From contig CBDCNP010000002.1 of assembly GCA_965219415.1 (NCBI GenBank), forward strand, positions 3,424,001 to 3,488,000: DNA of 64,000 bases. The letters run 5' to 3'. Below are positions 1 through 64,000 of the stretch, piece after piece. Origin of the DNA: Candidatus Marinacidobacterales bacterium. Its GTDB lineage: Bacteria > Acidobacteriota > Vicinamibacteria > Marinacidobacterales > DATDRI01. Under the pieces are notes generated by a model. That model saw only the letters and a program-made list of their open reading frames with translations. It did no database searches and had not been told where the DNA came from. Each line of letters begins with the position of its first letter. The first letter of the stretch is position 1. A program made the position numbers and the translations under genes.

Positions 1-433
1 CGGCGCGGCGCGCTCCGGCTGGATGGCGTTAGTCATCGGGACCGGATTCATGGCGTGCTCGGCCATCGTCTTTCTAGTCTTTCCCTCCCATATTCTGAGG
101 GCTTTCACGAGCGACTCGGGTGTGATCACGATCGGTATTTCTCTTCTTCTCGTGGCCGCCTACTTCCAATTGTTCGACGGTGTGCAAATAGTCGCCACCG
201 GGATCATGCGCGGCTCCGGAGACACGCAAACCCCGATGCTCGTCAACTTGGTAGGTCACTGGTTCGTAGGGCTGCCGGTGGGCTACACGTTATGTTTCGT
301 GAAGGGCTGGGGAGTGATCGGACTTTGGATAGGCTTCTGTGTCGGCCTGGTGTCAGTCGGAGCCATTCTGCTCGTTGCCTGGTCGCGCCGCATTCGCTCC
401 CTTCAGCGCGAGCTCGCGCCTTCTTTTGACTGA
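1..433 (+). CDS. MATE family efflux transporter, C-terminal part (runs off window start)
   Basis: FQLFDGVQIVATGIMRGSGDT and HWFVGLPVGY...GVIGLWIG motifs typical of the NorM/MATE C-terminus. Confidence 0.9.
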   Translation, partial: GAARSGWMALVIGTGFMACSAIVFLVFPSHILRAFTSDSGVITIGISLLLVAAYFQLFDGVQIVATGIMRGSGDTQTPMLVNLVGHWFVGLPVGYTLCFVKGWGVIGLWIGFCVGLVSVGAILLVAWSRRIRSLQRELAPSFD

Positions 434-491
434 TGGATTTGTCTCCGGGTTCGTTCTATGCTTCGCGAGCATATAGCGCAGGGAGGGATCC

Positions 492-827
492 ATGAATCGC
501 ATTGCAAAACTGATCATATTGGCAATAGGGCTCGGCGGCTTCAGTGGGTGCGGTGGAGGAGACCAGGTGTCTTCATCGCAGCCGGTCCACGATCTAATCA
601 TCCACAACGCCAAAATCCTTACGGTGGACGATAGCTTCTCGATTGCAGAGGCGGTGGCCATCAAAGATGGCGAGTTCGTTGCCGTCGGGACCGACTCCGA
701 GATGCTTGCCATGGCGGATCCGAAGACACGGGTAGTGGATCTAAAGGGTAGGACGGTACTCCCTGGGTTCAACGACACACATAGTCATGTAGTCAAGATG
801 GGCCTCAATCTTCCGGCCTCAATCGAT
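492..827 (+). pseudogene. Amidohydrolase_3 (YtcJ-like) lipoprotein, 5' fragment cut by IS5
   Basis: Lipobox FSGC, AEAVAIKDG, DLKGRTVLPGFNDTHSH metal motif; similarity ends at the IS inverted repeat at 828. Confidence 0.85.
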
Positions 828-1916
828 CTGCCTTGGTGCACAACTCCGATAGAGGCCGAGAGCTCGCTTGGCCCCGACTCCCATCATCCGATCATCTCGC
901 TATCAGGCATCCCGAGCGCCGTCATGGTGTTGAGAATCTTGCACCCGATCCTTGCCTCACCTCTCTGTGCCGCCAACCCTCTCGCTCGCATCGCTGAGCC
1001 CACGATAGCCTTGTAGCGATGGAACGTTGTCTCGACTTTGCTCCGTTTGCTGTAGCCCGATTCTGTGTGCCACTTTCGTTTGCCGAGCCGAGCTTGTGCT
1101 GCAATGTTGCGATTGCGCTGTCGGCTGCTCGCCGGCCCCGATGCGAGCAGGGCGCCCTTGCGCGGCGGTATCAGCACCCTCGGCGAGCGATGAGCGCTGT
1201 GATTCTCGATTGCCTCATAGACGCCGCCGGCGTCGTATGCGGTGTCAGCTCTGGCCGATGAGATGGGACTGTCGATCTGTCCGACAAGCGATGCAACCCG
1301 CGATGAATCGCGGGCTCTTTTGCTCGTCAGCTCGCCGGCGACGACTTCGCCACTCTGCTCGTCGACACACAGATGGAGCTTGCGATAGTCCCTGCTCTTT
1401 TGTGCTCTGCGCAGCTGGCCGGCGTGGACAGCGAGACCGCTGCTGTCGAACAAGATGTGCAACGGCGTCTTCTGCTTGACTGGGTAGAAGGGGACCTTAC
1501 CCAGCTTCGGCTTGCGCCTCGAGATCGTGGTGTGATCGGGCACATCACTGTCTAGCTTCATCAGAGCGAACAACGACCGCAGCAATCCCTCGCTCTGCCT
1601 AGATGACAGATGAAACACCATGCCCAGGGTGACAGCCGTCTCGATGGCGTGGTTCGAGTACTTGCGTTGACAGCCCGGTTTCCTCCTCCTTGGCCGGGGC
1701 GCGTCCCAGTTCACAAGCTTGCCGGCGGTGAGCGAGATCCAGACGGTCAGGCTCCCGCGGTTGCGTAGACCCGCCTCATATTCACGCCAATTCCTCACGC
1801 GATAGGCCTTCTTCACATACTTCCGCTGAGTGCGTTTGAAAATGCTCATGGGGAACCTCGTATCCGCGAGTACAGGACAATTGTGGACCGAGATCGCTAG
1901 TTGTGCACCAAGGCAG
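828..1916 (-). mobile_element. IS5 family (IS903-like) insertion sequence
   Basis: Perfect 18-bp inverted repeats ctgccttggtgcacaact (828-845) / agttgtgcaccaaggcag (1899-1916); no matching flanking direct repeat. Confidence 0.9.
884..1849 (-). CDS. IS5 family DDE transposase
   Basis: YRVRNWREYEAGLRNRGSLTVW, PDHTTISRR, RKLHL, ADTAYD, GYSKRSKVETTFHRYK motifs; start at MSIFKR inside the IR. Confidence 0.9.
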   Translation of the reverse strand: MSIFKRTQRKYVKKAYRVRNWREYEAGLRNRGSLTVWISLTAGKLVNWDAPRPRRRKPGCQRKYSNHAIETAVTLGMVFHLSSRQSEGLLRSLFALMKLDSDVPDHTTISRRKPKLGKVPFYPVKQKTPLHILFDSSGLAVHAGQLRRAQKSRDYRKLHLCVDEQSGEVVAGELTSKRARDSSRVASLVGQIDSPISSARADTAYDAGGVYEAIENHSAHRSPRVLIPPRKGALLASGPASSRQRNRNIAAQARLGKRKWHTESGYSKRSKVETTFHRYKAIVGSAMRARGLAAQRGEARIGCKILNTMTALGMPDSEMIG

Positions 1917-2192
1917 CGACACGCAGGTGAAAGAGTACGTGCGTCAGGTTCGTCCTCCGACGCGCGCGCGATGGCCTGGCGCAGATCACAGGTGCCCCAA
2001 CGTGACCGCGTATTGGTTGATGTCGTCGCCGACGGCTTCACATGCCGCACGCTTGACGGCGTCTGGGGCTGGGCAATTGGGAAATCCCTGGGACAAGTTG
2101 AGCCCATCGTGGGTATGACAGAGCCGGGTCATCTCTCGAATGACCGACTCGGTAAAGCCATGGGTGCGCCGAGCTGTCGCGAGCTTCGACAT
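1917..2192 (-). pseudogene. PLP-dependent aminotransferase class I/II, 5' fragment
   Basis: FTESVIREMTRL...LNLSQGFP...INQYA N-terminus; frameshifted and cut by IS5. Confidence 0.8.
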
Positions 2193-2254
2193 GGCGATCA
2201 TTATGCTTTAATGTAAAAGGTGGCAACGTTCGATAGTGCAAACAGGAGATTCTG

Positions 2255-3457
2255 ATGCTGCACGTACTAGCCCACACCACCCGGAGCGCTGTCGCGGCCC
2301 TCGTCGTCGCGATGCTCCTGCCTGCCCTGCTACACGCCGAGACGTCCCAGGCACCCGACGGCCTGCTACCGGTCGAGGCCCTTTCGCCGGGATTCCTGGG
2401 CATGTATCGCAAGGTCATGGAGATCGAGGACGACATCTCCAAGTATGCCGACAAGTACGACGTTGACCTGACGTTGGCACGCGCCCTGTGCATCCAAGAA
2501 TCTGGGGGCAACGCGAACCTGAACTCGTGGGCCGGCGCGAAAGGCTACTTCCAGGTCATGCCATCCACGTTCCGGACGCTGAAGGTCAAGACGAACGTCG
2601 AGGCGGGCATCAAGTACTTGTCGCAGATGATCCGGCGGTTCGACCGTGAGGACTACGCGCTTGGCGCATACAACGGTGGGCCGGGGCGGGTCGCCCGCGG
2701 CCGTCCTTTGCTCGAAACCCTGCAGTACATCCTGTTCGTAGGCCAGTACCGCAACGTCCTGAAGCTGCACGAGCCGTCGGTCCGGCATCACGCGTCCCAA
2801 ATGCAGCTTGACGAGGTCCGTGAGGGCGACGACTGGTGGACGATCTCCGAACGGCTTGATGTGTCGGTGTTGCAGCTCCGCATGCACAACCCGTTTCTGG
2901 CAACCCGCGCGCTGAGAGTCGGACAACTCGTCGCGTTCCCGCCGACGCCGCGCACGGATCTGTTCGTGTCCAATGGCGAGGGACTCGAGTATCGGACCCG
3001 CCACGGCGATAACTACCTGCTCCTGTCGTTCGTCCTCGACGTGGACCGAGACGAGCTGCGCGATCAGAACGGTCTCTGGCGCCTGCAGACACTTCCGGCC
3101 GACCAAGTGCTACAGATTCCGCTGACCTGGAAGGGAAAGTACAACGAGTACGAGACGAAGCCGGGTGACACCCTGAGGTCGGTGGCCAAGGTGATGAAGT
3201 CTCAGCCGTGGCGGATCATCCGGGACAACAACTTGTTCTGGGACGAGACGCTTCGGTCCGGTACGGTGCTCAAGGTGAGACCATCGCCGCCCAATCCAAC
3301 CTACGCCACCCACAAGGTGTCGCGCGGCGACACCCTCCTGGGCCTCGCGAGCAAGTACGGCACGAGCGTCCGAGCGATCCAGGCCGCCAACAACATGGGG
3401 CGTAAGACCACAATCCGAATCGGACATCGCCTTCGGGTGCCAACGCGCGCCAAATAG
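2255..3457 (+). CDS. Secreted lytic transglycosylase (SLT domain) with multiple LysM domains
   Basis: Signal peptide; QESGGN, GYFQVMP, AYNGGPG SLT motifs; repeated LysM units (GDDWWTIS, PGDTLRSVA, RGDTLLGLASKYG). Confidence 0.92.
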   Translation: MLHVLAHTTRSAVAALVVAMLLPALLHAETSQAPDGLLPVEALSPGFLGMYRKVMEIEDDISKYADKYDVDLTLARALCIQESGGNANLNSWAGAKGYFQVMPSTFRTLKVKTNVEAGIKYLSQMIRRFDREDYALGAYNGGPGRVARGRPLLETLQYILFVGQYRNVLKLHEPSVRHHASQMQLDEVREGDDWWTISERLDVSVLQLRMHNPFLATRALRVGQLVAFPPTPRTDLFVSNGEGLEYRTRHGDNYLLLSFVLDVDRDELRDQNGLWRLQTLPADQVLQIPLTWKGKYNEYETKPGDTLRSVAKVMKSQPWRIIRDNNLFWDETLRSGTVLKVRPSPPNPTYATHKVSRGDTLLGLASKYGTSVRAIQAANNMGRKTTIRIGHRLRVPTRAK

Positions 3458-3670
3458 GGGAGCGGGCGCTGAGCAGGCCGTGCGGCAGCAGAAAAGAGGC
3501 TGTGCTCTGCAAAAAAGTCGATCCAGCGTTGATTGCACGGTTTAGAGCTGCCATGCTCGGCTGCTTCGCGCCGGTCGACCCTAAGACGCCACCGGCGTCT
3601 TAGGAACGTGGAGAGGCTCGCTCGTGGAACTGTTTTCGAATATGGCCGCGGGTTGGCTTACAGCGTGGCC

Positions 3671-4511
3671 GGTGCTTGCGCTGTTTACTGTTAGTGATGT
3701 GTACGCATCCCGTTGCAAAAGAGGCGCTTACGCTCCATTTAGCGAGTAGCGGAGGTCACGAGCGCTATTTTGTCCCCCGCCCCACGATTTCTTTGGACAG
3801 TGATTTGAGAAACTACATCAGAGGAGGATGACGATATGTCCAGAGGAATGAAGGGGGAATCTGTGGTTGCGCAGGGAGCCCGGAGGGTGACCGAAGTGCT
3901 CTCAGATTCAGCGCGCGGCGTCAAGGGCCGGTGGTCGTCGCGGTGCAAGGTGAGCTTGGTATTGGAGCTGTTGCGTGGAGCCGAACTGGAGACGACGAGG
4001 CGGAAGTACGGTGTCACGGGCGCGACGTTGACGCATTGGCGCGAGGCGTTTCTCGTGGGAGGCGAGAACGGGTTGAAGAGCCGGACCGTCGATGTCGTCG
4101 ACGAAGAGCAGAAGAGACTGCAATCGGCCGTAACCGGCCTGGAGATGGACAATGAACTGTTGCGGGAACAGATATCCGGCAGTTGGAGGACGAGAAGCCT
4201 TTTCTACGGTGGAGGTCGAAGAAATGAAGGAACAACTGCTCTGGGTTCGCCACTTCCAATCAATTCCGGAACTGCTCGAAGCCCTTCAGCACTTCCGCGA
4301 ACTCTACAACCAGAACTGGCTCATAGAGCGTCTTGGCTTTCAATCGCCCGTTCAGGCAAGACAACGCCTTGCTCTCAAAACGGCCGCTTGATTATGGTGA
4401 GTTCAATCTGTCCAAGAAATCAGGGGCGGTACACGAGCGCTATTTTGGCTGTAATTTAAGGCACCGTAAAGTCTTAGTGTCATCTCACCAACACTTAATG
4501 GCGGAAGCACC
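3671..4511. mobile_element. IS1-derived MITE (ggtgctt...aagcacc) interrupted by a deleted IS3
   Basis: Halves 3671-3770 and 4434-4511 match the intact 166-bp copy at 4983-5148. Confidence 0.85.
3771..4433 (+). mobile_element. Internally deleted IS3-family element (orfA plus last part of orfB)
   Basis: TG...CA ends with imperfect IRs; HTH orfA from 3836; orfB C-terminus KEQLLWVRHF...YNQNWLIERLGFQSP; 12-bp flanking duplication cgagcgctattt. Confidence 0.8.
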
Positions 4512-4551
4512 CTCGTTGGTGTAACCTCGCCATACGGAGGTGCGTTGCAAA

Positions 4552-4967
4552 ATGAAACGAGTGCGTGACCTGATGACCACCAACCCCAGGACCCTCGGAC
4601 GAAACGATCTGCTCAAGGTGGCGGATGACCTGATGACGACTGAGCGGATCCGGCATCTGCCGGTCCCTGGACGATGCGGGCAATCTCGCCGGGGTCCTGA
4701 CCCAGCGGGATCTCTTCCACGGCGCCTTGGTCCGAGCCCTTGGGTTCGGAAACGCCGCCCGCGAGAAGATGCTAAACGTCGATCCCCGTCAAGGAGGTCA
4801 TGACAGGCGATGTTGAGACGACCACACCGAGCACGCCGCTCGCCTACGCCGCGCGGGAGATGGTGGCGCGCAAGATCGGTTGTCTCCCGGTCGTGGAGCA
4901 CAACGCGCTCGTCGGCATCCTCACGGAGGGCGATTTCGTGGCCCTGGTGGCAACGATGGGTGTTTGA
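4552..4967 (+). pseudogene. CBS-domain pair protein with two frameshifts
   Basis: VRDLMTTNP...IRHLPV, then in other frames LAGVLTQRDL and VKEVMT...KIGCLPVV...LVGILTEGDF. Confidence 0.8.
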
Positions 4968-4982
4968 ATCGAACGACGTCGG

Positions 4983-5148
4983 GGTGCTTGCGCCATTTAC
5001 TGTTGGTGATGTGTGCGCATCCCTTTGCGAAAGAGGCGCTTACGCTCCATTTAGTGCGCAGCGAAGGTCACGAGCGCTATTTTGGCTGTAATTTAATGCA
5101 CCGTAAAGTCTTAGCGTCATCTCACCAACACTTAATGGCGGAAGCACC
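4983..5148. mobile_element. IS1-derived MITE, intact copy
   Basis: Terminal IRs ggtgcttgcgc / gcggaagcacc; similar copies at 36263, 44904, 54537. Confidence 0.85.
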
Positions 5149-5244
5149 CATTTGTGTGCCATGGCGGCATTCTTGCGCACGTGAGCGTGGTTTGCCTACA
5201 GTGCTGTCGCGTGCTCCATACCGCGCTAGGAGGAAAACATCTAA

Positions 5245-5961
5245 ATGAGCAAAGATAACTGGAGTGATCTTGCGTCGGCGCTCAACTCCAAGCTAAAACT
5301 GCAAGCCACACCTATTGCCATCACTTTTTCCAACGACTTCCAAGGAGTTCCGCCATTCGAGGGACCGACCCCGGCGCCGATGCCCGATGGGCGGACTGGC
5401 AAGGTCCCTGCGGGCTGCGTTTTCTGGATGAAGGCAACGGACCGTACGTTTAGCACCGTCGCCGAAGATCACGGCAATTGCAGTGTCGGAAGCTTGACGC
5501 ACGGCCTCAAGACAATGGACGAAGTAGCCGGCAATAGCGACGTGGCTGCGCTCCTAGATAGCGGATGGGTCACGATGGATGTCGTCCCGCAAATCCCGGT
5601 GGTCAAGACCAAGTACCGCTACATTACCTACGGACCGCTCGTGGAGAGCTCGGATCCGGACGTGGTCGTCGTTCGCCTCAACGCAACACAACTTATGGTC
5701 CTTCATGACGCAATCCCCGGTCTTCGCTTCGAGGGAAAACCCCAGTGTCACATCGTCGCCATCGCCAAAGAGCAAGGTGAAATCGCGGCCAGTGTCGGGT
5801 GCATGCTAAGCCGGGTCCGTACAGGGATGTCACCCAGCGAAGTGACGTGCGCGATCCCGGCCTCCAAGCTGGGCGACGTCATCGAGGCGCTCGATTCCAC
5901 TTGCGTGGCGGACGGCAAGGTGGCGACGTACGCTGCAGAAGATGGAAAGCGATTCGCCTAG
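5245..5961 (+). CDS. DUF169 domain protein
   Basis: AGCVFW, DHGNCSVG, PDVVVVR, PQCH, SVGCMLSRVRTGM Cys pattern; RBS aggagg. Confidence 0.8.
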   Translation: MSKDNWSDLASALNSKLKLQATPIAITFSNDFQGVPPFEGPTPAPMPDGRTGKVPAGCVFWMKATDRTFSTVAEDHGNCSVGSLTHGLKTMDEVAGNSDVAALLDSGWVTMDVVPQIPVVKTKYRYITYGPLVESSDPDVVVVRLNATQLMVLHDAIPGLRFEGKPQCHIVAIAKEQGEIAASVGCMLSRVRTGMSPSEVTCAIPASKLGDVIEALDSTCVADGKVATYAAEDGKRFA

Positions 5962-5970
5962 GACCCTAAG

Positions 5971-6934
5971 GGTGCTTGCGCCATTTACTGTTGGTGATGT
6001 GTGCGCATCCTTTTGCAAAAGAGGCGCTTACGCTCCATTTAGCGCACAGCGAAGGTCACGAGCGCTATTTTTGTACCGCCCCTGATTTCTTGGACAGATT
6101 GAACTCATCATAATCAAGCGGCCGTTTCGAGAGCAAGGCGGCATACCGGCACCGTCACCACCGACCGGCCGAACCAGATGTGGGGCATTGATGCGACGGC
6201 GACGGTAACGTTCGATGATGGCCAGGTCACTGTTTTTGCCGCCGTTGATCACTGTACGGCCGAGTGCGTCGGCATTCATGCCGTGAAACGCGCCACGCGC
6301 TTCGAAGCCCTCGAACCGATCCGTCAAGGCCGTCTGGTCAAAATACTCGAACGCCCAGCGGGTCAGCGGTTTGCACCTTTCCAAGGGCTGCTTGAATCCG
6401 GCATCGCGGTCGGATACGTATTCCTTCCGGGTGCACAGTTCGTTGCCTGCAGCTCGCCCCGCAGCCGATTTGAGCCAGCCGTGCGCACCCCCGGTGGGCC
6501 TGTCGCCCACCACCCGCAGCCCAAGGTCGGAAGCCAGCCCTACGGCGCGAAATACCCTGGATTCTGCGCGGATTCAAAGGGCGTCTAAGCTGCTGATTTG
6601 CGATCTATTTCAAAAGGGTCGAGTTTTGGCACAGGACGGGGTCTAAAATGCACAATCAACGCTGGGTCGACTTTTTACGGAGCACTAGTCGTAGTACCAA
6701 ACTTGCTTCGTCCAGGGATGAGGGCTGGCTTGCGGTTATCGAAGAAAATCACATTGGCCTTGACCCGTCTGGTCAAAATACTCGAACGCGCAGCGGGTCA
6801 GCAGTTTGCACCTTTCCAAGGGCTAAATAGACCATAAATCAGCAGCTTAGTGTCTATGGTGCGCTCCCGTGAACGGCTTGGCGGGTTGCTACGTTTCTAC
6901 CATCGGGAAGCCGCAGAAGTATTTTGACCTCACG
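5971..6934. mobile_element. Nest of IS fragments: half IS1-MITE, IS3 right end, IS3 integrase fragment, family C ends, family B right end, family F end
   Basis: MITE half 5971-6071; IS3 IR from 6072; MWGIDAT...VDHCTAEC 6178-6330; cgtctggtcaaaatactc at 6331 and 6766; B end finishing at 6638; C right end at 6934. Confidence 0.8.
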
Positions 6935-7142
6935 GGCATTATTTATCCTTCGCTCGCCTCCTCGGCTCGCTCGGCCGGCCGGGCTCTTCGCCCGCGGGCG
7001 CCTCGGTTCGAAGGCGGGAGCTTCGACGTCCACAATGCCTGAGCTACTGAACCAACAGGAACTCCGCCGTCGGTTGCCATGCCCGCTGGCCGCGTCTAGA
7101 CTTCCGCTTTGGGTTGTGACGATTGGAATGGGAATGTTGTCA

Positions 7143-7670
7143 ATGAAGCGAATCGCTGGCTGGGCTCTTGGTGTGATGTTTATCGGAGGCTCCCTGGGTG
7201 CTGCCGAATTACAGGTTGGCGACGAGGCACCCGACTTCGAGCTCCAAGGCACCGACGGAAAGTCCTACCGGCTCTCCGAGCTAAGGGGCAAGGCTGTGGT
7301 TCTTGCGTGGTTTCCGAAGGCGTTTACCGGTGGTTGAACGGCCGAATGCAAGTCGCTCCGTGAGAGCGGCGACGAAATCCGTGCTTTTGCGGTCAACTAC
7401 TTCGCCGCGAGCTGTGACACGGTCAAGACTAACAAGGAATTCGCCGAATCTCTCTCGCTCGACTATCCGATCCTGAGCGATCCCGACAAAGGCGTCGCGA
7501 AGTCCTATGGGGTCGTAACGGCGGAGCGTGAATTGCCGCACCGCTGGACTTACTATGTCGACGCCGAAGGCAAGATCCTCTACATCGACAGAAGCGTCAA
7601 CACGCACAGCGCGGGAGCGGATGTCGCGGCGCGATTGAAGAGGCTCGGAGTGCCGGCCTTGAGCAAGTAA
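7143..7670 (+). CDS. Secreted peroxiredoxin (BCP/AhpC-TSA family), predicted selenoprotein with UxxC
   Basis: Signal peptide, [30 protein letters not shown]; frame stays open and Prx-like ([15 protein letters not shown]) to TAA at 7670. Confidence 0.88.
7352..7370 (+). promoter_or_regulatory. Candidate bacterial SECIS hairpin
   Basis: gtcgctc-cgtga-gagcggc stem-loop 14 nt after the in-frame TGA (7335-7337). Confidence 0.65.
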
Positions 7671-7822
7671 GACCGGCGAGAGCCTCCTCTCTCGGCAACA
7701 AGCTCCTCACACCTCTGTCGGCAAGCGCGAATGACGCTGGCCCCATCGTGTCGCGAGAGCGACTTGGGGGCATTCTCAACTACTACTGCCGTGCTGCGTA
7801 GATGGTCGCCGGCGACGGTAGC

Positions 7823-8298
7823 CGTCTGGTCAAAATATTCGAACGCCCAGCGGATCAGCAGTTTGCACCTTTCCAAAAGGCTGTTTGAATCCGCCATCGC
7901 GGTCGGATACGTATTCCAGTTCAGCGGAAGGAGTCGCGATGGACTGGAAGACCATGCTGAGTTACATCTCAGGATCCGTGGATGAGGAATTGCTCCTGCG
8001 CAACGAGTATCTTGTGGCTGAGAATCGAGTTCTTCGAAATGAGATCCAGGGTCGTTTGCATCTGACCGATGGCGAAAGGCGGTCTCTGGCCGAGCTCGGA
8101 AAGTGTCTGGGTAAGCAAGCCCTTGATGAGGTCGCGAGTATCGTGAACCCCGACACGATCCTAGGTTGGCACCGGAGGCTTGTCGCGAAGAAGTTCGATA
8201 GCTCCAAGAACCGTCAGTATCCAGGGCGACCGCGGGTCGACGCCGACATCGAAAAGCTGGTGGTGCGTCTCGCCAAGGAGAACAAGTCCTGGGGTTGA
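7823..8298 (+). mobile_element. Family C IS481-like element, 5' fragment
   Basis: Left end cgtctggtcaaaata; MDWKTMLSY from 7939, truncated at KSWG. Confidence 0.85.
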
Positions 8299-8381
8299 AG
8301 TTGAAGCAAGGTCAATCCAGAGTGGAGGGGAGCCGTGAACTTCAGGCCTAGCTATGATTCCGAAACGTCCCGGTGCGTGGG

Positions 8382-8560
8382 TGTGCCTTCTATTTATTCA
8401 TCCGCGCGCCCCGAACTTGATCGATCTCCGGTCTCCCGGGACCATGCCTGCATGATCTCGTCGTTTGTTCGCGCTCGGCCCTTGGCACGGCCGCAAACAC
8501 AGACACTAAGTTGCTGATTTATGGGCTATTTCAAAAAGGGCCGAGTTTTGGCATAGGAAG
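8382..8560 (+). mobile_element. Family B MITE type 2 (diverged copy)
   Basis: tgtgccttctatttattcatcc ... gagttttggcataggaag; reverse-complement match to 11250-11426. Confidence 0.8.
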
Positions 8561-8799
8561 GGAACCGCGAGCCTTGGGGCGAGCGCATCGACATCGAGTC
8601 TTGAGATGCTCGTAATCCAACAGTAAGCCGTCTATGGCCCCGCCCTTGCCGGCTCGGGTGATTTCGGGCAATGGGCTGAAGGATTATGACATCGACGGAG
8701 TAAATTCGGTGTGCACCCTGGCCAGATGCCACACTTGTGAGAAGATGATGATGGCATTCCACCACGACCAACGCGCATGAATCCGAAAACACACGCCAC

Positions 8800-9605
8800 G
8801 GTATTGTCAAGTTGGCGTTGAGCGAGCGAACCTATCGCGTCGAGCTGATTTCCTTTGCTCTCATCGGACGGCACAGGTTACCTCCTGCCAGGCGATGAAA
8901 GCGCGGTCTCGTAGCTCCCGATGATGATGCGCTTGCAACAAATGCCGTCCGACGCGAAAGAGGTTTTGCACGAGTCCATGCACGGTCAAGAATCGTTGCG
9001 CCTGCCCAGGAGTTTTAAACTTCCGCATCTGTCGTTCCCGTTGTCGCGTCGGTTCGTGCGAGACTTCGGCTAGGTTGTTTCTGTACTGGTCAGTGTCGTG
9101 GACGACGGACGGCATGACCTCGCGGTGAGCGGCACTGTAGCTTCTCAGTTTGTCGGTGACCAGCTGCCAAGGCGGGCGGCCTTGCCCTTTCAACAGCTTG
9201 CGGAAGAATCGTTTGGCGGCTTTCTGATCACGGCGAGGCTGGACGAGGATATCAATCACATCACCATCTTGGTCTACCGCGCGCCAGAGGTATTGGCGTT
9301 CACCTTGTATCTTTATGAAGACCTCGTCTAGGTGCCACGTGTCACCGAGACGACCTTGCCGACGCTTCAGTCGCCGAGCGTATTCCGGCCCGAACTTGAT
9401 GCACCAAAGTCGGATCGCTTCGTAGGAAACCGTGATGCCTCGCTGAGCAAGCAGCTCTTCGACGTCTCGAAAGCTCACGCAGAATCGGTGGTAGAGCCAG
9501 ACGGCGTGGCTGATGATTTCCGGTGGAAATCGATAGCCGTGGTAGCTTGGCGCATCGGTTTTCATTGGACCATTCTGTCAGTCACCAGCTCAATTTGACA
9601 GTACC
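8800..9605 (-). mobile_element. IS6 family insertion sequence
   Basis: IRs ggtattgtcaa / ttgacagtacc; second copy at 61275-62080. Confidence 0.92.
8861..9565 (-). CDS. IS6 family transposase
   Basis: YRFPPEIISHAVWLYHRF, WHLDEVF, YLWRAVDQDG, VTDKLRSY, NNLAEVSH. Confidence 0.95.
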   Translation of the reverse strand: MKTDAPSYHGYRFPPEIISHAVWLYHRFCVSFRDVEELLAQRGITVSYEAIRLWCIKFGPEYARRLKRRQGRLGDTWHLDEVFIKIQGERQYLWRAVDQDGDVIDILVQPRRDQKAAKRFFRKLLKGQGRPPWQLVTDKLRSYSAAHREVMPSVVHDTDQYRNNLAEVSHEPTRQRERQMRKFKTPGQAQRFLTVHGLVQNLFRVGRHLLQAHHHRELRDRAFIAWQEVTCAVR

Positions 9606-10205
9606 TTAGCGAATGCTCCAACCAGGGCCGTGAATCCTGCGAAGACCGCGTGAATCACAGCGAGAACCGTCACCGAAATCCGGAAGCTGGTCATGGAGAC
9701 ATGATATATCCCTGCTGGGTACCTACCTAATTGCCGGCCAAAACAGTCGGCGGTTTCGGACATGTAGGGGACGAGCCGCGCGTGGTAGACGTTGCGGTTT
9801 TGACCGCGGCACACGGGCTGTGCGCCGGGGAAGAACTGCAGGAGGTCAGTGCGGAGTTGAGGCCAAATCCGAGACAAGTAAGGAAATCAAGGAGGCTCAG
9901 TCGCACCTGGACCAGAACATGCTAGGGCAGCCATGCCGCGGTAGCCTCGGCCTCGATTCTGGGCTTCTCGGGTGGTATCTTTTCCGCTGCCGCACGGCCC
10001 GGTCAACGCCTGCACCCCTATTTGGCGCAAACTTGGCACTCGAAAATCGAGATTAGAGACGAAAACCAAAAATGACGCCCTTTCAGCCCTTGTGCCTTAC
10101 CCTACCGGGATCCCATACCAGCAATTGAAGACGCGGGCGGCTGTTTTTTGTACCTACCGCTGTGTTGTGATAACATTTTGATAGCATTAAGTTCTGGAGA
10201 AAGCC

Positions 10206-10463
10206 ATGGCAACAGTCAACGTGCGGCAACTCGATGACCACGTAGTGCAGCGTCTCAAGCGGCGCGCCGCCGCGAACAATCGTTCCCTGGAGAGCGAGGC
10301 GCGGCACATTCTCTCCGCCGCCGCCGAAGACGATATGGCGATGAAGCGGAAGTCCTTCCAAGAGCTAGCTGTAAAACTGCGACGCGGCACCAAGGGTCGC
10401 GTACAGACACCGTCTGAAATTCTCATCCGGGAAGATCGCGAGAGCGGACATCGGATTGTCTAA
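10206..10463 (+). CDS. FitA-like ribbon-helix-helix antitoxin
   Basis: MATVNVRQLDDHVVQRLKRRAAANNRSLESEARHIL; overlaps the toxin start (taatg). Confidence 0.9.
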   Translation: MATVNVRQLDDHVVQRLKRRAAANNRSLESEARHILSAAAEDDMAMKRKSFQELAVKLRRGTKGRVQTPSEILIREDRESGHRIV

Positions 10464-10894
10464 TGCGCTTGGTCGTGGACGCCAGCGTTGCGGTCAAGTG
10501 GCTGGTCGAGGAAGAGGGATCAGCATCGGCGGAGCGGCTGCTCGAAGGCGACCATGACCTGCACGCACCGCGCCTGATGGTATCTGAGATCGCCAATGCG
10601 CTGTGGCGCAAGGCCCGGCTGGGCGAGATTGGGCACGGCGAGGCCGGGGTGCTAGCTGCTGCCGTTCGTGAAATGCCGATCCGCTGGTCCGATGACGAGC
10701 TCATTTGTGCGGACGCGGTCCGCCTTGCACTTGCGCTCGACAGGCCGGTCTACGATTGCGTTTACTTGGCGCTCGCGCATCGCATCGGCGCCACGCTGGT
10801 GACGGCTGATACGCGCTTCGCGAATGCCGTGGCAGCGACCGAGCACGGCGGCGCGGTGGCGATTCTAGAGGACTTGGTGATGGGTCCAGAGTGA
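10463..10894 (+). CDS. vapC: VapC/FitB PIN-domain toxin
   Basis: LVVDASVAVKW, EIANALW, VYDCVYLALA, LVTAD acidic PIN motifs. Confidence 0.92.
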   Translation: MRLVVDASVAVKWLVEEEGSASAERLLEGDHDLHAPRLMVSEIANALWRKARLGEIGHGEAGVLAAAVREMPIRWSDDELICADAVRLALALDRPVYDCVYLALAHRIGATLVTADTRFANAVAATEHGGAVAILEDLVMGPE

Positions 10895-10942
10895 TGGCCG
10901 ACGCGGCGACGATTGATTCCGCATGCCGGAAACGGCGGAGAA

Positions 10943-11042
10943 ATGACCAAGACACCCGAACAGAGAGCACAGTCCGGCATCGATGCTAGCCTAAACGCAG
11001 CTGGTTGGTCCGTTCAGGACCGCGAGGATATCGACCTTACCG
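10943..11042 (+). pseudogene. Type I restriction enzyme R subunit, extreme N-terminus
   Basis: TPEQRAQSGIDASLNAAGWSVQD resembles EcoEI-type HsdR starts; cut at the family B end at 11043. Confidence 0.65.
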
Positions 11043-11426
11043 CGTCCTGTGCCAAAACTCGGCTGTCCATCATCATTATTTGTCCGGGACTGGACTCTAG
11101 GCCCGGACCGCCCTCGAGCACATGCTGGAGAGCGTGGTCAGCGCGCGAGAGAAGGTGCTGAGGACGAACTTCTCGGCGACCAGCCAAGTAACGCGAGCGA
11201 CCAAGCTGACTCAGGCTGCCTCTCGCCACTCGTATCGATGGTGCAATCCCGTCCTGTGCCAAAACTCGGCCCTTTTGAAATAGCCCATAAATCAGCAACT
11301 TAGAGTCTGGTTTGCGGTCGTGCCCAGGGCCGAGCACGAACAAACGACGAAATCATGCAGGCATAGTCCCGGCAGATCGGAGACCGATCAGGTTCGGGGC
11401 GCGCGGATGAATAAATAGAAGGCACA
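11043..11426 (-). mobile_element. 21-bp family B end + family E right end (11064-11249) + family B MITE type 2 (11250-11426)
   Basis: Direct matches to repeats at 16295, 30185 and 39129. Confidence 0.85.
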
Positions 11427-11490
11427 ACCCGCTAAACAACCTCGATAGAAGTAGAATCAAAGATTCTTAGACGAAAGGCGGTACAATCAA

Positions 11491-11850
11491 ATGACAACCG
11501 AGAAACGAGACGACGGCGGCCACGTGTTCCCCGCTGGCCCATCCAGGGGAATCACGCTTAGAGACTGGCTCGCCGGCCAGGCGATCGGCGGCTTGGTGGG
11601 GCGCTATGGGGGTATTCACGTCGAGAGGATGACCGAGATAGCCTATGCGATAGCCGACGCGGCAATCGAAAGGCGCAAGGCCGCGCCCGGAAGCGGAAGC
11701 GCCGAGGCAACCGAGGCCGCGGCGGCCGAGGCGACCGCCCAACAGAGAAGCCCAGTATCGGAGGAGGATATTGATAGACTCAAAGATGAACTTGCAGGCG
11801 CGGAGGCGGCGCTCCTCGAACAAGAGGAACCATCCGGCGATATCGTCTAG
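11491..11850 (+). CDS. Phage-like hypothetical protein
   Basis: DGGHVFP...GITLRDWLAGQAIGGL...AYAIADAAIERR pattern recalled from small tailed-phage proteins. Confidence 0.6.
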   Translation: MTTEKRDDGGHVFPAGPSRGITLRDWLAGQAIGGLVGRYGGIHVERMTEIAYAIADAAIERRKAAPGSGSAEATEAAAAEATAQQRSPVSEEDIDRLKDELAGAEAALLEQEEPSGDIV

Positions 11851-12057
11851 GCCCACGCCCACGGTCGGAGCCCAAGGCTCCGAGACAATCAGAATCCGGG
11901 AGTACCTCGCCACGGCTTTTAGGTTTGACATTTTTCGGGGTTGTGCGGTAGGCTTCAATTCGTTGGCTCCTTGTTAGGTTTGGCTTCCTTGGCTAGGGGT
12001 TGACATGCTCAGCACACACACTCGATTCGCCACCATCGACGAATTGATTGAGAGCCG

Positions 12058-12094
12058 CGAAAAGCCCGGCCTCTGCTGGGCTTTTCGTGTTTCT
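12058..12094. terminator. Intrinsic terminator-like hairpin, possibly bidirectional
   Basis: cgaaaagcccggc-ctct-gctgggcttttcg followed by tgtttct. Confidence 0.65.
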
Positions 12095-12167
12095 GCGTCA
12101 CTTTCATAGTCGGAGCAATCCTACCACCCGACCGAGCGGCCGGACCGGTTTTTCTTAACTCGGAACC

Positions 12168-13367
12168 CGTGAGGTCAAAATACTCATGCGGCTTCCCGAT
12201 GGTAGAAACGTAGCAACCCGCCAAGCCGTTCACGGGAGCGTACCTTGCGCTCGGACTGAGGTAACTGGTCGCTGGCTGGGAACAGCAGCAGATTCTCCTT
12301 GCCTTGATGATTCCTCTCGTGGTGATAGTAGACGACGTACTCCCTAAGCGCATGACGGAGCGACTTCTCGCCGAACAGGATGAGCTTCGAGAGACATTCC
12401 TCTTTGACTGACTTCACCCAGCGCTCCGCGAACGAGTTCAAATCCGGGCTCCGTGCGGGCAGCTTGACGGGCGCGACGCCAACCGCCTCGATGGTCCGGT
12501 GGAACGACTCGCAGAACTTCGAGTCCCGGTCGTGAATGAGATATCGGCTTGAGGACAGAAAGCCGACATCTGCCATGGTCACGTTGCGAGCCACTTGAGT
12601 CATCCACTGTTCGTTCGGATGCGGCGTGATGCCGGCGACGTGGACTCGACGGGTAGCCAGGTGCATGAAGAACAGAACGTAGTACGTCACCAACCCGCCC
12701 TGAGTCCACACTTGCGTGGTGAAGAAATCTGTCGACGCGAGCACGTCCATGTGCGAGCGGATGAACTCCCTCCACGTCGTGGTCTTCCCACGCTCTGGTG
12801 CGAGCGGAATGCCGTGGCGTTTCAGAATGTTACCGACGGTTTGGTCGGCCACTTCATGCCCGACGTTGGCTAGCGCCCCCGCAATCCGGTCGTAACCCCA
12901 GGACTTGTTCTCCTTGGCGAGACGCACCACCAGCTCTTCGATGTCGGCGTCGACCCGCGGTCGCCCTGGATACGGACGGTTCTTGGAGCTATCGAACTTC
13001 TTCGCGACAAGCCTCCGGTGCCAACCTAGGATCGTGTCGGGGTTCACGATACTCGCGATCTCATCAAGGGCTTGCTTACCCAGACGCTTTCCGAGCTCGG
13101 CCAGAGACTGCCGTTCGCCATCGGTCAGGCGCAAGCGACCCTGGATCTGATTTCGAAGAACTCGATTCTCGGCCACAAGATACTCGTTGCGCAGGAGCAA
13201 CTCCTCATCCACGGATCCTGAGATGTAGCTCAGCATGGTCTTCCAGTCCATCGCAACTCCTTCCGCTGAACTGGAATACGTATCCGACAGCGATGGCGGA
13301 TTCAAGCGGCCTTTGGGGAAGGTGCAAACTGCTGACCCGCTAGGCGTTCGAGTATTTTGACCAGACG
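12168..13367 (-). mobile_element. Family C IS481-like element, full length, adjoining a family B 5' end
   Basis: IRs cgtgaggtcaaaatactc / cgtctggtcaaaatactc; 1200 bp; near-identical to 24612 and 47960 copies. Confidence 0.9.
12184..13251 (-). CDS. Integrase core (rve) DDE transposase, family C, 355 aa
   Basis: [53 protein letters not shown]. Confidence 0.93.
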   Translation of the reverse strand: MDWKTMLSYISGSVDEELLLRNEYLVAENRVLRNQIQGRLRLTDGERQSLAELGKRLGKQALDEIASIVNPDTILGWHRRLVAKKFDSSKNRPYPGRPRVDADIEELVVRLAKENKSWGYDRIAGALANVGHEVADQTVGNILKRHGIPLAPERGKTTTWREFIRSHMDVLASTDFFTTQVWTQGGLVTYYVLFFMHLATRRVHVAGITPHPNEQWMTQVARNVTMADVGFLSSSRYLIHDRDSKFCESFHRTIEAVGVAPVKLPARSPDLNSFAERWVKSVKEECLSKLILFGEKSLRHALREYVVYYHHERNHQGKENLLLFPASDQLPQSERKVRSRERLGGLLRFYHREAA

Positions 13368-13594
13368 GGTTCACCCAAAACCCGCGGTCGACATTCGAGA
13401 GCCGCGGCCGTTTCACCGAACGGCGGAGGACGGCAAGCTGCTGCCGAAGAGCGACTTTCTCGAGAGCCAGTTCGCGACGAGCCTTAAAAGCAGAGATGAG
13501 AGCGGAAACCAACGAGGAAATCATGCCGGCATGGTGCCGGCAGACCGGAGATTAATCAAGTTCGGGGCGCGCGGATGAATAAATAGAAGGCACA
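13368..13594 (-). mobile_element. Family B element left end and transposase 5' fragment
   Basis: tgtgccttctatttattc terminus at 13594; MISSLVSALISAFKARRELALEKVALRQQLAVLRR from 13524. Confidence 0.8.
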
Positions 13595-13670
13595 GCTGGC
13601 CGCCAACACTTAATTGCGGAAGCACCTGTCATATCATGTTGCTTAACCTTCTGATTGTAAGGAGTGCCTG

Positions 13671-14640
13671 ATGTCGGATGAACGCTTGGCAGACCTGCAC
13701 CTCCGTCAGCTGTGGCTTGTCCTGGCCATCGTCGTTGCCGGCTCTTTCGGAGCCTTGCTTTACTACGGAGGTGAGATTTACCAGGAAGCGCCTCCCATAC
13801 CCGACCGGATTGTTGCAACCGACGGGCAGTTGCTCTTCACGGGTGAGCAGATTCTAGCCGGTCAGGACGTCTGGAGATCGATAGGAGGGCAGGAGCTGGG
13901 TTCGATCTGGGGCCATGGCGCCTACACGGCACCCGACTGGACGGCCGACTGGCTCCATCGTGAGGCCACATGGATTCTGAACGAGTGGGCGACGCGCGAA
14001 TTCGATCAGGCTTATGAGGAACTGGACCGGGAACGGCAGGCTGCGCTTCGGGCACGACTGGAGACTGAGTTCAGAACCAACACGTACGATCCCACTACGC
14101 AGACAATAGAGGTGTCGACACTTCGGGCGGAGGCCATCCGCACGGTTCAACGCCACTATACGGGCCTCTTTGGCAGTGACCCCGAGCTGGATACGCTTCG
14201 CGAGAGCTATGCGATGACGACCGACACCGTACAGGGCGACACGCGCCGGAGCAATCTCACGGCTTTCGTTTTCTGGGCGACATGGGCCTGCGGGACCAAC
14301 CGACCCGGCCGCGACATTACGTACACGAACAACTGGCCGCCGGAAGAGCTTATTGGGAACCGGCCGACTGGCCTGATCGTCGTGGTGTCGGTCGGCAGTT
14401 TCGTCCTGCTTTTGGGCGGGATCGGTGCGCTGGCCTGGTTCTATGCAGCAACCCGGGGCGCATGGGCCAGCGCACACGCGGCGGTGCCGGAAGATCCGCT
14501 GATTGGTATCCAGCCCACACCGTCGATGCAGGCGACGGCCAAGTATTTCTGGCTTGTTGGCGGACTGCTCCTTGTACAGATGGCGTCCGGCGTGGCCGCC
14601 GCCCACTATGGAGTAGAGGGCACGGCATTCTATGGGATCC
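13671..14640 (+). pseudogene. Quinol-dependent nitric oxide reductase (qNor), 5' fragment
   Basis: GSIWGHGAYTAPDWTADWLHRE, YTNNWP, PTPSMQATAKYF, AHYGVEG; cut at the family C end at 14641. Confidence 0.92.
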
Positions 14641-14899
14641 CGTCTGGTCAAAATACTCGAACGCATTGCGGGTCAGCAGTTTGCACCTTTCCAAGGGCCG
14701 CTTGAATCCGCCATGCGCTTAGGGAGTACGTCGTCTACCATCACCACGAGAGGAATCATCAAGGCAAGGAGAATCTGCTGCTGTTCCCAGCCAGCGACCA
14801 GTTACCTCAGTCCGAGCGCAAAGGTGCGCTCCCGTGAACGGCTTGGCGGGTTGCTACGTTTCTACCATCGGAAAGCCGCATGAGTATTCTGACCTCACA
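14641..14899 (+). mobile_element. Internally deleted family C element (MITE-like)
   Basis: Both C termini with only the last ~55 codons; same deletion junction as 22428-22684. Confidence 0.85.
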
Positions 14900-14997
14900 A
14901 CCTCTAATCCGAAACATCCCTTGACATGGAAGGGACAGCCGACAGCGCACCGAGCGAGGCGCTGCGCGCGAACCTGGAATGAGCACGCGCTAATGCA

Positions 14998-16203
14998 CTA
15001 TGCTCTCCATCGCCTCGTCGCCGTCAGCCAGAGCAGAGAGATGAGCTCGACCGCCAAGACGGTGAAGAAGGCCGCGCGGTAGCCTGCAGGTGCAAAGCCG
15101 TCCTCGAGCCCTGCGGACCAGCGCTCGATGATCGCGCCAATGCCGGACTGTGAGGCGAAGGCGGCGAGACAGATGAGCAGGTTCAAGCTCGTGTTGACCC
15201 GGCCGGATAGAGTGACGGCGAAGCGGCGGGTCAAGATGACGAAACTGAGCACACCGGACGCTCCGAAAAAGCCGAATAGAAGCCACAGCCCTCTTGCGGC
15301 AGCGCTCCAGTGGGACAGGATGCCGAGCTGAACCACCAGAAATGCGAGGTTCGCGACCACGAGCAAGGAAAGGATCGAGAAGCCCTTCTTTGCGCAGAGC
15401 TCACCCAAACGTCCGAACGCCAGGTAGCCAAGGGCCATACCCATCGCCATCGTCATCAAAACGCTAGCAACTTGAACTCGATCGAGGCCGGCCACATCGC
15501 GGAGCCACGGGCCGGCCCACAGGCTTTGAATCGAGAGATAGGCCGCCTCCTGGGCGACCGAGAAGGGTGCGATGCTCCAGAAGACGCGGCTCGTGAGGAT
15601 CGATTTCACTCCCTGGAGTGATTCGCCGAGGTCGGGGACGTGCGATGGCACCTTCTTCTCGGGCACCGTAACGAACAATAACCCGGCCGCTCCCAGTGTC
15701 ACGACACCCAGAGTAAGGAAGAGGCCACGCCAGTCCATGAAGCGAAGGGCCCACTCGACTGGCAGAGTGGCAGCCAGAGCGCCCGCCGAACCGACCGCCA
15801 TGACGGCGCCGTTCAGGAAAGGGACGCGGTGCGAGGGTGCCCAGACGACAAATGCCTTGAACGACGCTACGAGACAGGCGGCCATCCCGAAACCGATGAG
15901 CGCCCGTCCGAGTATCAGACCCGTCGGGCTCGCGGCTCTAGAGAACACGAATGCGCCGCCGGCGGCCACAACAAGAAGGGCCGCTTCGGTTCGGCGAGTG
16001 CCCCACCGGTCGAGCGCGACACCAATGGGAAGTTGCGAGACGGCGAAAGCGAAAAAGAAGACGCTGGTGAGAAAACCGATCATCCAGGCATTCAGCCCCA
16101 TCGTTTCGATGAGATTCGGTGCCGCGATCGCGTTCACCGAGCGAAAGACGTGCGACAAGAAATAGCCGGCAGCGAACGGGAGAAAGACGCGGAAAACGGA
16201 CAT
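14998..16203 (-). CDS. MFS transporter (5' end abuts an IS fragment)
   Basis: About 12 hydrophobic segments; GVALDRWGTRR motif A, GRALIGFG motif B. Confidence 0.9.
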   Translation of the reverse strand: MSVFRVFLPFAAGYFLSHVFRSVNAIAAPNLIETMGLNAWMIGFLTSVFFFAFAVSQLPIGVALDRWGTRRTEAALLVVAAGGAFVFSRAASPTGLILGRALIGFGMAACLVASFKAFVVWAPSHRVPFLNGAVMAVGSAGALAATLPVEWALRFMDWRGLFLTLGVVTLGAAGLLFVTVPEKKVPSHVPDLGESLQGVKSILTSRVFWSIAPFSVAQEAAYLSIQSLWAGPWLRDVAGLDRVQVASVLMTMAMGMALGYLAFGRLGELCAKKGFSILSLLVVANLAFLVVQLGILSHWSAAARGLWLLFGFFGASGVLSFVILTRRFAVTLSGRVNTSLNLLICLAAFASQSGIGAIIERWSAGLEDGFAPAGYRAAFFTVLAVELISLLWLTATRRWRA

Positions 16204-16294
16204 TCGATTCTCGAACATCATTATCATGGAGAGCGCAATCATCAAGGGCTGAGGAACGCGTTGATCGAAGCGGAACAATGCATCGGCAGTCCCC

Positions 16295-17573
16295 TGTCCA
16301 TCATCATTATTTGTCCGGGACTGGACTCTAGGCCCGGACTGCCCTCGAGCACATGCTGGTCAGCGCGCGAGGGAAGGTGCTGAGGACGAACTTCTCGGCG
16401 ACCAGCCGAGTAACGCGAGCGACCAAGCTGACTCAGGCTGCCTCTCGCCACTCGTGTCGATGGTGCAATCCACCGACTCGCGGCAGTGCGACGACTTTCG
16501 CCGTAGGAGACGGTCGGTGCGTGACCGCTCTCAAGCTCGGTGTGTCCTTGTTCAGCCCCAAGTGGCAACGGTCCTCGTGATAGTAGCTGATGTAAGCTCG
16601 TACGAGCCGGATGAGATGACATGCGCCGAGAACCACGACGTGCTCAAGGAGCTCGCGACGGCAGCTGCCGACCCACCGCTCCGCGGTTCCGTTTTGCCAT
16701 GGGCTGCGAAACGAAGTGCGAACGGGTTTTGTGCCCGTTGCCTTGATGAACTCGATGACCGCAGTGTTAAAGATGAAGTCGCGATCGAAGATGAGATATT
16801 TCGGAGCGGTGTCGTAGGGAAACGCCTCACGCAGTTGCTGAAATAACCCAAGCAGACGTCGGGTGGAACGTGGCGTTGAAGTGAACGATGTGCCGACGGC
16901 CGTGCTCGATGACGAAGAAGCCGTACAGCAGCCGGAGCGAAGCGGTGGGCACGGTGAACAGATCCATGGCGGCGATATCGTCTTTATGGTTGCGCAAGAA
17001 AGCCATCCATCGCTTCAGCTGGTCGGGCTCCGCGGGATGCCGCGGCAGGTATCGCGACACCCCGTAATCTCGGAGATGATGAAACCGAGCTTGGTGAGCT
17101 CAGCATGGATGCGTGGCGCCCCCCAGCCGTCTTGCGCCATCGTGCGGACGAGGCGGCGAATCTCGGCATCAATCCGAGGCCGACCGGGATGGCGGTGCTG
17201 CGACATCTTTGCCCAGTACCGTCGGAATCGGTCGCGATGCCAACGGGCCACGGTGTCCGCGTGGACGATGAGCAGGCGGCTCGCCCACACGGGCCACGAA
17301 CCTCGAAGAGCAACCCAGAAAGCCCGTTCCGTGTCTTCGAGCGGTGGGCGTGGGCGCTCTTTCTTCAGCGCCGTCACTTGCTGCCGCAAAGCGACGTTCT
17401 CCAACACCAGGTCGGCGCGGCGCCGACACATCGCCCGAATGACACGGACGCCAAGTGAGACGAGGAAGACAACAACGTCGAGCATAGCGGCGGAGTTTCG
17501 CCGTCTTCGGCCCGGAATTCAAGCGGAGCGTAAGTCCTTGATTTCGTGGGCGGAGCAGTTTTGACGATGCACA
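16295..17573 (-). mobile_element. Family E IS481-like element, full length, transposase disrupted
   Basis: Ends tgtccatcatca / tgtgcatcgtca; ORF pieces MLDVVVFLV (17485)...WGAPRIHAEL...DLFTV...RVGGLHHRHEWREAA (16433) split across frames. Confidence 0.88.
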
Positions 17574-17766
17574 GCCGAGTTTTGGCACAGGACGGGGTGT
17601 CGGAGAATTTCTCGACTTGTACACGTCGCGGACAACTATCAAACGGTCGAATCTCGTCCTCGTTGCATCCCTCGTGTTGAATCGGACTATAGCAACGCTT
17701 GATGGCAGAAACACCAGCCGGCGGCGGCAATCCTGCGGTGAATGTTCATGGGCGGCAACGCACCAG

Positions 17767-18513
17767 CTACAGTTCTCGCAAACGCGCTTGGATAATGTCG
17801 TCCTCGAACGTCTTGATCCCGTGCGCCCTGTTTTTGTAGAAGTAGTCGACGGAATTCCTTCCGTTGGGACTATTCCATGCGTCGGCGATTTGTTGGGCCG
17901 AAGGATAGTGTCCACCAACGATCGTCGGATTCGTTGCTGTTGCAAGCAGCAGATCGACCCCAAGACCCGAACGGTCCTCAGATTCCGGCCAGGGAATCCT
18001 CAGGAAGCCGGACTCGTCGACTACAACGTCCTCGTCGGCAGCCGAGTTCAGTTGTCCATAGTACGGTTCACGAGAGACCTGGTCGGTCCAACCTGTGCAC
18101 AGCTCACGCACGTCATCCAGGTCGGTGCAATTCGGATTCACCAGTAGCGCAACGCACCCCCAGTTGGCTGACAGACCCTCTCGAGCACCTAGTTCCGCTT
18201 TCTTCTCGGCTGCCCAGAGAAGCTCGGCTTCGAGGATGAGATCGTCTATGTCTTTCACGCGCTGCTTACACGGCACGACGATCGCTCGGCCGAACTGTTC
18301 CCCGTCGAGACCCAAGGAGAAGACCATCGTGTAGGAGCGTCCTCGTGTACTGGACCGTCGTCCGTAGCGGATCGGCGCTCGGACGAATCGCTCTCCGTTC
18401 GGATTGAGACGGTTGGCACGCCATTCCTTCCTGGCAGGGTCCCAGTAAAGCGACCCGATAATCAGCACACCCACGGAGAGTACGTTTCGCGCTCCATCTT
18501 GTGATTCACTCAT
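17767..18513 (-). CDS. Hypothetical protein, possible gamma-glutamylcyclotransferase/ChaC-like fold
   Basis: Clean 248-aa ORF overlapping the upstream stop; N-terminal VLIIGSLYWD resembles the GGCT YGSL motif (weak). Confidence 0.55.
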   Translation of the reverse strand: MSESQDGARNVLSVGVLIIGSLYWDPARKEWRANRLNPNGERFVRAPIRYGRRSSTRGRSYTMVFSLGLDGEQFGRAIVVPCKQRVKDIDDLILEAELLWAAEKKAELGAREGLSANWGCVALLVNPNCTDLDDVRELCTGWTDQVSREPYYGQLNSAADEDVVVDESGFLRIPWPESEDRSGLGVDLLLATATNPTIVGGHYPSAQQIADAWNSPNGRNSVDYFYKNRAHGIKTFEDDIIQARLREL

Positions 18514-19339
18514 TCGTTATCCTCGGATGTACGGCGATCCAACCTTCGCGTTCAGCAGCTGTGGGATCGTCAACGACTGCGAGGCCATCAACCGCAGCCT
18601 TCGCCGAAACCAGGCAGAGCACCGCGTCAAGTGCATCAGCGCTGTCTTGGCAGAGCGCCCGCAAGTCGCCGGGAATCTGGATACGTGGCAAGATCGCATC
18701 GAGGATAGTCGCTCGTGCGCCCTTACCGTCCGGTCCGTCATACCCCACGTGCGGTAGATTCCAGTAATGTAGCTGGCCCGCCGGGAAGGACTCAACGAGG
18801 AGACCCGAAACGGCACGGGACCAAGGCCAAACTGGTCGTCTTACCTTGGCGAGGAGTGTAAGGCTGGCTACCGTGAAGGGTGCCCCGCCGCGAGGACCGT
18901 TCCACAAGGTCGACCGGACATTAACGCCTCTTTTTCTCCAGAACTGCTCCGTCTTACGCATTGGCTTTCGCTCTTCAAGAGAGGCGTTCGCTTCCCCGTA
19001 GGCGACCAGCTCCTTCCCTTCGGCGAACGGGCGATTCCCCGTCTGGAACTTTGCAACATCCTGCAGCAGCATCGGAAACCCGCCCGCTGGCATGTGACGG
19101 GCCGGAAGAGCGAAGGGTGCGTCAATCCCTGCTGCGCAGTATTCGCCTCTAAAGAGCAATGTCACTAGCCGCTGGAATGGATGTGATCCGCCCGGTAGAT
19201 CCTGAACGGGTTGCAGCTCCACTACCTCCATGAGCTCCTCGTGTACCTGCGCTGTTGAGACCCAGACGTTTGAGCCCCGAACGCCTGGCCTCCACATCTG
19301 TACGTCTCCGGAAAAATCGATGCCGTGTATGAAAGCCAC
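18506..19339 (-). CDS. DUF429 family RNase H-like protein
   Basis: GIDFSG, AGIDAPF, RKTE, LVESFPAG, DALDAVLC, EGWI. Confidence 0.8.
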   Translation of the reverse strand: MAFIHGIDFSGDVQMWRPGVRGSNVWVSTAQVHEELMEVVELQPVQDLPGGSHPFQRLVTLLFRGEYCAAGIDAPFALPARHMPAGGFPMLLQDVAKFQTGNRPFAEGKELVAYGEANASLEERKPMRKTEQFWRKRGVNVRSTLWNGPRGGAPFTVASLTLLAKVRRPVWPWSRAVSGLLVESFPAGQLHYWNLPHVGYDGPDGKGARATILDAILPRIQIPGDLRALCQDSADALDAVLCLVSAKAAVDGLAVVDDPTAAEREGWIAVHPRITNE

Positions 19340-19792
19340 ATTCCCCCCGCGTCGATTCTACGCTGCCGGTCCGTCGGAATCCTTAATCTGTTGTGTAGGA
19401 CAACGCCTCGATTCTGACCATTCTACTTTAGGGCCGGGGTCGGAGAGAAGTGCTCGCTCATCGATCGACAGATGCTTCCCGTGGGAGACACGCCGTCCTG
19501 TGCCAAAACTCGGCCCTTTTGAAATAGGCCATGAAATCGGCAGCTTAGTGTCTGTGTTTTGCGACCGGGCCAAGGGCCGTAGGCTTTACAATCGCGTCGT
19601 GTGCAAAAGTACAAATGCGTTGCCAAGCCCTTAATGGTTGCGCTCTCCATGATAATGACAGATGAACTCGGCGACGGCCTAGCGCGTGGGTCTTAGAGTT
19701 CGTTTGTATTTTTGGACACGACCACCGCACCATAAGCCCATGATACGCTTCGCTAACCCATCGAACTGTTTCTCCGAGGAGACTGAACCTAT

Positions 19793-20233
19793 ATGTCCGT
19801 CGAAAAACCTGATTACGATGATGCCGATATCGTTCTACGTATCTACGAAATGCGCAGGGAGACCAAGACTCGCCAGGCCCGTGACTTACTGAATTTCGAG
19901 TTCTGGCCGAAGAGCTATGACGATGTCAAGGCCGTCCAGCAAGCCGATCATCCGATGAACTTTGCCTGGCGCCAGTTAAGTGGGTACTGGGAAATGGTTT
20001 TCTCAATGGCTCGCAATGGAATCGTTAACGCCGACTTCCTGACAGAAAACAACGGAGAGGGTTTGTTTTTCTTTGCAAAGATAGCACCTTACCTCGAAGA
20101 TATCCGGCGTGACGGCTCTGCAAACGCATTCAAGAACGTTGAGTGGGCCACGACAGCGAGCAAAACCGGTCGGAACATGTTTGCCTACACTCAGGAGGTC
20201 GTGAAAAAGCGGACTGATTCTCAGCAAACGTGA
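19793..20233 (+). CDS. Conserved hypothetical protein (DUF4760-like)
   Basis: DADIVLRIYEMRRE...R.AR, WRQLSGYWEM; RBS gagga. Confidence 0.6.
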   Translation: MSVEKPDYDDADIVLRIYEMRRETKTRQARDLLNFEFWPKSYDDVKAVQQADHPMNFAWRQLSGYWEMVFSMARNGIVNADFLTENNGEGLFFFAKIAPYLEDIRRDGSANAFKNVEWATTASKTGRNMFAYTQEVVKKRTDSQQT

Positions 20234-20616
20234 GGTCTGGTTGTTGTCGTCGACCAGCCACCTATCAGGTGGAGATCGCGATCCGACGGTGCTTCTACCA
20301 TCAGAGTTTTGGCACAGGACGCCCAAGCGGCAATGCCCGTTCTCGGGTTGTTTGCGGGAGGGGGCGAAATCCTACGCGAAGCGGGTGCCCGCCCAACGGC
20401 GCGGTCTTCCGGTTCAGGCGCCGAGGACCTTCTGGCCCTGCGTGCCTGATCTCACCCTCCCAGGATGGTACCCTTGCATTGGTATGATGGAGTCCATATA
20501 GAAGGGATACACCGCCCTCCGGCCTCACGTCGTGGTAGAAGTCGACGCCGGGAAGAGCAAGTCCATCAGGGAAGGACCCCCCACATGTATCATGTCGGCA
20601 CGGAGGAACTGAACCC

Positions 20617-21248
20617 GTGTACGTGCTAGTTGCCAAGATCCTCGCACCAGTAGTTGTGTTTTGCACGACAGTTGTCAGCGAGTGGAGCAGACTCCGCGAC
20701 GCGAGTACGCGGCGGCAAGCTACACGCCGCGTGACTATGGGCGCCGCCGTGGCTGTGGCGGTCTCTGCCGGACTAGTAGTCGATCACGGGAATCAAACCG
20801 CGGCTGTCGCAACCGCCCAGGAGGATGCCGCGGAAGCGCAGGCGGCGCGGCAGAGTATCCAAGAGTCGCTAGATGAACAGGATACGGACCTCTCGGCGGC
20901 CCGGGGGGAGCTCTCAGAAACGCAGGAGTCACTCAGTCGCCTCGAAGGCTGGGCGGAAGAAGCCGTGGCCCTCATGCGGGAGCGGGATCCGAGCCTTACA
21001 CAACAGGAGGCGTTGGCTCGCATCGTCGAAGAACTACGCGAGCTGCGGGAGCGATCCGCCGATCATGAGGACCAGCTCACCGGTCTAAAGAGTTATGGCG
21101 ATATGGCCCGGCTGAACCCCGCAGGCCTTACAGGTATAGCGCGCCCTGGCTCGGGCTTCAGCGAGTCTAGCGACCTGTCTCGCTCCCTAGAAGGAGCCTG
21201 GGATGTGGACGACGACGACATCCACGCTGCGCGCTGCGATCAAGCGGC
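20617..21248 (+). pseudogene. Membrane-anchored coiled-coil protein, 3' truncated
   Basis: Two hydrophobic segments then heptad-rich region; runs into the family E end at 21249. Confidence 0.5.
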
Positions 21249-22320
21249 TGTCCATCATCATTATTAATCCGGGACTGGACTCTAGGGCCCGGAGCGCCCT
21301 CGAGCACATGCTGGAGAGCGTGGTCAGCGCGCGAGGGAAGGTGCTGAGGACGAACTTCTCGGCGACCAGCCGAATAACGCGAGCGACCAAGCTGACTCAG
21401 GCTGCCTCTCGCCACTCGTATCGATGGTGCAGTCCACCGACTCGCGGCAGTGCGACGACTTTCGCCGTAGGAGACGGTCGGTGCGTGACCGCCCTCAAGC
21501 TCGGTGTGTCCTTGTTCAGCCCCAAGTGGCAACGGTCCTCGTGATAGTAGCTGATGTAAGCTCGCACGAGCCGGATGAGATGACATGCACCGAGAACCAC
21601 GACGTGCTCAAGGAGCTCGCGACGGCAGCTGCCGACCCACCGCTCCGCGGTTCCGTTTTGCCATGGGCTGCGAAACGAAGTGCGAACGGGTTTTGTGCCC
21701 GTTGCCTTGATGAACTCGATGACCGCAGCGTTAAAGATGAAGTCGCGATCGAAGATGAGATATCTCGGAGCGGTGTCGTAGGGAAACGCCTCGCGTAGTT
21801 GCTGAATAACCCAAGCAGACATCGGGTGGAACGTGGCGTTGAAGTGAACGATGTGCCGACGACCGTGCTCGATGACGAAGAAGCCGTACAGCAGCCGGAG
21901 CGACGCGGTGGGCACGGTGAACAGATCCATGGCGGCGATATCGTCTTTATGGTTGCGCAAGAAAGCCATCCATCGTTTCAGCTGGTCGGGCTCCGCGGGA
22001 CGCCGCGGCAGGTATCGCGACACCGTGCTCTCGGAGATGATGAAACCGAGCTTGGTGAGCTCAGCATGGATGCGTGGCGCCCCCCAGCCGTCTTGCGCCA
22101 TCGTGCGGACGAGGCGACGAATCTCGGCATCAATCCGAGGCCGACCGGGATGGCGGCGCTGCGAGATCTTTGCCCAGTACCGTCGGAATCGGTCGCGATG
22201 CCAACGGGCTACGGCGTCCTGTGCCAAAACTCGGCCCTTTTGAAATAGGCCATAAATCAGCAACTTAGTGTCTGTGTTTGCGACCGGACCAAGGGCCGTG
22301 GGCTTTACAATCGTCTTGGG
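21249..22320 (-). mobile_element. Family E element 3' part (rve core intact) followed by family B right end (22215)
   Basis: ARWHRDRF...RVGGLHHRYEWREAA open from 22214 to 21397; right end at 21249. Confidence 0.88.
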
Positions 22321-22427
22321 CGGGCGGGTCGTCACCATGCAGATGACCACCTAGTCGAGAGCGAATATCCAAGCGTGTTCGCGATCGAAGCGGACGTGGA
22401 CCGCGACGTCGCCATGAGCCCGGCGAC

Positions 22428-22684
22428 CGTGAGGTCAAAATACTCATGCGGCTTCCCGATGGTAGAAACGTAGGAGCCCGCCAAGCCGTTCACGGGAGCG
22501 CACCTTGCGCTCGGACTGAGGTAACTGGTCGCTGGCTGGGAACAGCAGTAGATTCTCCTTGCCTTGATGATTCCTCTCGTGGTCATGGTAGACGACGTAC
22601 TCCCTAAGCGCATAACGGATTCAAGCTGCCCTTGGAAAGGTGCATACTGCTGACCCGCTGGGCGTTCGAGTATTTTGACCAGAG
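22428..22684 (-). mobile_element. Internally deleted family C element (MITE-like)
   Basis: Both C termini; matches 14641-14899. Confidence 0.85.
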
Positions 22685-22868
22685 GGGTTGCGCTCTCCAT
22701 GATGAATGATGGGTGAACTCGGCCACGGACGATAGCAGGTCTAAAACGCTCAATCAACGCTGGATAGGTTTTTTGCGGAGGACAGGTCGGATCGTCGCTT
22801 TGCTGCACGACCCTCTTGACAATGGATGAAGCCGTCTCCAATAGTAGACGCTTGACGAGGGTCGGTCC

Positions 22869-24503
22869 GTGTCCGAGCATTTAGCGCATCTCCCACCCCG
22901 CGATCTCTTACCTCAGCGCGAAGCCTATGGTGTCCAGATACACATTCCGACTCGTTTGAATCTGGCCGATGAGATTCTGCGGCACCCGATGGAGTCGGGG
23001 TTGGCCGATCGACCTGCTGTCGTTTTCAAAGATCAGTCACTAACCTTTCGAGAGCTGGAAGAGAAAGCGTGCCGACTCGCCGGAGGCCTTCGCGACAGGG
23101 TCGGCATCAATACTGGGGACCGAATATTGGTGCGTTTCCCGAACCGACCCGACTTCATAGTTACCTGGTTCGCACTGCAAAAGCTCGGAGCCGTGGTCTT
23201 AGCTACGATGCCTATGCTTCGGGCCAGGGAGCTCGAGTACGTTGCCAATGACGCGGAGGTCAAGGCGGTCATCGTAGCGTCGGAGTTGTTAGAGGAAGTG
23301 GAAAAGGCTCGATCCAAGCTCACGACGAACCCGATACTGGTCGTTGCCGGCGGCAACGGTCCGGGGAGCCCCACGTTCGAGGAACTCGCGGCAGCGATTC
23401 CCATCAAGTCTTCCGTTGAGGTGGGCCGGGACGAACCCGTCCTCCTGGCTTACACCTCCGGAAGCACTGGCGTTCCCAAGGGCTGCGTTCACTTTTCCAG
23501 TGATGTCCTCGCTTCGGCCGACACCTACGGTAGGAAGATCCTGGCTCCGGAGCCCGGCGATGTGTTCACTGGACATCCGCCGATGGCCTTCACTTTCGGA
23601 CTGGGTGGACTTCTAGTCTATCCCCTCCGGTTTGGTGCGGCGACGTGCCTGATCGAACGCTTCACGCCAGAGAAAATGCTGGAAACGATCAGTCGTCACC
23701 GGGCAACGGTCGCGTTCTGCGCACCCACCTCCTATAAGCGAATGATGCAAGTGGAGGATGCCAAGAAGAGGTTCGATCTAGGAAGCCTCCGCGCTCCAGT
23801 GAGCGGGGGGGAGGTCCTTCCCGCAACCACCTTTGAACGGTGGAAGGAGATGTTCGGCCTTGAGATTTTGGAAGGCATAGGAAGCACCGAAATGTTTCAC
23901 AATTTCATATCAGCTCGCTCGGGACGAGCCCGTGCAGGCGCAACGGGCGAAGTGGTCCCCGGCTACCGGGCTCGGGTGGTGGACGATAACTTGAACGACT
24001 TGCCCACGGGCCAGCCCGGCATGCTCGCAGTCTCGGGTCCGACTGGCTGCAAATACTGGAAGAAGCCAAATCGCCAGCAGGATTACGTGCGGCGCGGATG
24101 GAACTTGCCCGGTGATCGTTTCGTCTTAAGCGAAGACGGCTACTTCCATTATCAATGCCGCGGGGACGACCTCATCATCACCTCGGGCTACAACGTGGCT
24201 GGACCCGAGGTGGAAAGCGTGCTTATGGAGCACCGGTCGGTTGCGGAAGTCGCCGTCGTAGCATCTCCCGACGAGCTTCGCGGCTACCTCGTCAAGGCCT
24301 TCGTGATCCTTAAGGACGGTGTCGAAGGAGACACGGCGCTGGTGGAGGAGCTTCAAGAGCACGTGCGCCAGCAGCTCGCGCCGTACAAGTATCCCCGAGA
24401 AGTGGAGTTCATCAACGAGCTTCCCCGCACCGAGACCGGGAAGATCCGGCGGGTTGCGCTCCGAAAGAGGGAGATCGAGAAAAAACAAAGGACGTTGGGC
24501 TAG
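22869..24503 (+). CDS. Benzoate/2-aminobenzoate-CoA ligase family AMP-dependent synthetase
   Basis: YTSGSTGVPKG, PPMAFTFGLGG, GIGSTEMFH, APYKYPR, LPRTETGK. Confidence 0.9.
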   Translation: MSEHLAHLPPRDLLPQREAYGVQIHIPTRLNLADEILRHPMESGLADRPAVVFKDQSLTFRELEEKACRLAGGLRDRVGINTGDRILVRFPNRPDFIVTWFALQKLGAVVLATMPMLRARELEYVANDAEVKAVIVASELLEEVEKARSKLTTNPILVVAGGNGPGSPTFEELAAAIPIKSSVEVGRDEPVLLAYTSGSTGVPKGCVHFSSDVLASADTYGRKILAPEPGDVFTGHPPMAFTFGLGGLLVYPLRFGAATCLIERFTPEKMLETISRHRATVAFCAPTSYKRMMQVEDAKKRFDLGSLRAPVSGGEVLPATTFERWKEMFGLEILEGIGSTEMFHNFISARSGRARAGATGEVVPGYRARVVDDNLNDLPTGQPGMLAVSGPTGCKYWKKPNRQQDYVRRGWNLPGDRFVLSEDGYFHYQCRGDDLIITSGYNVAGPEVESVLMEHRSVAEVAVVASPDELRGYLVKAFVILKDGVEGDTALVEELQEHVRQQLAPYKYPREVEFINELPRTETGKIRRVALRKREIEKKQRTLG

Positions 24504-24611
24504 TCCAGATCTTCTGGACTTTGCCTTTGAAACGGCCGGCCGATTGTTCTCCCGAGCGGGAGCGTATAGACTCCCTCCGGCTTGTCCTTCGCAAACGAAC
24601 GGTTTCGAACC

Positions 24612-25810
24612 CGTCTGGTCAAAATACTCGAACGCCCAGCGGGTCAGCAGTTTGCACCTTCGCAAAGGCCGCTTGAATCCGCCATCGCTGTCGGATACGT
24701 ATTCCAGTTCAGCGGAAGGAGTTGCGATGGACTGGAAGACCATGCTGAGCTACATCTCAGGGTCCGTGGATGAGGAGTTGCTCCTGCGCAACGAGTATCT
24801 TGTGGCCGAGAATCGAGTTCTTCGAAATCAGGTCCAGGGTCGCTTGCACCTGACCGATGGCGAACGGCGGTCTCTGGCCGAGCTCGGAAAGCGTCTGGGT
24901 AAGCAAGCCCTTGATGAGATCGCGAGTATCGTGAATCCCGACACGATCTTGGGTTGGCACCGGAGGCTTGTCGCGAAGAAGTTCGACAGCTCCGAGAACC
25001 GTCCGTATCCAGGGCGACCGCGGATCGACGCCGACATCGAAGAGCTGGTAGTGCGTCTCGCCAAGGAGAACAAGTCCTGGGGTTACGACCGGATTGCAGG
25101 GGCGCTAGCCAACGTTGGGCATGAAGTGGCCGACCAAACCGTCGGTAACATTCTGAAACGCCACGGCATTCCGCTCGCACCAGAGCGTCGGAAGACCACG
25201 ACGTGGAGGGAGTTCATCCGCTCGCACATGGACGTGCTCGCGGCGACAGATTTCTTCACCACGCAAGTGTGGACTCAGGGCGGGTTGGTGACGTACTACG
25301 TTCTGTTCTTCATGCACCTGGCTACCCGTCGAGTCCACGTCGCCGGCATCACGCCGCATCCGAACGAACAGTGGATGACTCAAGTGGCTCGCAACGTGAC
25401 CATGGCAGATGTCGGCTTTCTGTCATCGAGCCGATACCTCATTCACGACCGGGACTCGAAGTTCTGCGAGTCGTTCCACCGGACCATCGAGGCGGTTGGC
25501 GTCGCGCCCGTCAAGCTGCCCGCACGGAGCCCGGATTTGAACTCGTTCGCGGAGCGCTGGGTGAAGTCAGTCAAAGAGGAATGTCTCTCGAAGCTCATCC
25601 TGTTCGGCGAGAAATCGCTACGTCATGCGCTTAGGGAGTACGTCGTCTACTATCACCACGAGAGGAATCATCAAGGCAAGGAGAATCTGCTGCTGTTCCC
25701 AGCCAGCGACCAGTTACCTCAGTCCGAGCGCAAGGTGCGCTCCCGTGAACGGCTTGGCGGGTTGCTACGTTTCTACCATCGGGAAGCCGCTTGAGTATTT
25801 TGACCTCACG
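24612..25810 (+). mobile_element. Family C IS481-like element, full length
   Basis: 1199 bp between IRs; flanks do not match each other. Confidence 0.9.
24727..25794 (+). CDS. Integrase core (rve) DDE transposase, family C
   Basis: Near-identical to 12184-13251; RBS aaggag. Confidence 0.93.
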   Translation: MDWKTMLSYISGSVDEELLLRNEYLVAENRVLRNQVQGRLHLTDGERRSLAELGKRLGKQALDEIASIVNPDTILGWHRRLVAKKFDSSENRPYPGRPRIDADIEELVVRLAKENKSWGYDRIAGALANVGHEVADQTVGNILKRHGIPLAPERRKTTTWREFIRSHMDVLAATDFFTTQVWTQGGLVTYYVLFFMHLATRRVHVAGITPHPNEQWMTQVARNVTMADVGFLSSSRYLIHDRDSKFCESFHRTIEAVGVAPVKLPARSPDLNSFAERWVKSVKEECLSKLILFGEKSLRHALREYVVYYHHERNHQGKENLLLFPASDQLPQSERKVRSRERLGGLLRFYHREAA

Positions 25811-25884
25811 CCGAGGCGGCTGCGCTTTTCACCGAACTTCTCCAGGAAATGCATGACACTCTCCTCGCCGATGAGGACTAGCTT

Positions 25885-26457
25885 GTGGCTCTCCAACGTG
25901 GATTCAAAGCCGAGGCCGAGCGCCTCGCGAAGGACATCTGGAGCGCGATGCGCCTCACGCCCAGCGATTGCATGGACGCCGTGGACCTCGCCAAGCACGT
26001 GGGCTGCGTCGTTCGCTCCGCGGACGCGCTCGTCGACATCGCGAAGCTCAAGGAACTCAAGCGAATCCAAGACGATGCGTTCTTCGCTTGCACGTTCAAA
26101 CTTCCCGGCGATCGCCACGCCATTGTCTTCAACCCGTTAATGCCAGATACAAGGCGGAACAGCGATGTCGCCCATGAGGTCGCTCATATCGTTCTCGACC
26201 ATCGCCTCTCGCGTCTCGAACGGCTCGGCAACGTCGCGTTCCTCTCCTGCGACAAGCAACAAGAGGAAGAGGCCGCATGGCTTTCCGGGTGCCTCCTCCT
26301 TCCGCGGTTCGCTCTGAGCCACGACGTGACGAAGCGCATGGCGTCCAAGACCATCGCAGAGAACCGGGTGTTGAGCAATGACATGGTGGACTATCGCGTG
26401 CGGGTCACCGGGGTCGCACGACAACTCGCTGCCGGCAGGCGCGGGCACTCTTACTGA
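25885..26457 (+). CDS. ImmA/IrrE family metallopeptidase
   Basis: RGFKAEAE, RRNSDVAHEVAH (HEXXH), QEEEAAWLSGCLLLP; tail of an upstream gene survives at 25811-25881. Confidence 0.88.
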   Translation: MALQRGFKAEAERLAKDIWSAMRLTPSDCMDAVDLAKHVGCVVRSADALVDIAKLKELKRIQDDAFFACTFKLPGDRHAIVFNPLMPDTRRNSDVAHEVAHIVLDHRLSRLERLGNVAFLSCDKQQEEEAAWLSGCLLLPRFALSHDVTKRMASKTIAENRVLSNDMVDYRVRVTGVARQLAAGRRGHSY

Positions 26458-26483
26458 ATTCGTCCGGGGGGGCTCGTCGAACC

Positions 26484-26630
26484 CGTCCTGTGCCAAAACT
26501 CGGCCCTTTAGAAATAGACCACAAATCAGCAGCTTAGACGCCCTTGGAATCCGCGCAGAATCCAGGGTATTTCGCGCCGCAGGGCTGACTTCCGACCCAT
26601 GGGCTGGCGGATGAATAAATAGAAGGCACA
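26484..26630 (-). mobile_element. Family B MITE type 1 (147 bp)
   Basis: cgtcctgtgccaaaactc...aatagaaggcaca; near-identical at 33299 and 52910. Confidence 0.88.
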
Positions 26631-27109
26631 GGACGCCTCTCGCGCCGGCCGTCGTCCGAAGCCTAGAGGAAGCCGGTAATCAGCTGCTGACCTTCTACGA
26701 ATTCCCTCGTGCCATGTGGAAATCGATTCGAACGACCAATGCTCTGGAGAATCTCAACCGCGAGTTTCGACGCCGGACAAAAACCCAAGCGTCGTTCTCC
26801 AGCGAGGAGTCTGCGGTCGCTTTGCTGTTTGGGCTTATCGCCTCTGGCCAGATTCAACTACGACGCATCGACGGCTACCAACGTCTGAGCGAGGTTCTCG
26901 AACACGCGGAGGTTGCCGCCTGATATGATACTCTGATGACGGAGTGGAGGGCGCCGTTCTTTTTCCACGGACCTCGGGACACATCCCGCATCGACGGCTA
27001 CCAACACCTAGCCGACGTTTTCGGCCGAAGCGAGGTCGCTGCTTGATCTGATACCGTGACGATGAAGTGGAGGAGCGCCGTTCTTTTTCCACGGACATCG
27101 GGACGCATC
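26631..27109 (+). mobile_element. IS256 family 3' fragment with tandem diverged right ends
   Basis: WKSIRTTNALENLNREFRRRTK to 26923; ~120-bp unit repeated (26865-26986, 26987-27109). Confidence 0.82.
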
Positions 27110-27194
27110 CGTCGCGACACAGTCACGGAGCTTGCTGTATAGTCCTCCTGAGGCGAGACGTGTCTGTGTCCACTCGCAGATAGATCGAAGTGTC

Positions 27195-28778
27195 ATGCGC
27201 GTATTCTTGATTCACATTCGCGACCCTCAGTTCTACGCGCTGCCTTCAACAACCGCTGCCCGGAACGGCAACATTCGGGTGATGGGGTTCCCTCCCATCG
27301 GCATCATGTCGCTCTCGGCTGTCCTCAAACGCGATGGTCATGAGTGCGTCATGTTCGACCAGGCCAATCCGGAAACACCGAACGAAGTCATCCTGGAGGA
27401 GATCCGACGGCAGCGGCCGGAGCTGGTGGGCTTGAGCTTTCTGAGCACCACCAGCTACCCCTATGCGAAATTGCTCCTCCGGCAGATTCGAGCGACCGAT
27501 AGAGCGGTGCGACTCGCTTTCGGCGGGGTGTTCGCCACCTTGAATGCCGAGCGGGTGAAGCTACAGTGTCCCGAAGTCGATTTCGTGTGCCGGGGCGACG
27601 GGGAACAATTGATTCTGGACCTCGTAGAACGATTGGACGACCCCACCGGCGTTGCCGGAGTCACCTGGGTCAAGGACGGCGAGCTCGTTCACAATCCCGA
27701 CCGGCCGCTGGATCGCGACCTCGACCAGTGGCCATTTCCCGACCGAGATAGCCTCCCACTGGACTTCATCGAGTCGATGCCTCTCGACGTCCCCGCGGTC
27801 CTGTCCCTGGAGCGGTTTACCACCATGCAGACCTCGCGCGGTTGCCCCTGGCCCTGTGTGTTCTGTGATATTCCCGTCTTCAGTGAAGGAAAGTGGCGCT
27901 CGCGCAGTCCCGAGCATGTCGTAGCCGAGCTCGACCACCTGCAAGCGTTAGGCTATGGATCGGTCTATTTCGTGGACGACCACTTTCTGCTGCAACCCAA
28001 GCGGATCGAGTCCATCTGCAAGGGAATCAATGACAGCGGCATCACGATCGAATGGGGCTGCGAAGGGCGCGTCGACTCGGTTTGCCAACACCTTTTTCCA
28101 GCCATGGCCAAGGCCCACTGCCGGACGCTCATGCTAGGGATCGAGAGCGGCAGCCAGAAGGTGCTCGACCGACTCAAGAAGGAGCAGACGCTCGCCGAGG
28201 TCGAGACCACGGTGAGCAATGCCAAGGCGGCCGGAATCGAAATCGTGCACGGGTTTTTCGTCGTTGGAAGTCCGGGCGAGACGGCCGACGACGTCCGCGC
28301 CACCTTCGACTTTGCGTCGAGGCTTGCTTTAGACACGTTCGGCTTCAACCGCCTGTGCGTCTACCGCGGGACCCCCCTCTGGCACGAGTACGTCGAGCGC
28401 GGCCTCGTTGACGACGCGAACGATTGGTACAAGTATTTCAAGTGCACCGAGATCGACCCCACCTGCCTGTCCGGCGAGGCGGTGAACGCCGAGCGCTCGG
28501 CCGGCTTGCGACGTTTGTTCCGCTACAAAATCAGGCACTACCCGCTTCAGACCCTCCGCCTGCTGTGGCGTTTTCTCCGTCATATGCCGATACGCGACGT
28601 GGCCTACCTGATCGTCAAGCCGTTTCTCGGGGCGAAGCGCGGAGAGACCAAGGCCGAGGTGATGTCGCGCGCCGTCGAGCACGGGGCGTCCAAGGATGCG
28701 GCAGCGGATCTCACGAAGGTGAGCGACGACATCCTCTTGAAGACACACGACTCACAGCCCGAGCACCGCGCCCAATAG
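27195..28778 (+). CDS. B12-binding domain radical SAM protein
   Basis: PPIGIMSLSAVL, GGVFAT, TSRGCPWPCVFC (CxxxCxxC), YFVDDHF, GIESGSQ, VGSPGET. Confidence 0.92.
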   Translation: MRVFLIHIRDPQFYALPSTTAARNGNIRVMGFPPIGIMSLSAVLKRDGHECVMFDQANPETPNEVILEEIRRQRPELVGLSFLSTTSYPYAKLLLRQIRATDRAVRLAFGGVFATLNAERVKLQCPEVDFVCRGDGEQLILDLVERLDDPTGVAGVTWVKDGELVHNPDRPLDRDLDQWPFPDRDSLPLDFIESMPLDVPAVLSLERFTTMQTSRGCPWPCVFCDIPVFSEGKWRSRSPEHVVAELDHLQALGYGSVYFVDDHFLLQPKRIESICKGINDSGITIEWGCEGRVDSVCQHLFPAMAKAHCRTLMLGIESGSQKVLDRLKKEQTLAEVETTVSNAKAAGIEIVHGFFVVGSPGETADDVRATFDFASRLALDTFGFNRLCVYRGTPLWHEYVERGLVDDANDWYKYFKCTEIDPTCLSGEAVNAERSAGLRRLFRYKIRHYPLQTLRLLWRFLRHMPIRDVAYLIVKPFLGAKRGETKAEVMSRAVEHGASKDAAADLTKVSDDILLKTHDSQPEHRAQ

Positions 28779-29214
28779 CTTTGGTGGTTGCCCCGGTCGC
28801 TTAGCGACGGACGTTCCCGAGGACAACGATCGGGAGCAAGGCCCGTTGTGATCCGCAAAAAAGAAGATCGCGTATGGACGGGCAGACAAGCGATGAGAGC
28901 GACATCCCCGTATGGTGCAAATAGTACGTCGAACTCGACGTCGGCCTTGTGGAGGGTCGATGACCGGATCTGCGCGAAGCGAGGATTCGATGGGCCGCCA
29001 GCCGAGGTCAATGCCACAGCCGAGGTCAATGCCACGACGATACGAAACCCACGGGGCTGACCTCGAGCTACCTCCTCCATCATCCGCTTCCCGACGATTG
29101 GGAGGAAGCAGCGTGCCCTCGTCGCAACGCTGTGAGGCAGGTCACGTTGTAAGCCAACCTGCGGCCGCGGCCACGCTCGCTCTTGATCTCCATCAGTCGG
29201 CGAACGGCATCACC

Positions 29215-29439
29215 TGTGCCTTCTATTTATTCATCCGGGCGCCCCGAACTTGATTAGTCTCCGGTCTGCCGGCACCATACCTGCTTGATTTCGTCGTTTG
29301 TTCGCGCTCTCATCTCCGCCTTCAAGGCCGTCTGGTCAAAATACTCGAACGCTCAATGGGTCAGCAGTTTGCACCTTACGGCTTGGCGGGTTGCTAAGTT
29401 TCTACCATCGGGAAGCCGCATGAGTATTTTGACCTCACG
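29215..29439 (+). mobile_element. Family B left end plus minimal family C deletion derivative (29329-29439)
   Basis: Direct matches to both repeat families. Confidence 0.8.
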
Positions 29440-30184
29440 ACCTCTCTCGTGGCCAAAGAGTTCGGATTCCACGAGTTCAGCTGGTATAGCGCCGCAGTTG
29501 ACCGCTTTGAAGGTTGATCCCGCCGTGGACTGGCTCTGTAGATCGACCGGGCAAGCAACTCTTTCCCTGTGCCAGACTCGCCCTCTAAAAGGATCGGCAC
29601 TGATCGCGGAGCAACACGCCGCGCCTTGGCGATCACGCGAGCCATGGCTCGACTGCGGTGAATGATGTCAGCGAATTCGGGAGCCTCGGGAGGAAGCCCG
29701 GCGGCCAACTTCTCGAGGCGTTCGTCCGAACCTCGGAGGAGATCCGGTATGAACTCGGCCGACATGTCGAAGGGCACGGATGCCGTCCGTACGCCATGCT
29801 TAAGCGAGGACTCGATCAACTCACCTGGGAAGCGCGTCTTGGCCAGGATAATCCAGACCGCCGTCATGGCGGGAGTCCCTGGGCTCAGATGAAAGGTCAG
29901 CTCGGAATCCTTGCCGTAACGCACGAGTGACTCGGTCACGACCCGAACCGCTACTTCGTATATCTCGCCGAATTGCGTGGGACCAGACAACGACTTGTGG
30001 CATACGGCCACTTGTGCCTTGGTCTGAGGCCGGAGCCATTCTAGGAACGGCATCACCTCTTTTTCGGGATAATCGCTTATCAGCACGGCAGCGTCGTAGG
30101 AGCGCGTGCTGAGCGCTTGGGCGATCGGCCCTTTACCGACAAGCGGCTCTTCCTGGGGCGCTCGAAGATCAGTTTGGCCGACCC
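29440..30184 (-). pseudogene. Sigma-54-interacting ATPase with RtcR/CARF-like N-terminal domain, truncated at both ends
   Basis: GQTDL...GPIAQAL, FHLSPGTPAM, Walker [13 protein letters not shown]; bounded by B and C ends. Confidence 0.8.
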
Positions 30185-30362
30185 CGTCCTGTGCCAAAAC
30201 TCGGCCCTTTCGAAATAGGCCATAAATCAGCAACTTAGAGTCTGTGTTTGCGGCCGTGCCCAGGGCCGAGCGCAAACAAACGACGAAATCATGCAGGCAT
30301 AGTCCCGGCAGATCGGAGACCGATCAGGTTCGGGGCGCGCGGATGAATAAATAGAAGGCACA
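30185..30362 (-). mobile_element. Family B MITE type 2 (178 bp)
   Basis: Near-identical to 39129-39306 and 11250-11426. Confidence 0.88.
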
Positions 30363-30536
30363 GGGTACCATGCGTGGCGGTAGCGTGGGCGGAGTCAGTG
30401 AACCTGCGACGAGACCCAGGTGGGCGACGACGGGAGGCGACCTCATTCGGGCAGGGGTGCCGGTGCGTCGGGATGTTGCTCATCGGCCACATGCCGGGTG
30501 TCTCGCTGTCACTAGCTAGCTACAGAGGATGAGATC

Positions 30537-30905
30537 ATGCGAACTATATTGATTGTCGTGTCAATGGCGGCGCTTTCTGTTGGATGTCGGCAGAACCCGT
30601 TGGCTGAGTTGCAAGAAGATGCTCAGGAGGTATTTGACGACGCGCGGACGAGGGCAGAGGAAGTGCGCGAACTGTCAGCAGAAGAACTCGAGGACCTCTG
30701 GGCGATCGAATACACGTCACTCGAGGTGACAGAAGCTGATCTCGGTGGCGTGGACGAGCGGCTCAATAAGATGGGACGAGAGCGGTGGGAGTGCTATCAC
30801 GTCAGTGGGCATGAGCAAGGAACGGTCTTTTACTTCAAAAGACGCAAGTCGAACGGGATCGCCTACCTAACTAATCTGCTGAGGGTAGGTGCGATCACAT
30901 TCTAG
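30537..30905 (+). CDS. Small hypothetical lipoprotein (DUF4177-like C-terminus)
   Basis: Lipobox LSVGC; EY...LNKMGRERWECY...FYFKR. Confidence 0.65.
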   Translation: MRTILIVVSMAALSVGCRQNPLAELQEDAQEVFDDARTRAEEVRELSAEELEDLWAIEYTSLEVTEADLGGVDERLNKMGRERWECYHVSGHEQGTVFYFKRRKSNGIAYLTNLLRVGAITF

Positions 30906-31029
30906 AGTGACCGCACCGGACCGGCCACGGTGGTGTGGATGAGACGGCGCACCGCGTCCTGTGCCCAAACTCGGCCCTTGGTGGATAGAGTCTTGGAGGG
31001 TTCGGTTGTATTTTTGGACACGACGCGTT

Positions 31030-31708
31030 TCACCCGACAGCGGAAGGCGCGCGAGCTCGGTGCCCGCATGGAGTCTCCCTGTCAGGTTCGTGAGCTCGAC
31101 TTGCGTTGGGGTGAGCTGCGCGGCGTCAAGACCTCGATCGGTAACTTCGAGCTCGACGTACTCGTCGTGGCGGCGGGGGTCGACACGCCGCAGGTAGCGG
31201 CGATGGCCGGGCTCCGCGTGCCGCTGAAAGATTCTCCCGGCCTCCTCGCCCACACGAAGCCCACCGCTGAGTTCATCGGCCGGGTCGTCTCGCTCCCGGC
31301 GCCCATATGAAGCAGAAACTCGACGGACGCGTCGTCACCGGGAGCGGCTTCGGGGGCAGCCCTACTACGGATACCTCGAGAGAGCAGGGCGAGCGGATGC
31401 TCGAAGAGGCCGAGCAGTTCCTCCCCCGGCTTGGCGGAGCGGAGCTCGAGCGGGTCACCCTCGGATGGCGCCCACTTCCCGAGGATGATCGTCCGATCGT
31501 CGGCTTCAGCGACGGCGCTCCCGACGTCTACATCGTCGTCATGCACAGCGGGGTCACGCAAGCGCCAATCATGGGCCGGCTCGTCGCCATGGAGATCCTG
31601 GACGACGTGCGTGTGGATTTACTGAAGGACTTCCGGCTCTCCGTTTCGAGGGGAAACGAGAGACCGGCGTCTCCTTGCTCCGATGAACTTCAGCCAGCCA
31701 CCCGTTAG
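31030..31708 (+). pseudogene. FAD-dependent oxidoreductase (DAO family), 3' fragment with frameshift
   Basis: DVLVVAAG, GWRPLPEDDRPIVG, HSGVTQAPIMG; 5' part replaced by IS ends near 30955-31027. Confidence 0.8.
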
Positions 31709-31852
31709 GGGATCTAATTGTGAGCAACCGGCGCATCTGCGCCGCCCTAATCGGTTCGCCCTTTGTCACACAGCCCAGGGTGATTCAGAGATTTCTTCAG
31801 TCGATTCGCATCCCCCCTCTGGCAAGCTACTGGAGCGACAAACGCAACGAAA

Positions 31853-33247
31853 ATGAGAGTGCTCGCTTCTTCGACCCTACTTCTTCTGGCGCTCCTGCCT
31901 CCTCCGCTCATCCCTGTCCAGCAGCCCACCGGGCTTGTGATTCGGGGAGGGTGGCTCTTCGATGGAACGGGCGACTCGCTGGAGGCAAACCGTGGCATAT
32001 GGATTCGACGCGGGAAGCTCATTCAAGTCGCCGGCGAGGTACCGGCGAGCGACGATGAAGTTATCACCCTTAGTGAGAGCGACTACATTCTGCCAGGATT
32101 TTTCGACCTCCACGCCCACTATGCGCTCGACCTTTTCGGGCGTGGCCGCGTCGATGATACCCGTGCCTATCCGGCCATCTTTCTCGCCAACGGCGTGACC
32201 TCGACTTTTCCCGCCGGGGAGGTGAACCCGGACCGGATGCGTGAGCTTCGCTTGCGGATAGATCGGGGCGAGTTACCCGGACCTCGCCTCTTCAACTCGG
32301 GGCCTTACTTTGGAAACGCGCGCTACGACTGGAACCCGGAGATGACACCGGAGGAGATCCGCCGCGAAGTCGACGCATGGGTTGCCAAGGGAGTCCGTGG
32401 CTTCAAGGCGAAAGGCATCAAGCCGCGGCAGCTCGAGGCTTTGATCGATCAAGCCCATCGACACGGGCTGACCGTCACCGGGCATCTGGATTCTGGCTTT
32501 GATGGCAGCGTGAATCCCCGGGACGCGATCCTCATGGGGATCGATAGGGTGGAGCATTTTCTAGGCGGAGACGTTCTGTCCCCAGACAAACCTTGGTACT
32601 CCTCGTTGGTTGACGTTGCGGCCGACGCCCCGGAGATCGCATCGATCGTGCGACTTTACCTGCAGCACCGGGTTTTCTTCGACGCGACCCTCGCCACTTA
32701 CGCCTGCGCCGGCCGCGCGGACCCAGAAGTCTGTGCTTCGTATGTAGACGAGCAGAAGTACCTGACGCCCTACATGCGAAAGGACTTCGAAGTGACTCCA
32801 CACAGCCAGCCGAGGGAGCTCTATGCGAACCTGTATCGCGTGAAGCGGTCGACGGTTCGAGCTTTCTACGAGGCGGGAGGTGGAGACCTCATCACGGTCG
32901 GTACCGATCGCAGCCGGGGACAGTATCTTTCCGGCTTCCACATTCACCGGGAGATTCATGCGTTGGTGCGGACAGGAATTCCTAACGCGGCCGTGCTCAA
33001 GTTCGCGACGCGCAACGCTGCCCGGGCGCTCGGCGTCGAAAGCTTACTTGGCACGATCGAGACGGGAAAGCTCGCCGACCTGGTTGTGGTTCGAGGAAAC
33101 CCACTCGAGGATATCCGCAATACCCGAAACGTTCGTCTCGTCGTCAAGGCGGGAGTGCCTTATGACCCGAAAGAGCTCCTTGCTTCCGCCGAGGGACGGA
33201 TCGGACCGGCCGGACCCACAGATGTCCCTAACTGGGTAAGATGGTAG
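31853..33247 (+). CDS. Secreted amidohydrolase family protein
   Basis: Signal peptide, ILPGFFDLHAH, ANGVT, VTGH, VEH, GTD, GTIETGKLADLVVVRGNPL. Confidence 0.92.
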   Translation: MRVLASSTLLLLALLPPPLIPVQQPTGLVIRGGWLFDGTGDSLEANRGIWIRRGKLIQVAGEVPASDDEVITLSESDYILPGFFDLHAHYALDLFGRGRVDDTRAYPAIFLANGVTSTFPAGEVNPDRMRELRLRIDRGELPGPRLFNSGPYFGNARYDWNPEMTPEEIRREVDAWVAKGVRGFKAKGIKPRQLEALIDQAHRHGLTVTGHLDSGFDGSVNPRDAILMGIDRVEHFLGGDVLSPDKPWYSSLVDVAADAPEIASIVRLYLQHRVFFDATLATYACAGRADPEVCASYVDEQKYLTPYMRKDFEVTPHSQPRELYANLYRVKRSTVRAFYEAGGGDLITVGTDRSRGQYLSGFHIHREIHALVRTGIPNAAVLKFATRNAARALGVESLLGTIETGKLADLVVVRGNPLEDIRNTRNVRLVVKAGVPYDPKELLASAEGRIGPAGPTDVPNWVRW

Positions 33248-33298
33248 TCTCGCCGGGCTACTATCCGGTGACCAGACCGGACGGGACGGCGGGGTTCC

Positions 33299-33445
33299 CG
33301 TCCTGTGCCAAAACTCGGCCCTTTAGAAATAGACCACAAATCAGCAGCTTAGACGCCCTTGGAATCCGCGCAGAATCCAGGGTATTTCGCGCCGCAGGGC
33401 TGACTTCCGACCCATGGGCTGGCGGATGAATAAATAGAAGGCACA
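33299..33445 (-). mobile_element. Family B MITE type 1
   Basis: Matches 26484-26630. Confidence 0.88.
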
Positions 33446-33688
33446 GGAGATTAGATCTTTCTTAATGCAATATAAATATCACCACATAAACACTTTAACT
33501 GTTTGTCCCGGTGGTCGGCCTGAAGATCGCGAACTAAATTTCTCACCCGGCGATGCCAGACCTGCGTATTCATAAAATAGGATGTCGTGCAAGGCTGATA
33601 CTGGCACAGAGGTCAGTTTCTCTATGGTGCCAAAAACCCGTTAGAGAATAGAGTCCATGCCGACGGCAAAAACCACCGAGAGCCACCC

Positions 33689-34356
33689 CGTCCTGTGCCA
33701 AAACTCGGCCCTTTTGAAAGACCATGGCTGTAATTTAATGCACCGTAAAGTCTTAGCGTCATTTTACCAACACTTAACGGCGGAAGCACCCATGAGGTCT
33801 GTGTGAGCAGCAGGGCTGCCCGATCGAACAACGGCTGCCTGACCAACAGTAGGATTTGCACATGGTACGTCATGATGGATCCGAAGATAACACCCTCGGG
33901 CCAGACGATTGTAAAGCCCACAGCCCTTGGCACCGTCGCAAAACACAGACGCTAAGCTGCTGATTTATCGGCTATTTCAAGAGGGCCGAGTTTTGGCACA
34001 GGACGGGAGCCTGTTGGTTTCCGGTGTGACGATACCGACGACTTCTGCCAAGAGTTTCCGGCCAAGCGCCTTACCCTTTACCGCGAGCCGATGTCGCTCG
34101 TCGTCCGTGAGGCGAAGCTTCCTCCCGCGAAGCCGAGCTTTGAGGACTCTGTTCTCCTCGAGCAAGTAGACGATAGCCGCCTGTTGGTCACGCTGGACCC
34201 AACCAGTGATGCCGACCACCAACCATGTCAAGGGCTGCATCGGCGTGCTCATGACCGAGGATTCTAGCTTCCATTGGCAAACCAAGCCTAGACACCTCTC
34301 ATCCGATACGGCCCGGCGCGCCGGTCTTGAGTTCGTTTGTGTTTTTGGACACGACG
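33689..34356. mobile_element. Nest: B end, half IS1-MITE, B right end (to 34005), family D left end and transposase 5' fragment
   Basis: YLLEENRVLKARL...LTDDERHRLAVKGKALGRKLL...VTPET on minus strand; terminus cgtcgtgtccaaaaac. Confidence 0.78.
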
Positions 34357-34383
34357 GCCGTCAAACTCGCCTGTCTGCTGCCG

Positions 34384-35695
34384 CTACTTCTTCGCGGGCA
34401 TCAGCTCTCTGAGCGCGATGACGGTAGCGATGACGCCGCTTCGGACCGCAGGCTCGGGCGCGATCTCGAAGAGTGGCGAATGGTGTGACGGCACCGGAGG
34501 CCCGCCTGCGGCTTCTCTTTCGAAACTCTCTTTGGGGGTGCCGCCAATCCCGAAGTAGGCGCTGGGGACGTAAGGCTCCATCGTCAAGAACGGAAAGTCC
34601 TCACCGCCCATCCCTTCTCGCTGATAGTCGGCGAAAGCGTCATCGCCGAGCTCCGAGCGCCAACGAGCCTCCAATCTCTTGACCAGAGTGGTGTCGTTCA
34701 CGGTGACGGGCACACCTCCCTTCATCTCGACGCGGGGAAGCCGCTCGTCCGGAAGTCCCGCGGCCCGGCCGATGTTCACTGCGATCCGTTCGATGCCCTC
34801 CAAGAGTTTCTGGCGGGTTTCCTGGGTGTCGGAGCGCACCGTGAGCTCGAGCACGGCTTCCTCGCCGATCACGTTACGCTTATTGCCGGCTCGGAATACA
34901 CCGACAGTTACGACGCCGGGCTCTCGCGGGCTCAGCTCTCTCGAAACCAGTTGCTGGAGTGCGACGACGATCTGCGCTCCAATGAGCACGGGGTCTTTTC
35001 CGCGGTGGGGACTCGCGCCATGGGCGCCGATGCCGGACACGATGATGTCCACGCTGTCGACACCCGAGTACGCCGCACTCTCGGCGACGTGGAGCTTTCC
35101 AGCTTCGATGTCGGCAGCCACATGAAAGGCGAGGGCGTAGTCCGGCTGGCCAAAGCGCTCCCACAGCCGATCCTGGTGCATCGCCTGAGCGCCCGAGATC
35201 TTCCACTCTTCCGCAGGCTGGCCGATGAGCATCAGCGTACCGGACCAGGAATCGAGCTCGGCGGCCATCCGTCGCGCCGTCCCCACGAGAGAGGTAATGT
35301 GCACGTCGTGCCCGCAAGCATGCATCACGGGAAATTCCTGTCCGTCGTCATTGACCTGCGTGACGGTCGAGGCGTATGGAAGATCGGCGAGCTCCTTCAC
35401 GGGAAGTCCGTCCATGTCGGCACGCATCATGACGAGGGGTCCGTCGCCATTCTCCATGATGGCCACCACGCCCGTTCTTCCGACACCCTCGGTAACCTCG
35501 AAACCCGCGTCGCGGAGCTCCTTGGCGAGTCGCGCCGCGGTCTTGACCTCGACGAACGACAGCTCGGGGTTCGCGTGAAAGTGCTTGAAGAGCGCGTCGA
35601 GGTGAGCATCGTAGTCCGCCTTGACCGCCGACTCGAGCTTGTCGTCGGCTCGCGATTCCACCGACAGTGTCACGAGAGTCGCAATGGCTACGCTT
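34384..35695 (-). CDS. M20 family amidohydrolase (hippurate hydrolase-like); signal peptide start replaced by an IS end
   Basis: HANPELSF, RADMDGLP, MHACGHD, QPAEE, GGEDF, HHSP. Confidence 0.88.
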
Positions 35696-35815
35696 GTTGC
35701 TAGGAACTTCCTATGCGGCGTCGCGGTGGTAATAACTGAGCAAGCCGCCCAATCGCTTACGACATCGCACCCTCCCGTGAGGACTGCCGACGCATTCTTC
35801 CGCTTCGAGCAACGC
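35696..35815 (-). mobile_element. Family D element 3' fragment
   Basis: GRVRCRKRLGGLLSYYHRDAA stop at 35711, then terminus ...ttcctagcaaca. Confidence 0.7.
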
Positions 35816-36262
35816 GTTCGACGATCCACAATCCCGCCTGCCTGCCATCGACCGGCTGGAGGACTTCCGTCCAGGCGGTTCCAGCTTGTACCGCCGTGTG
35901 CTGGTGCCCGCCACGGTCCACGGAGTCCGGGAGCTCGCTTGGGTCTACACGGTCGAGGCGACCCGCGTCAAACGGCGCCAGATCGTATCCGGCTGCTGGC
36001 CGAATTAATACGCTCACTGTCCGGTTGAAAACACAGACACTAAGCTGCTGATTTATCGTCTATTTCAAAAGGTCCGAGTTTTGGCACAGGACGGGGTGGG
36101 CGTCCTGGTCGCGTGCCCCGGTTGCGGTGCGCCCGCTGAGCACATCGAAGGCTGGCAAGAGACTGATTACAAGCACGACCGGAGCTACGTTGGCGCGAGA
36201 TGCACGGTGTGCGGGTGGTCAGAGAGCTCAGAAAAATAGGCTGCAGCAATTAGTCCCCGAGG

Positions 36263-36636
36263 GGTGCTTCCGCCATCAAGTGTTGGTGATACGACGCTAA
36301 GACTTTACGGTACATTAAGTTACAGCTAAAATAGCGCTCGTGACCTTCGCTGCGCGCTAAATGGAGCGTAAGCGCCTTTTTTGCAAAGGAATGCGTACAC
36401 ATCATCAACAGTAAACAGCGCAAGCACCACATCTTCTTGGCGACGACGATTCCTTTGTGGTCGCGGATCGAGGTTTTCGTGCTCAGTAGGGCGCGCAACC
36501 CGGTCTCTTCCGCACCTGTACCACTGCTCGCAGCCGCGTAGCAACACTTGATGGCGGAAGCACCCTAAATGGAGCGTAAGTGCCTCTTTTGAAAAGGGAT
36601 GCATATACATCACCAACAGTAAACAGCGCAAGCACC
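36263..36636. mobile_element. IS1-derived MITE + IS1 transposase 3' end + partial MITE
   Basis: MITE 36263-36428; 36429-36564 matches 53190-53327. Confidence 0.82.
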
Positions 36637-36678
36637 ATCATGGCTGCGACTCCCTGGATTGCGAATCGCCATCGTCGA

Positions 36679-37111
36679 CCTCTGGTTCAGCAGCCTCCGG
36701 CTCAGCAACCTCTGGTTCAGCAGCCCCTGGCTCAGCAGCCTCCGGTTCAGCAGCCTCCGGTTCAGCAACCTCTGGTTCAGCAGCCCCTGGCTCAGCAGCC
36801 TCCGGTTCAGCAGCCTCTGGTTCAGCAGCCTCTGGCTCAGCAGCCTCCGGTTCAGCAGCCTCCGGTTCAGCAGCCTCCGGTTCAGCAGCCTCTGGTTCAG
36901 CAGCCTCTGGCTCAGCAGCCTCTGGCTCAGCAGCCCCTGGCTCAGCAGCCTCCGGTTCAGCAGCCTCTAGCTCAGCAGCCTCTGGCTCAGCAACCTCTGG
37001 TTCAGCAGCCTCCGGTTCAGCAGCCTCTGGCTCAGCAGCCTCTGGCTCAGTAGCCTCCGGTTCAATAGCCTCCGGTTCAGCAGCCTCCGGTTCAGCAGCC
37101 TCCGGTTCAGC
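36679..37111 (-). repeat. 15-bp tandem repeat, about 29 units, encoding (AEPEA)n at the C-terminus of an IS-truncated gene
   Basis: Unit cagcagcctcYggYt; minus frame open to stop at 36638; variation largely at synonymous positions of that frame. Confidence 0.9.
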
Positions 37112-37112
37112 A

Positions 37113-38062
37113 CGTGAGGTCAAAATACTCATGCGGCTTCCCGATGGTAGAAACGTAGCAACCCGCCAAGCCGTTCACGGGAGCGCACCTTGCGCTCGGA
37201 CTGAGGTAACTGGTCGCTGGCTGGGAACAGCAGCAGATTCTCCCCCCAAGTGGCAACGGTCCTCGTGATAGTAGCTGATGTAAGCTCGTACGAGCCGGAT
37301 GAGATGATATGCGCCGAGAACCACGACGTGCTCAAGGAGCTCGCGACGGCAGCTGCCGACCCACCGCTCCGCGGTTCCGTTTTGCCATGGGCTGCGAAAC
37401 GAAGTGCGAACGGGTTTTGTGCCCGTTGCTTTGATGAACTCGATGACCGCAGCGCTAAAGATGAAGTCGCGGTCGAAGATGAGATATTTCGGAGCAGTGT
37501 CGTAGGGAAACGCCTCACGCAGTTGCTGAATAACCCAAGCAGACGTCGGGTGGAACGTGGCGTTGAAGTGAACGATGTGCCGACGGCCGTGCTCGATGAC
37601 GAAGAAGCCGTACAGCAGCCGGAGCGACGCGGTGGGCACGGTGAACAGATCCATGGCGGCGATATCGTCTTTATGGTTGCGCAAGAAAGCCATCCATCGC
37701 TTCAGCTGGTCGGGCTCCGCAGGATGCCGCGGTAGGTATCGCGACACCGTAATCTCGGAGATGATGAAACCGAGCTTGGTGAGCTCAGCATGGATGCGTG
37801 GCGCCCCCCAGCCGTCTTGCGCCATCGTGCGGACGAGGCGGCGAATCTCGGCATCAATCCGAGGCCGACCGGGATGGCGGCGCTGCGACATCTTTGCCCA
37901 GTACCGTCGGAATCGGTCGCGATGCCAACGGGCCACGAACCTCGAAGAGCAACCCCGTCCTGTGCCAAAACTCGGCCACTTTGAAATAGACCATAAATCA
38001 GCAGCTTAGTGTCTGTGTTTGCGACCGGGCCAAGGGCCGTGGGCTTTACAATCGTCTGGCCC
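37113..38062 (-). mobile_element. Chimera: family C right end, family E core fragment, family B right end
   Basis: C end 37113-37243; E fragment 37244-37955; B end from 37956. Confidence 0.85.
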
Positions 38063-38147
38063 GAGGGTGCTCTCTTCAGATCCAGTACCATCCATTGACC
38101 ACCAGCAGAGCCACCGGCGCACGCCGCTAGCCATCGCACTTCCTGGA

Positions 38148-39128
38148 TCAGCTGCCGGAAGAGAGAGCAAGCCGGTTTCCCGCATCGCCGAGCCATTCAT
38201 CCAGTTTCGACCACCGCCGCCGTCCCGAGACATTGCGCACGGCGATGGCCACAGCCTTCTTCTGGCCGACCAGCACAACCAGCCGTTTGCCGCGTGTCAC
38301 GCCGGTGTAGAGCAGATTCCGCTGCAACATAACGTAGTGCTGGGTCAGAACGGGGATGACGACGGCAGGATACTCCGAACCCTGGCTCTTGTGAATGGTT
38401 GCAGCGTATGCCGGAACCAGCGTGTCAAGCTCGCCGAAGCCATAGGCGACGGCGCGCCCGTCGAAATGCGCGGTCAGCTCGCCGTCATCGGGATCGACAT
38501 CGTCGATATAGCCGATGTCGCCGTTATAAACCTCCTTGTCATAATTGTTTTCGATCTGCATCACCTTGTCGCCGGGCGCGAAGGTCCAGCCGAAGCGCTC
38601 GACCTTGCGCTCTCCGGCTGGATTGAGGGCGGCCTGCAGCTCGATGTTGAGCGAGCGGGCGCCGACGCCGCCGCGGTTCATCGGGCACAGCACCTGGATG
38701 TCGCGGACCGGATCGAGCCCGAAGCGCTTTGGGATGCGCGTCTTCACCAATTCGATGATTCGCGACACCGCGGTTTCCGGGTTGTCCGCCTGCACGAAGT
38801 AGAAGTCGCTGTCGGCCTCGGGCTTCGAAAGATTGGGAATGAAACCCCGGTTGATCCCGTGCGCGCTGGTAACGATCCGGCTTCGCGCGGCCTGACGGAA
38901 AATCTCGGTCAGCCGCACGACCGAGACGGCACCGGAGGCGATGATGCTGGCCAGTACCTGGCCCGGACCGACCGAGGGCAGTTGGTCGATATCTCCCACG
39001 ATCAGTAGCGCGGCAGTGTCGGGGACCGCCTTCAGCAAGGCCTGCATCAGCATGACGTCCACCATCGAGGTCTCGTCAACGACCAGCAGGCCGCAATCGA
39101 GAGGGTTGTTGCCGTTGCGCTTGAACCC
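38148..39128 (-). pseudogene. recD2: RecD2-like SF1 helicase, C-terminal fragment
   Basis: [53 protein letters not shown]; Walker A lost at the B end. Confidence 0.92.
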
Positions 39129-39391
39129 CGTCCTGTGCCAAAACTCAGCCCTTTTGAAATAGCCCATAAATCAGCAACTTAGAGTCTGTGTTTGCGGCCG
39201 TGCCCAGGGCCGAGCGCGAACAAACGACGAAATCATGCAGGCATAGTCCCGGCAGATCGGAGACCGATCAGGTTCGGGGCGCGCGGATGAATAAATAGAA
39301 GGCACAGGCGGAGTTTCGCCGTCTTCGGCCCGGAATTCAAGCGGAGCGTAAGTCCTTGATTTCGTGGGCGGAGCAGTTTTGACGATGCACA
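39129..39391 (-). mobile_element. Family B MITE type 2 (39129-39306) plus family E left end
   Basis: Matches 30185-30362 and 17488-17573. Confidence 0.85.
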
Positions 39392-39402
39392 ACTGGCATG
39401 AC

Positions 39403-41151
39403 TCAGTTCGAGTTGACGAGTGAGGCCTTACCGGCATTGCCCGGGTAGTACCTGTCATGGTTCCCGGGTCCTGATTCCCGATCGGTGGACATGCCAGTCG
39501 CTGGTTCCAAGAAGTTATTCCTCGTATCACCGCGGGTCTCGGTGAGCTCCGACAGTCCTTGTTCGATGACCGATCGTAGCCAGGCGGTGAACTCTGGATG
39601 CGGGGCAAATCCAGTCCCGTACCGATACTTCAGACCATCGAGGTAACGCGTGGCCGAGCCCCGCCCGGTAGTGCGTACCGGGAGAACGAGCGCAATGCCG
39701 TCGTCTTTGGATGCAGCCTCCACATCAGCACGAATGGCCGCCACCGCGTCTCGCCGTTTATCGGGCCAGTCTTCCCTCCAAGTGTGGTAGCGGATCGCTC
39801 GGAAACCGTCCCAGTGCTCGCCGATATCCCGCGCCAAGCTCGCGAGCAGTTCGAGCCAGCGGTCGTTGACATCGTCGTTGCCGCTTCCATGCCCAACCAA
39901 CACGATGGTCTCTCGGTTGGGGGCGGTACTGATCTCGTCGACCCGATCGACAAGTGCCCGAGCGAGGTGCTGGCTAGCAGCTACACCTCCCGCAGTATGG
40001 AAGACAAGGCCGCTACGGACCCTTCGCGGAAAACTGCGATAATCGGGCCTCAGACCCAGCACGTATTCCGCCTTGGTTCGAAAACTGGACTCCATGAAGA
40101 ATATGCGCACCACCAATGCCGCCCGAACTCCCCGCACCTCGAGTTTTCGCACCGCGTTCTCGATGAGCAGAGGGTCGACCATGCTAAAGGCATCCTCAGT
40201 TACATACTCGTCACGAATAGGGGAGATTCCGCGACGCATGGTCTCGTTCCAATTGTAATCACTGCCGTGCGGCACCAGGATGACGCCGATGTCCTCTCGG
40301 CCGAGCGGCAAGGCGTGGTTCACGCTTTTTTGCAGCCAGTGGCCGACGTTCGCGTGCGGCAACACCCCCCGTCCGTCGGACACGATACCGGAGAATTCAC
40401 GCATTCTTCTTTTCAGGTAGCTCCACTCCGACATCATGGTCGTGTATTTCATTCCAAGACTGAACGGGACGACCAGAGTACGTTTCTCGCCGGTGCAGAC
40501 GGATTCCAGATCCTTCATCATTCCCTCGATGGATGCGCTGCGAGCCTCCTCGGTCTCGGCACCGTCATGGATGACGTAGAGGCGGCCGCCTGCTAGACCG
40601 TACTTCTTGGCCGCTCGATCCACCAGCGGTTCGAGGTCCTCCCGGATACCGGACTCTGCAGTGCTGGAGTTAGCGCCCGCCGTTATCACGACGAGTTGCT
40701 CGTTGCCGACATGCGAGGGGGCGAGCGCTTCGACGCGGTCAAAGAGGATTTCCTCCGCCAGGTAGCTTGCTCCCAGTGGAATGCCGAAGGAAACAAGCGG
40801 TCCTCCGAAAGCGTCGAGTACCCCTTGAGCCTTCTTGTAGAGCGCGTCGTGCTTGGACAAGAAAAGGGGCAGGACCACCACCCTCGCGGTCTGCCCTTCC
40901 GTTGGAAGAGACTTCCACACGTTGCGTAGGTTCTCCTCAGCCCGCTCTTGCGTGACGAACGCTAGTTGTGCGTCATCGACAGAGGTCGCGAAGTCCGCAA
41001 AAACTTCGCGGACTTCCTCGTTACCGAGAAAGCCTCGATCAGGTGCGATCACTAGAAATGCCGTGCGAGTGCCAGCCGTAGCAGTCGGTAAGCCTAGGCC
41101 TAACAACGGAACAACGATGATGAGCACTCTTAACGTTGTGGGTATACGCAA
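39403..41151 (-). CDS. Secreted protein with two tandem CbiX/SirB chelatase-like modules
   Basis: TTG start with RBS aaggag; signal peptide; module 2 GVILVPHGS...IVLVGHGSG; module 1 degenerate (FLVIAPDRG, VVVLPLFLSKH). Confidence 0.78.
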   Translation of the reverse strand: MRIPTTLRVLIIVVPLLGLGLPTATAGTRTAFLVIAPDRGFLGNEEVREVFADFATSVDDAQLAFVTQERAEENLRNVWKSLPTEGQTARVVVLPLFLSKHDALYKKAQGVLDAFGGPLVSFGIPLGASYLAEEILFDRVEALAPSHVGNEQLVVITAGANSSTAESGIREDLEPLVDRAAKKYGLAGGRLYVIHDGAETEEARSASIEGMMKDLESVCTGEKRTLVVPFSLGMKYTTMMSEWSYLKRRMREFSGIVSDGRGVLPHANVGHWLQKSVNHALPLGREDIGVILVPHGSDYNWNETMRRGISPIRDEYVTEDAFSMVDPLLIENAVRKLEVRGVRAALVVRIFFMESSFRTKAEYVLGLRPDYRSFPRRVRSGLVFHTAGGVAASQHLARALVDRVDEISTAPNRETIVLVGHGSGNDDVNDRWLELLASLARDIGEHWDGFRAIRYHTWREDWPDKRRDAVAAIRADVEAASKDDGIALVLPVRTTGRGSATRYLDGLKYRYGTGFAPHPEFTAWLRSVIEQGLSELTETRGDTRNNFLEPATGMSTDRESGPGNHDRYYPGNAGKASLVNSN

Positions 41152-41199
41152 TTTTGCGTCTCCTTGAATGTTATGCCTACGGCATGCCTCGGGCACTGC

Positions 41200-41340
41200 C
41201 TTGCTTTGCCTCGAGTACCGCCATCAGGTTCATTTTTGGTGCGTTGGTGATCCGGTGGCGCGGAAAGAACCGATTGAAAAAGGTCCGACGCCGCATCCAG
41301 CTCCCCTCGACGCGCCATGGTGTTGGCCAAATTCCCGCTT
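41200..41340 (-). pseudogene. Possible TPR remnant
   Basis: LANTMARRGELDAASDLFQSVL resembles one TPR; no intact ORF. Confidence 0.3.
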
Positions 41341-41489
41341 GAGTGTCAGAATGACGCAATTCACGCGCAGGTGGAAAGGTCGGTCCGGCAGCACTGATAC
41401 ACGGCCAATTGCGAACCGCTGGCTAGCGTTTCCGATTCGTGATGGCGATTGCATGCGTGTTCCCTTTCACTTTGGCTCGTCAGTCGTGG

Positions 41490-44400
41490 CTACCAGTCGT
41501 ATGCCAGTGACCCGATGACACTGATCCCCGGGCTCGAATACCGATCGATCACCGGGTCGTTCGCCTGGCGTCCCCGCACGTTCCACCACTCGAAGTACGT
41601 CGCGTCCGTCAGGTTGAGCAGACCAAGACGAAACGTGAGGGCCTCTGCGAGCGAGACGTGGCTCACCAGGTCGACGACCTGGTAGGCGTCCGGCGCGAAC
41701 TGGTTTTCATCAGGGGCACCCTGATACGACTCGACCAACCTGACCGACAGCTCCGCACCCCAACGGCCGGACGGTTGGAGGTACTGGATACCGAGCACGC
41801 CTTCGCTCGGCGCGATGGAACCAAGCGGCGTCTCGGCCGCGAGCGGCGGGACCGCAGCGTCCTTTGAGATCTCAACGCCGTCGATTCTCGCGTAGCTCCC
41901 GCGAATCATCACGCGGTTGGTCACGTACGCCTCGCCGCGCAGCTCGACACCCTTGATCTCGGCCTGTTCGAGGTTCCGGCTCTGGAATTCGAGCAGCCGG
42001 GTTCTTGGATTAAAACCGATCGTCGTCAGGTCGATGAAGTCATCGAACCGGTTCGAGAAGACGGTCACGCCGAAGCTCGCGCGGTCGAACGCGGTCCGCA
42101 CACCGACCTCGATGTTGTCGCTCGTCTCCGCCCTGAGCTTGGGATTGGGAAGCGTGACGTAGCCTCCCTGTGGGTTCGTGAAGCCGGTGTTGACGGTGCT
42201 GTATGGTGGCGCCCGGAACCCGCTGGCGTACTGCGCGTGGACGGTCACCACATCCGTCAATCGCGCCGACACACCAACTTTCGGCGACACGGCGCTGTAG
42301 GAGAAGTCGATCGGCTCCGGGTTCAGGCTTGCAAGAAAGATCGGGTCGCTCTGGTTGGCGTCGAGCGAGAAGTGATCGTAACGCACCCCCGGCACGAGCG
42401 TGACGCGGCCGAACTGGAGCTCCGCCTGGACGTACGTACCGGACTCGGCGACGTCGCTCTCGGGAAAGTACTTGGTCGGGAAGATCAGGCTGGTCGGCAC
42501 GGGCGCCGCCGTCCGAACGTTGAGCTCGCTCCGGTCGCGCAGGATGTCGAAGGTGTCGGTCTGGTAGCTGGCGCCGAACGTAACTAGTACACCGTTACTC
42601 GAACTACCCAGCCACTTCTGACCCCGAACCGATCCGCCGTAGCCAATCTGCTCGAAGTCGACCGTTTCGTGGCGCGTCGAATGAGTCGGCGGCCCGAAGC
42701 CGAACGTCATACGCTCACGATCGACGACCTGTAGTGTGTCGTTGTGCTGGCGGTAGATACGCCACGACAGTTGATCGAGACCGGCGCGGTCGACTAGCGT
42801 GTGATCGAGCGACAGGCGCTGGCGCCCCTGCGTGTCAACAGCAACCGAGTCCAACGTGTCATAAAGAAACGGGCCGAGCTGCGTCAATCCCATGTCCGAG
42901 AACCATGTCGTTTCGACATGGGTGTCGTAGACTTCCGCTGCCACGCGCCACATATTGCCGGGCGAGGCTGTGAAGACGAGCTTGCCCAGTAGTTGCGTGC
43001 CCCATACGTCTTGCGGATTCGCCGCGGTACGGGTGGCATCACGGGTTTTTACCGTTCCTTTATTAAAGACCTCGTTCCCGCGGTTGAAGCTGGCGAAGAG
43101 CAATGCTTGGAGCCGTTCGGTACCCCCGGCCAGAGTGAGGTTCCCACTGATATCCCCAGCGCGACCATTCCAGGTCGTCTTGGCGCCGATGTGGAACCGC
43201 CTGCCGCGGAGGTAGTCGCCCGGATCCTTGGTGAACAGCGACACCACGCCGCCGAGGGCGTCGCTGCCGTAAAGCGCCGAGTTGGCATTCCGCACGATCT
43301 CGACGGATTTCAACACATCGAGATCGAGCGCCATCTGATGCATGCTGAACGGCCCGAAGTCGAACTGCTCCGCTGTCTGAATGCCGTCCACCTGCGTCAT
43401 CACGCGATTCCTTCCGATGCCGCGGATGTTGAATCCGTTAAGACCAAGACGGGTCACATTGTTTTCGACGTACACCCCGGGTTCGTACTTGACGAGATCC
43501 GACAGGTTCTCGAATAGCCTCGCCTGAATGACCTCGCTGTCGACGACCGTCACCATGCCAGGGATCTCCCGTACTGGCGACGGCCGGAGCGTCGCGGTCA
43601 CGGTCACGGAATCGAAGAAAGTCGGCCAATCATCTGTCGACTGAGCAGCGTCGGTTTCGGCGGCAGCGCCCGGTTGGTCGGTCACCTGCCGATCGGTCGA
43701 CTGCCGGCTGGCTGCATCTTGCTGTGCCGATATATGCGCGACCTGGGACATGACCCAGTCAGCGATCCGGCTGTCCGGGAGCACGGGTCGACCGTCCCAG
43801 AGGTAATCCAATCCAGTGAGTACGTTGGGTACCTGGTCGACGACGCGTCCCGGCCCGAGCAGGAGCGGCACAACGACGACCCGCCCCGACGCTGCACGGT
43901 TGGCCACCGAGTGTCTGAGCTCCGAGAGCGCCTGGTCTTTGACCGGTGTGGGCGCATCATCTCGCAAGAGGCGGACGTCGACCTCCTTAAACGGAACGAG
44001 AGACCGGATTTGGACGCCAAGTTCTCGGATCACGTCCATCCACCGGTCTGCGTCTGCGACGCCGTTCGGCCCGTGTGCCACAATGACGAGGCTTTCCGTG
44101 GATGGGTCACGACTGAGCGCACGCGCTCGGTCGGACAAGATGTCAGCGAGGATCGGATCTGCATCAAGCGCCGGCGTGACGCCGACAACGTCAGCAGGCC
44201 CGTGCAGCGACGTGAGTTTCATCCGTTCGGAGCCCGGGTAATCGTCACGAAGGCGGCCAATGAAGCGGACCTGTTCGTAGTGCGAGCTGTAAGAAGATAC
44301 CAGGAGCGGCACGACGACAATCCGCTGGACACCAGCCACGACCAGTTCGTCGTACGCCTCCTGCGGTGTGCGGTTCTTCGCACCCATCAGGTACGCCACT

Positions 44401-44582
44401 TTAGATGGTATGTGTTGTTGAATAATCGTCACCACGGCCTCGACGTTGGCGTTCCACGCCGCCGTCGAGCCATGAGCCACGACCAACACGCCGAGTTGCT
44501 CATCAGCCGCCGCAGCGAGCGTCGAGCCGACGGGTGAGAGAAAGAGGATCGAGCACAATAGAAGCCGAGCGATATGAGTCAT
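41490..44582 (-). CDS. TonB-dependent heme/hemoglobin-type receptor with N-terminal CbiX-like domain
   Basis: Signal peptide; VLVVAHGS, VVPLLVSSYSSH, VIVAHGP; TonB box DSVTVTAT; plug YGSDALGGVV; FRAP and NPKL motifs; terminal Trp. Confidence 0.9.
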   Translation of the reverse strand: MTHIARLLLCSILFLSPVGSTLAAAADEQLGVLVVAHGSTAAWNANVEAVVTIIQQHIPSKVAYLMGAKNRTPQEAYDELVVAGVQRIVVVPLLVSSYSSHYEQVRFIGRLRDDYPGSERMKLTSLHGPADVVGVTPALDADPILADILSDRARALSRDPSTESLVIVAHGPNGVADADRWMDVIRELGVQIRSLVPFKEVDVRLLRDDAPTPVKDQALSELRHSVANRAASGRVVVVPLLLGPGRVVDQVPNVLTGLDYLWDGRPVLPDSRIADWVMSQVAHISAQQDAASRQSTDRQVTDQPGAAAETDAAQSTDDWPTFFDSVTVTATLRPSPVREIPGMVTVVDSEVIQARLFENLSDLVKYEPGVYVENNVTRLGLNGFNIRGIGRNRVMTQVDGIQTAEQFDFGPFSMHQMALDLDVLKSVEIVRNANSALYGSDALGGVVSLFTKDPGDYLRGRRFHIGAKTTWNGRAGDISGNLTLAGGTERLQALLFASFNRGNEVFNKGTVKTRDATRTAANPQDVWGTQLLGKLVFTASPGNMWRVAAEVYDTHVETTWFSDMGLTQLGPFLYDTLDSVAVDTQGRQRLSLDHTLVDRAGLDQLSWRIYRQHNDTLQVVDRERMTFGFGPPTHSTRHETVDFEQIGYGGSVRGQKWLGSSSNGVLVTFGASYQTDTFDILRDRSELNVRTAAPVPTSLIFPTKYFPESDVAESGTYVQAELQFGRVTLVPGVRYDHFSLDANQSDPIFLASLNPEPIDFSYSAVSPKVGVSARLTDVVTVHAQYASGFRAPPYSTVNTGFTNPQGGYVTLPNPKLRAETSDNIEVGVRTAFDRASFGVTVFSNRFDDFIDLTTIGFNPRTRLLEFQSRNLEQAEIKGVELRGEAYVTNRVMIRGSYARIDGVEISKDAAVPPLAAETPLGSIAPSEGVLGIQYLQPSGRWGAELSVRLVESYQGAPDENQFAPDAYQVVDLVSHVSLAEALTFRLGLLNLTDATYFEWWNVRGRQANDPVIDRYSSPGISVIGSLAYDW

Positions 44583-44693
44583 GGCACTCCTCTTAGTTGC
44601 GCGCCACACCCTCTCGCCGCTAAAATGCAGTGAGCGAGCGCTGTCGCGCGTCTTCACGTGTGATTAGGTCTTGTGGACCGTGCGTTCGTGCAA

Positions 44694-44732
44694 GCTCGCC
44701 GGGTGTGGCAACATCCGGCGAGCGTTTTTTTT
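44694..44732 (+). terminator. Intrinsic terminator, antisense to the receptor leader
   Basis: 13-bp stem gctcgccgggtgt / acatccggcgagc followed by T8. Confidence 0.75.
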
Positions 44733-44837
44733 GCCTCAGAGTTTAGAACACTTCATCAGCCTCTCCACCGTTCGTTTGTAACAGGCGACGTCTCTCTGTA
44801 GAACGTGTGCCGGCACCTGGAGCAACTGGAGAATGTT

Positions 44838-44895
44838 GAAACTGAATTTCATTACCACTTTCAGGATCCTATATCTGACTAAGTCCGTCGGTCAA
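44838..44895 (-). promoter_or_regulatory. Sigma-70-like promoter with Fur box
   Basis: Minus strand TTGACC-N18-TAGGAT (44895-44866); GGTAATGAAATTCAGTTTC (44856-44838) matches 14/19 of GATAATGATAATCATTATC. Confidence 0.65.
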
Positions 44896-44903
44896 GTAAA
44901 ATC

Positions 44904-45069
44904 GGTGCTTCCGCCATTAAGTGTTGGTGAGATGACATTAAGATTTTACGGTGCATTAAGTTACAGGCAAAATAGCGCTCGTCACCTTCGCTGCGCGCTA
45001 AATAGAGCGTAAGCGACTCCTTTGCAATGGGATACGTACACATCACCAACAGTAAACAGCGCAAGCACC
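44904..45069. mobile_element. IS1-derived MITE
   Basis: Reverse-complement match to 4983-5148. Confidence 0.85.
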
Positions 45070-45806
45070 GACGGTCTGGACCTCGCCAGCCTGCGGCGGG
45101 CCTGGGAGCAGACCTTTGGGTCCGCTCCGCCAAGCTCGCTCTCACGCGCTCTCCTGCGCCGCGTTCTTGCGTACGAACGCCAATGCCGGACCCATGGGGG
45201 GCATTCGGCCGCAACCCGACGCGCTCTGGCCGCCATGGCGAACGGCACACCAAAACACTCTGCTCCCGCAGGGTCCGTTTCTGCCGGCACCCATCTCATT
45301 CGTGAGTGGAATGGCCGCACCTACCAGGTCGAGGTACTCGATAACGGCTATCGGTTCGACGGCAAAACCTACCCGTCCCTCACCACCGTCACAAAGCGAA
45401 TCACCGGCACACACTGGTCAGGACCACGCTTTTTCGGTCTGACGCCCAAGCGCAAGGCCTGACATGACGAAAATCCGCTGCGCCATCTATACCCGAAAGA
45501 GCGCTGAAGAGGGTCTCGAACAGGATTTCAACTCCCTCGATGCACAGCGGGAGGCCTGCACCGCATATGTCGCGAGCCACAAGGCGGAGGACTGGGTGCT
45601 GCTGCCAACTGTCTACGAGGACGCGGGGATCTCGGGAGGAACCCTGGAGCGCCCGGGCCTACAGCGCTTGCTCGCCGACATCGATGCCGGTCTCGTCGAG
45701 CAGATTGTGGTCTACAAGGTCGACCGGCTGACCCGTTCCCTCTCCGACTTTGCGAAGCTCGTCGAACGGCTCGAGGCGGCCGGCGCGGTTTTTGTCTCGG
45801 TGACCC
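45070..45806 (+). pseudogene. DUF2924 + serine recombinase pair, truncated at both ends
   Basis: GTHLIREWNG...ITGTHWSGPRFFGL; RCAIYTRKS, VYKVDRLTRS; near-identical to 58590-59325. Confidence 0.88.
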
Positions 45807-45827
45807 CGTCCTGTGCCAAAACTCGGC

Positions 45828-45921
45828 TGTGATCCGCAAAAAAGAAAACCGGCCAGAAGCAGCCGACTATGGTAGGTCTAACCCGCGCAATCAACACCGG
45901 CTCGACTTCTTGCGGAGCACA
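45828..45921. mobile_element. Family F 94-bp MITE
   Basis: IRs tgtgatccgcaa / ttgcggagcaca; single ends also near 3501, 6687, 22784, 28847. Confidence 0.65.
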
Positions 45922-46266
45922 GGCCGTCTGGAGATGGTTTCAGTGTTCATGGGTTCTGACTCGGCGACCAAAATGGAAATCTCGGCCGATAGGGTATGGT
46001 AGCCAACCGAGGCCCGCACGTCGACCGTGCGGGCCTAGCCCAAAACCGGTGACGGGAGCAGCGCCAGCGCAAGCACCGCGACAAGGGCACTCAGGAAGCA
46101 TTCGTGTGTGTGGCATGGGGTACTCATTCCTGGCGAGACGCTACTGGCGACGGGCGAACCCCAGACTGAGCGAGAACCGGAGATTTGGCTCTAATTCACT
46201 GAGGCTTCCGGAGGAGCCAGTAGTGACCGACGCACTCAGAAACAATGCGCCCGTGGGGATCGCGGC

Positions 46267-47749
46267 GTGACGTCCAAGGCACCAGATGCGTCGTATGGCC
46301 TGCGCCAGCGGACCGGCTGGGTGGTTGGACCCACGGCCCTGCTGCTCACGCTGCTGCTGCCACCCCCGCCGGGTCTCAGCGTCGAAGGGTGGCTGACGGC
46401 TGGCGCTGCCATGCTGATGGCCACCTTCTGGATCGCCGAGTCGATCCCGATTCCGGCGACGGCGTTGCTGCCGCTCGTGCTGTTTCCCGCGCTCAGACTC
46501 GGGAACATTACCGAGACGGCAGCCCCGTTCGCCAACCCGATCATCTTCCTGCTCCTTGGCGGGTTCATCCTCGCGCTCGCGATGCAGCGGTGGAATCTCC
46601 ACCGTCGCGTGGCCATCGGACTGATCGGCATGCTCGGCACGAAGCCGTCGTCGATCATCGCGGGGTTCCTGTTGAGCTCGGCGCTCGTGAGCATGTGGGT
46701 CAGCAACACGGCGACATCGCTGATGATGCTGCCGATCGCCTTGTCGGTCGTGCAGTTACTGCCGGACCCGGCCCACCAGACGCGAGAGGTGCGGGGGTTC
46801 AGCACGGCGCTGCTCCTGTCCATCGCCTATGGTGCGACGACGGGAGGAATGGGCACGCTGATCGGCACCCCGCCAAACGCGCTCCTGGTTGGGTACATCG
46901 CGAATGTCTACGACGTGACCATCGGCTTCGGTCAGTGGATGTTGCTCGGCGTCCCGGTAGTGCTCGTCGCCCTACCCGCGGTGTACCTCGTGCTGACCAG
47001 AATCATGTTCACCCTCGATGCTCGCGAACTTCCGGGTATGGCCGACTTGATCACGGCTGAAAAGGCCGCGCAAGGTCGAATGGCCCGCGGAGAGCTCGCC
47101 GTGGCCGTGGTGTTCGTGCTGACGGCGGGCTGCTGGGTGTTCCGGCCGCTCATCGCCGGCGCCGTGCCACTGGTCACCGACACGACCATCGCGATGGCCG
47201 GCGCGCTCCTGCTCTTCATGGTCCCGGTGGACCTCCGAAGCGGCGACTTCGTGATGAACTGGGAGACCACCAAAAGAGCTGCCCTGGGGCGTGCTCCTGC
47301 TCTTCGGCGGAGGACTCAGCTTGGCAGGCAACATCGAGCGGCATGGCCTGGCGACCTATCTCGGCAACCTCGCGATGGGTCTCGGAGACGTGCCGTTGAT
47401 ATTCATGCTCTGCGCGATCTGCTTCGGGGTGCTGCTGCTGACCGAGTTGACGAGCAACACCGCCACCGCCGCCACGTTCCTGCCGATCGGCGGGGCGCTG
47501 GCGGTGAGCCTTGGTCACAACCCTCTGCTGCTCACGATTCCGATCGCGCTCGCGGCGAACAGCTCGTACATGCTTCCGGTTGGCACGCCCCCGAACGCGA
47601 TCATCTACGGCAGCGGCCTCATCACGCTGCCGCAGATGGCGAGGGCCGGGTTCCTGTTGAACATCTTGCTAGTTCCCATCGTGGTCGCGTTGCTGCTGCT
47701 TCTCGGGCCGATGATTTTCGGCATCGAGTTGGGCTTCGTACCTGACTGA
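46267..47749 (+). pseudogene. DASS/SLC13 sodium:dicarboxylate-sulfate symporter with one frameshift
   Basis: SMWVSNTAT, GTLIGTPPN, TELTSNTAT, LPVGTPPNAI; frame switch near 47280 (mutation or sequencing error). Confidence 0.88.
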
Positions 47750-47959
47750 GTGAGGTAGACATCGGTGGGAGACATCCACGATTCCTTTCTAAAACCCTCT
47801 CAGGGTGTCCTGGGCTGTTCTAGGGCCGTTCCAGGACGTTTCCTGGAGCGCGACCGGGCCAACCCTCTCTGGGGAGCTCCCCGCGTGCATGGCGAGCTGG
47901 CGAAGCTAGGCATCTCCATTTCCCAGGCCGCCGTCTCCAAGTATAGGGTTCGCCATCGC

Positions 47960-49158
47960 CGTGAGGTCAAAATACTCATGCGGCTTCCCGATGGTAGAAA
48001 CGTAGCAACCCGCCAAGCCGTTCACGGGAGCGCACCTTGCGCTCGGACTGAGGTAACTGGTCGCTGGCTGGGAACAGCAGCAGATTCTCCTTGCCTTGAT
48101 GATTCCTCTCATGATGATAGTAGACGACGTACTCCCTAAGCGCATGACGGAGCGACTTCTCGCCGAACAGGATGAGCTTCGAGAGACATTCCTCTTTGAC
48201 TGACTTCACCCAGCGCTCCGCGAACGAGTTCAAATCCGGGCTCCGTGCGGGCAGCTTGACGGGCGCGACGCCAACCGCCTCGATGGTCCGGTGGAACGAC
48301 TCGCAGAACTTCGAGTCCCGGTCGTGAATGAGGTATCGGCTCGATGACAGAAAGCCGACATCTGCCATGGTCACGTTGCGAGCCACTTGAGTCATCCACT
48401 GTTCGTTCGGATGCGGCGTGATGCCGGCGACGTGGACTCGACGGGTAGCCAGGTGCATGAAGAACAGAACGTAGTACGTCACCAACCCGCCCTGAGTCCA
48501 CACTTGCGTGGTGAAGAAATCTGTCGCCGCGAGCACGTCCATGTGCGAGCGGATGAATTCCCTCCACGTCGTGTTCTTCCGACGCTCTGGTGCGAGCGGA
48601 ATGCCGTGGCGTTTCAGAATGTTACCGACGGTTTGGTCGGCCACTTCATGCCCAACGTTGGCTAGCGCCCCTGCAATCCGGTCGTAACCCCAGGACTTGT
48701 TCTCCTTGGCGAGACGCACTACCAGCTCTTCGATGTCGGCGTCGATCCGCGGTCGCCCTGGATACGGACGGTTCTCGGAGCTGTCGAACTTCTTCGCGAC
48801 AAGCCTCCGGTGCCAACCTAGGATCGTGTCGGGGTTCACGATACTCGCGATCTCATCAAGGGCTTGCTTACCCAGACGCTTTCCGAGCTCGGCCAGAGAC
48901 CGCCGTTCGCCATCGGTCAGGCGCAAGCGACCCTGGAGATGATTTCGAAGAACTCGATTCTCGGCCACAAGATACTCGTTGCGCAGGAGCAATTCCTCAT
49001 CCACGGATCCTGAGATGTAGCTCAGCATGGTCTTCCAGTCCATCGCAACTCCTTCCGCTGAACTGGAATACGTATCCGACAGCGATGGCGGATTCAAGCG
49101 GCCTTTGGAAAGGTGCAAACTGCTGACCCGCTGGGCGTTCGAGTATTTTGACCAGACG
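47960..49158 (-). mobile_element. Family C IS481-like element, full length
   Basis: 1199 bp between IRs; transposase 47976-49043. Confidence 0.9.
47976..49043 (-). CDS. Integrase core (rve) DDE transposase, family C
   Basis: Near-identical to the other two copies. Confidence 0.93.
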   Translation of the reverse strand: MDWKTMLSYISGSVDEELLLRNEYLVAENRVLRNHLQGRLRLTDGERRSLAELGKRLGKQALDEIASIVNPDTILGWHRRLVAKKFDSSENRPYPGRPRIDADIEELVVRLAKENKSWGYDRIAGALANVGHEVADQTVGNILKRHGIPLAPERRKNTTWREFIRSHMDVLAATDFFTTQVWTQGGLVTYYVLFFMHLATRRVHVAGITPHPNEQWMTQVARNVTMADVGFLSSSRYLIHDRDSKFCESFHRTIEAVGVAPVKLPARSPDLNSFAERWVKSVKEECLSKLILFGEKSLRHALREYVVYYHHERNHQGKENLLLFPASDQLPQSERKVRSRERLGGLLRFYHREAA

Positions 49159-51656
49159 GGCTCGAGAAGATCGAGCATCGAGGTCCACTGCGAGAAGACG
49201 AGGGACTTGTGGCCCTCGGAAGCCGCGGTATCGAGGGAAGACATGAGCAGCTCGGTCTTGGACGACGTCGAAGCGCTCTGGCCCGGCACGAGAGCCGGGT
49301 GGCAGGCCGCTTGCCGCAACCGCAGAAGCGCCTCGAGCGCCGCGAGGACACCCCCTTTCGACTTGAGCTTCCGCAGCACGTCCCTTCGAGCCGCCAAACG
49401 CACGGTTTCGTAGACTTCTCTCTCGCTCGCCTCAAGCTCGGCATGGAGCGTAACCTCGGTTCGGGGTGGAAGCTCCGGAGCGACTTCACTCTTGAGCCGC
49501 CTCAGAAAGAACGGCCGGATGCGCTCGCGAAGACGCTCCAGGGGCTCTTCCTCTCCCCTCCCGATCGGACGCACGTATCGCTCCTCGAAATCGGAGAGTC
49601 CTCCGAGCAACCCGGGGGCGAGAAAGTGCATCTGGCTCCAGAGATCGACGAGGCGGTTCTCGATGGGAGTCCCCGTCAAGCTCACGCGAAACGCGGCGTC
49701 GAGCCTGTAAGCCGACTGGGCGAGCTGGCTCTCGGGATTCTTGATGGCTTGCCCCTCGTCGAGCACGACCACGTTCCAGGCGACGGATGAGAAGACCTCC
49801 CGGTCTTGGCGCAGGAGCGCGTGGCTCGTAATCGTCAAATCCGCCGCCGCGTCAAGCTTTCGATGCGGGCCGTGATAGAGCGAAACGGCTAGCTCAGGGC
49901 GAAACCGGCGCGCTTCGGAGATCCAGTTCGGAAGCACGCTGGTAGGCGCGGCGACGAGACTCCTCCCTTCGAGAGCGCAAAGAGCCTGGAGCGTCTTCCC
50001 CAACCCCATGTCGTCCGCTAGAAGCGCCCCGAGCCGCGCGTTTCGAAGAAAGACCAGCCAGTCGACACCAGTTCGCTGATAGTCTCGAAGCTTTTTCCGA
50101 AGCTCTTCCGCGAGGCGAGCTTCGGGCAGCCCTCCGAAATCCTTCGCCAGAACACTCAGCTCGTCGAAGCCCGCGGGGATCGGAGCATCGAGCGATTCCG
50201 CGAGGCGAGCGAGATCGGGGAGTGCGGCTCTGGGCAGCGCAGCTCTCGCCTCGCGTGCGGCGAGCAGATCGGCAACGCGAGCACCATGGACGTCGAGCCA
50301 GTCGAGCGGCAGCGGGGCGTAACCACCGCCCCAGAGTGCCACGAGCGAATGCCCCTCCCTGAAGGCCCGCATTACACCGCGCGGATCGGCCCTCTTGCCT
50401 GACGACTCGAAGGCGATCTCGAAGTCTTCGTCACCAATCGAGAGACGAGGCCTGAGCTCGGGATGCAAACGGAAAGCCTCGTAGTCCGTGCCTTCGATCG
50501 CTCCCTCGAAACGTTCGAGCTTCGTGACAAGCTCGATGGCTTCCTCTGTCGATAGTTCGAGGCCGCGGCCGGCGGGAATCCCGAGCGCCCAGGCCGCACG
50601 TTCCTCGGCGGCACGCTCCCCTGCCTCGTCCCGGAGCGGGACATCGCCGCCGAGAGAGACGAGTCTGCCATCTTCCACACGAGCTCTCGGTGGATCTCCG
50701 TAGACGATCCGAAGCAAGACATAGAGCCGATCGCCGTCGCGTCGGCAGAAAATCGAAGGGCGGGCTTGCTCGCGAGATTCGCCCGGGAGATTCCGCGTCC
50801 GGATTTCGAGCGCGACACGCTCTCGCAGAGATGGCAAGACTTCGCTCACGAGCGTTGCCACTTCGTCCGATCGGTAGACGCGCCCTCGAGTGAGCTCGTC
50901 CCGCTCGCGCCCCGTAAGACGCGGTTCAACCTCGGGACGTACCGCCTCACCTAGGAGAACGAGACCGTTCGCGAAGCGCTCGTCAAAAACGGGCTCCACG
51001 AGCCGCAGGACAAATCCACCCTCCGCGTCCTCGACACGCACGGAAGGCATGACGGGATTGGGATCCGCCACGACCCGTTTGCCGTCGAGAGTCACGGCGA
51101 CGCGAGAAAGAGCTCGCACGACGTCCGCCGCGACCTCGCGAGCAAGCACGTTCTCCCCAAAGTTGCCCTTAAGTGTTTTCTCGATCTTCAAATCCCGGGG
51201 TGTCGCATCGAACCGAGGTCCTCGGAAGGTCCCAGAGGCGATCCGGTCAAGGGGCATCTCGATCACATGAAAGCCGGCGTCGTCCGTCACCCCACGCGTG
51301 AGAGTGAGCCCCTGGGGTGACCTCGACAGATGATATTCAAGGTTTCGCGAGCCATTCTTGCCGAGCGTTCCTTGTCGTAGGGCAATGACGACGGCCGCCA
51401 CGTGCTCGCAGACAACGAGAGGGCTCTCGCAGTCGCACTCCCACTCCGAGTCCTCCGGGAACAGGGCAACGGTCGGAGTGAGCGGTGCCCCCTGTACGGC
51501 GACGCGTGCGAGGGTCTCGTCAACGTCCGACCTTTCGATCGTGACAGCTCCACGACGGGCGAGGGTCACCCCGATGGACCAAGCCTCTGGCGAGCAGCCT
51601 TCGCGGATGCGCGTGAAGAGCTCTGTCACCTCGTGGCCGCGAGCTTTTGGACCCAT
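49159..51656 (-). pseudogene. SWIM zinc finger SNF2 helicase, 3' truncated and in frame with the family C transposase
   Basis: CDC...CEH SWIM, LADDMGLGKT, LDEGQAIKN, LTGTPIENR, LVFSQW; motifs V-VI missing. Confidence 0.9.
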
Positions 51657-52002
51657 ATCACGGCGAGCCCGAAGCCAATATGTAGTCGATGATGGACTCC
51701 AGCACATCGACCCAACAGTTCGAGGCGTCGTGTCCATTGACGAAACGGCTCGGCGTGCCCACGAAGATGTCCCTGAACGTCAGGCACCACGTAGCCAGCC
51801 CAGCCTGCATCGCCACCAGAACTGCGTCTCTCAAAATCAAGCTCAAACTCTAGCACGCGAAGACGATAGCGGCCTGTTGGTCACGCTGGATCCAACCAGC
51901 GATGGCGACAACTAACAAGGTCAAGGGCTGGATCGGCGTGCTCATGACCGAGGATTCTAGCTCCTATTGGCCAACCAAGCGTAGACACGTTTATTCCGAA
52001 AC

Positions 52003-53327
<1,325 letters not shown>

Positions 53328-53481
53328 CAGCAACTCCCAAGCCACCCTTGACGAACTCCTACCTCTTGTGGTCTTTTCCTTCATGGCGGTGTCTCCTTCC
53401 GTAGGCCCTTTCAGGCCGTTTTTTGCGACGCGGATGGTTACTCCGCCTTTACTCCATTTCCACACCTTTTGAGGGTAGCTC
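53328..53481 (-). mobile_element. Probable IS256 family left end
   Basis: gagctaccctcaaaaggtgtggaa terminus, RBS aaggag, MKEKTT start truncated by IS1. Confidence 0.5.
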
Positions 53482-53495
53482 GGCGGAAGCATCAA

Positions 53496-54185
53496 ATGAG
53501 CGCAGAACACAAGAGGATTCTTGATGTAGGCGCGGCGGTGACCCCATGCGCCTACATCTTCCTGGACGAGTCCGGAAACTTCGACTTCGGCGCGAGTGGG
53601 ACCCGCTATCTCGTGCTGACCAGCGTCGGTATGTGCCGCCCGTTTCCGGTGGGAGACAGGCTCGACGACTACAAGTACCATTGCATAGAAACCGGTACCG
53701 ACATTGAGCACTTCCATTGTTACGCCGATCGCTGGGGTGTGCGTCACGCTGTCTTCGATCTGATCGCGACCCAGCTCGACAACATGCGCATTCACTCTGT
53801 AGTGATTGAGAAGGCGAAAACTGCTCCGGCGATGCGGGAAACTGAGCGCTTATACAAGTGGATGTTGGGCTACTTGCTGAGAAGGGCACTGTCCGAGGAG
53901 TTAAACGCAGGAGCCAAAGAGGTCATTGTCATCACCGATACTATTCCAGTGAACAAGAAACGGAAAGCCGTTGAAAAAAGCATACAGCGTGCGTTGGCTT
54001 CGAAACAGCAGCCGAACGTGGCGTATCGCATCTTTCATCACCAGTCGCGTTCCCACTACGGGTTGCAGGTGGCCGATTACTGCTGTTGGGCGATCTTCCG
54101 TAAGTGGGAGAGAAGAGACAGTAGTTGGTATGACCGCATCAAACCAGCGGTGCAAGGCGAGTTCGACACTTTTCCGAAAGAATGA
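53496..54185 (+). CDS. DUF3800 domain protein (RNase H-like fold)
   Basis: YIFLDESGNF, VIVITD, HHQSRSHYGLQVADYCCWAIFRKWE. Confidence 0.85.
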   Translation: MSAEHKRILDVGAAVTPCAYIFLDESGNFDFGASGTRYLVLTSVGMCRPFPVGDRLDDYKYHCIETGTDIEHFHCYADRWGVRHAVFDLIATQLDNMRIHSVVIEKAKTAPAMRETERLYKWMLGYLLRRALSEELNAGAKEVIVITDTIPVNKKRKAVEKSIQRALASKQQPNVAYRIFHHQSRSHYGLQVADYCCWAIFRKWERRDSSWYDRIKPAVQGEFDTFPKE

Positions 54186-54252
54186 CCCCCCTGACTACTC
54201 CATCGCTGGAGAGAGCACCCATGGCGCTCTTGTCATCAGGAGGGAACCTTTG
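54180..54252 (-). ncRNA. Candidate DUF3800-associated structured RNA
   Basis: Three-way junction: 54186-54194/54236-54244, 54198-54202/54207-54211, 54212-54219/54223-54230; both plus-strand A-C mismatches are G-U pairs on the minus strand. Confidence 0.65.
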
Positions 54253-54257
54253 GATTA

Positions 54258-54287
54258 AAGCTAGCACAGAGCCGTCCCAGTTGTCCA
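54258..54287 (-). promoter_or_regulatory. Sigma-70-like promoter facing the ncRNA
   Basis: TGGACA-N18-TAGCTT with extended -10 TG. Confidence 0.5.
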
Positions 54288-54306
54288 CTCGGTAATGCTC
54301 GCATCG

Positions 54307-54704
54307 TGTGCCTTCTATTTATTCATCCGCGCGCACGGAACTTGATTAGTCTCCAGTCTACCGGCACCATGCCGGCATGATGTCGTCGTTTGTTCGCGCT
54401 CTCGTCTCTGCCTTCAAGGCTCCTCGCGAGCTGGCTCTCGAGAATGTCGCTCTTCGGAGCAGCTCGCCGTGCTCCGCCGTTCGGTGAAACGGCCGCGGCT
54501 CTCGAATGTCGACCGCGAGTTTTGGGTGCTGTTGCGGGTGCTTCCGCCATTAAAGTGTTGGTGAGATGACGCTTAAGACTTTACGCTGCATTAAATTACA
54601 GACAAAATAGCGCTCGCGACCTTCGCCGCGCGCTAAATGGAACGTAAGCGCTTTTTTTGCAAAGGGATACGTACACATCACTAACAGCAAACAGCGCAAG
54701 CACC
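54307..54704. mobile_element. Family B left end/degraded 5' fragment plus IS1-derived MITE (54537-54704)
   Basis: Direct repeat matches. Confidence 0.82.
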
Positions 54705-54728
54705 CTAGATTTCACAATCACTCATGAG

Positions 54729-56582
54729 TCAGTCCACATCGGGAACTCCCCGCGCCGCGGCCGGGGCCATAAATCGCGGCTTCCGTAAGGCATCCCCGCC
54801 GATCAACGCACGTATTTCATCAAGGTCCGTCTGGAACTCCTTCGCCGATGCCCTGCGATAGCGCCAGCAACTAAACACCGGGGCGCGCCGCTCAAGGATT
54901 GCGTCGCGAGCTCGACTCTCGAACTTGAGCGCCCTCACTGATTCGCCGACCGCCCAGCAAGCCACAGCCATGCACTGCAGATAATTTGGGTCTTCTCGCA
55001 CTGACGTGTCCTGCTGGTCAAGCTCGACAACTCGCGCAAACGGCTCCGGGGCGACCAGGCCGGTCTTCGCCCAGATCGCCATGCCGTAGTTGAACGCGAC
55101 TTGCATGTCCATACGCCCGATGTCGCGTTCTTCACGAAGAAGGGAGTCTGCTGCTGCCCCGTACTCCCTGATGCCGATGTAACACAACGCCAATTCGTTG
55201 TTCGCCGACGAGCGCTCGTCCGTTGCCAGGTCTTCGTTGCCGACGAGCAGTCTAAGGATGGAGACGGCCACCCGCATCTCATCCAGTGATCGATGGAGTC
55301 CCATCGCCAGCCAGATACGTTCATCGATGGCCAGGGACGCAACGGCCTTGGACGAGGTGATGTCTCCGGATACTTCTGGCATCGCCAGCTGCACGGCGTC
55401 CCTAACAAGAGGGGGAGGCAGACCTTCACACGAGAGAACCTGCAAGGCGTCCTCGCGGGCGCCCGCAAGATCGTCCCGGTCTACGCGTACGCGAGCCCGG
55501 CGGAGACGCACTTCAGGGTCGTCGTACCCCGCATCGATTGCCCGATCGAACAGTGACGCCGCCCGTTCCGTCTGGCGATCATCCTCCAGGAACGCGCCAA
55601 GGGCGTCCAATACCTCTCCATCGCCTGAATGCACTTCCTCAATCTTGTCGAGCTTCCGGTTGAACTTTTTTGGAGAATCGTCTTGCACTCCTCGGCGGCG
55701 CCAGTGCCTGCGCGCTCGCCTGATGTAATCCAGCGCACCATCCCGGTCCGTCAGGTTGCGCCCGACAATCTCACGAACGATGTCACGGTACTCCTGCGCG
55801 AGCCGACTCCTTGGGCGGTCCCTGGTGAATATCACTTGGTTCAGCAACGATAGGCTGTCGTACCTGTGCACGACGAGCGGTCTACGACGAAAGGCGAGCT
55901 GGTTCCCGAATGCGGTGATCTTGTGCTCGAGAATCCTGTCTTCGTCGTCGAGGTCCGGAACGTTAGACATCACGAAATGGAGGTCGATTTCCTTCCTGTG
56001 CAATCCATTAGCTTCCGCTCGTATGTCACGAACAACCTTCGTCAACCCGCGCAGATTCTGTTCGTTGGGAAAGAACAGGATAGCCACCGCGTCCGGAAGC
56101 TGGCGGGTACAGATGCCGTTGGTGTCCGTATGCCCGGTGCGCGAATCGATCAACACGTAGTCCGGATCGATCGACTGCTTCCATTGCCTCTTGAGATCTT
56201 CGATCAGAAGATAGCCATCACGCTTCTTGTACAGCTCGACCCAGTCGACTGCACTGAACCGTGCCGCGTACGTCACCTCCTGATCTCCAGACGGCATGAT
56301 CCACAATTCGCCGTTGCCCTCACTGACGCCGGACAATCTGGACAAGTACCGACAGGCGTCCGGCGCTCGATTCGAGTCTAGGTAGTCATGTACGAAATCG
56401 ATGATTCCCGGAGTTCCGTCCGGGGGCCGCAGGATGTCGAACGTATCGAGCCCCGGTGCCTCTAGATCGAAGTCGACAACAAGCACGCGACGACCTCGCT
56501 TGACCAGCTCGACGGCGGCGTTGGCCAGCGCCATGCTGCGACCGACCCCACCCTTGAACGAATAGAACGTGGTGACGTACAT
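54729..56582 (-). CDS. KGGVGR-motif ParA/MinD-like ATPase with C-terminal TPR-like region
   Basis: TFYSFKGGVGRS, VDFDLEAPGL, YVLIDSRTG, PNEQNL; helical TPR-like tail. Confidence 0.88.
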   Translation of the reverse strand: MYVTTFYSFKGGVGRSMALANAAVELVKRGRRVLVVDFDLEAPGLDTFDILRPPDGTPGIIDFVHDYLDSNRAPDACRYLSRLSGVSEGNGELWIMPSGDQEVTYAARFSAVDWVELYKKRDGYLLIEDLKRQWKQSIDPDYVLIDSRTGHTDTNGICTRQLPDAVAILFFPNEQNLRGLTKVVRDIRAEANGLHRKEIDLHFVMSNVPDLDDEDRILEHKITAFGNQLAFRRRPLVVHRYDSLSLLNQVIFTRDRPRSRLAQEYRDIVREIVGRNLTDRDGALDYIRRARRHWRRRGVQDDSPKKFNRKLDKIEEVHSGDGEVLDALGAFLEDDRQTERAASLFDRAIDAGYDDPEVRLRRARVRVDRDDLAGAREDALQVLSCEGLPPPLVRDAVQLAMPEVSGDITSSKAVASLAIDERIWLAMGLHRSLDEMRVAVSILRLLVGNEDLATDERSSANNELALCYIGIREYGAAADSLLREERDIGRMDMQVAFNYGMAIWAKTGLVAPEPFARVVELDQQDTSVREDPNYLQCMAVACWAVGESVRALKFESRARDAILERRAPVFSCWRYRRASAKEFQTDLDEIRALIGGDALRKPRFMAPAAARGVPDVD

Positions 56583-56593
56583 CTCTAAAATGG

Positions 56594-57163
56594 TTATGCG
56601 ACGCGAACGTCGGAGTCCGGTATGAGCTGAAAGCGTCTCTGTTGAGCTCGAAGCTCATCGGACAACTTGAGTGAAGGGAAACGGGACGCGTCGGTTTCCG
56701 GGAAAACCCTCCTCTCCGGATCCAATCGTTCCAGCCTGCGTACGTTGTCCGGCGTCGCGAGCAGGCGCAAGTAGCGATCGTTGGCCTGGTTCTGCACTAG
56801 AATGCCGTTTTCCCAGCGGTTGAGCGTGGCTTCGCCCAATCTGGTCAGCTTCGAAAAAACCGCCCGGGACATTCCGTGCATCCGGCGAATGCCGCGTATT
56901 TCTCGTGGCGTCAGCACACCGAGATGCGCACAAACCGCCTCGTGCTTCAAAGTCTCCGCTTCGTGATCGAGAAACTCGAAACCGCAAGCGCTGCAAACTC
57001 GAACAGGAAGTGTGACAGTCAACTCGACAGCATCGGTATCTACCCCGTAGGTGAAGGTGTGGTCCCGCCATTGCGTATTAGCAGGGGCGTCGCATTCGAA
57101 GCACATGCGGTCGCCCGGCGCATCGGCGCGGTCCATCGGCGTCATGACCTGCTTCGGCTCCAT
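56594..57163 (-). CDS. MqsA-like zinc-ribbon/HTH antitoxin
   Basis: CFEC...CSAC, LTPREIRGIR, GEATLNRWENG; RBS aggagg before ATG 57163. Confidence 0.88.
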   Translation of the reverse strand: MEPKQVMTPMDRADAPGDRMCFECDAPANTQWRDHTFTYGVDTDAVELTVTLPVRVCSACGFEFLDHEAETLKHEAVCAHLGVLTPREIRGIRRMHGMSRAVFSKLTRLGEATLNRWENGILVQNQANDRYLRLLATPDNVRRLERLDPERRVFPETDASRFPSLKLSDELRAQQRRFQLIPDSDVRVA

Positions 57164-57176
57164 ATTTGGTGTCCTC

Positions 57177-57545
57177 CTACTCATGCCATGTGTAATGAAA
57201 GCTGCGACCAAGTATGCGTCCGGCGCCGAGCTCAAGCTTGACGTAGACCGTCGGCACCGTTGTATCGAGCTTGATGCGCATGACGTAGCCCGTTGCTCCC
57301 GGAGGCTTCCGGAGCGTCACGACTTCAACTTCGTGTCCTTCCTCGAGTCTGGATGCGACGAGGTCCCATGCCGACGCGTCCGTGAACGGCATTCCGCATA
57401 GCGGATTGCTTACCTGCTCCGGTTGCCATTTCGTCGGGCGGACGGAACTGAATACCGTCTGTCGGGCTCGCGGGCGCCTCGCGAGCAGGGCGAGCTGACG
57501 TCGCGTCAAATCGTCGATGCTCAACGCGATGTCCCGCCCGAACAA
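57177..57545 (-). CDS. Putative MqsR-like toxin
   Basis: Small ORF upstream of the MqsA-like gene with YVM...VYVKL...SFH C-terminal pattern; start uncertain. Confidence 0.65.
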   Translation of the reverse strand: MFGRDIALSIDDLTRRQLALLARRPRARQTVFSSVRPTKWQPEQVSNPLCGMPFTDASAWDLVASRLEEGHEVEVVTLRKPPGATGYVMRIKLDTTVPTVYVKLELGAGRILGRSFHYTWHE

Positions 57546-57569
57546 GCCGTAGCATCCTCTTCACACGCA

Positions 57570-57598
57570 ATCATATGGTTGTATCATGCAGCGATCAA
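57570..57598 (-). promoter_or_regulatory. Sigma-70-like promoter of the toxin-antitoxin-ATPase operon
   Basis: TTGATC-N17-TATGAT in an AT-rich patch. Confidence 0.5.
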
Positions 57599-57798
57599 GT
57601 CAAATAACTAAATCATACGATATCACAGATGCACAGGTGCTCCGCTATCAAGTGTTGGTGGCCGCCGCGTAACCCGCTCGCGTGCTGAAGTTTGAACCAG
57701 CATTCTGAAGACACAGTTCTCTCATCGTCAGGGCCGAGCCGAAGTGAAGAATCGCAGATGTCTCAATACCGCATGTCCGTCGTATGGAACAGTCGGTT

Positions 57799-58285
57799 GT
57801 CAACGCCGGCCGAAAACTGCACATTCATGGCGGGTGAAAATTGCACACCCGACGATTGGGTGACGAACCCCAAGACGCCGGCACCTCCGGAGATTTCTTG
57901 CGAGCGTTAGCCGGCGGGCGAGGCTCGTCCGAGCCCGCCGGATGGAGCGTGTGTTTGCTACTCTGTTTTGGCCCATATTGATCGTCTGATTTGGCCCACC
58001 CGTATCGAACCGTTAGTCTTCCCGGGGCGAAGTCCCGGGAAGGAGGTGTCGGTTGGAAAGGGGTGCCAAAGTGCGACTGTTCGAGCAGATGAGGCGAGAG
58101 TACGAACGCGGAGTTGGAACGATTCAAGGAGTTGCAACGAAGTACGGTGTTCACCGACGAATGGTTGCGACAGGCCCTGGAGAAGGCTGTGCCACGGGAG
58201 CGTAAATGTCCAGAACGGGCGTCACCGAAACTGGGTCCAGTGGTCGAGTTCATCGACGGGATTTTGGAAGGAGACAAGCGAGCCC
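57799..58285 (+). mobile_element. IS21 family ends and degraded istA 5' fragment
   Basis: tgtcaacgcc...aaaactgcaca/aaaattgcaca repeats; ttggccca repeats near 57968-58000; LFEQMRREY...YGVHRRMV. Confidence 0.7.
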
Positions 58286-58500
58286 CGTCCTGTGCCAAAA
58301 CTCGGCCCTTTTGAAATAGACCACAAATCAGCAGCTTAGACGCCCTTGGAATCCGCGCAGAATCCAGGGTATTTCGAGCCGCAGGGCTGGCTTCCGACCC
58401 CTGGGCTGCGGGTGGCGGGCGACAGGCCCACTGGGGTACGCACGGCTGGCTGGCTCAAATCGGCTGCAGGACGAGCTGCAGGCCGCGAACTGCGCACCCG
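58286..58500 (-). mobile_element. Family B right end, long form
   Basis: Reverse-complement match to 6427-6638. Confidence 0.8.
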
Positions 58501-58550
58501 CGGAAGCACCCATTGGACTGGACTTCACGGCGCAAAAGAGCGAACGTCCG

Positions 58551-58985
58551 GTGATGCCGAAGGATACAAGAGTTGGCCGGAGGGTCGTTCTGGACGGTTT
58601 GGACCTCCCTAGCCTGCGGCGGGCCTGGGAGCAGACCTTTGGGTCCGCTCCGCCAAGCTCGCTCTCACGCGCTCTCCTGCGCCGCGTTCTTGCGTACGAA
58701 CGCCAATGCCGGACCCATGGGGGGCATTCGGCCGCAACCCGACGCGCTCTGGCCGCCATGGCGAACGGCACACCAAAACACTCTGCTCCCGCAGGGTCCG
58801 TTTCTGCCGGCACCCATCTCGTCCGCAAGTGGAATGGCAGGACCTATCAGGTCGAGGTACTCGATAACGGCTATCGGTTCGACGGCAAAACCTACCCGTC
58901 CCTCACCACCATCACAAAGCGAATCACCCGCACACACTGGTCAGGACCACGCTTTTTCGGTCTGACGCCCAAGCGCAAGGCCTGA
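58551..58985 (+). CDS. DUF2924 domain protein
   Basis: LRRAW...LAYERQ...GTHLVRKWNG...WSGPRFFGL. Confidence 0.85.
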   Translation: MMPKDTRVGRRVVLDGLDLPSLRRAWEQTFGSAPPSSLSRALLRRVLAYERQCRTHGGHSAATRRALAAMANGTPKHSAPAGSVSAGTHLVRKWNGRTYQVEVLDNGYRFDGKTYPSLTTITKRITRTHWSGPRFFGLTPKRKA

Positions 58986-58986
58986 C

Positions 58987-60641
58987 ATGACGAAAATCCG
59001 CTGCGCCATCTATACCCGAAAGAGCGCTGAAGAGGGTCTCGAACAGGATTTCAACTCCCTCGATGCACAGCGGGAGGCCTGCACCGCATATGTTGCGAGC
59101 CACAAGGCGGAGGACTGGGTGCTGCTGCCAACTGTCTACGAGGACGCGGGGATCTCGGGAGGAACCCTGGAGCGTCCGGGCCTCCAGCGCTTGCTCGCCG
59201 ACATCGATGCCGGTCTCGTCGAGCAGGTGGTGGTCTACAAGGTCGACCGGCTGACCCGTTCCCTCTCCGACTTTGCGAAGCTCGTCGAACGGCTGGAGGC
59301 GGCCGGCGCGGTTTTCGTCTCGGTGACTTAGTCCTTCAACACCGCGACCAGCATGGGACGACTGACGCTGCATATGCTGCTGTCCTTCGCACAATTCGAG
59401 CGAGAAGTCACGGCCGAGCGGATCCGCGATAAGGTCGCTGCCTCCAAGCGCAAGGGACTATGGATGGGCGGCCGCGTACCGCTCGGCTATGAGAAGGACG
59501 AGCGCACGCTGCGCATCAACGAGGCTGAGGCCGAAACGGTCCGGACGCTCTATGCGCTGTACCGGCAGCACGGAACGCTCCGGCAGGTGAAGGCCGACGC
59601 GGACCGTCTGGGACTGCGCACCAAGCGACGCTTCGCCGCGGATGGAACCCTAACGGGCGGGCTGCCGTTCCGTCGCGGACACCTCCACTGCCTGCTGACC
59701 AATCCTCTCTACGCCGGCCGCATCCGGCACCAGAGGCGTGTCTACGAGGGCCAGCATCCATCGATCATCGCTCCGGAGCTCTGGGACGCGGTCCAAACGC
59801 AGCTGCAGGCAGGGGCTGCCAAACCAAGGAGACGCACGACCAAGGGCCATGCAACCCGTTCCCCACTGGCAGGCAAGCTCTTCGATGAGACCGGGGACCG
59901 GCTGACGCCGAGCCACACCAAAAAGAAAAACGGGCAACGGCTCCGCTACTACGTCTCCCGGCGCCTCATCCAGCACAGTGGCCAAAAGGACCTCTCCGGC
60001 TGGCGACTGCCCGCCCCGATGCTGGAACAGACCGTCGTGCATCTCATCCGACAGCATGTGGATGCCACGACCTTCTCGGCCTCGTCACTCCGACGATGCA
60101 AGAGCTCGCCTCGGTGCGTCGCTTTTTAGACGGGCTGTGTTCCGGTAATAATGATGATAGTGCCTCGGCAGCCAGCCTGCTCCGTTTCATCCGGCGGGTC
60201 GATATCAGCCCAGGCTCTGTGTCCATCCTGCTCGACCGCAATACGTTCGCTGATTGCCTGTCTATGGGACCCGACCGCATTCGCGAGGATGCACTCCGCA
60301 TCCACGCACCGTTCCGCTTGCGTCGACGCGGCGTCGAGACCAAGCTCGTTCTGGGCAACCCCACGAAATCCGTCGACCGCACACTCCTGCGCAATATCGC
60401 CAACGCCCTCTCCTGGCTCGACCGAATCAAAGCAGGCAAAACCTATGAGCAGATTGCCACCGAAGACGCCATCCCAACGGACCGCGTGCGCAAGGCAATC
60501 CGTTATGCATTCCTGGCTCCCGACATCGTCCGTGCCATTGTCGAAGGCCGTCAGCCCGTTGGGCTGACCTCGAGCTACCTCTTGCATCATCCACTCCCCG
60601 ACGATTGGGAGAAACAGCGCGCCCTCATTGCAACGCTTTAA
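58987..60641 (+). pseudogene. Large serine recombinase with nonsense codon and frameshift
   Basis: Resolvase domain, TAG at 59329, SFAQFEREV, VPLGY, NPLYAG, LTPSH...RYYVS, frameshift near 60095, AFLAPDIV...LPDDWEKQR. Confidence 0.9.
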
Positions 60642-61274
60642 GGTAGACCACGCTGTAAGCGAACCCGCGGCGGCTGCCACGCTCGCTCTTGATCTCCATC
60701 AGTCGGCGAACGGCATCGCCCCTTACTGATGATGACATCGGCGGCGTGCGGGTTTTGAGTTCGTTTATGTTTTTGGACACGACGGCGTTTTCCCATTAAC
60801 TGAGCGATTAGCGCTCGATGCAGCTCCGAAATGGCCTCCAATTGCATTTTGATGACCTGTTTTGCACCGTTACTGCTTGTTTGCTGCCAAGACCCGAATA
60901 GCTCCACTTGCCCCCACTTGAGCCTTACGACTGCGATAGTCGGAAAGGTGTTCCCGTCGGCGACGCGTCCATTGATGAGGCGTAAGAGCTTTTCACTACA
61001 ATGATTTACGAGCAGAGCCTCCGTCGGAGGGTTTACAACACGGCCCTCTTACAGGCGTCAAGGAGGTTGAGATTGCCGTTTAGAAAATCGAATTTAATGT
61101 CAATTCGCAAATAAACTCGAACGACCCCCCGTCGATGAGGCGTGCGGGGACCAGCACGTGACGGATGGCTTTAAATCACTGTAGTACAAGAGGATAGAAC
61201 GACGTGGGCACCAGGGCTTCTCTGAGTTTTCGCTACATTGCCCCACCACGCGCGCGGCGAAAGCGCGACGTAAC

Positions 61275-62080
61275 GGTATTGTCAAGTTGACGTTGAGCGA
61301 GCGAACCTATCGCGTCGAGCTGACTTCCTTTGCTCTCATCGGACGGCACAGGTTACCTCCTGCCAGACGATGAAAGCGCGGTCTCGTAGCTCCCGATGAT
61401 GATGCGCTTGCAACAAATGCCGTCCGACGCGAAAGAGATTTTGCACGAGTCCATGCACGGTCAAGAATCGTTGCGCCTGCCCAGGAGCTTTAAACTTCCG
61501 CATCTGTCGTTCCCGTTGTCGCGTCGGTTCGTGCGAGACTTCGGCTAGGTTGTTTCTGTACTGGTCAGTGTCGTGGACGACGGACGGCATGACCTCGCGG
61601 TGAGCGGCGCTGTAGCTTCTCAGTTTGTCGGTGACCAGCTGCCAGGGCGGACGGCCTTGCCCCTTCAACAGCTTGCGGAAGAATCGTTTGGCGGCTTTCT
61701 GATCACGGCGAGGCTGGACGAGGATATCGATTACATCACCATCTTGGTCTACCGCGCGCCAGAGGTATTGGCGTTCACCTTGTATCTTTATGAAGACCTC
61801 GTCCAGGTGCCATGTGTCACCGAGACGACCCTGCCGACGCTTCAGTCGCCGAGCGTATTCCGGCCCGAACTTAATGCACCACAGTCGGACCGCTTCGTAA
61901 GAAACCGTGATGCCTCGCTGAGCGAGCAACTCTTCGACGTTTCGAAAGCTCACGCAGAATCGGTGGTAGAGCCAGACGGCGTGGCTGATGATTTCCGGTG
62001 GAAATCGATAGCCGTGGTAGCTTGGCGCATCGGTCTTCATTGGACCATTCTGTCAGTCACCAGCTCAATTTGACAATACC
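61275..62080 (-). mobile_element. IS6 family insertion sequence, second copy
   Basis: IRs ggtattgtcaa / ttgacaatacc. Confidence 0.92.
61336..62040 (-). CDS. IS6 family transposase
   Basis: Differs from 8861-9565 by a few residues. Confidence 0.95.
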   Translation of the reverse strand: MKTDAPSYHGYRFPPEIISHAVWLYHRFCVSFRNVEELLAQRGITVSYEAVRLWCIKFGPEYARRLKRRQGRLGDTWHLDEVFIKIQGERQYLWRAVDQDGDVIDILVQPRRDQKAAKRFFRKLLKGQGRPPWQLVTDKLRSYSAAHREVMPSVVHDTDQYRNNLAEVSHEPTRQRERQMRKFKAPGQAQRFLTVHGLVQNLFRVGRHLLQAHHHRELRDRAFIVWQEVTCAVR

Positions 62081-62410
62081 AAGCAATGTCTTTCAATCGT
62101 CGCCACCCTGGCGTGCTAGAATGAACCCTAATCGCAAATAAACGTCACCGTGTCTGAGGTCTTTGGCCCCGTGAATAGCACCTTTTCCAGGTTCTGCATA
62201 CACCGTGCAGAATCACCTATAGTGGCGGCGAGCGGGTGCCCCAGCACGAGCTTCTCGCCTGCGCCCAGTGCGGCTGTTTCGCGTTTTCGTGCTTCGAAGA
62301 TTTTGCGATTAGGGTGAAGAACTGGTTCGGGAAGGGGAAAAAGAGCTTACCTCTCTCCGGTTCGGGGTGCGAGATGACAGTCGTCACCTCAGGTAAAGGA
62401 CACGAGCGGA

Positions 62411-63778
62411 ATGGTCTCCAAACGAGACGCGGCAGAGACGTCTGTAGGATCATCCCTGGATCCCTCCAGTAAACCTGGTAAGAAAGAAGAGACCGAAGTC
62501 GGAAGTTACTTCATCGCGAACTACCCCCCCTTCTCCTTCTGGTCCGACGAGCATCTCTCTGACGTAGAAGAGGCGCTAGGACGCTCTCCTCATTCTGATG
62601 TGCCTCTTGGGCTCTATCTTCACATTCCCTTTTGTCGCAAGCGCTGCAAGTTCTGCTACTTTAGGGTCTACACCGAAAAAAACGCTCGCGACGTGGAAGC
62701 CTACGTGTCCGCGCTCGCCGACGAGGTCGCGCTTTACAGCCGGTACCCCGCGTTCTCGGAGCGCCCACTGCGATTCGTCTACTTCGGCGGTGGAACGCCG
62801 TCTTTCCTGAGCCCGAGCCAGCTTGTCACTTTCGTCGAAAAGCTCCGCGGGTCCGTGGATTGGGACGGCGCGGAAGAAGTGACGTTCGAGTGCGAACCCG
62901 GAACTCTGAGCCAAAGTAAGGTTCACACCCTCAAAGAAATTGGAGTCACTCGTTTGAGTCTAGGCGTCGAGAATTTCGACGACGCTATTCTCAGAGAGAA
63001 CGGTCGTGCTCACGAAAGCGCCGAGATCTATGAAGCGTACGAATGGATCCGGAACGTTGGCTTCCCCAACGTCAATATCGACCTCATCGCCGGTATGGTC
63101 GGCGAGACGCAAGAGAATTGGAACGCCTGTATCCGCAAAACCATCGATCTTTCCCCGGACAGCGTGACCATCTACCAGATGGAGCTTCCCTACAACACGG
63201 TCTACTCCCGAGAAATCATGGTCGGAGGGCAACCGGTGCCCGTGGCAAGCTGGGAGCAGAAACGCGCCTGGGTGGGAGAGGCTTTTTCCGAGCTGGAGCG
63301 GGCGGGCTACCGAGTCTCGAGCGGCTACACCGTCACGAAAGGAGGGAAGCCCGGAAAGTTCAGCTACCGCGACAGCCTATGGCACGGCGCCGACATGGTG
63401 GGCGCGGGAGTGTCATCCTTTTCCTTCCTCGGGGGAGTCCACTTCCAGAACCTGGATCGGGTCGAGGACTACATTGCAACCGTCGAGAAAGGAAACTTGC
63501 CGCTCAAGAGGGCGCTGCCCGTCGGAGACACGGAGCAACTGATCCGAGAGCTGATCTTGCAGATGAAGCTGGGAAGCCTCGACCTCCAATACTTCCGCGA
63601 GAAATTTCAGCGTGACGTCATGAAAGAGTTCCAGCCGGCGTTCGAGAATCTCAAGGACCAGGGATACCTCGACTGGCAAGGGGATCGGGTCGTGCTCAGC
63701 CGCAACGGGCTCCTGAGGGTCGATACCCTCTTGCCAGGTTTCTTTCTCCCCCAGCACCGGGATGCCCGCTACACTTGA
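62411..63778 (+). CDS. HemN-like radical SAM protein
   Basis: GSYFIANYPP, LYLHIPFCRKRCKFCYF, YFGGGTPS, NIDLIAG. Confidence 0.9.
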   Translation: MVSKRDAAETSVGSSLDPSSKPGKKEETEVGSYFIANYPPFSFWSDEHLSDVEEALGRSPHSDVPLGLYLHIPFCRKRCKFCYFRVYTEKNARDVEAYVSALADEVALYSRYPAFSERPLRFVYFGGGTPSFLSPSQLVTFVEKLRGSVDWDGAEEVTFECEPGTLSQSKVHTLKEIGVTRLSLGVENFDDAILRENGRAHESAEIYEAYEWIRNVGFPNVNIDLIAGMVGETQENWNACIRKTIDLSPDSVTIYQMELPYNTVYSREIMVGGQPVPVASWEQKRAWVGEAFSELERAGYRVSSGYTVTKGGKPGKFSYRDSLWHGADMVGAGVSSFSFLGGVHFQNLDRVEDYIATVEKGNLPLKRALPVGDTEQLIRELILQMKLGSLDLQYFREKFQRDVMKEFQPAFENLKDQGYLDWQGDRVVLSRNGLLRVDTLLPGFFLPQHRDARYT

Positions 63779-64000
63779 TGGACCGACGAGACTTCCCCTC
63801 TGAAAGCCCAGTCGTGGTGTTGGGCGGAGGTCCCGCCGGCGCCACGGTATCGGCCCTCCTCGCTGCAGATGGCCACCAAGTTCTTCTCCTTGAACGAGAG
63901 AAGTTTCCTCGCTTCCACATCGGCGAGTCGCTGATGCCAGAGACGTACTGGACCCTTCAGAAGCTCGGCGTTCTCGACAAGCTGGAAGCCAGTCGCTCGC
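63778..64000 (+). CDS. FAD-dependent oxidoreductase, halogenase-like family (runs off window end)
   Basis: TGATG coupling; VVVLGGGPAG, LLEREKFPRFHIGESLMP. Confidence 0.85.
   Translation, partial: MDRRDFPSESPVVVLGGGPAGATVSALLAADGHQVLLLEREKFPRFHIGESLMPETYWTLQKLGVLDKLEASRS

Follow-up and report, generated by a model that had tools for sequence, protein, structure and literature searches.

A chelatase-fold domain fused to a heme-type TonB-dependent receptor: a recurrent design, probably for catching imported heme or stripping its iron

Why should a domain with the fold of a metal chelatase stand in front of a TonB-dependent receptor, within the same polypeptide? The question is raised by a gene located in an acidobacterial stretch of 64,000 nt (assembly GCA_965219415.1, contig CBDCNP010000002.1, positions 3,424,001-3,488,000, forward strand), here called the window, to which all coordinates refer. 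The open reading frame, at 41490..44657 on the minus strand, is 1055 aa long when counted from a GTG; from the ATG at 44582 the gene occupies 41490..44582 and encodes 1030 aa followed by a stop codon, as delimited by Pfam, NCBIfam, relatives and contigs of public sequencing runs. The 1030-aa protein opens with a signal peptide, which is followed by a two-lobed CbiX/SirB-fold domain, and a flexible linker leads from there to the TonB box, plug and barrel; CbiX (41.9 bits, cut-off 22), Plug and TonB_dep_Rec_b-barrel are matched in the Pfam scan. An uninterrupted frame holding the CbiX-like domain, linker, TonB box, plug and barrel had been described in an earlier, sequence-only reading of this DNA, and is confirmed by the frame itself, the Pfam matches and the positions of the motifs.

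All parts of the gene are given here on the minus strand. The putative signal peptide (residues ~1-25; 44508..44582), recognized by eye, consists of MTHIAR and a hydrophobic run, followed by AAA; no lipobox is present in this region, where the sole Cys comes after LLL. Residues 1-11 and 13-25 have a pLDDT below 50 in the AF2 model, and residues 1-25 are disordered. Comparable hydrophobic N-termini are found in stand-alone members of the family. The class II chelatase-fold (CbiX/SirB-like) domain, with its two lobes, covers residues 28-300 (43683..44501), as indicated by Pfam CbiX, the AF2 model and a fold search; the motif scan places VAHGS at residues 35-39, SSYSSH at 96-101 and VAHGP at 168-172. 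The domain is tethered by a flexible linker of about 20-40 residues, rich in Q, A, T and D and polymorphic in length: in the window it takes residues 301-322 (43617..43682), with pLDDT values of 49-57 at residues 301-320, where the model ends, while an in-frame form, 60 nt shorter (43635 joined to 43696), is found in all 4 public runs and in the relatives L001-L004.

The TonB box DSVTVTATL (residues 324-332; 43587..43613), where the TIGR01786/TIGR01785 match begins, is aligned with the N-terminal strand of PhuR. The plug domain (337-446; 43245..43574; Pfam Plug E 5e-22) contains His415 within FSMHQM; the beta-barrel (447-1030; 41493..43244; Pfam barrel E 2e-52) contains FRAP (789-792; 42207-42218), Tyr808 within QGGYVT (42153-42170) and NPKL (813-816; 42135-42146), positioned by motif scan and PhuR alignment. 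Because it lies N-terminal to the TonB box, the chelatase-fold domain should be located, judging from receptor topology, in the periplasm, which supports the placement proposed earlier for the N-terminal extension.

The fusion has homologues. When residues 1-330 are searched, 45 of the 47 hits carry both CbiX and Plug, and fused open frames of ~950-1065 aa are found in ten places, distributed over 9 of the 201 class genomes searched. The domain tree requires at least 5 changes between the fused and the unfused state, and the barrels that serve as fusion partners are of two kinds.

By sequence comparison, the barrel of the window is of PhuR type and is predicted to be a heme receptor. The protein scores above the cut-off for TIGR01786 (344.2 vs 323.75 bits) and barely above that for TIGR01785 (317.6 vs 316.85 bits), and PhuR (8the_A) is matched over its full length with E 7e-85: the heme-type assignment made in the earlier reading is thereby borne out. 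PhuR, a heme/hemoglobin receptor of Pseudomonas aeruginosa (PDB 8THE), shares with the window's receptor the TonB box, plug, barrel, FRAP-type and NPxL motifs, as well as a Tyr and a plug His in corresponding positions, Tyr529 being aligned with Tyr808 and His124 with His415. Both PhuR residues are ligands in the cryo-EM structure, Tyr529 binding the heme iron, according to the available text of its report (bioRxiv 10.1101/2023.08.01.551527). A Tyr had been singled out between FRAP and NPKL, where a His was expected: the Tyr is there, and no His is found between the two motifs, as is the case in PhuR, but the Tyr is not an oddity, since alignment with the heme ligand Tyr529 makes it normal for the PhuR subtype. 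What sets the two proteins apart is the N-terminal part: in the alignment no chelatase-fold domain precedes the TonB box of PhuR, whereas the window's receptor has ~320 extra residues there.

For this N-terminal domain, profile and fold searches were needed, because a single-sequence search of the PDB gave a chance match only (YfdX, E 0.78). Its CbiX Pfam scores range from 41.9 to 46.8 bits (cut-off 22), and CbiX is matched in 46 of the 49 aligned family members. The AF2 model of the domain (pLDDT 87.1) features two strand-helix repeats and suggests two alpha/beta lobes around a cleft, of the class II chelatase type. The best structural match is B. subtilis SirB (PDB 5ZT7; Z 20.7, rmsd 2.7 A over 234 residues, domain span 29-291), followed by ferrochelatases/CpfC (Z about 19), periplasmic CbiK (2xvx; Z 17.6) and FetB (9b86; Z 17.0, rmsd 3.2 A over 222 residues), with weaker matches to periplasmic binding proteins. 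The family profile, too, reaches SirB (E about 1e-6) and brings the first catalytic His into register; identity to the domain is only 15-18%.

Conserved residues were evaluated on 42 aligned proteins, namely the window's domain and 41 receptor-type relatives: His37, His170 and an RDDAP motif are invariant, and His101 is kept in at least 90% of the proteins. In the profile search His37 falls on the first of the two catalytic histidines in CfbA and SirB. His101 comes after the third strand, like the second catalytic His, from which it is one residue off in the profile alignment, and is conserved only in the receptor-fused clade, SSxSxH being replaced by SSHSE in many members of the wider family. 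SirB and the other long CbiX sirohydrochlorin chelatases are cytoplasmic biosynthetic enzymes; the window's domain, unlike SirB, has a signal peptide and a receptor tether. It is filed as a chelatase-fold domain, and not as a biosynthetic chelatase, because of the signal peptide, the place before the TonB box and the absence of biosynthetic neighbours in the window.

The exported, chelatase-like proteins among which the domain is placed form a large family: 939 cluster representatives are retrieved at E 0.001 or better. Its members carry no annotation beyond 'CbiX domain' or 'sirohydrochlorin chelatase', and for stand-alone relatives a protein name is absent in 9 of the 10 clusters looked up. 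Tandem forms and forms joined to cell-wall anchors also occur; P0052 has the architecture CbiX + CarboxypepD_reg + Plug. The family is linked to TonB receptors: 20 related loci, each with a family gene of the stand-alone or tandem type, were picked for inspection, and in 14 of them this gene adjoins a TonB receptor gene, the receptor being directly upstream on the same strand in 12 and adjacent, but convergent, in 2. In 5 of these cases the window's barrel and the upstream receptor share 51-76% identity. A link to heme biosynthesis is found in one genus, where, in three genomes, the pair stands at the head of an operon that also contains ferrochelatase, hemA, hemC, hemB, hemL, hemE and a radical-SAM gene.

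A second gene (39403..41196, minus strand; likely start TTG 41151) lies downstream of the fused one and encodes an exported protein with two copies of the chelatase fold in tandem, as indicated by tblastn, the family profile and a structure model, where two chelatase-like repeats follow each other. Over residues 301-546 the protein shares 25.7% identity with the domain of the receptor (tblastn E 1e-10; family profile E 4e-50), and the first half matches the family profile with E 1e-6. PHGS, GHGS and REDWP are kept in the second module; in the first, the family's AHG is replaced by APDRG. The C-terminal ~42 aa form a tail peculiar to the window's protein, and the orthologue in L001 measures 541 aa. 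The second exported CbiX-like gene noticed in the sequence-only reading is therefore present, but is not a constant partner: it follows the fused gene only in the closest relatives (L001, L002, L004) and is absent from this position in L003, L005, L007 and L008.

Apart from it, the fused gene has no conserved neighbours, and in the 38 window ORFs scanned neither an inner-membrane transporter, nor TonB/ExbBD, nor a heme-degrading gene is found near it. The two-gene cassette looks mobile. It is flanked by direct repeats of a 166-nt multi-copy sequence (44904..45069 and 36263-36428, unstranded), 89% identical and 8641 nt apart, with more copies near 4983, near 54537 and in the relatives' loci; transposase debris is found on both sides, and in L007 the flanks hold plasmid RepA/ParA genes.

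Upstream of the fused gene, a promoter-like pair, TTGACC (44890-44895) and TATAGGAT (44866-44873), spanning 44866..44895 on the minus strand, is kept in all 7 upstream regions aligned, which come from relatives in Marinacidobacterales and Vicinamibacterales. Directly past it, ~255 nt upstream of the ATG, lies the Fur-like site GGTAATGAAATTCAGTTTC (44838-44856, minus strand), which agrees with the consensus at 14 of 19 positions and is a degraded copy of a conserved palindrome: the relatives have here AATAATGAGAC-TGA-GTCTCATTATT, perfect in L005 and L021, with half-sites that are Fur-like but spaced 9 nt, not 3. The site is the sole match of at least 14/19 in the window; first-order Markov shuffles, however, yield on average 0.37 matches as good per window, and 7 of 30 shuffles contain one or more, so that the site alone is not beyond chance. 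No match to the classical Fur consensus is obtained with up to 3 mismatches; the genome has one gene of the FUR family. Of the Fur box previously placed over the start region, the 14/19 match stands, but it is weak against the shuffles and does not overlap the start codon.

As a candidate operator, AATGA-N9-TCATT gives 13 hits genome-wide, as does a relaxed consensus, 10 of whose hits fall within copies of one IS element; since nearly all hits of AATGA-N9-TCATT are copies of this element, no regulon is defined. Between the Fur-like site and the gene a conserved leader of ~255 nt (44583..44837, minus strand) is evident in alignments of relatives, with an invariant hairpin at 44694-44723; indels in relatives exclude a coding function. 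A structured leader RNA was also considered: RNAalifold, run on 8 sequences, predicts 54 pairs, of which 6 show compensatory changes; the covariation term of +1.17, however, gives no net support for the structure.

Altogether, the fused design is a recurrent one, in which the domain probably either catches imported heme or strips its iron. The first possibility is tentatively preferred: the tethered domain could well be a periplasmic heme acceptor and relay, attached to a PhuR-type importer. Heme at the cell surface would be bound, as in PhuR, by Tyr808 on the FRAP/NPKL loop and pulled through the barrel by TonB energy; at the periplasmic exit it would be captured by the tethered domain, in a cleft lined by the conserved His37/His101 and His170, held there, and relayed to the inner-membrane step. 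The ligand and the hand-off are what we infer, together with the location deduced from topology. Some observations go against the relay: the heme operon is seen in a single genus, conservation of the second His does not extend to the wider family, and the neighbourhood offers none of the transport and degradation genes mentioned above. Moreover, as Heme_oxygenase and HemS have no match in the organism's own genome (96% complete), the relay would need another way to use heme.

The main rival to the relay is iron removal, a possible, if rather unlikely, role. The domain would here be an enzyme, a periplasmic heme dechelatase at the exit of its own importer, removing iron from imported heme (reverse chelatase), or swapping the metal, with no ring cleavage and no oxygen; the iron would then enter via a ferrous or ferric permease, the porphyrin being released or reused. 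The canonical metal-site histidines, with His37 on the catalytic His and His101 after the third strand, fit an enzyme no less well than they fit a passive carrier. The missing Heme_oxygenase and HemS also suit this reading, although these two were the heme-degrading families covered by the search, and although two strong FecCD-type permeases, encoded elsewhere in the genome, could import intact heme. PepSY_TM reductase-like genes are found near the pair in 2 loci, and in P0097 the family domain is joined to an FTR1-type iron permease part with a REGFE motif; this is, however, a single metagenomic protein among the 32 scanned. According to the available text of a report on FetB (PMC13065792), this protein catalyses metal insertion, but had no reverse activity on haemin and inserted neither Fe nor Ni.

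It is improbable that the substrate is not heme, but a corrinoid, another metalloporphyrin or a free metal (Co, Ni, Zn), with the domain acting as a tethered periplasmic binding protein. The weaker fold matches to such proteins would agree with this, as would other fused barrels, which score about equally on B12 and heme models and below the cut-offs (P0021: TIGR01779 185 bits and TIGR01785 183 bits, far below both). The unfused orthologue L012 has a class II B12-dependent ribonucleotide reductase as its neighbour, and distant members of the family occur with FmdE or NosD domains attached; for P0047 a precomputed Pfam list gives a ZinT-family domain. The window's own barrel, in contrast, scores above the heme-family cut-offs and keeps the PhuR Tyr ligand, and the heme-biosynthesis synteny, found in one genus, also argues for heme. 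No known RNA, cobalamin riboswitch included, is detected in the window at Rfam gathering level, nor at E up to 5 in 44400-45200, and no cobalamin riboswitch is found in 7 related loci (134 kb in total).

A domain standing outside substrate handling, be it regulatory, chaperone-like or vestigial, for example a ligand sensor like the FecA-type signalling domain, is very improbable. N-terminal extensions of TonB receptors can signal, and the cassette sits amid IS debris; yet the Pfam scan matches no STN domain in the receptor, no sigma/anti-sigma gene is present among the 38 window ORFs scanned, and the domain is strongly conserved across 42 fusions. TonB-dependent transducers and other receptors with N-terminal extensions (STN, CarboxypepD_reg) likewise bear an extra folded domain before the TonB box or plug, but its fold and presumed role differ from those of the window's domain, which is not STN. 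Since stand-alone family genes adjoin receptors in many genomes, the domain appears to be a working partner, not a relic.

That the fusion is an artefact, a misjoin of two genes in a metagenome assembly which is repeat-rich and has an estimated contamination of 8.45%, is hardly credible, because relatives within Vicinamibacteria keep the same unbroken frame in independent assemblies of several genera, and because short-read contigs of runs X1, X2 and X4 bridge the linker stretch 43594-43770 with 0-1 differences. The interval 43600-43750, indicated earlier as the place where reads should be inspected, lies inside the bridged stretch; the shorter linker form is in frame in all four public runs, whose contigs contain no stop within the linker. 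The claim that no IS scar lies at the fusion point also holds, no IS sequence being found there.

The closest precedent is the pair formed in Porphyromonas gingivalis by IhtA and IhtB/FetB, likewise a TonB receptor with an exported class II chelatase-fold, heme-binding protein. FetB is a lipoprotein, encoded with an ABC transporter. IhtA and FetB are two separate proteins, whereas the window's domain is covalently fused and has no lipobox; FetB is CbiK-like, while the domain belongs to the CbiX sequence family and has no transporter gene nearby, ABC transporter genes being absent from the 38 window ORFs scanned. As in the Iht system, a receptor and an exported chelatase-fold part, here putatively heme-binding, are both seen in the window, but within one polypeptide. 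FetB (PDB 9B86) is described, in the available text of its report, as a CbiK-like, heme-binding outer-membrane protein with Co and Mn chelatase activity (PMC13065792). The same text, citing Lobo 2008, presents periplasmic CbiK of Desulfovibrio vulgaris (PDB 2XVX, 2XVZ) as an exported class II chelatase able to bind metalated porphyrins. This CbiK, similar in fold to the window's tethered domain, is a free periplasmic protein. We know of no receptor linkage for it.

Given this precedent, and the stand-alone relatives adjoining receptors in related genomes, to speak of a new uptake system, as the sequence-only reading did, is an overstatement. Its further claim, that no fusion of this kind had been described, agrees with a literature search, where no publication describing a CbiX-receptor fusion was found.

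How bacteria take iron from heme without a heme oxygenase is an unsettled question, and so is the fate of heme right after leaving a TonB receptor: a receptor with a built-in candidate handler is a natural test system, contained in one polypeptide. If the domain were a dechelatase, the porphyrin would never need to enter the cytoplasm, and the exported CbiX-like family would be a general class of extracytoplasmic enzymes, taking iron from heme or swapping metals, which would take in the tandem forms and the genes standing alone next to receptors, as well as the forms joined to FTR1 or to cell-wall anchors. With the fusion, the repertoire of N-terminal extensions known from TonB receptors gains a new kind, and the exported chelatase-like family, with its 939 representatives, is tied directly to the TonB-dependent import of heme-like compounds.

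The open frame of the fused gene extends over 41490..44657 on the minus strand. The ATG at 44582 does not vary among the seven aligned relatives and follows a purine-rich, AGGAG-like stretch; the 1030-aa protein translated from it has Pfam matches to CbiX, to Plug and to the barrel of TonB receptors. The motifs named in the sequence-only reading were all found at their residues: VAHGS (35-39), SSYSSH (96-101), VAHGP (168-172), the TonB box (324-332), FRAP (789-792) and NPKL (813-816). Residues 323-1030 match the heme/hemoglobin/transferrin receptor families of NCBIfam; the protein scores 344.2 bits with TIGR01786 (cut-off 323.75) and 317.6 bits, barely above the cut-off of 316.85, with TIGR01785.

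The fusion is real and recurrent. Its uninterrupted frame, claimed from the DNA alone, is borne out by a search with residues 1-330: 45 of the 47 proteins retrieved contain both CbiX and Plug, and 42 the barrel too. Those with a name are from Luteitalea, Vicinamibacteraceae and other Acidobacteria, with no annotation beyond 'TonB-dependent receptor'; according to genome records, close relatives of the gene belong to 'Candidatus Marinacidobacterales' and Vicinamibacterales. Of 201 genomes of the class searched, the own genome among them, 42 have a match to the family with an E value of 1e-10 or lower, and at ten places in nine genomes the frame is open for about 950-1065 aa. Sequence data also support the linker join: contigs of four public runs, from four studies, cover 43300-44900, where no stop codon was seen in them, and records of runs X1, X2 and X4 run across 43594-43770 with 0-1 differences. 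A linker form shorter by 60 nt, in frame, is also present in all four runs; this 20-aa length polymorphism lies at 43636-43695, long and short forms both occur in public runs, and the short one is that of loci L001-L004 from related genomes. As the sequence-only reading had supposed, no fusion of a chelatase-fold domain to a TonB receptor was found described in full-text literature searches. The nearest precedent is the Iht system of P. gingivalis, whose receptor and chelatase-like protein are separate, while here they are fused.

The N-terminal domain was modelled with AlphaFold2 from 42 sequences at high confidence (pLDDT 87.1, pTM 0.81), with disorder limited to residues 1-25 and beyond about 300. 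Its top Foldseek matches are class II chelatases only. With a structural aligner it superposes on SirB at Z 20.7 (234 residues, rmsd 2.7 A) and on coproporphyrin ferrochelatases at about Z 19; lower scores go to the D. vulgaris periplasmic CbiK (Z 17.6), to FetB, the CbiK-like heme-binding protein from P. gingivalis (Z 17.0), and to CbiX (Z 16.5). A profile of the domain and 48 stand-alone relatives matches CfbA (E 5e-9) and SirB (E about 1e-6), and aligns His37 with their first catalytic His. His37, Trp43-Asn44, Ser96-Ser97, His170-Gly-Pro, Trp181 and Arg207-Asp-Asp-Ala-Pro are invariant among 42 aligned proteins, and His101 is conserved in at least 90% of them; more widely in the family, the second His shifts position, many members having SSHSE instead. 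In TonB receptors the segment ahead of the TonB box is periplasmic: since the domain lies there, it is predicted to be periplasmic.

The top solved relative by sequence is, over its full length, the heme receptor PhuR of P. aeruginosa (8the_A, E 7e-85). According to bioRxiv 10.1101/2023.08.01.551527, PhuR holds the heme iron by Tyr529, in the loop between FRTP (510-513) and PNPNL (533-537), while an earlier biochemical study, as reported there, gave Tyr519 and plug His124 as ligands. PDB chain numbers equal those of the paper plus 13; with this offset applied to the HMMER alignment, Tyr529 corresponds to Tyr808 of the fused protein, His124 to His415, and Tyr519 to an Asn. The sequence-only reading had singled out a Tyr, in place of a His, between FRAP and NPKL: Tyr808 is indeed there, and no His, but this is no oddity. 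It is normal for the receptor subtype, because it aligns with PhuR Tyr529 and recurs in relatives, being present in four close fused ones and in six out of six receptors where a simple pattern located the loop (11 related receptors scanned; the pattern failed in five). The barrel is of the PhuR type.

The domain is one of a large family of exported proteins with links to TonB receptors. An exhaustive phmmer search returned 939 cluster representatives at E <=0.001, 576 at E <=1e-10 and 93 at E <=1e-30; the best 150 of the 939 are mostly 280-360 aa long, and aligned members feature hydrophobic, signal-peptide-like N-termini. The family also includes tandem proteins (about 550-590 aa) and receptor fusions. 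Within the own genome (8.05 Mb, 96% complete), members are confined to the fused-gene locus. Neighborhoods of 20 kb were inspected around 20 stand-alone or tandem genes, hand-picked from the 42 positive class genomes: a TonB receptor gene is immediately upstream on the same strand in 12 loci, adjacent and convergent in two, 3-7 kb away in two, and was not found by the queries used in four. In L045, L046, L047, L064 and L061, identity between the upstream receptor and the window barrel is 51-76%. In three loci of one genus (L051, L052, L058) the genes that come after the pair are ferrochelatase, hemA, hemC, hemB, hemL, hemE and a radical-SAM gene.

This arrangement (L051, about 1-12831, same order in the other two) is a near-complete heme-biosynthesis operon headed by receptor and stand-alone CbiX-like gene, with a response regulator between hemL and hemE, and a second receptor and a PepSY_TM gene upstream. 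The metagenomic protein P0097 (525 aa) joins, in one frame, an FTR1/EfeU-type iron-permease part with a REGFE motif, a signal-peptide-like helix and a CbiX-like domain; this single example hints at iron handling. The exported module recurs, often in 2-4 copies, inside the large proteins P0068, P0069, P0074, P0096, P0138, P0164, P0173, P0072 and P0079. Their other domains are of the SLH, copper amine oxidase N-terminal, dockerin, cadherin-like, FmdE or NosD kind, and they have the look of cell-surface proteins from organisms that lack an outer membrane.

The origin of the fusion was explored by a quick FastTree phylogeny, without bootstraps, of 134 of 203 domain segments (every third of 22 window-type and every second of 110 stand-alone rows kept), which requires at least five fused/unfused changes. 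The window clade (7 rows, support 100) is nested in a 36-row clade (support 98), containing 35 receptor fusions, 28 of them with another kind of barrel, which scores about equally, and far below cut-off, with B12 and heme receptor models. Because the nearest relatives of the window barrel are unfused (65-77% identical), and those of its domain occur in fusions with the other type of barrel (52-60%), the domain seems, on this quick tree, to have moved between barrel types.

For the second gene, in the ORF 39403..41196 (minus strand), the TTG at 41151 is the most probable start. Its model (pLDDT 82.6) features two tandem chelatase-like repeats and a disordered tail of 42 residues, the stretch where the window diverges from the 541-aa L001 orthologue. 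The AHG histidine is lost in the first module (APDRG) and kept in the second, which clusters, by FastTree, with second modules of other tandem proteins, one of them following a receptor in L061. The CbiX-like neighbor noted earlier is present in the window, but of the related loci only L001, L002 and L004 keep it behind the fused receptor; in L006 it is cut, and L003, L005, L007 and L008 lack it.

The Fur-like site noted from the DNA alone is real but weak (14/19 consensus positions). Directly upstream of it stands a conserved promoter-like pair (TTGACC, then TATAGGAT), and the site corresponds to the palindrome AATAATGAGAC-TGA-GTCTCATTATT, perfect in L005 and L021, whose half-sites resemble those of Fur, with a spacing of 9 nt versus 3. 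Two more distant receptor loci have different Fur-like palindromes, upstream of the receptor in L061 and across its start codon in L012; a genome-wide search for the palindrome defined no regulon. The site is followed by a strongly conserved non-coding leader of about 255 nt (44583-44837), with an invariant 9-bp hairpin (44694-44723); the start codon falls within its last predicted helix. The leader has no match in Rfam, and covariation gave no net support. The unfused receptor orthologues of L045 and L047 share another conserved, GC-rich leader, by eye unrelated to that of the window; before the start of the receptor it has the hairpins GGGCGTCC...GGACGCCC and CCGGCG...CGCCGG.

The window is full of transposases and gene fragments, among them a RecD-like helicase fragment (38148-39167), a resolvase N-terminus (45464-45832) and a seemingly frameshifted DASS permease (46267-47745). 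A 166-nt repeat, which looks like a MITE-type element, is found at 36263-36428, 44904-45069, about 4983-5152 and 54537-54704 (copies 87-94% identical). Two direct copies, 8641 nt apart, flank the cassette formed by the two genes; genomes of relatives also have the repeat close to the cassette, and the two may move together. One relative carries two cassettes (L001, L002) about 82 kb apart on one chromosome, and in L007 the fused gene adjoins plasmid-type RepA and ParA genes. At 36589-37218 a 15-nt unit forms a long tandem array, with 29 or more overlapping register copies; several of its frames are open and read as PQQ/LVQQ or AEPE repeats. At 47976-51737 an SNF2-type helicase frame continues into an IS transposase (HTH_32 and rve_3); 37113-37243 (131 nt) is identical to 47960-48090.

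As to function, the main rival, rather unlikely in our judgment, is that the tethered domain removes iron or exchanges the metal. The metal-site histidines are conserved, searches of the own genome for Heme_oxygenase and HemS gave no match, and P0097 carries its FTR1 part; yet FetB, according to PMC13065792, showed no reverse activity with haemin, and two FecCD permeases of the own genome could import intact heme. Less likely than either this or heme relay are a substrate other than heme, which is improbable, a role outside substrate handling, more improbable still, and an artefactual fusion, hardly credible. The reading we favor, tentatively, is that heme leaving the barrel would be received by the tethered domain, which would then hold or relay it.
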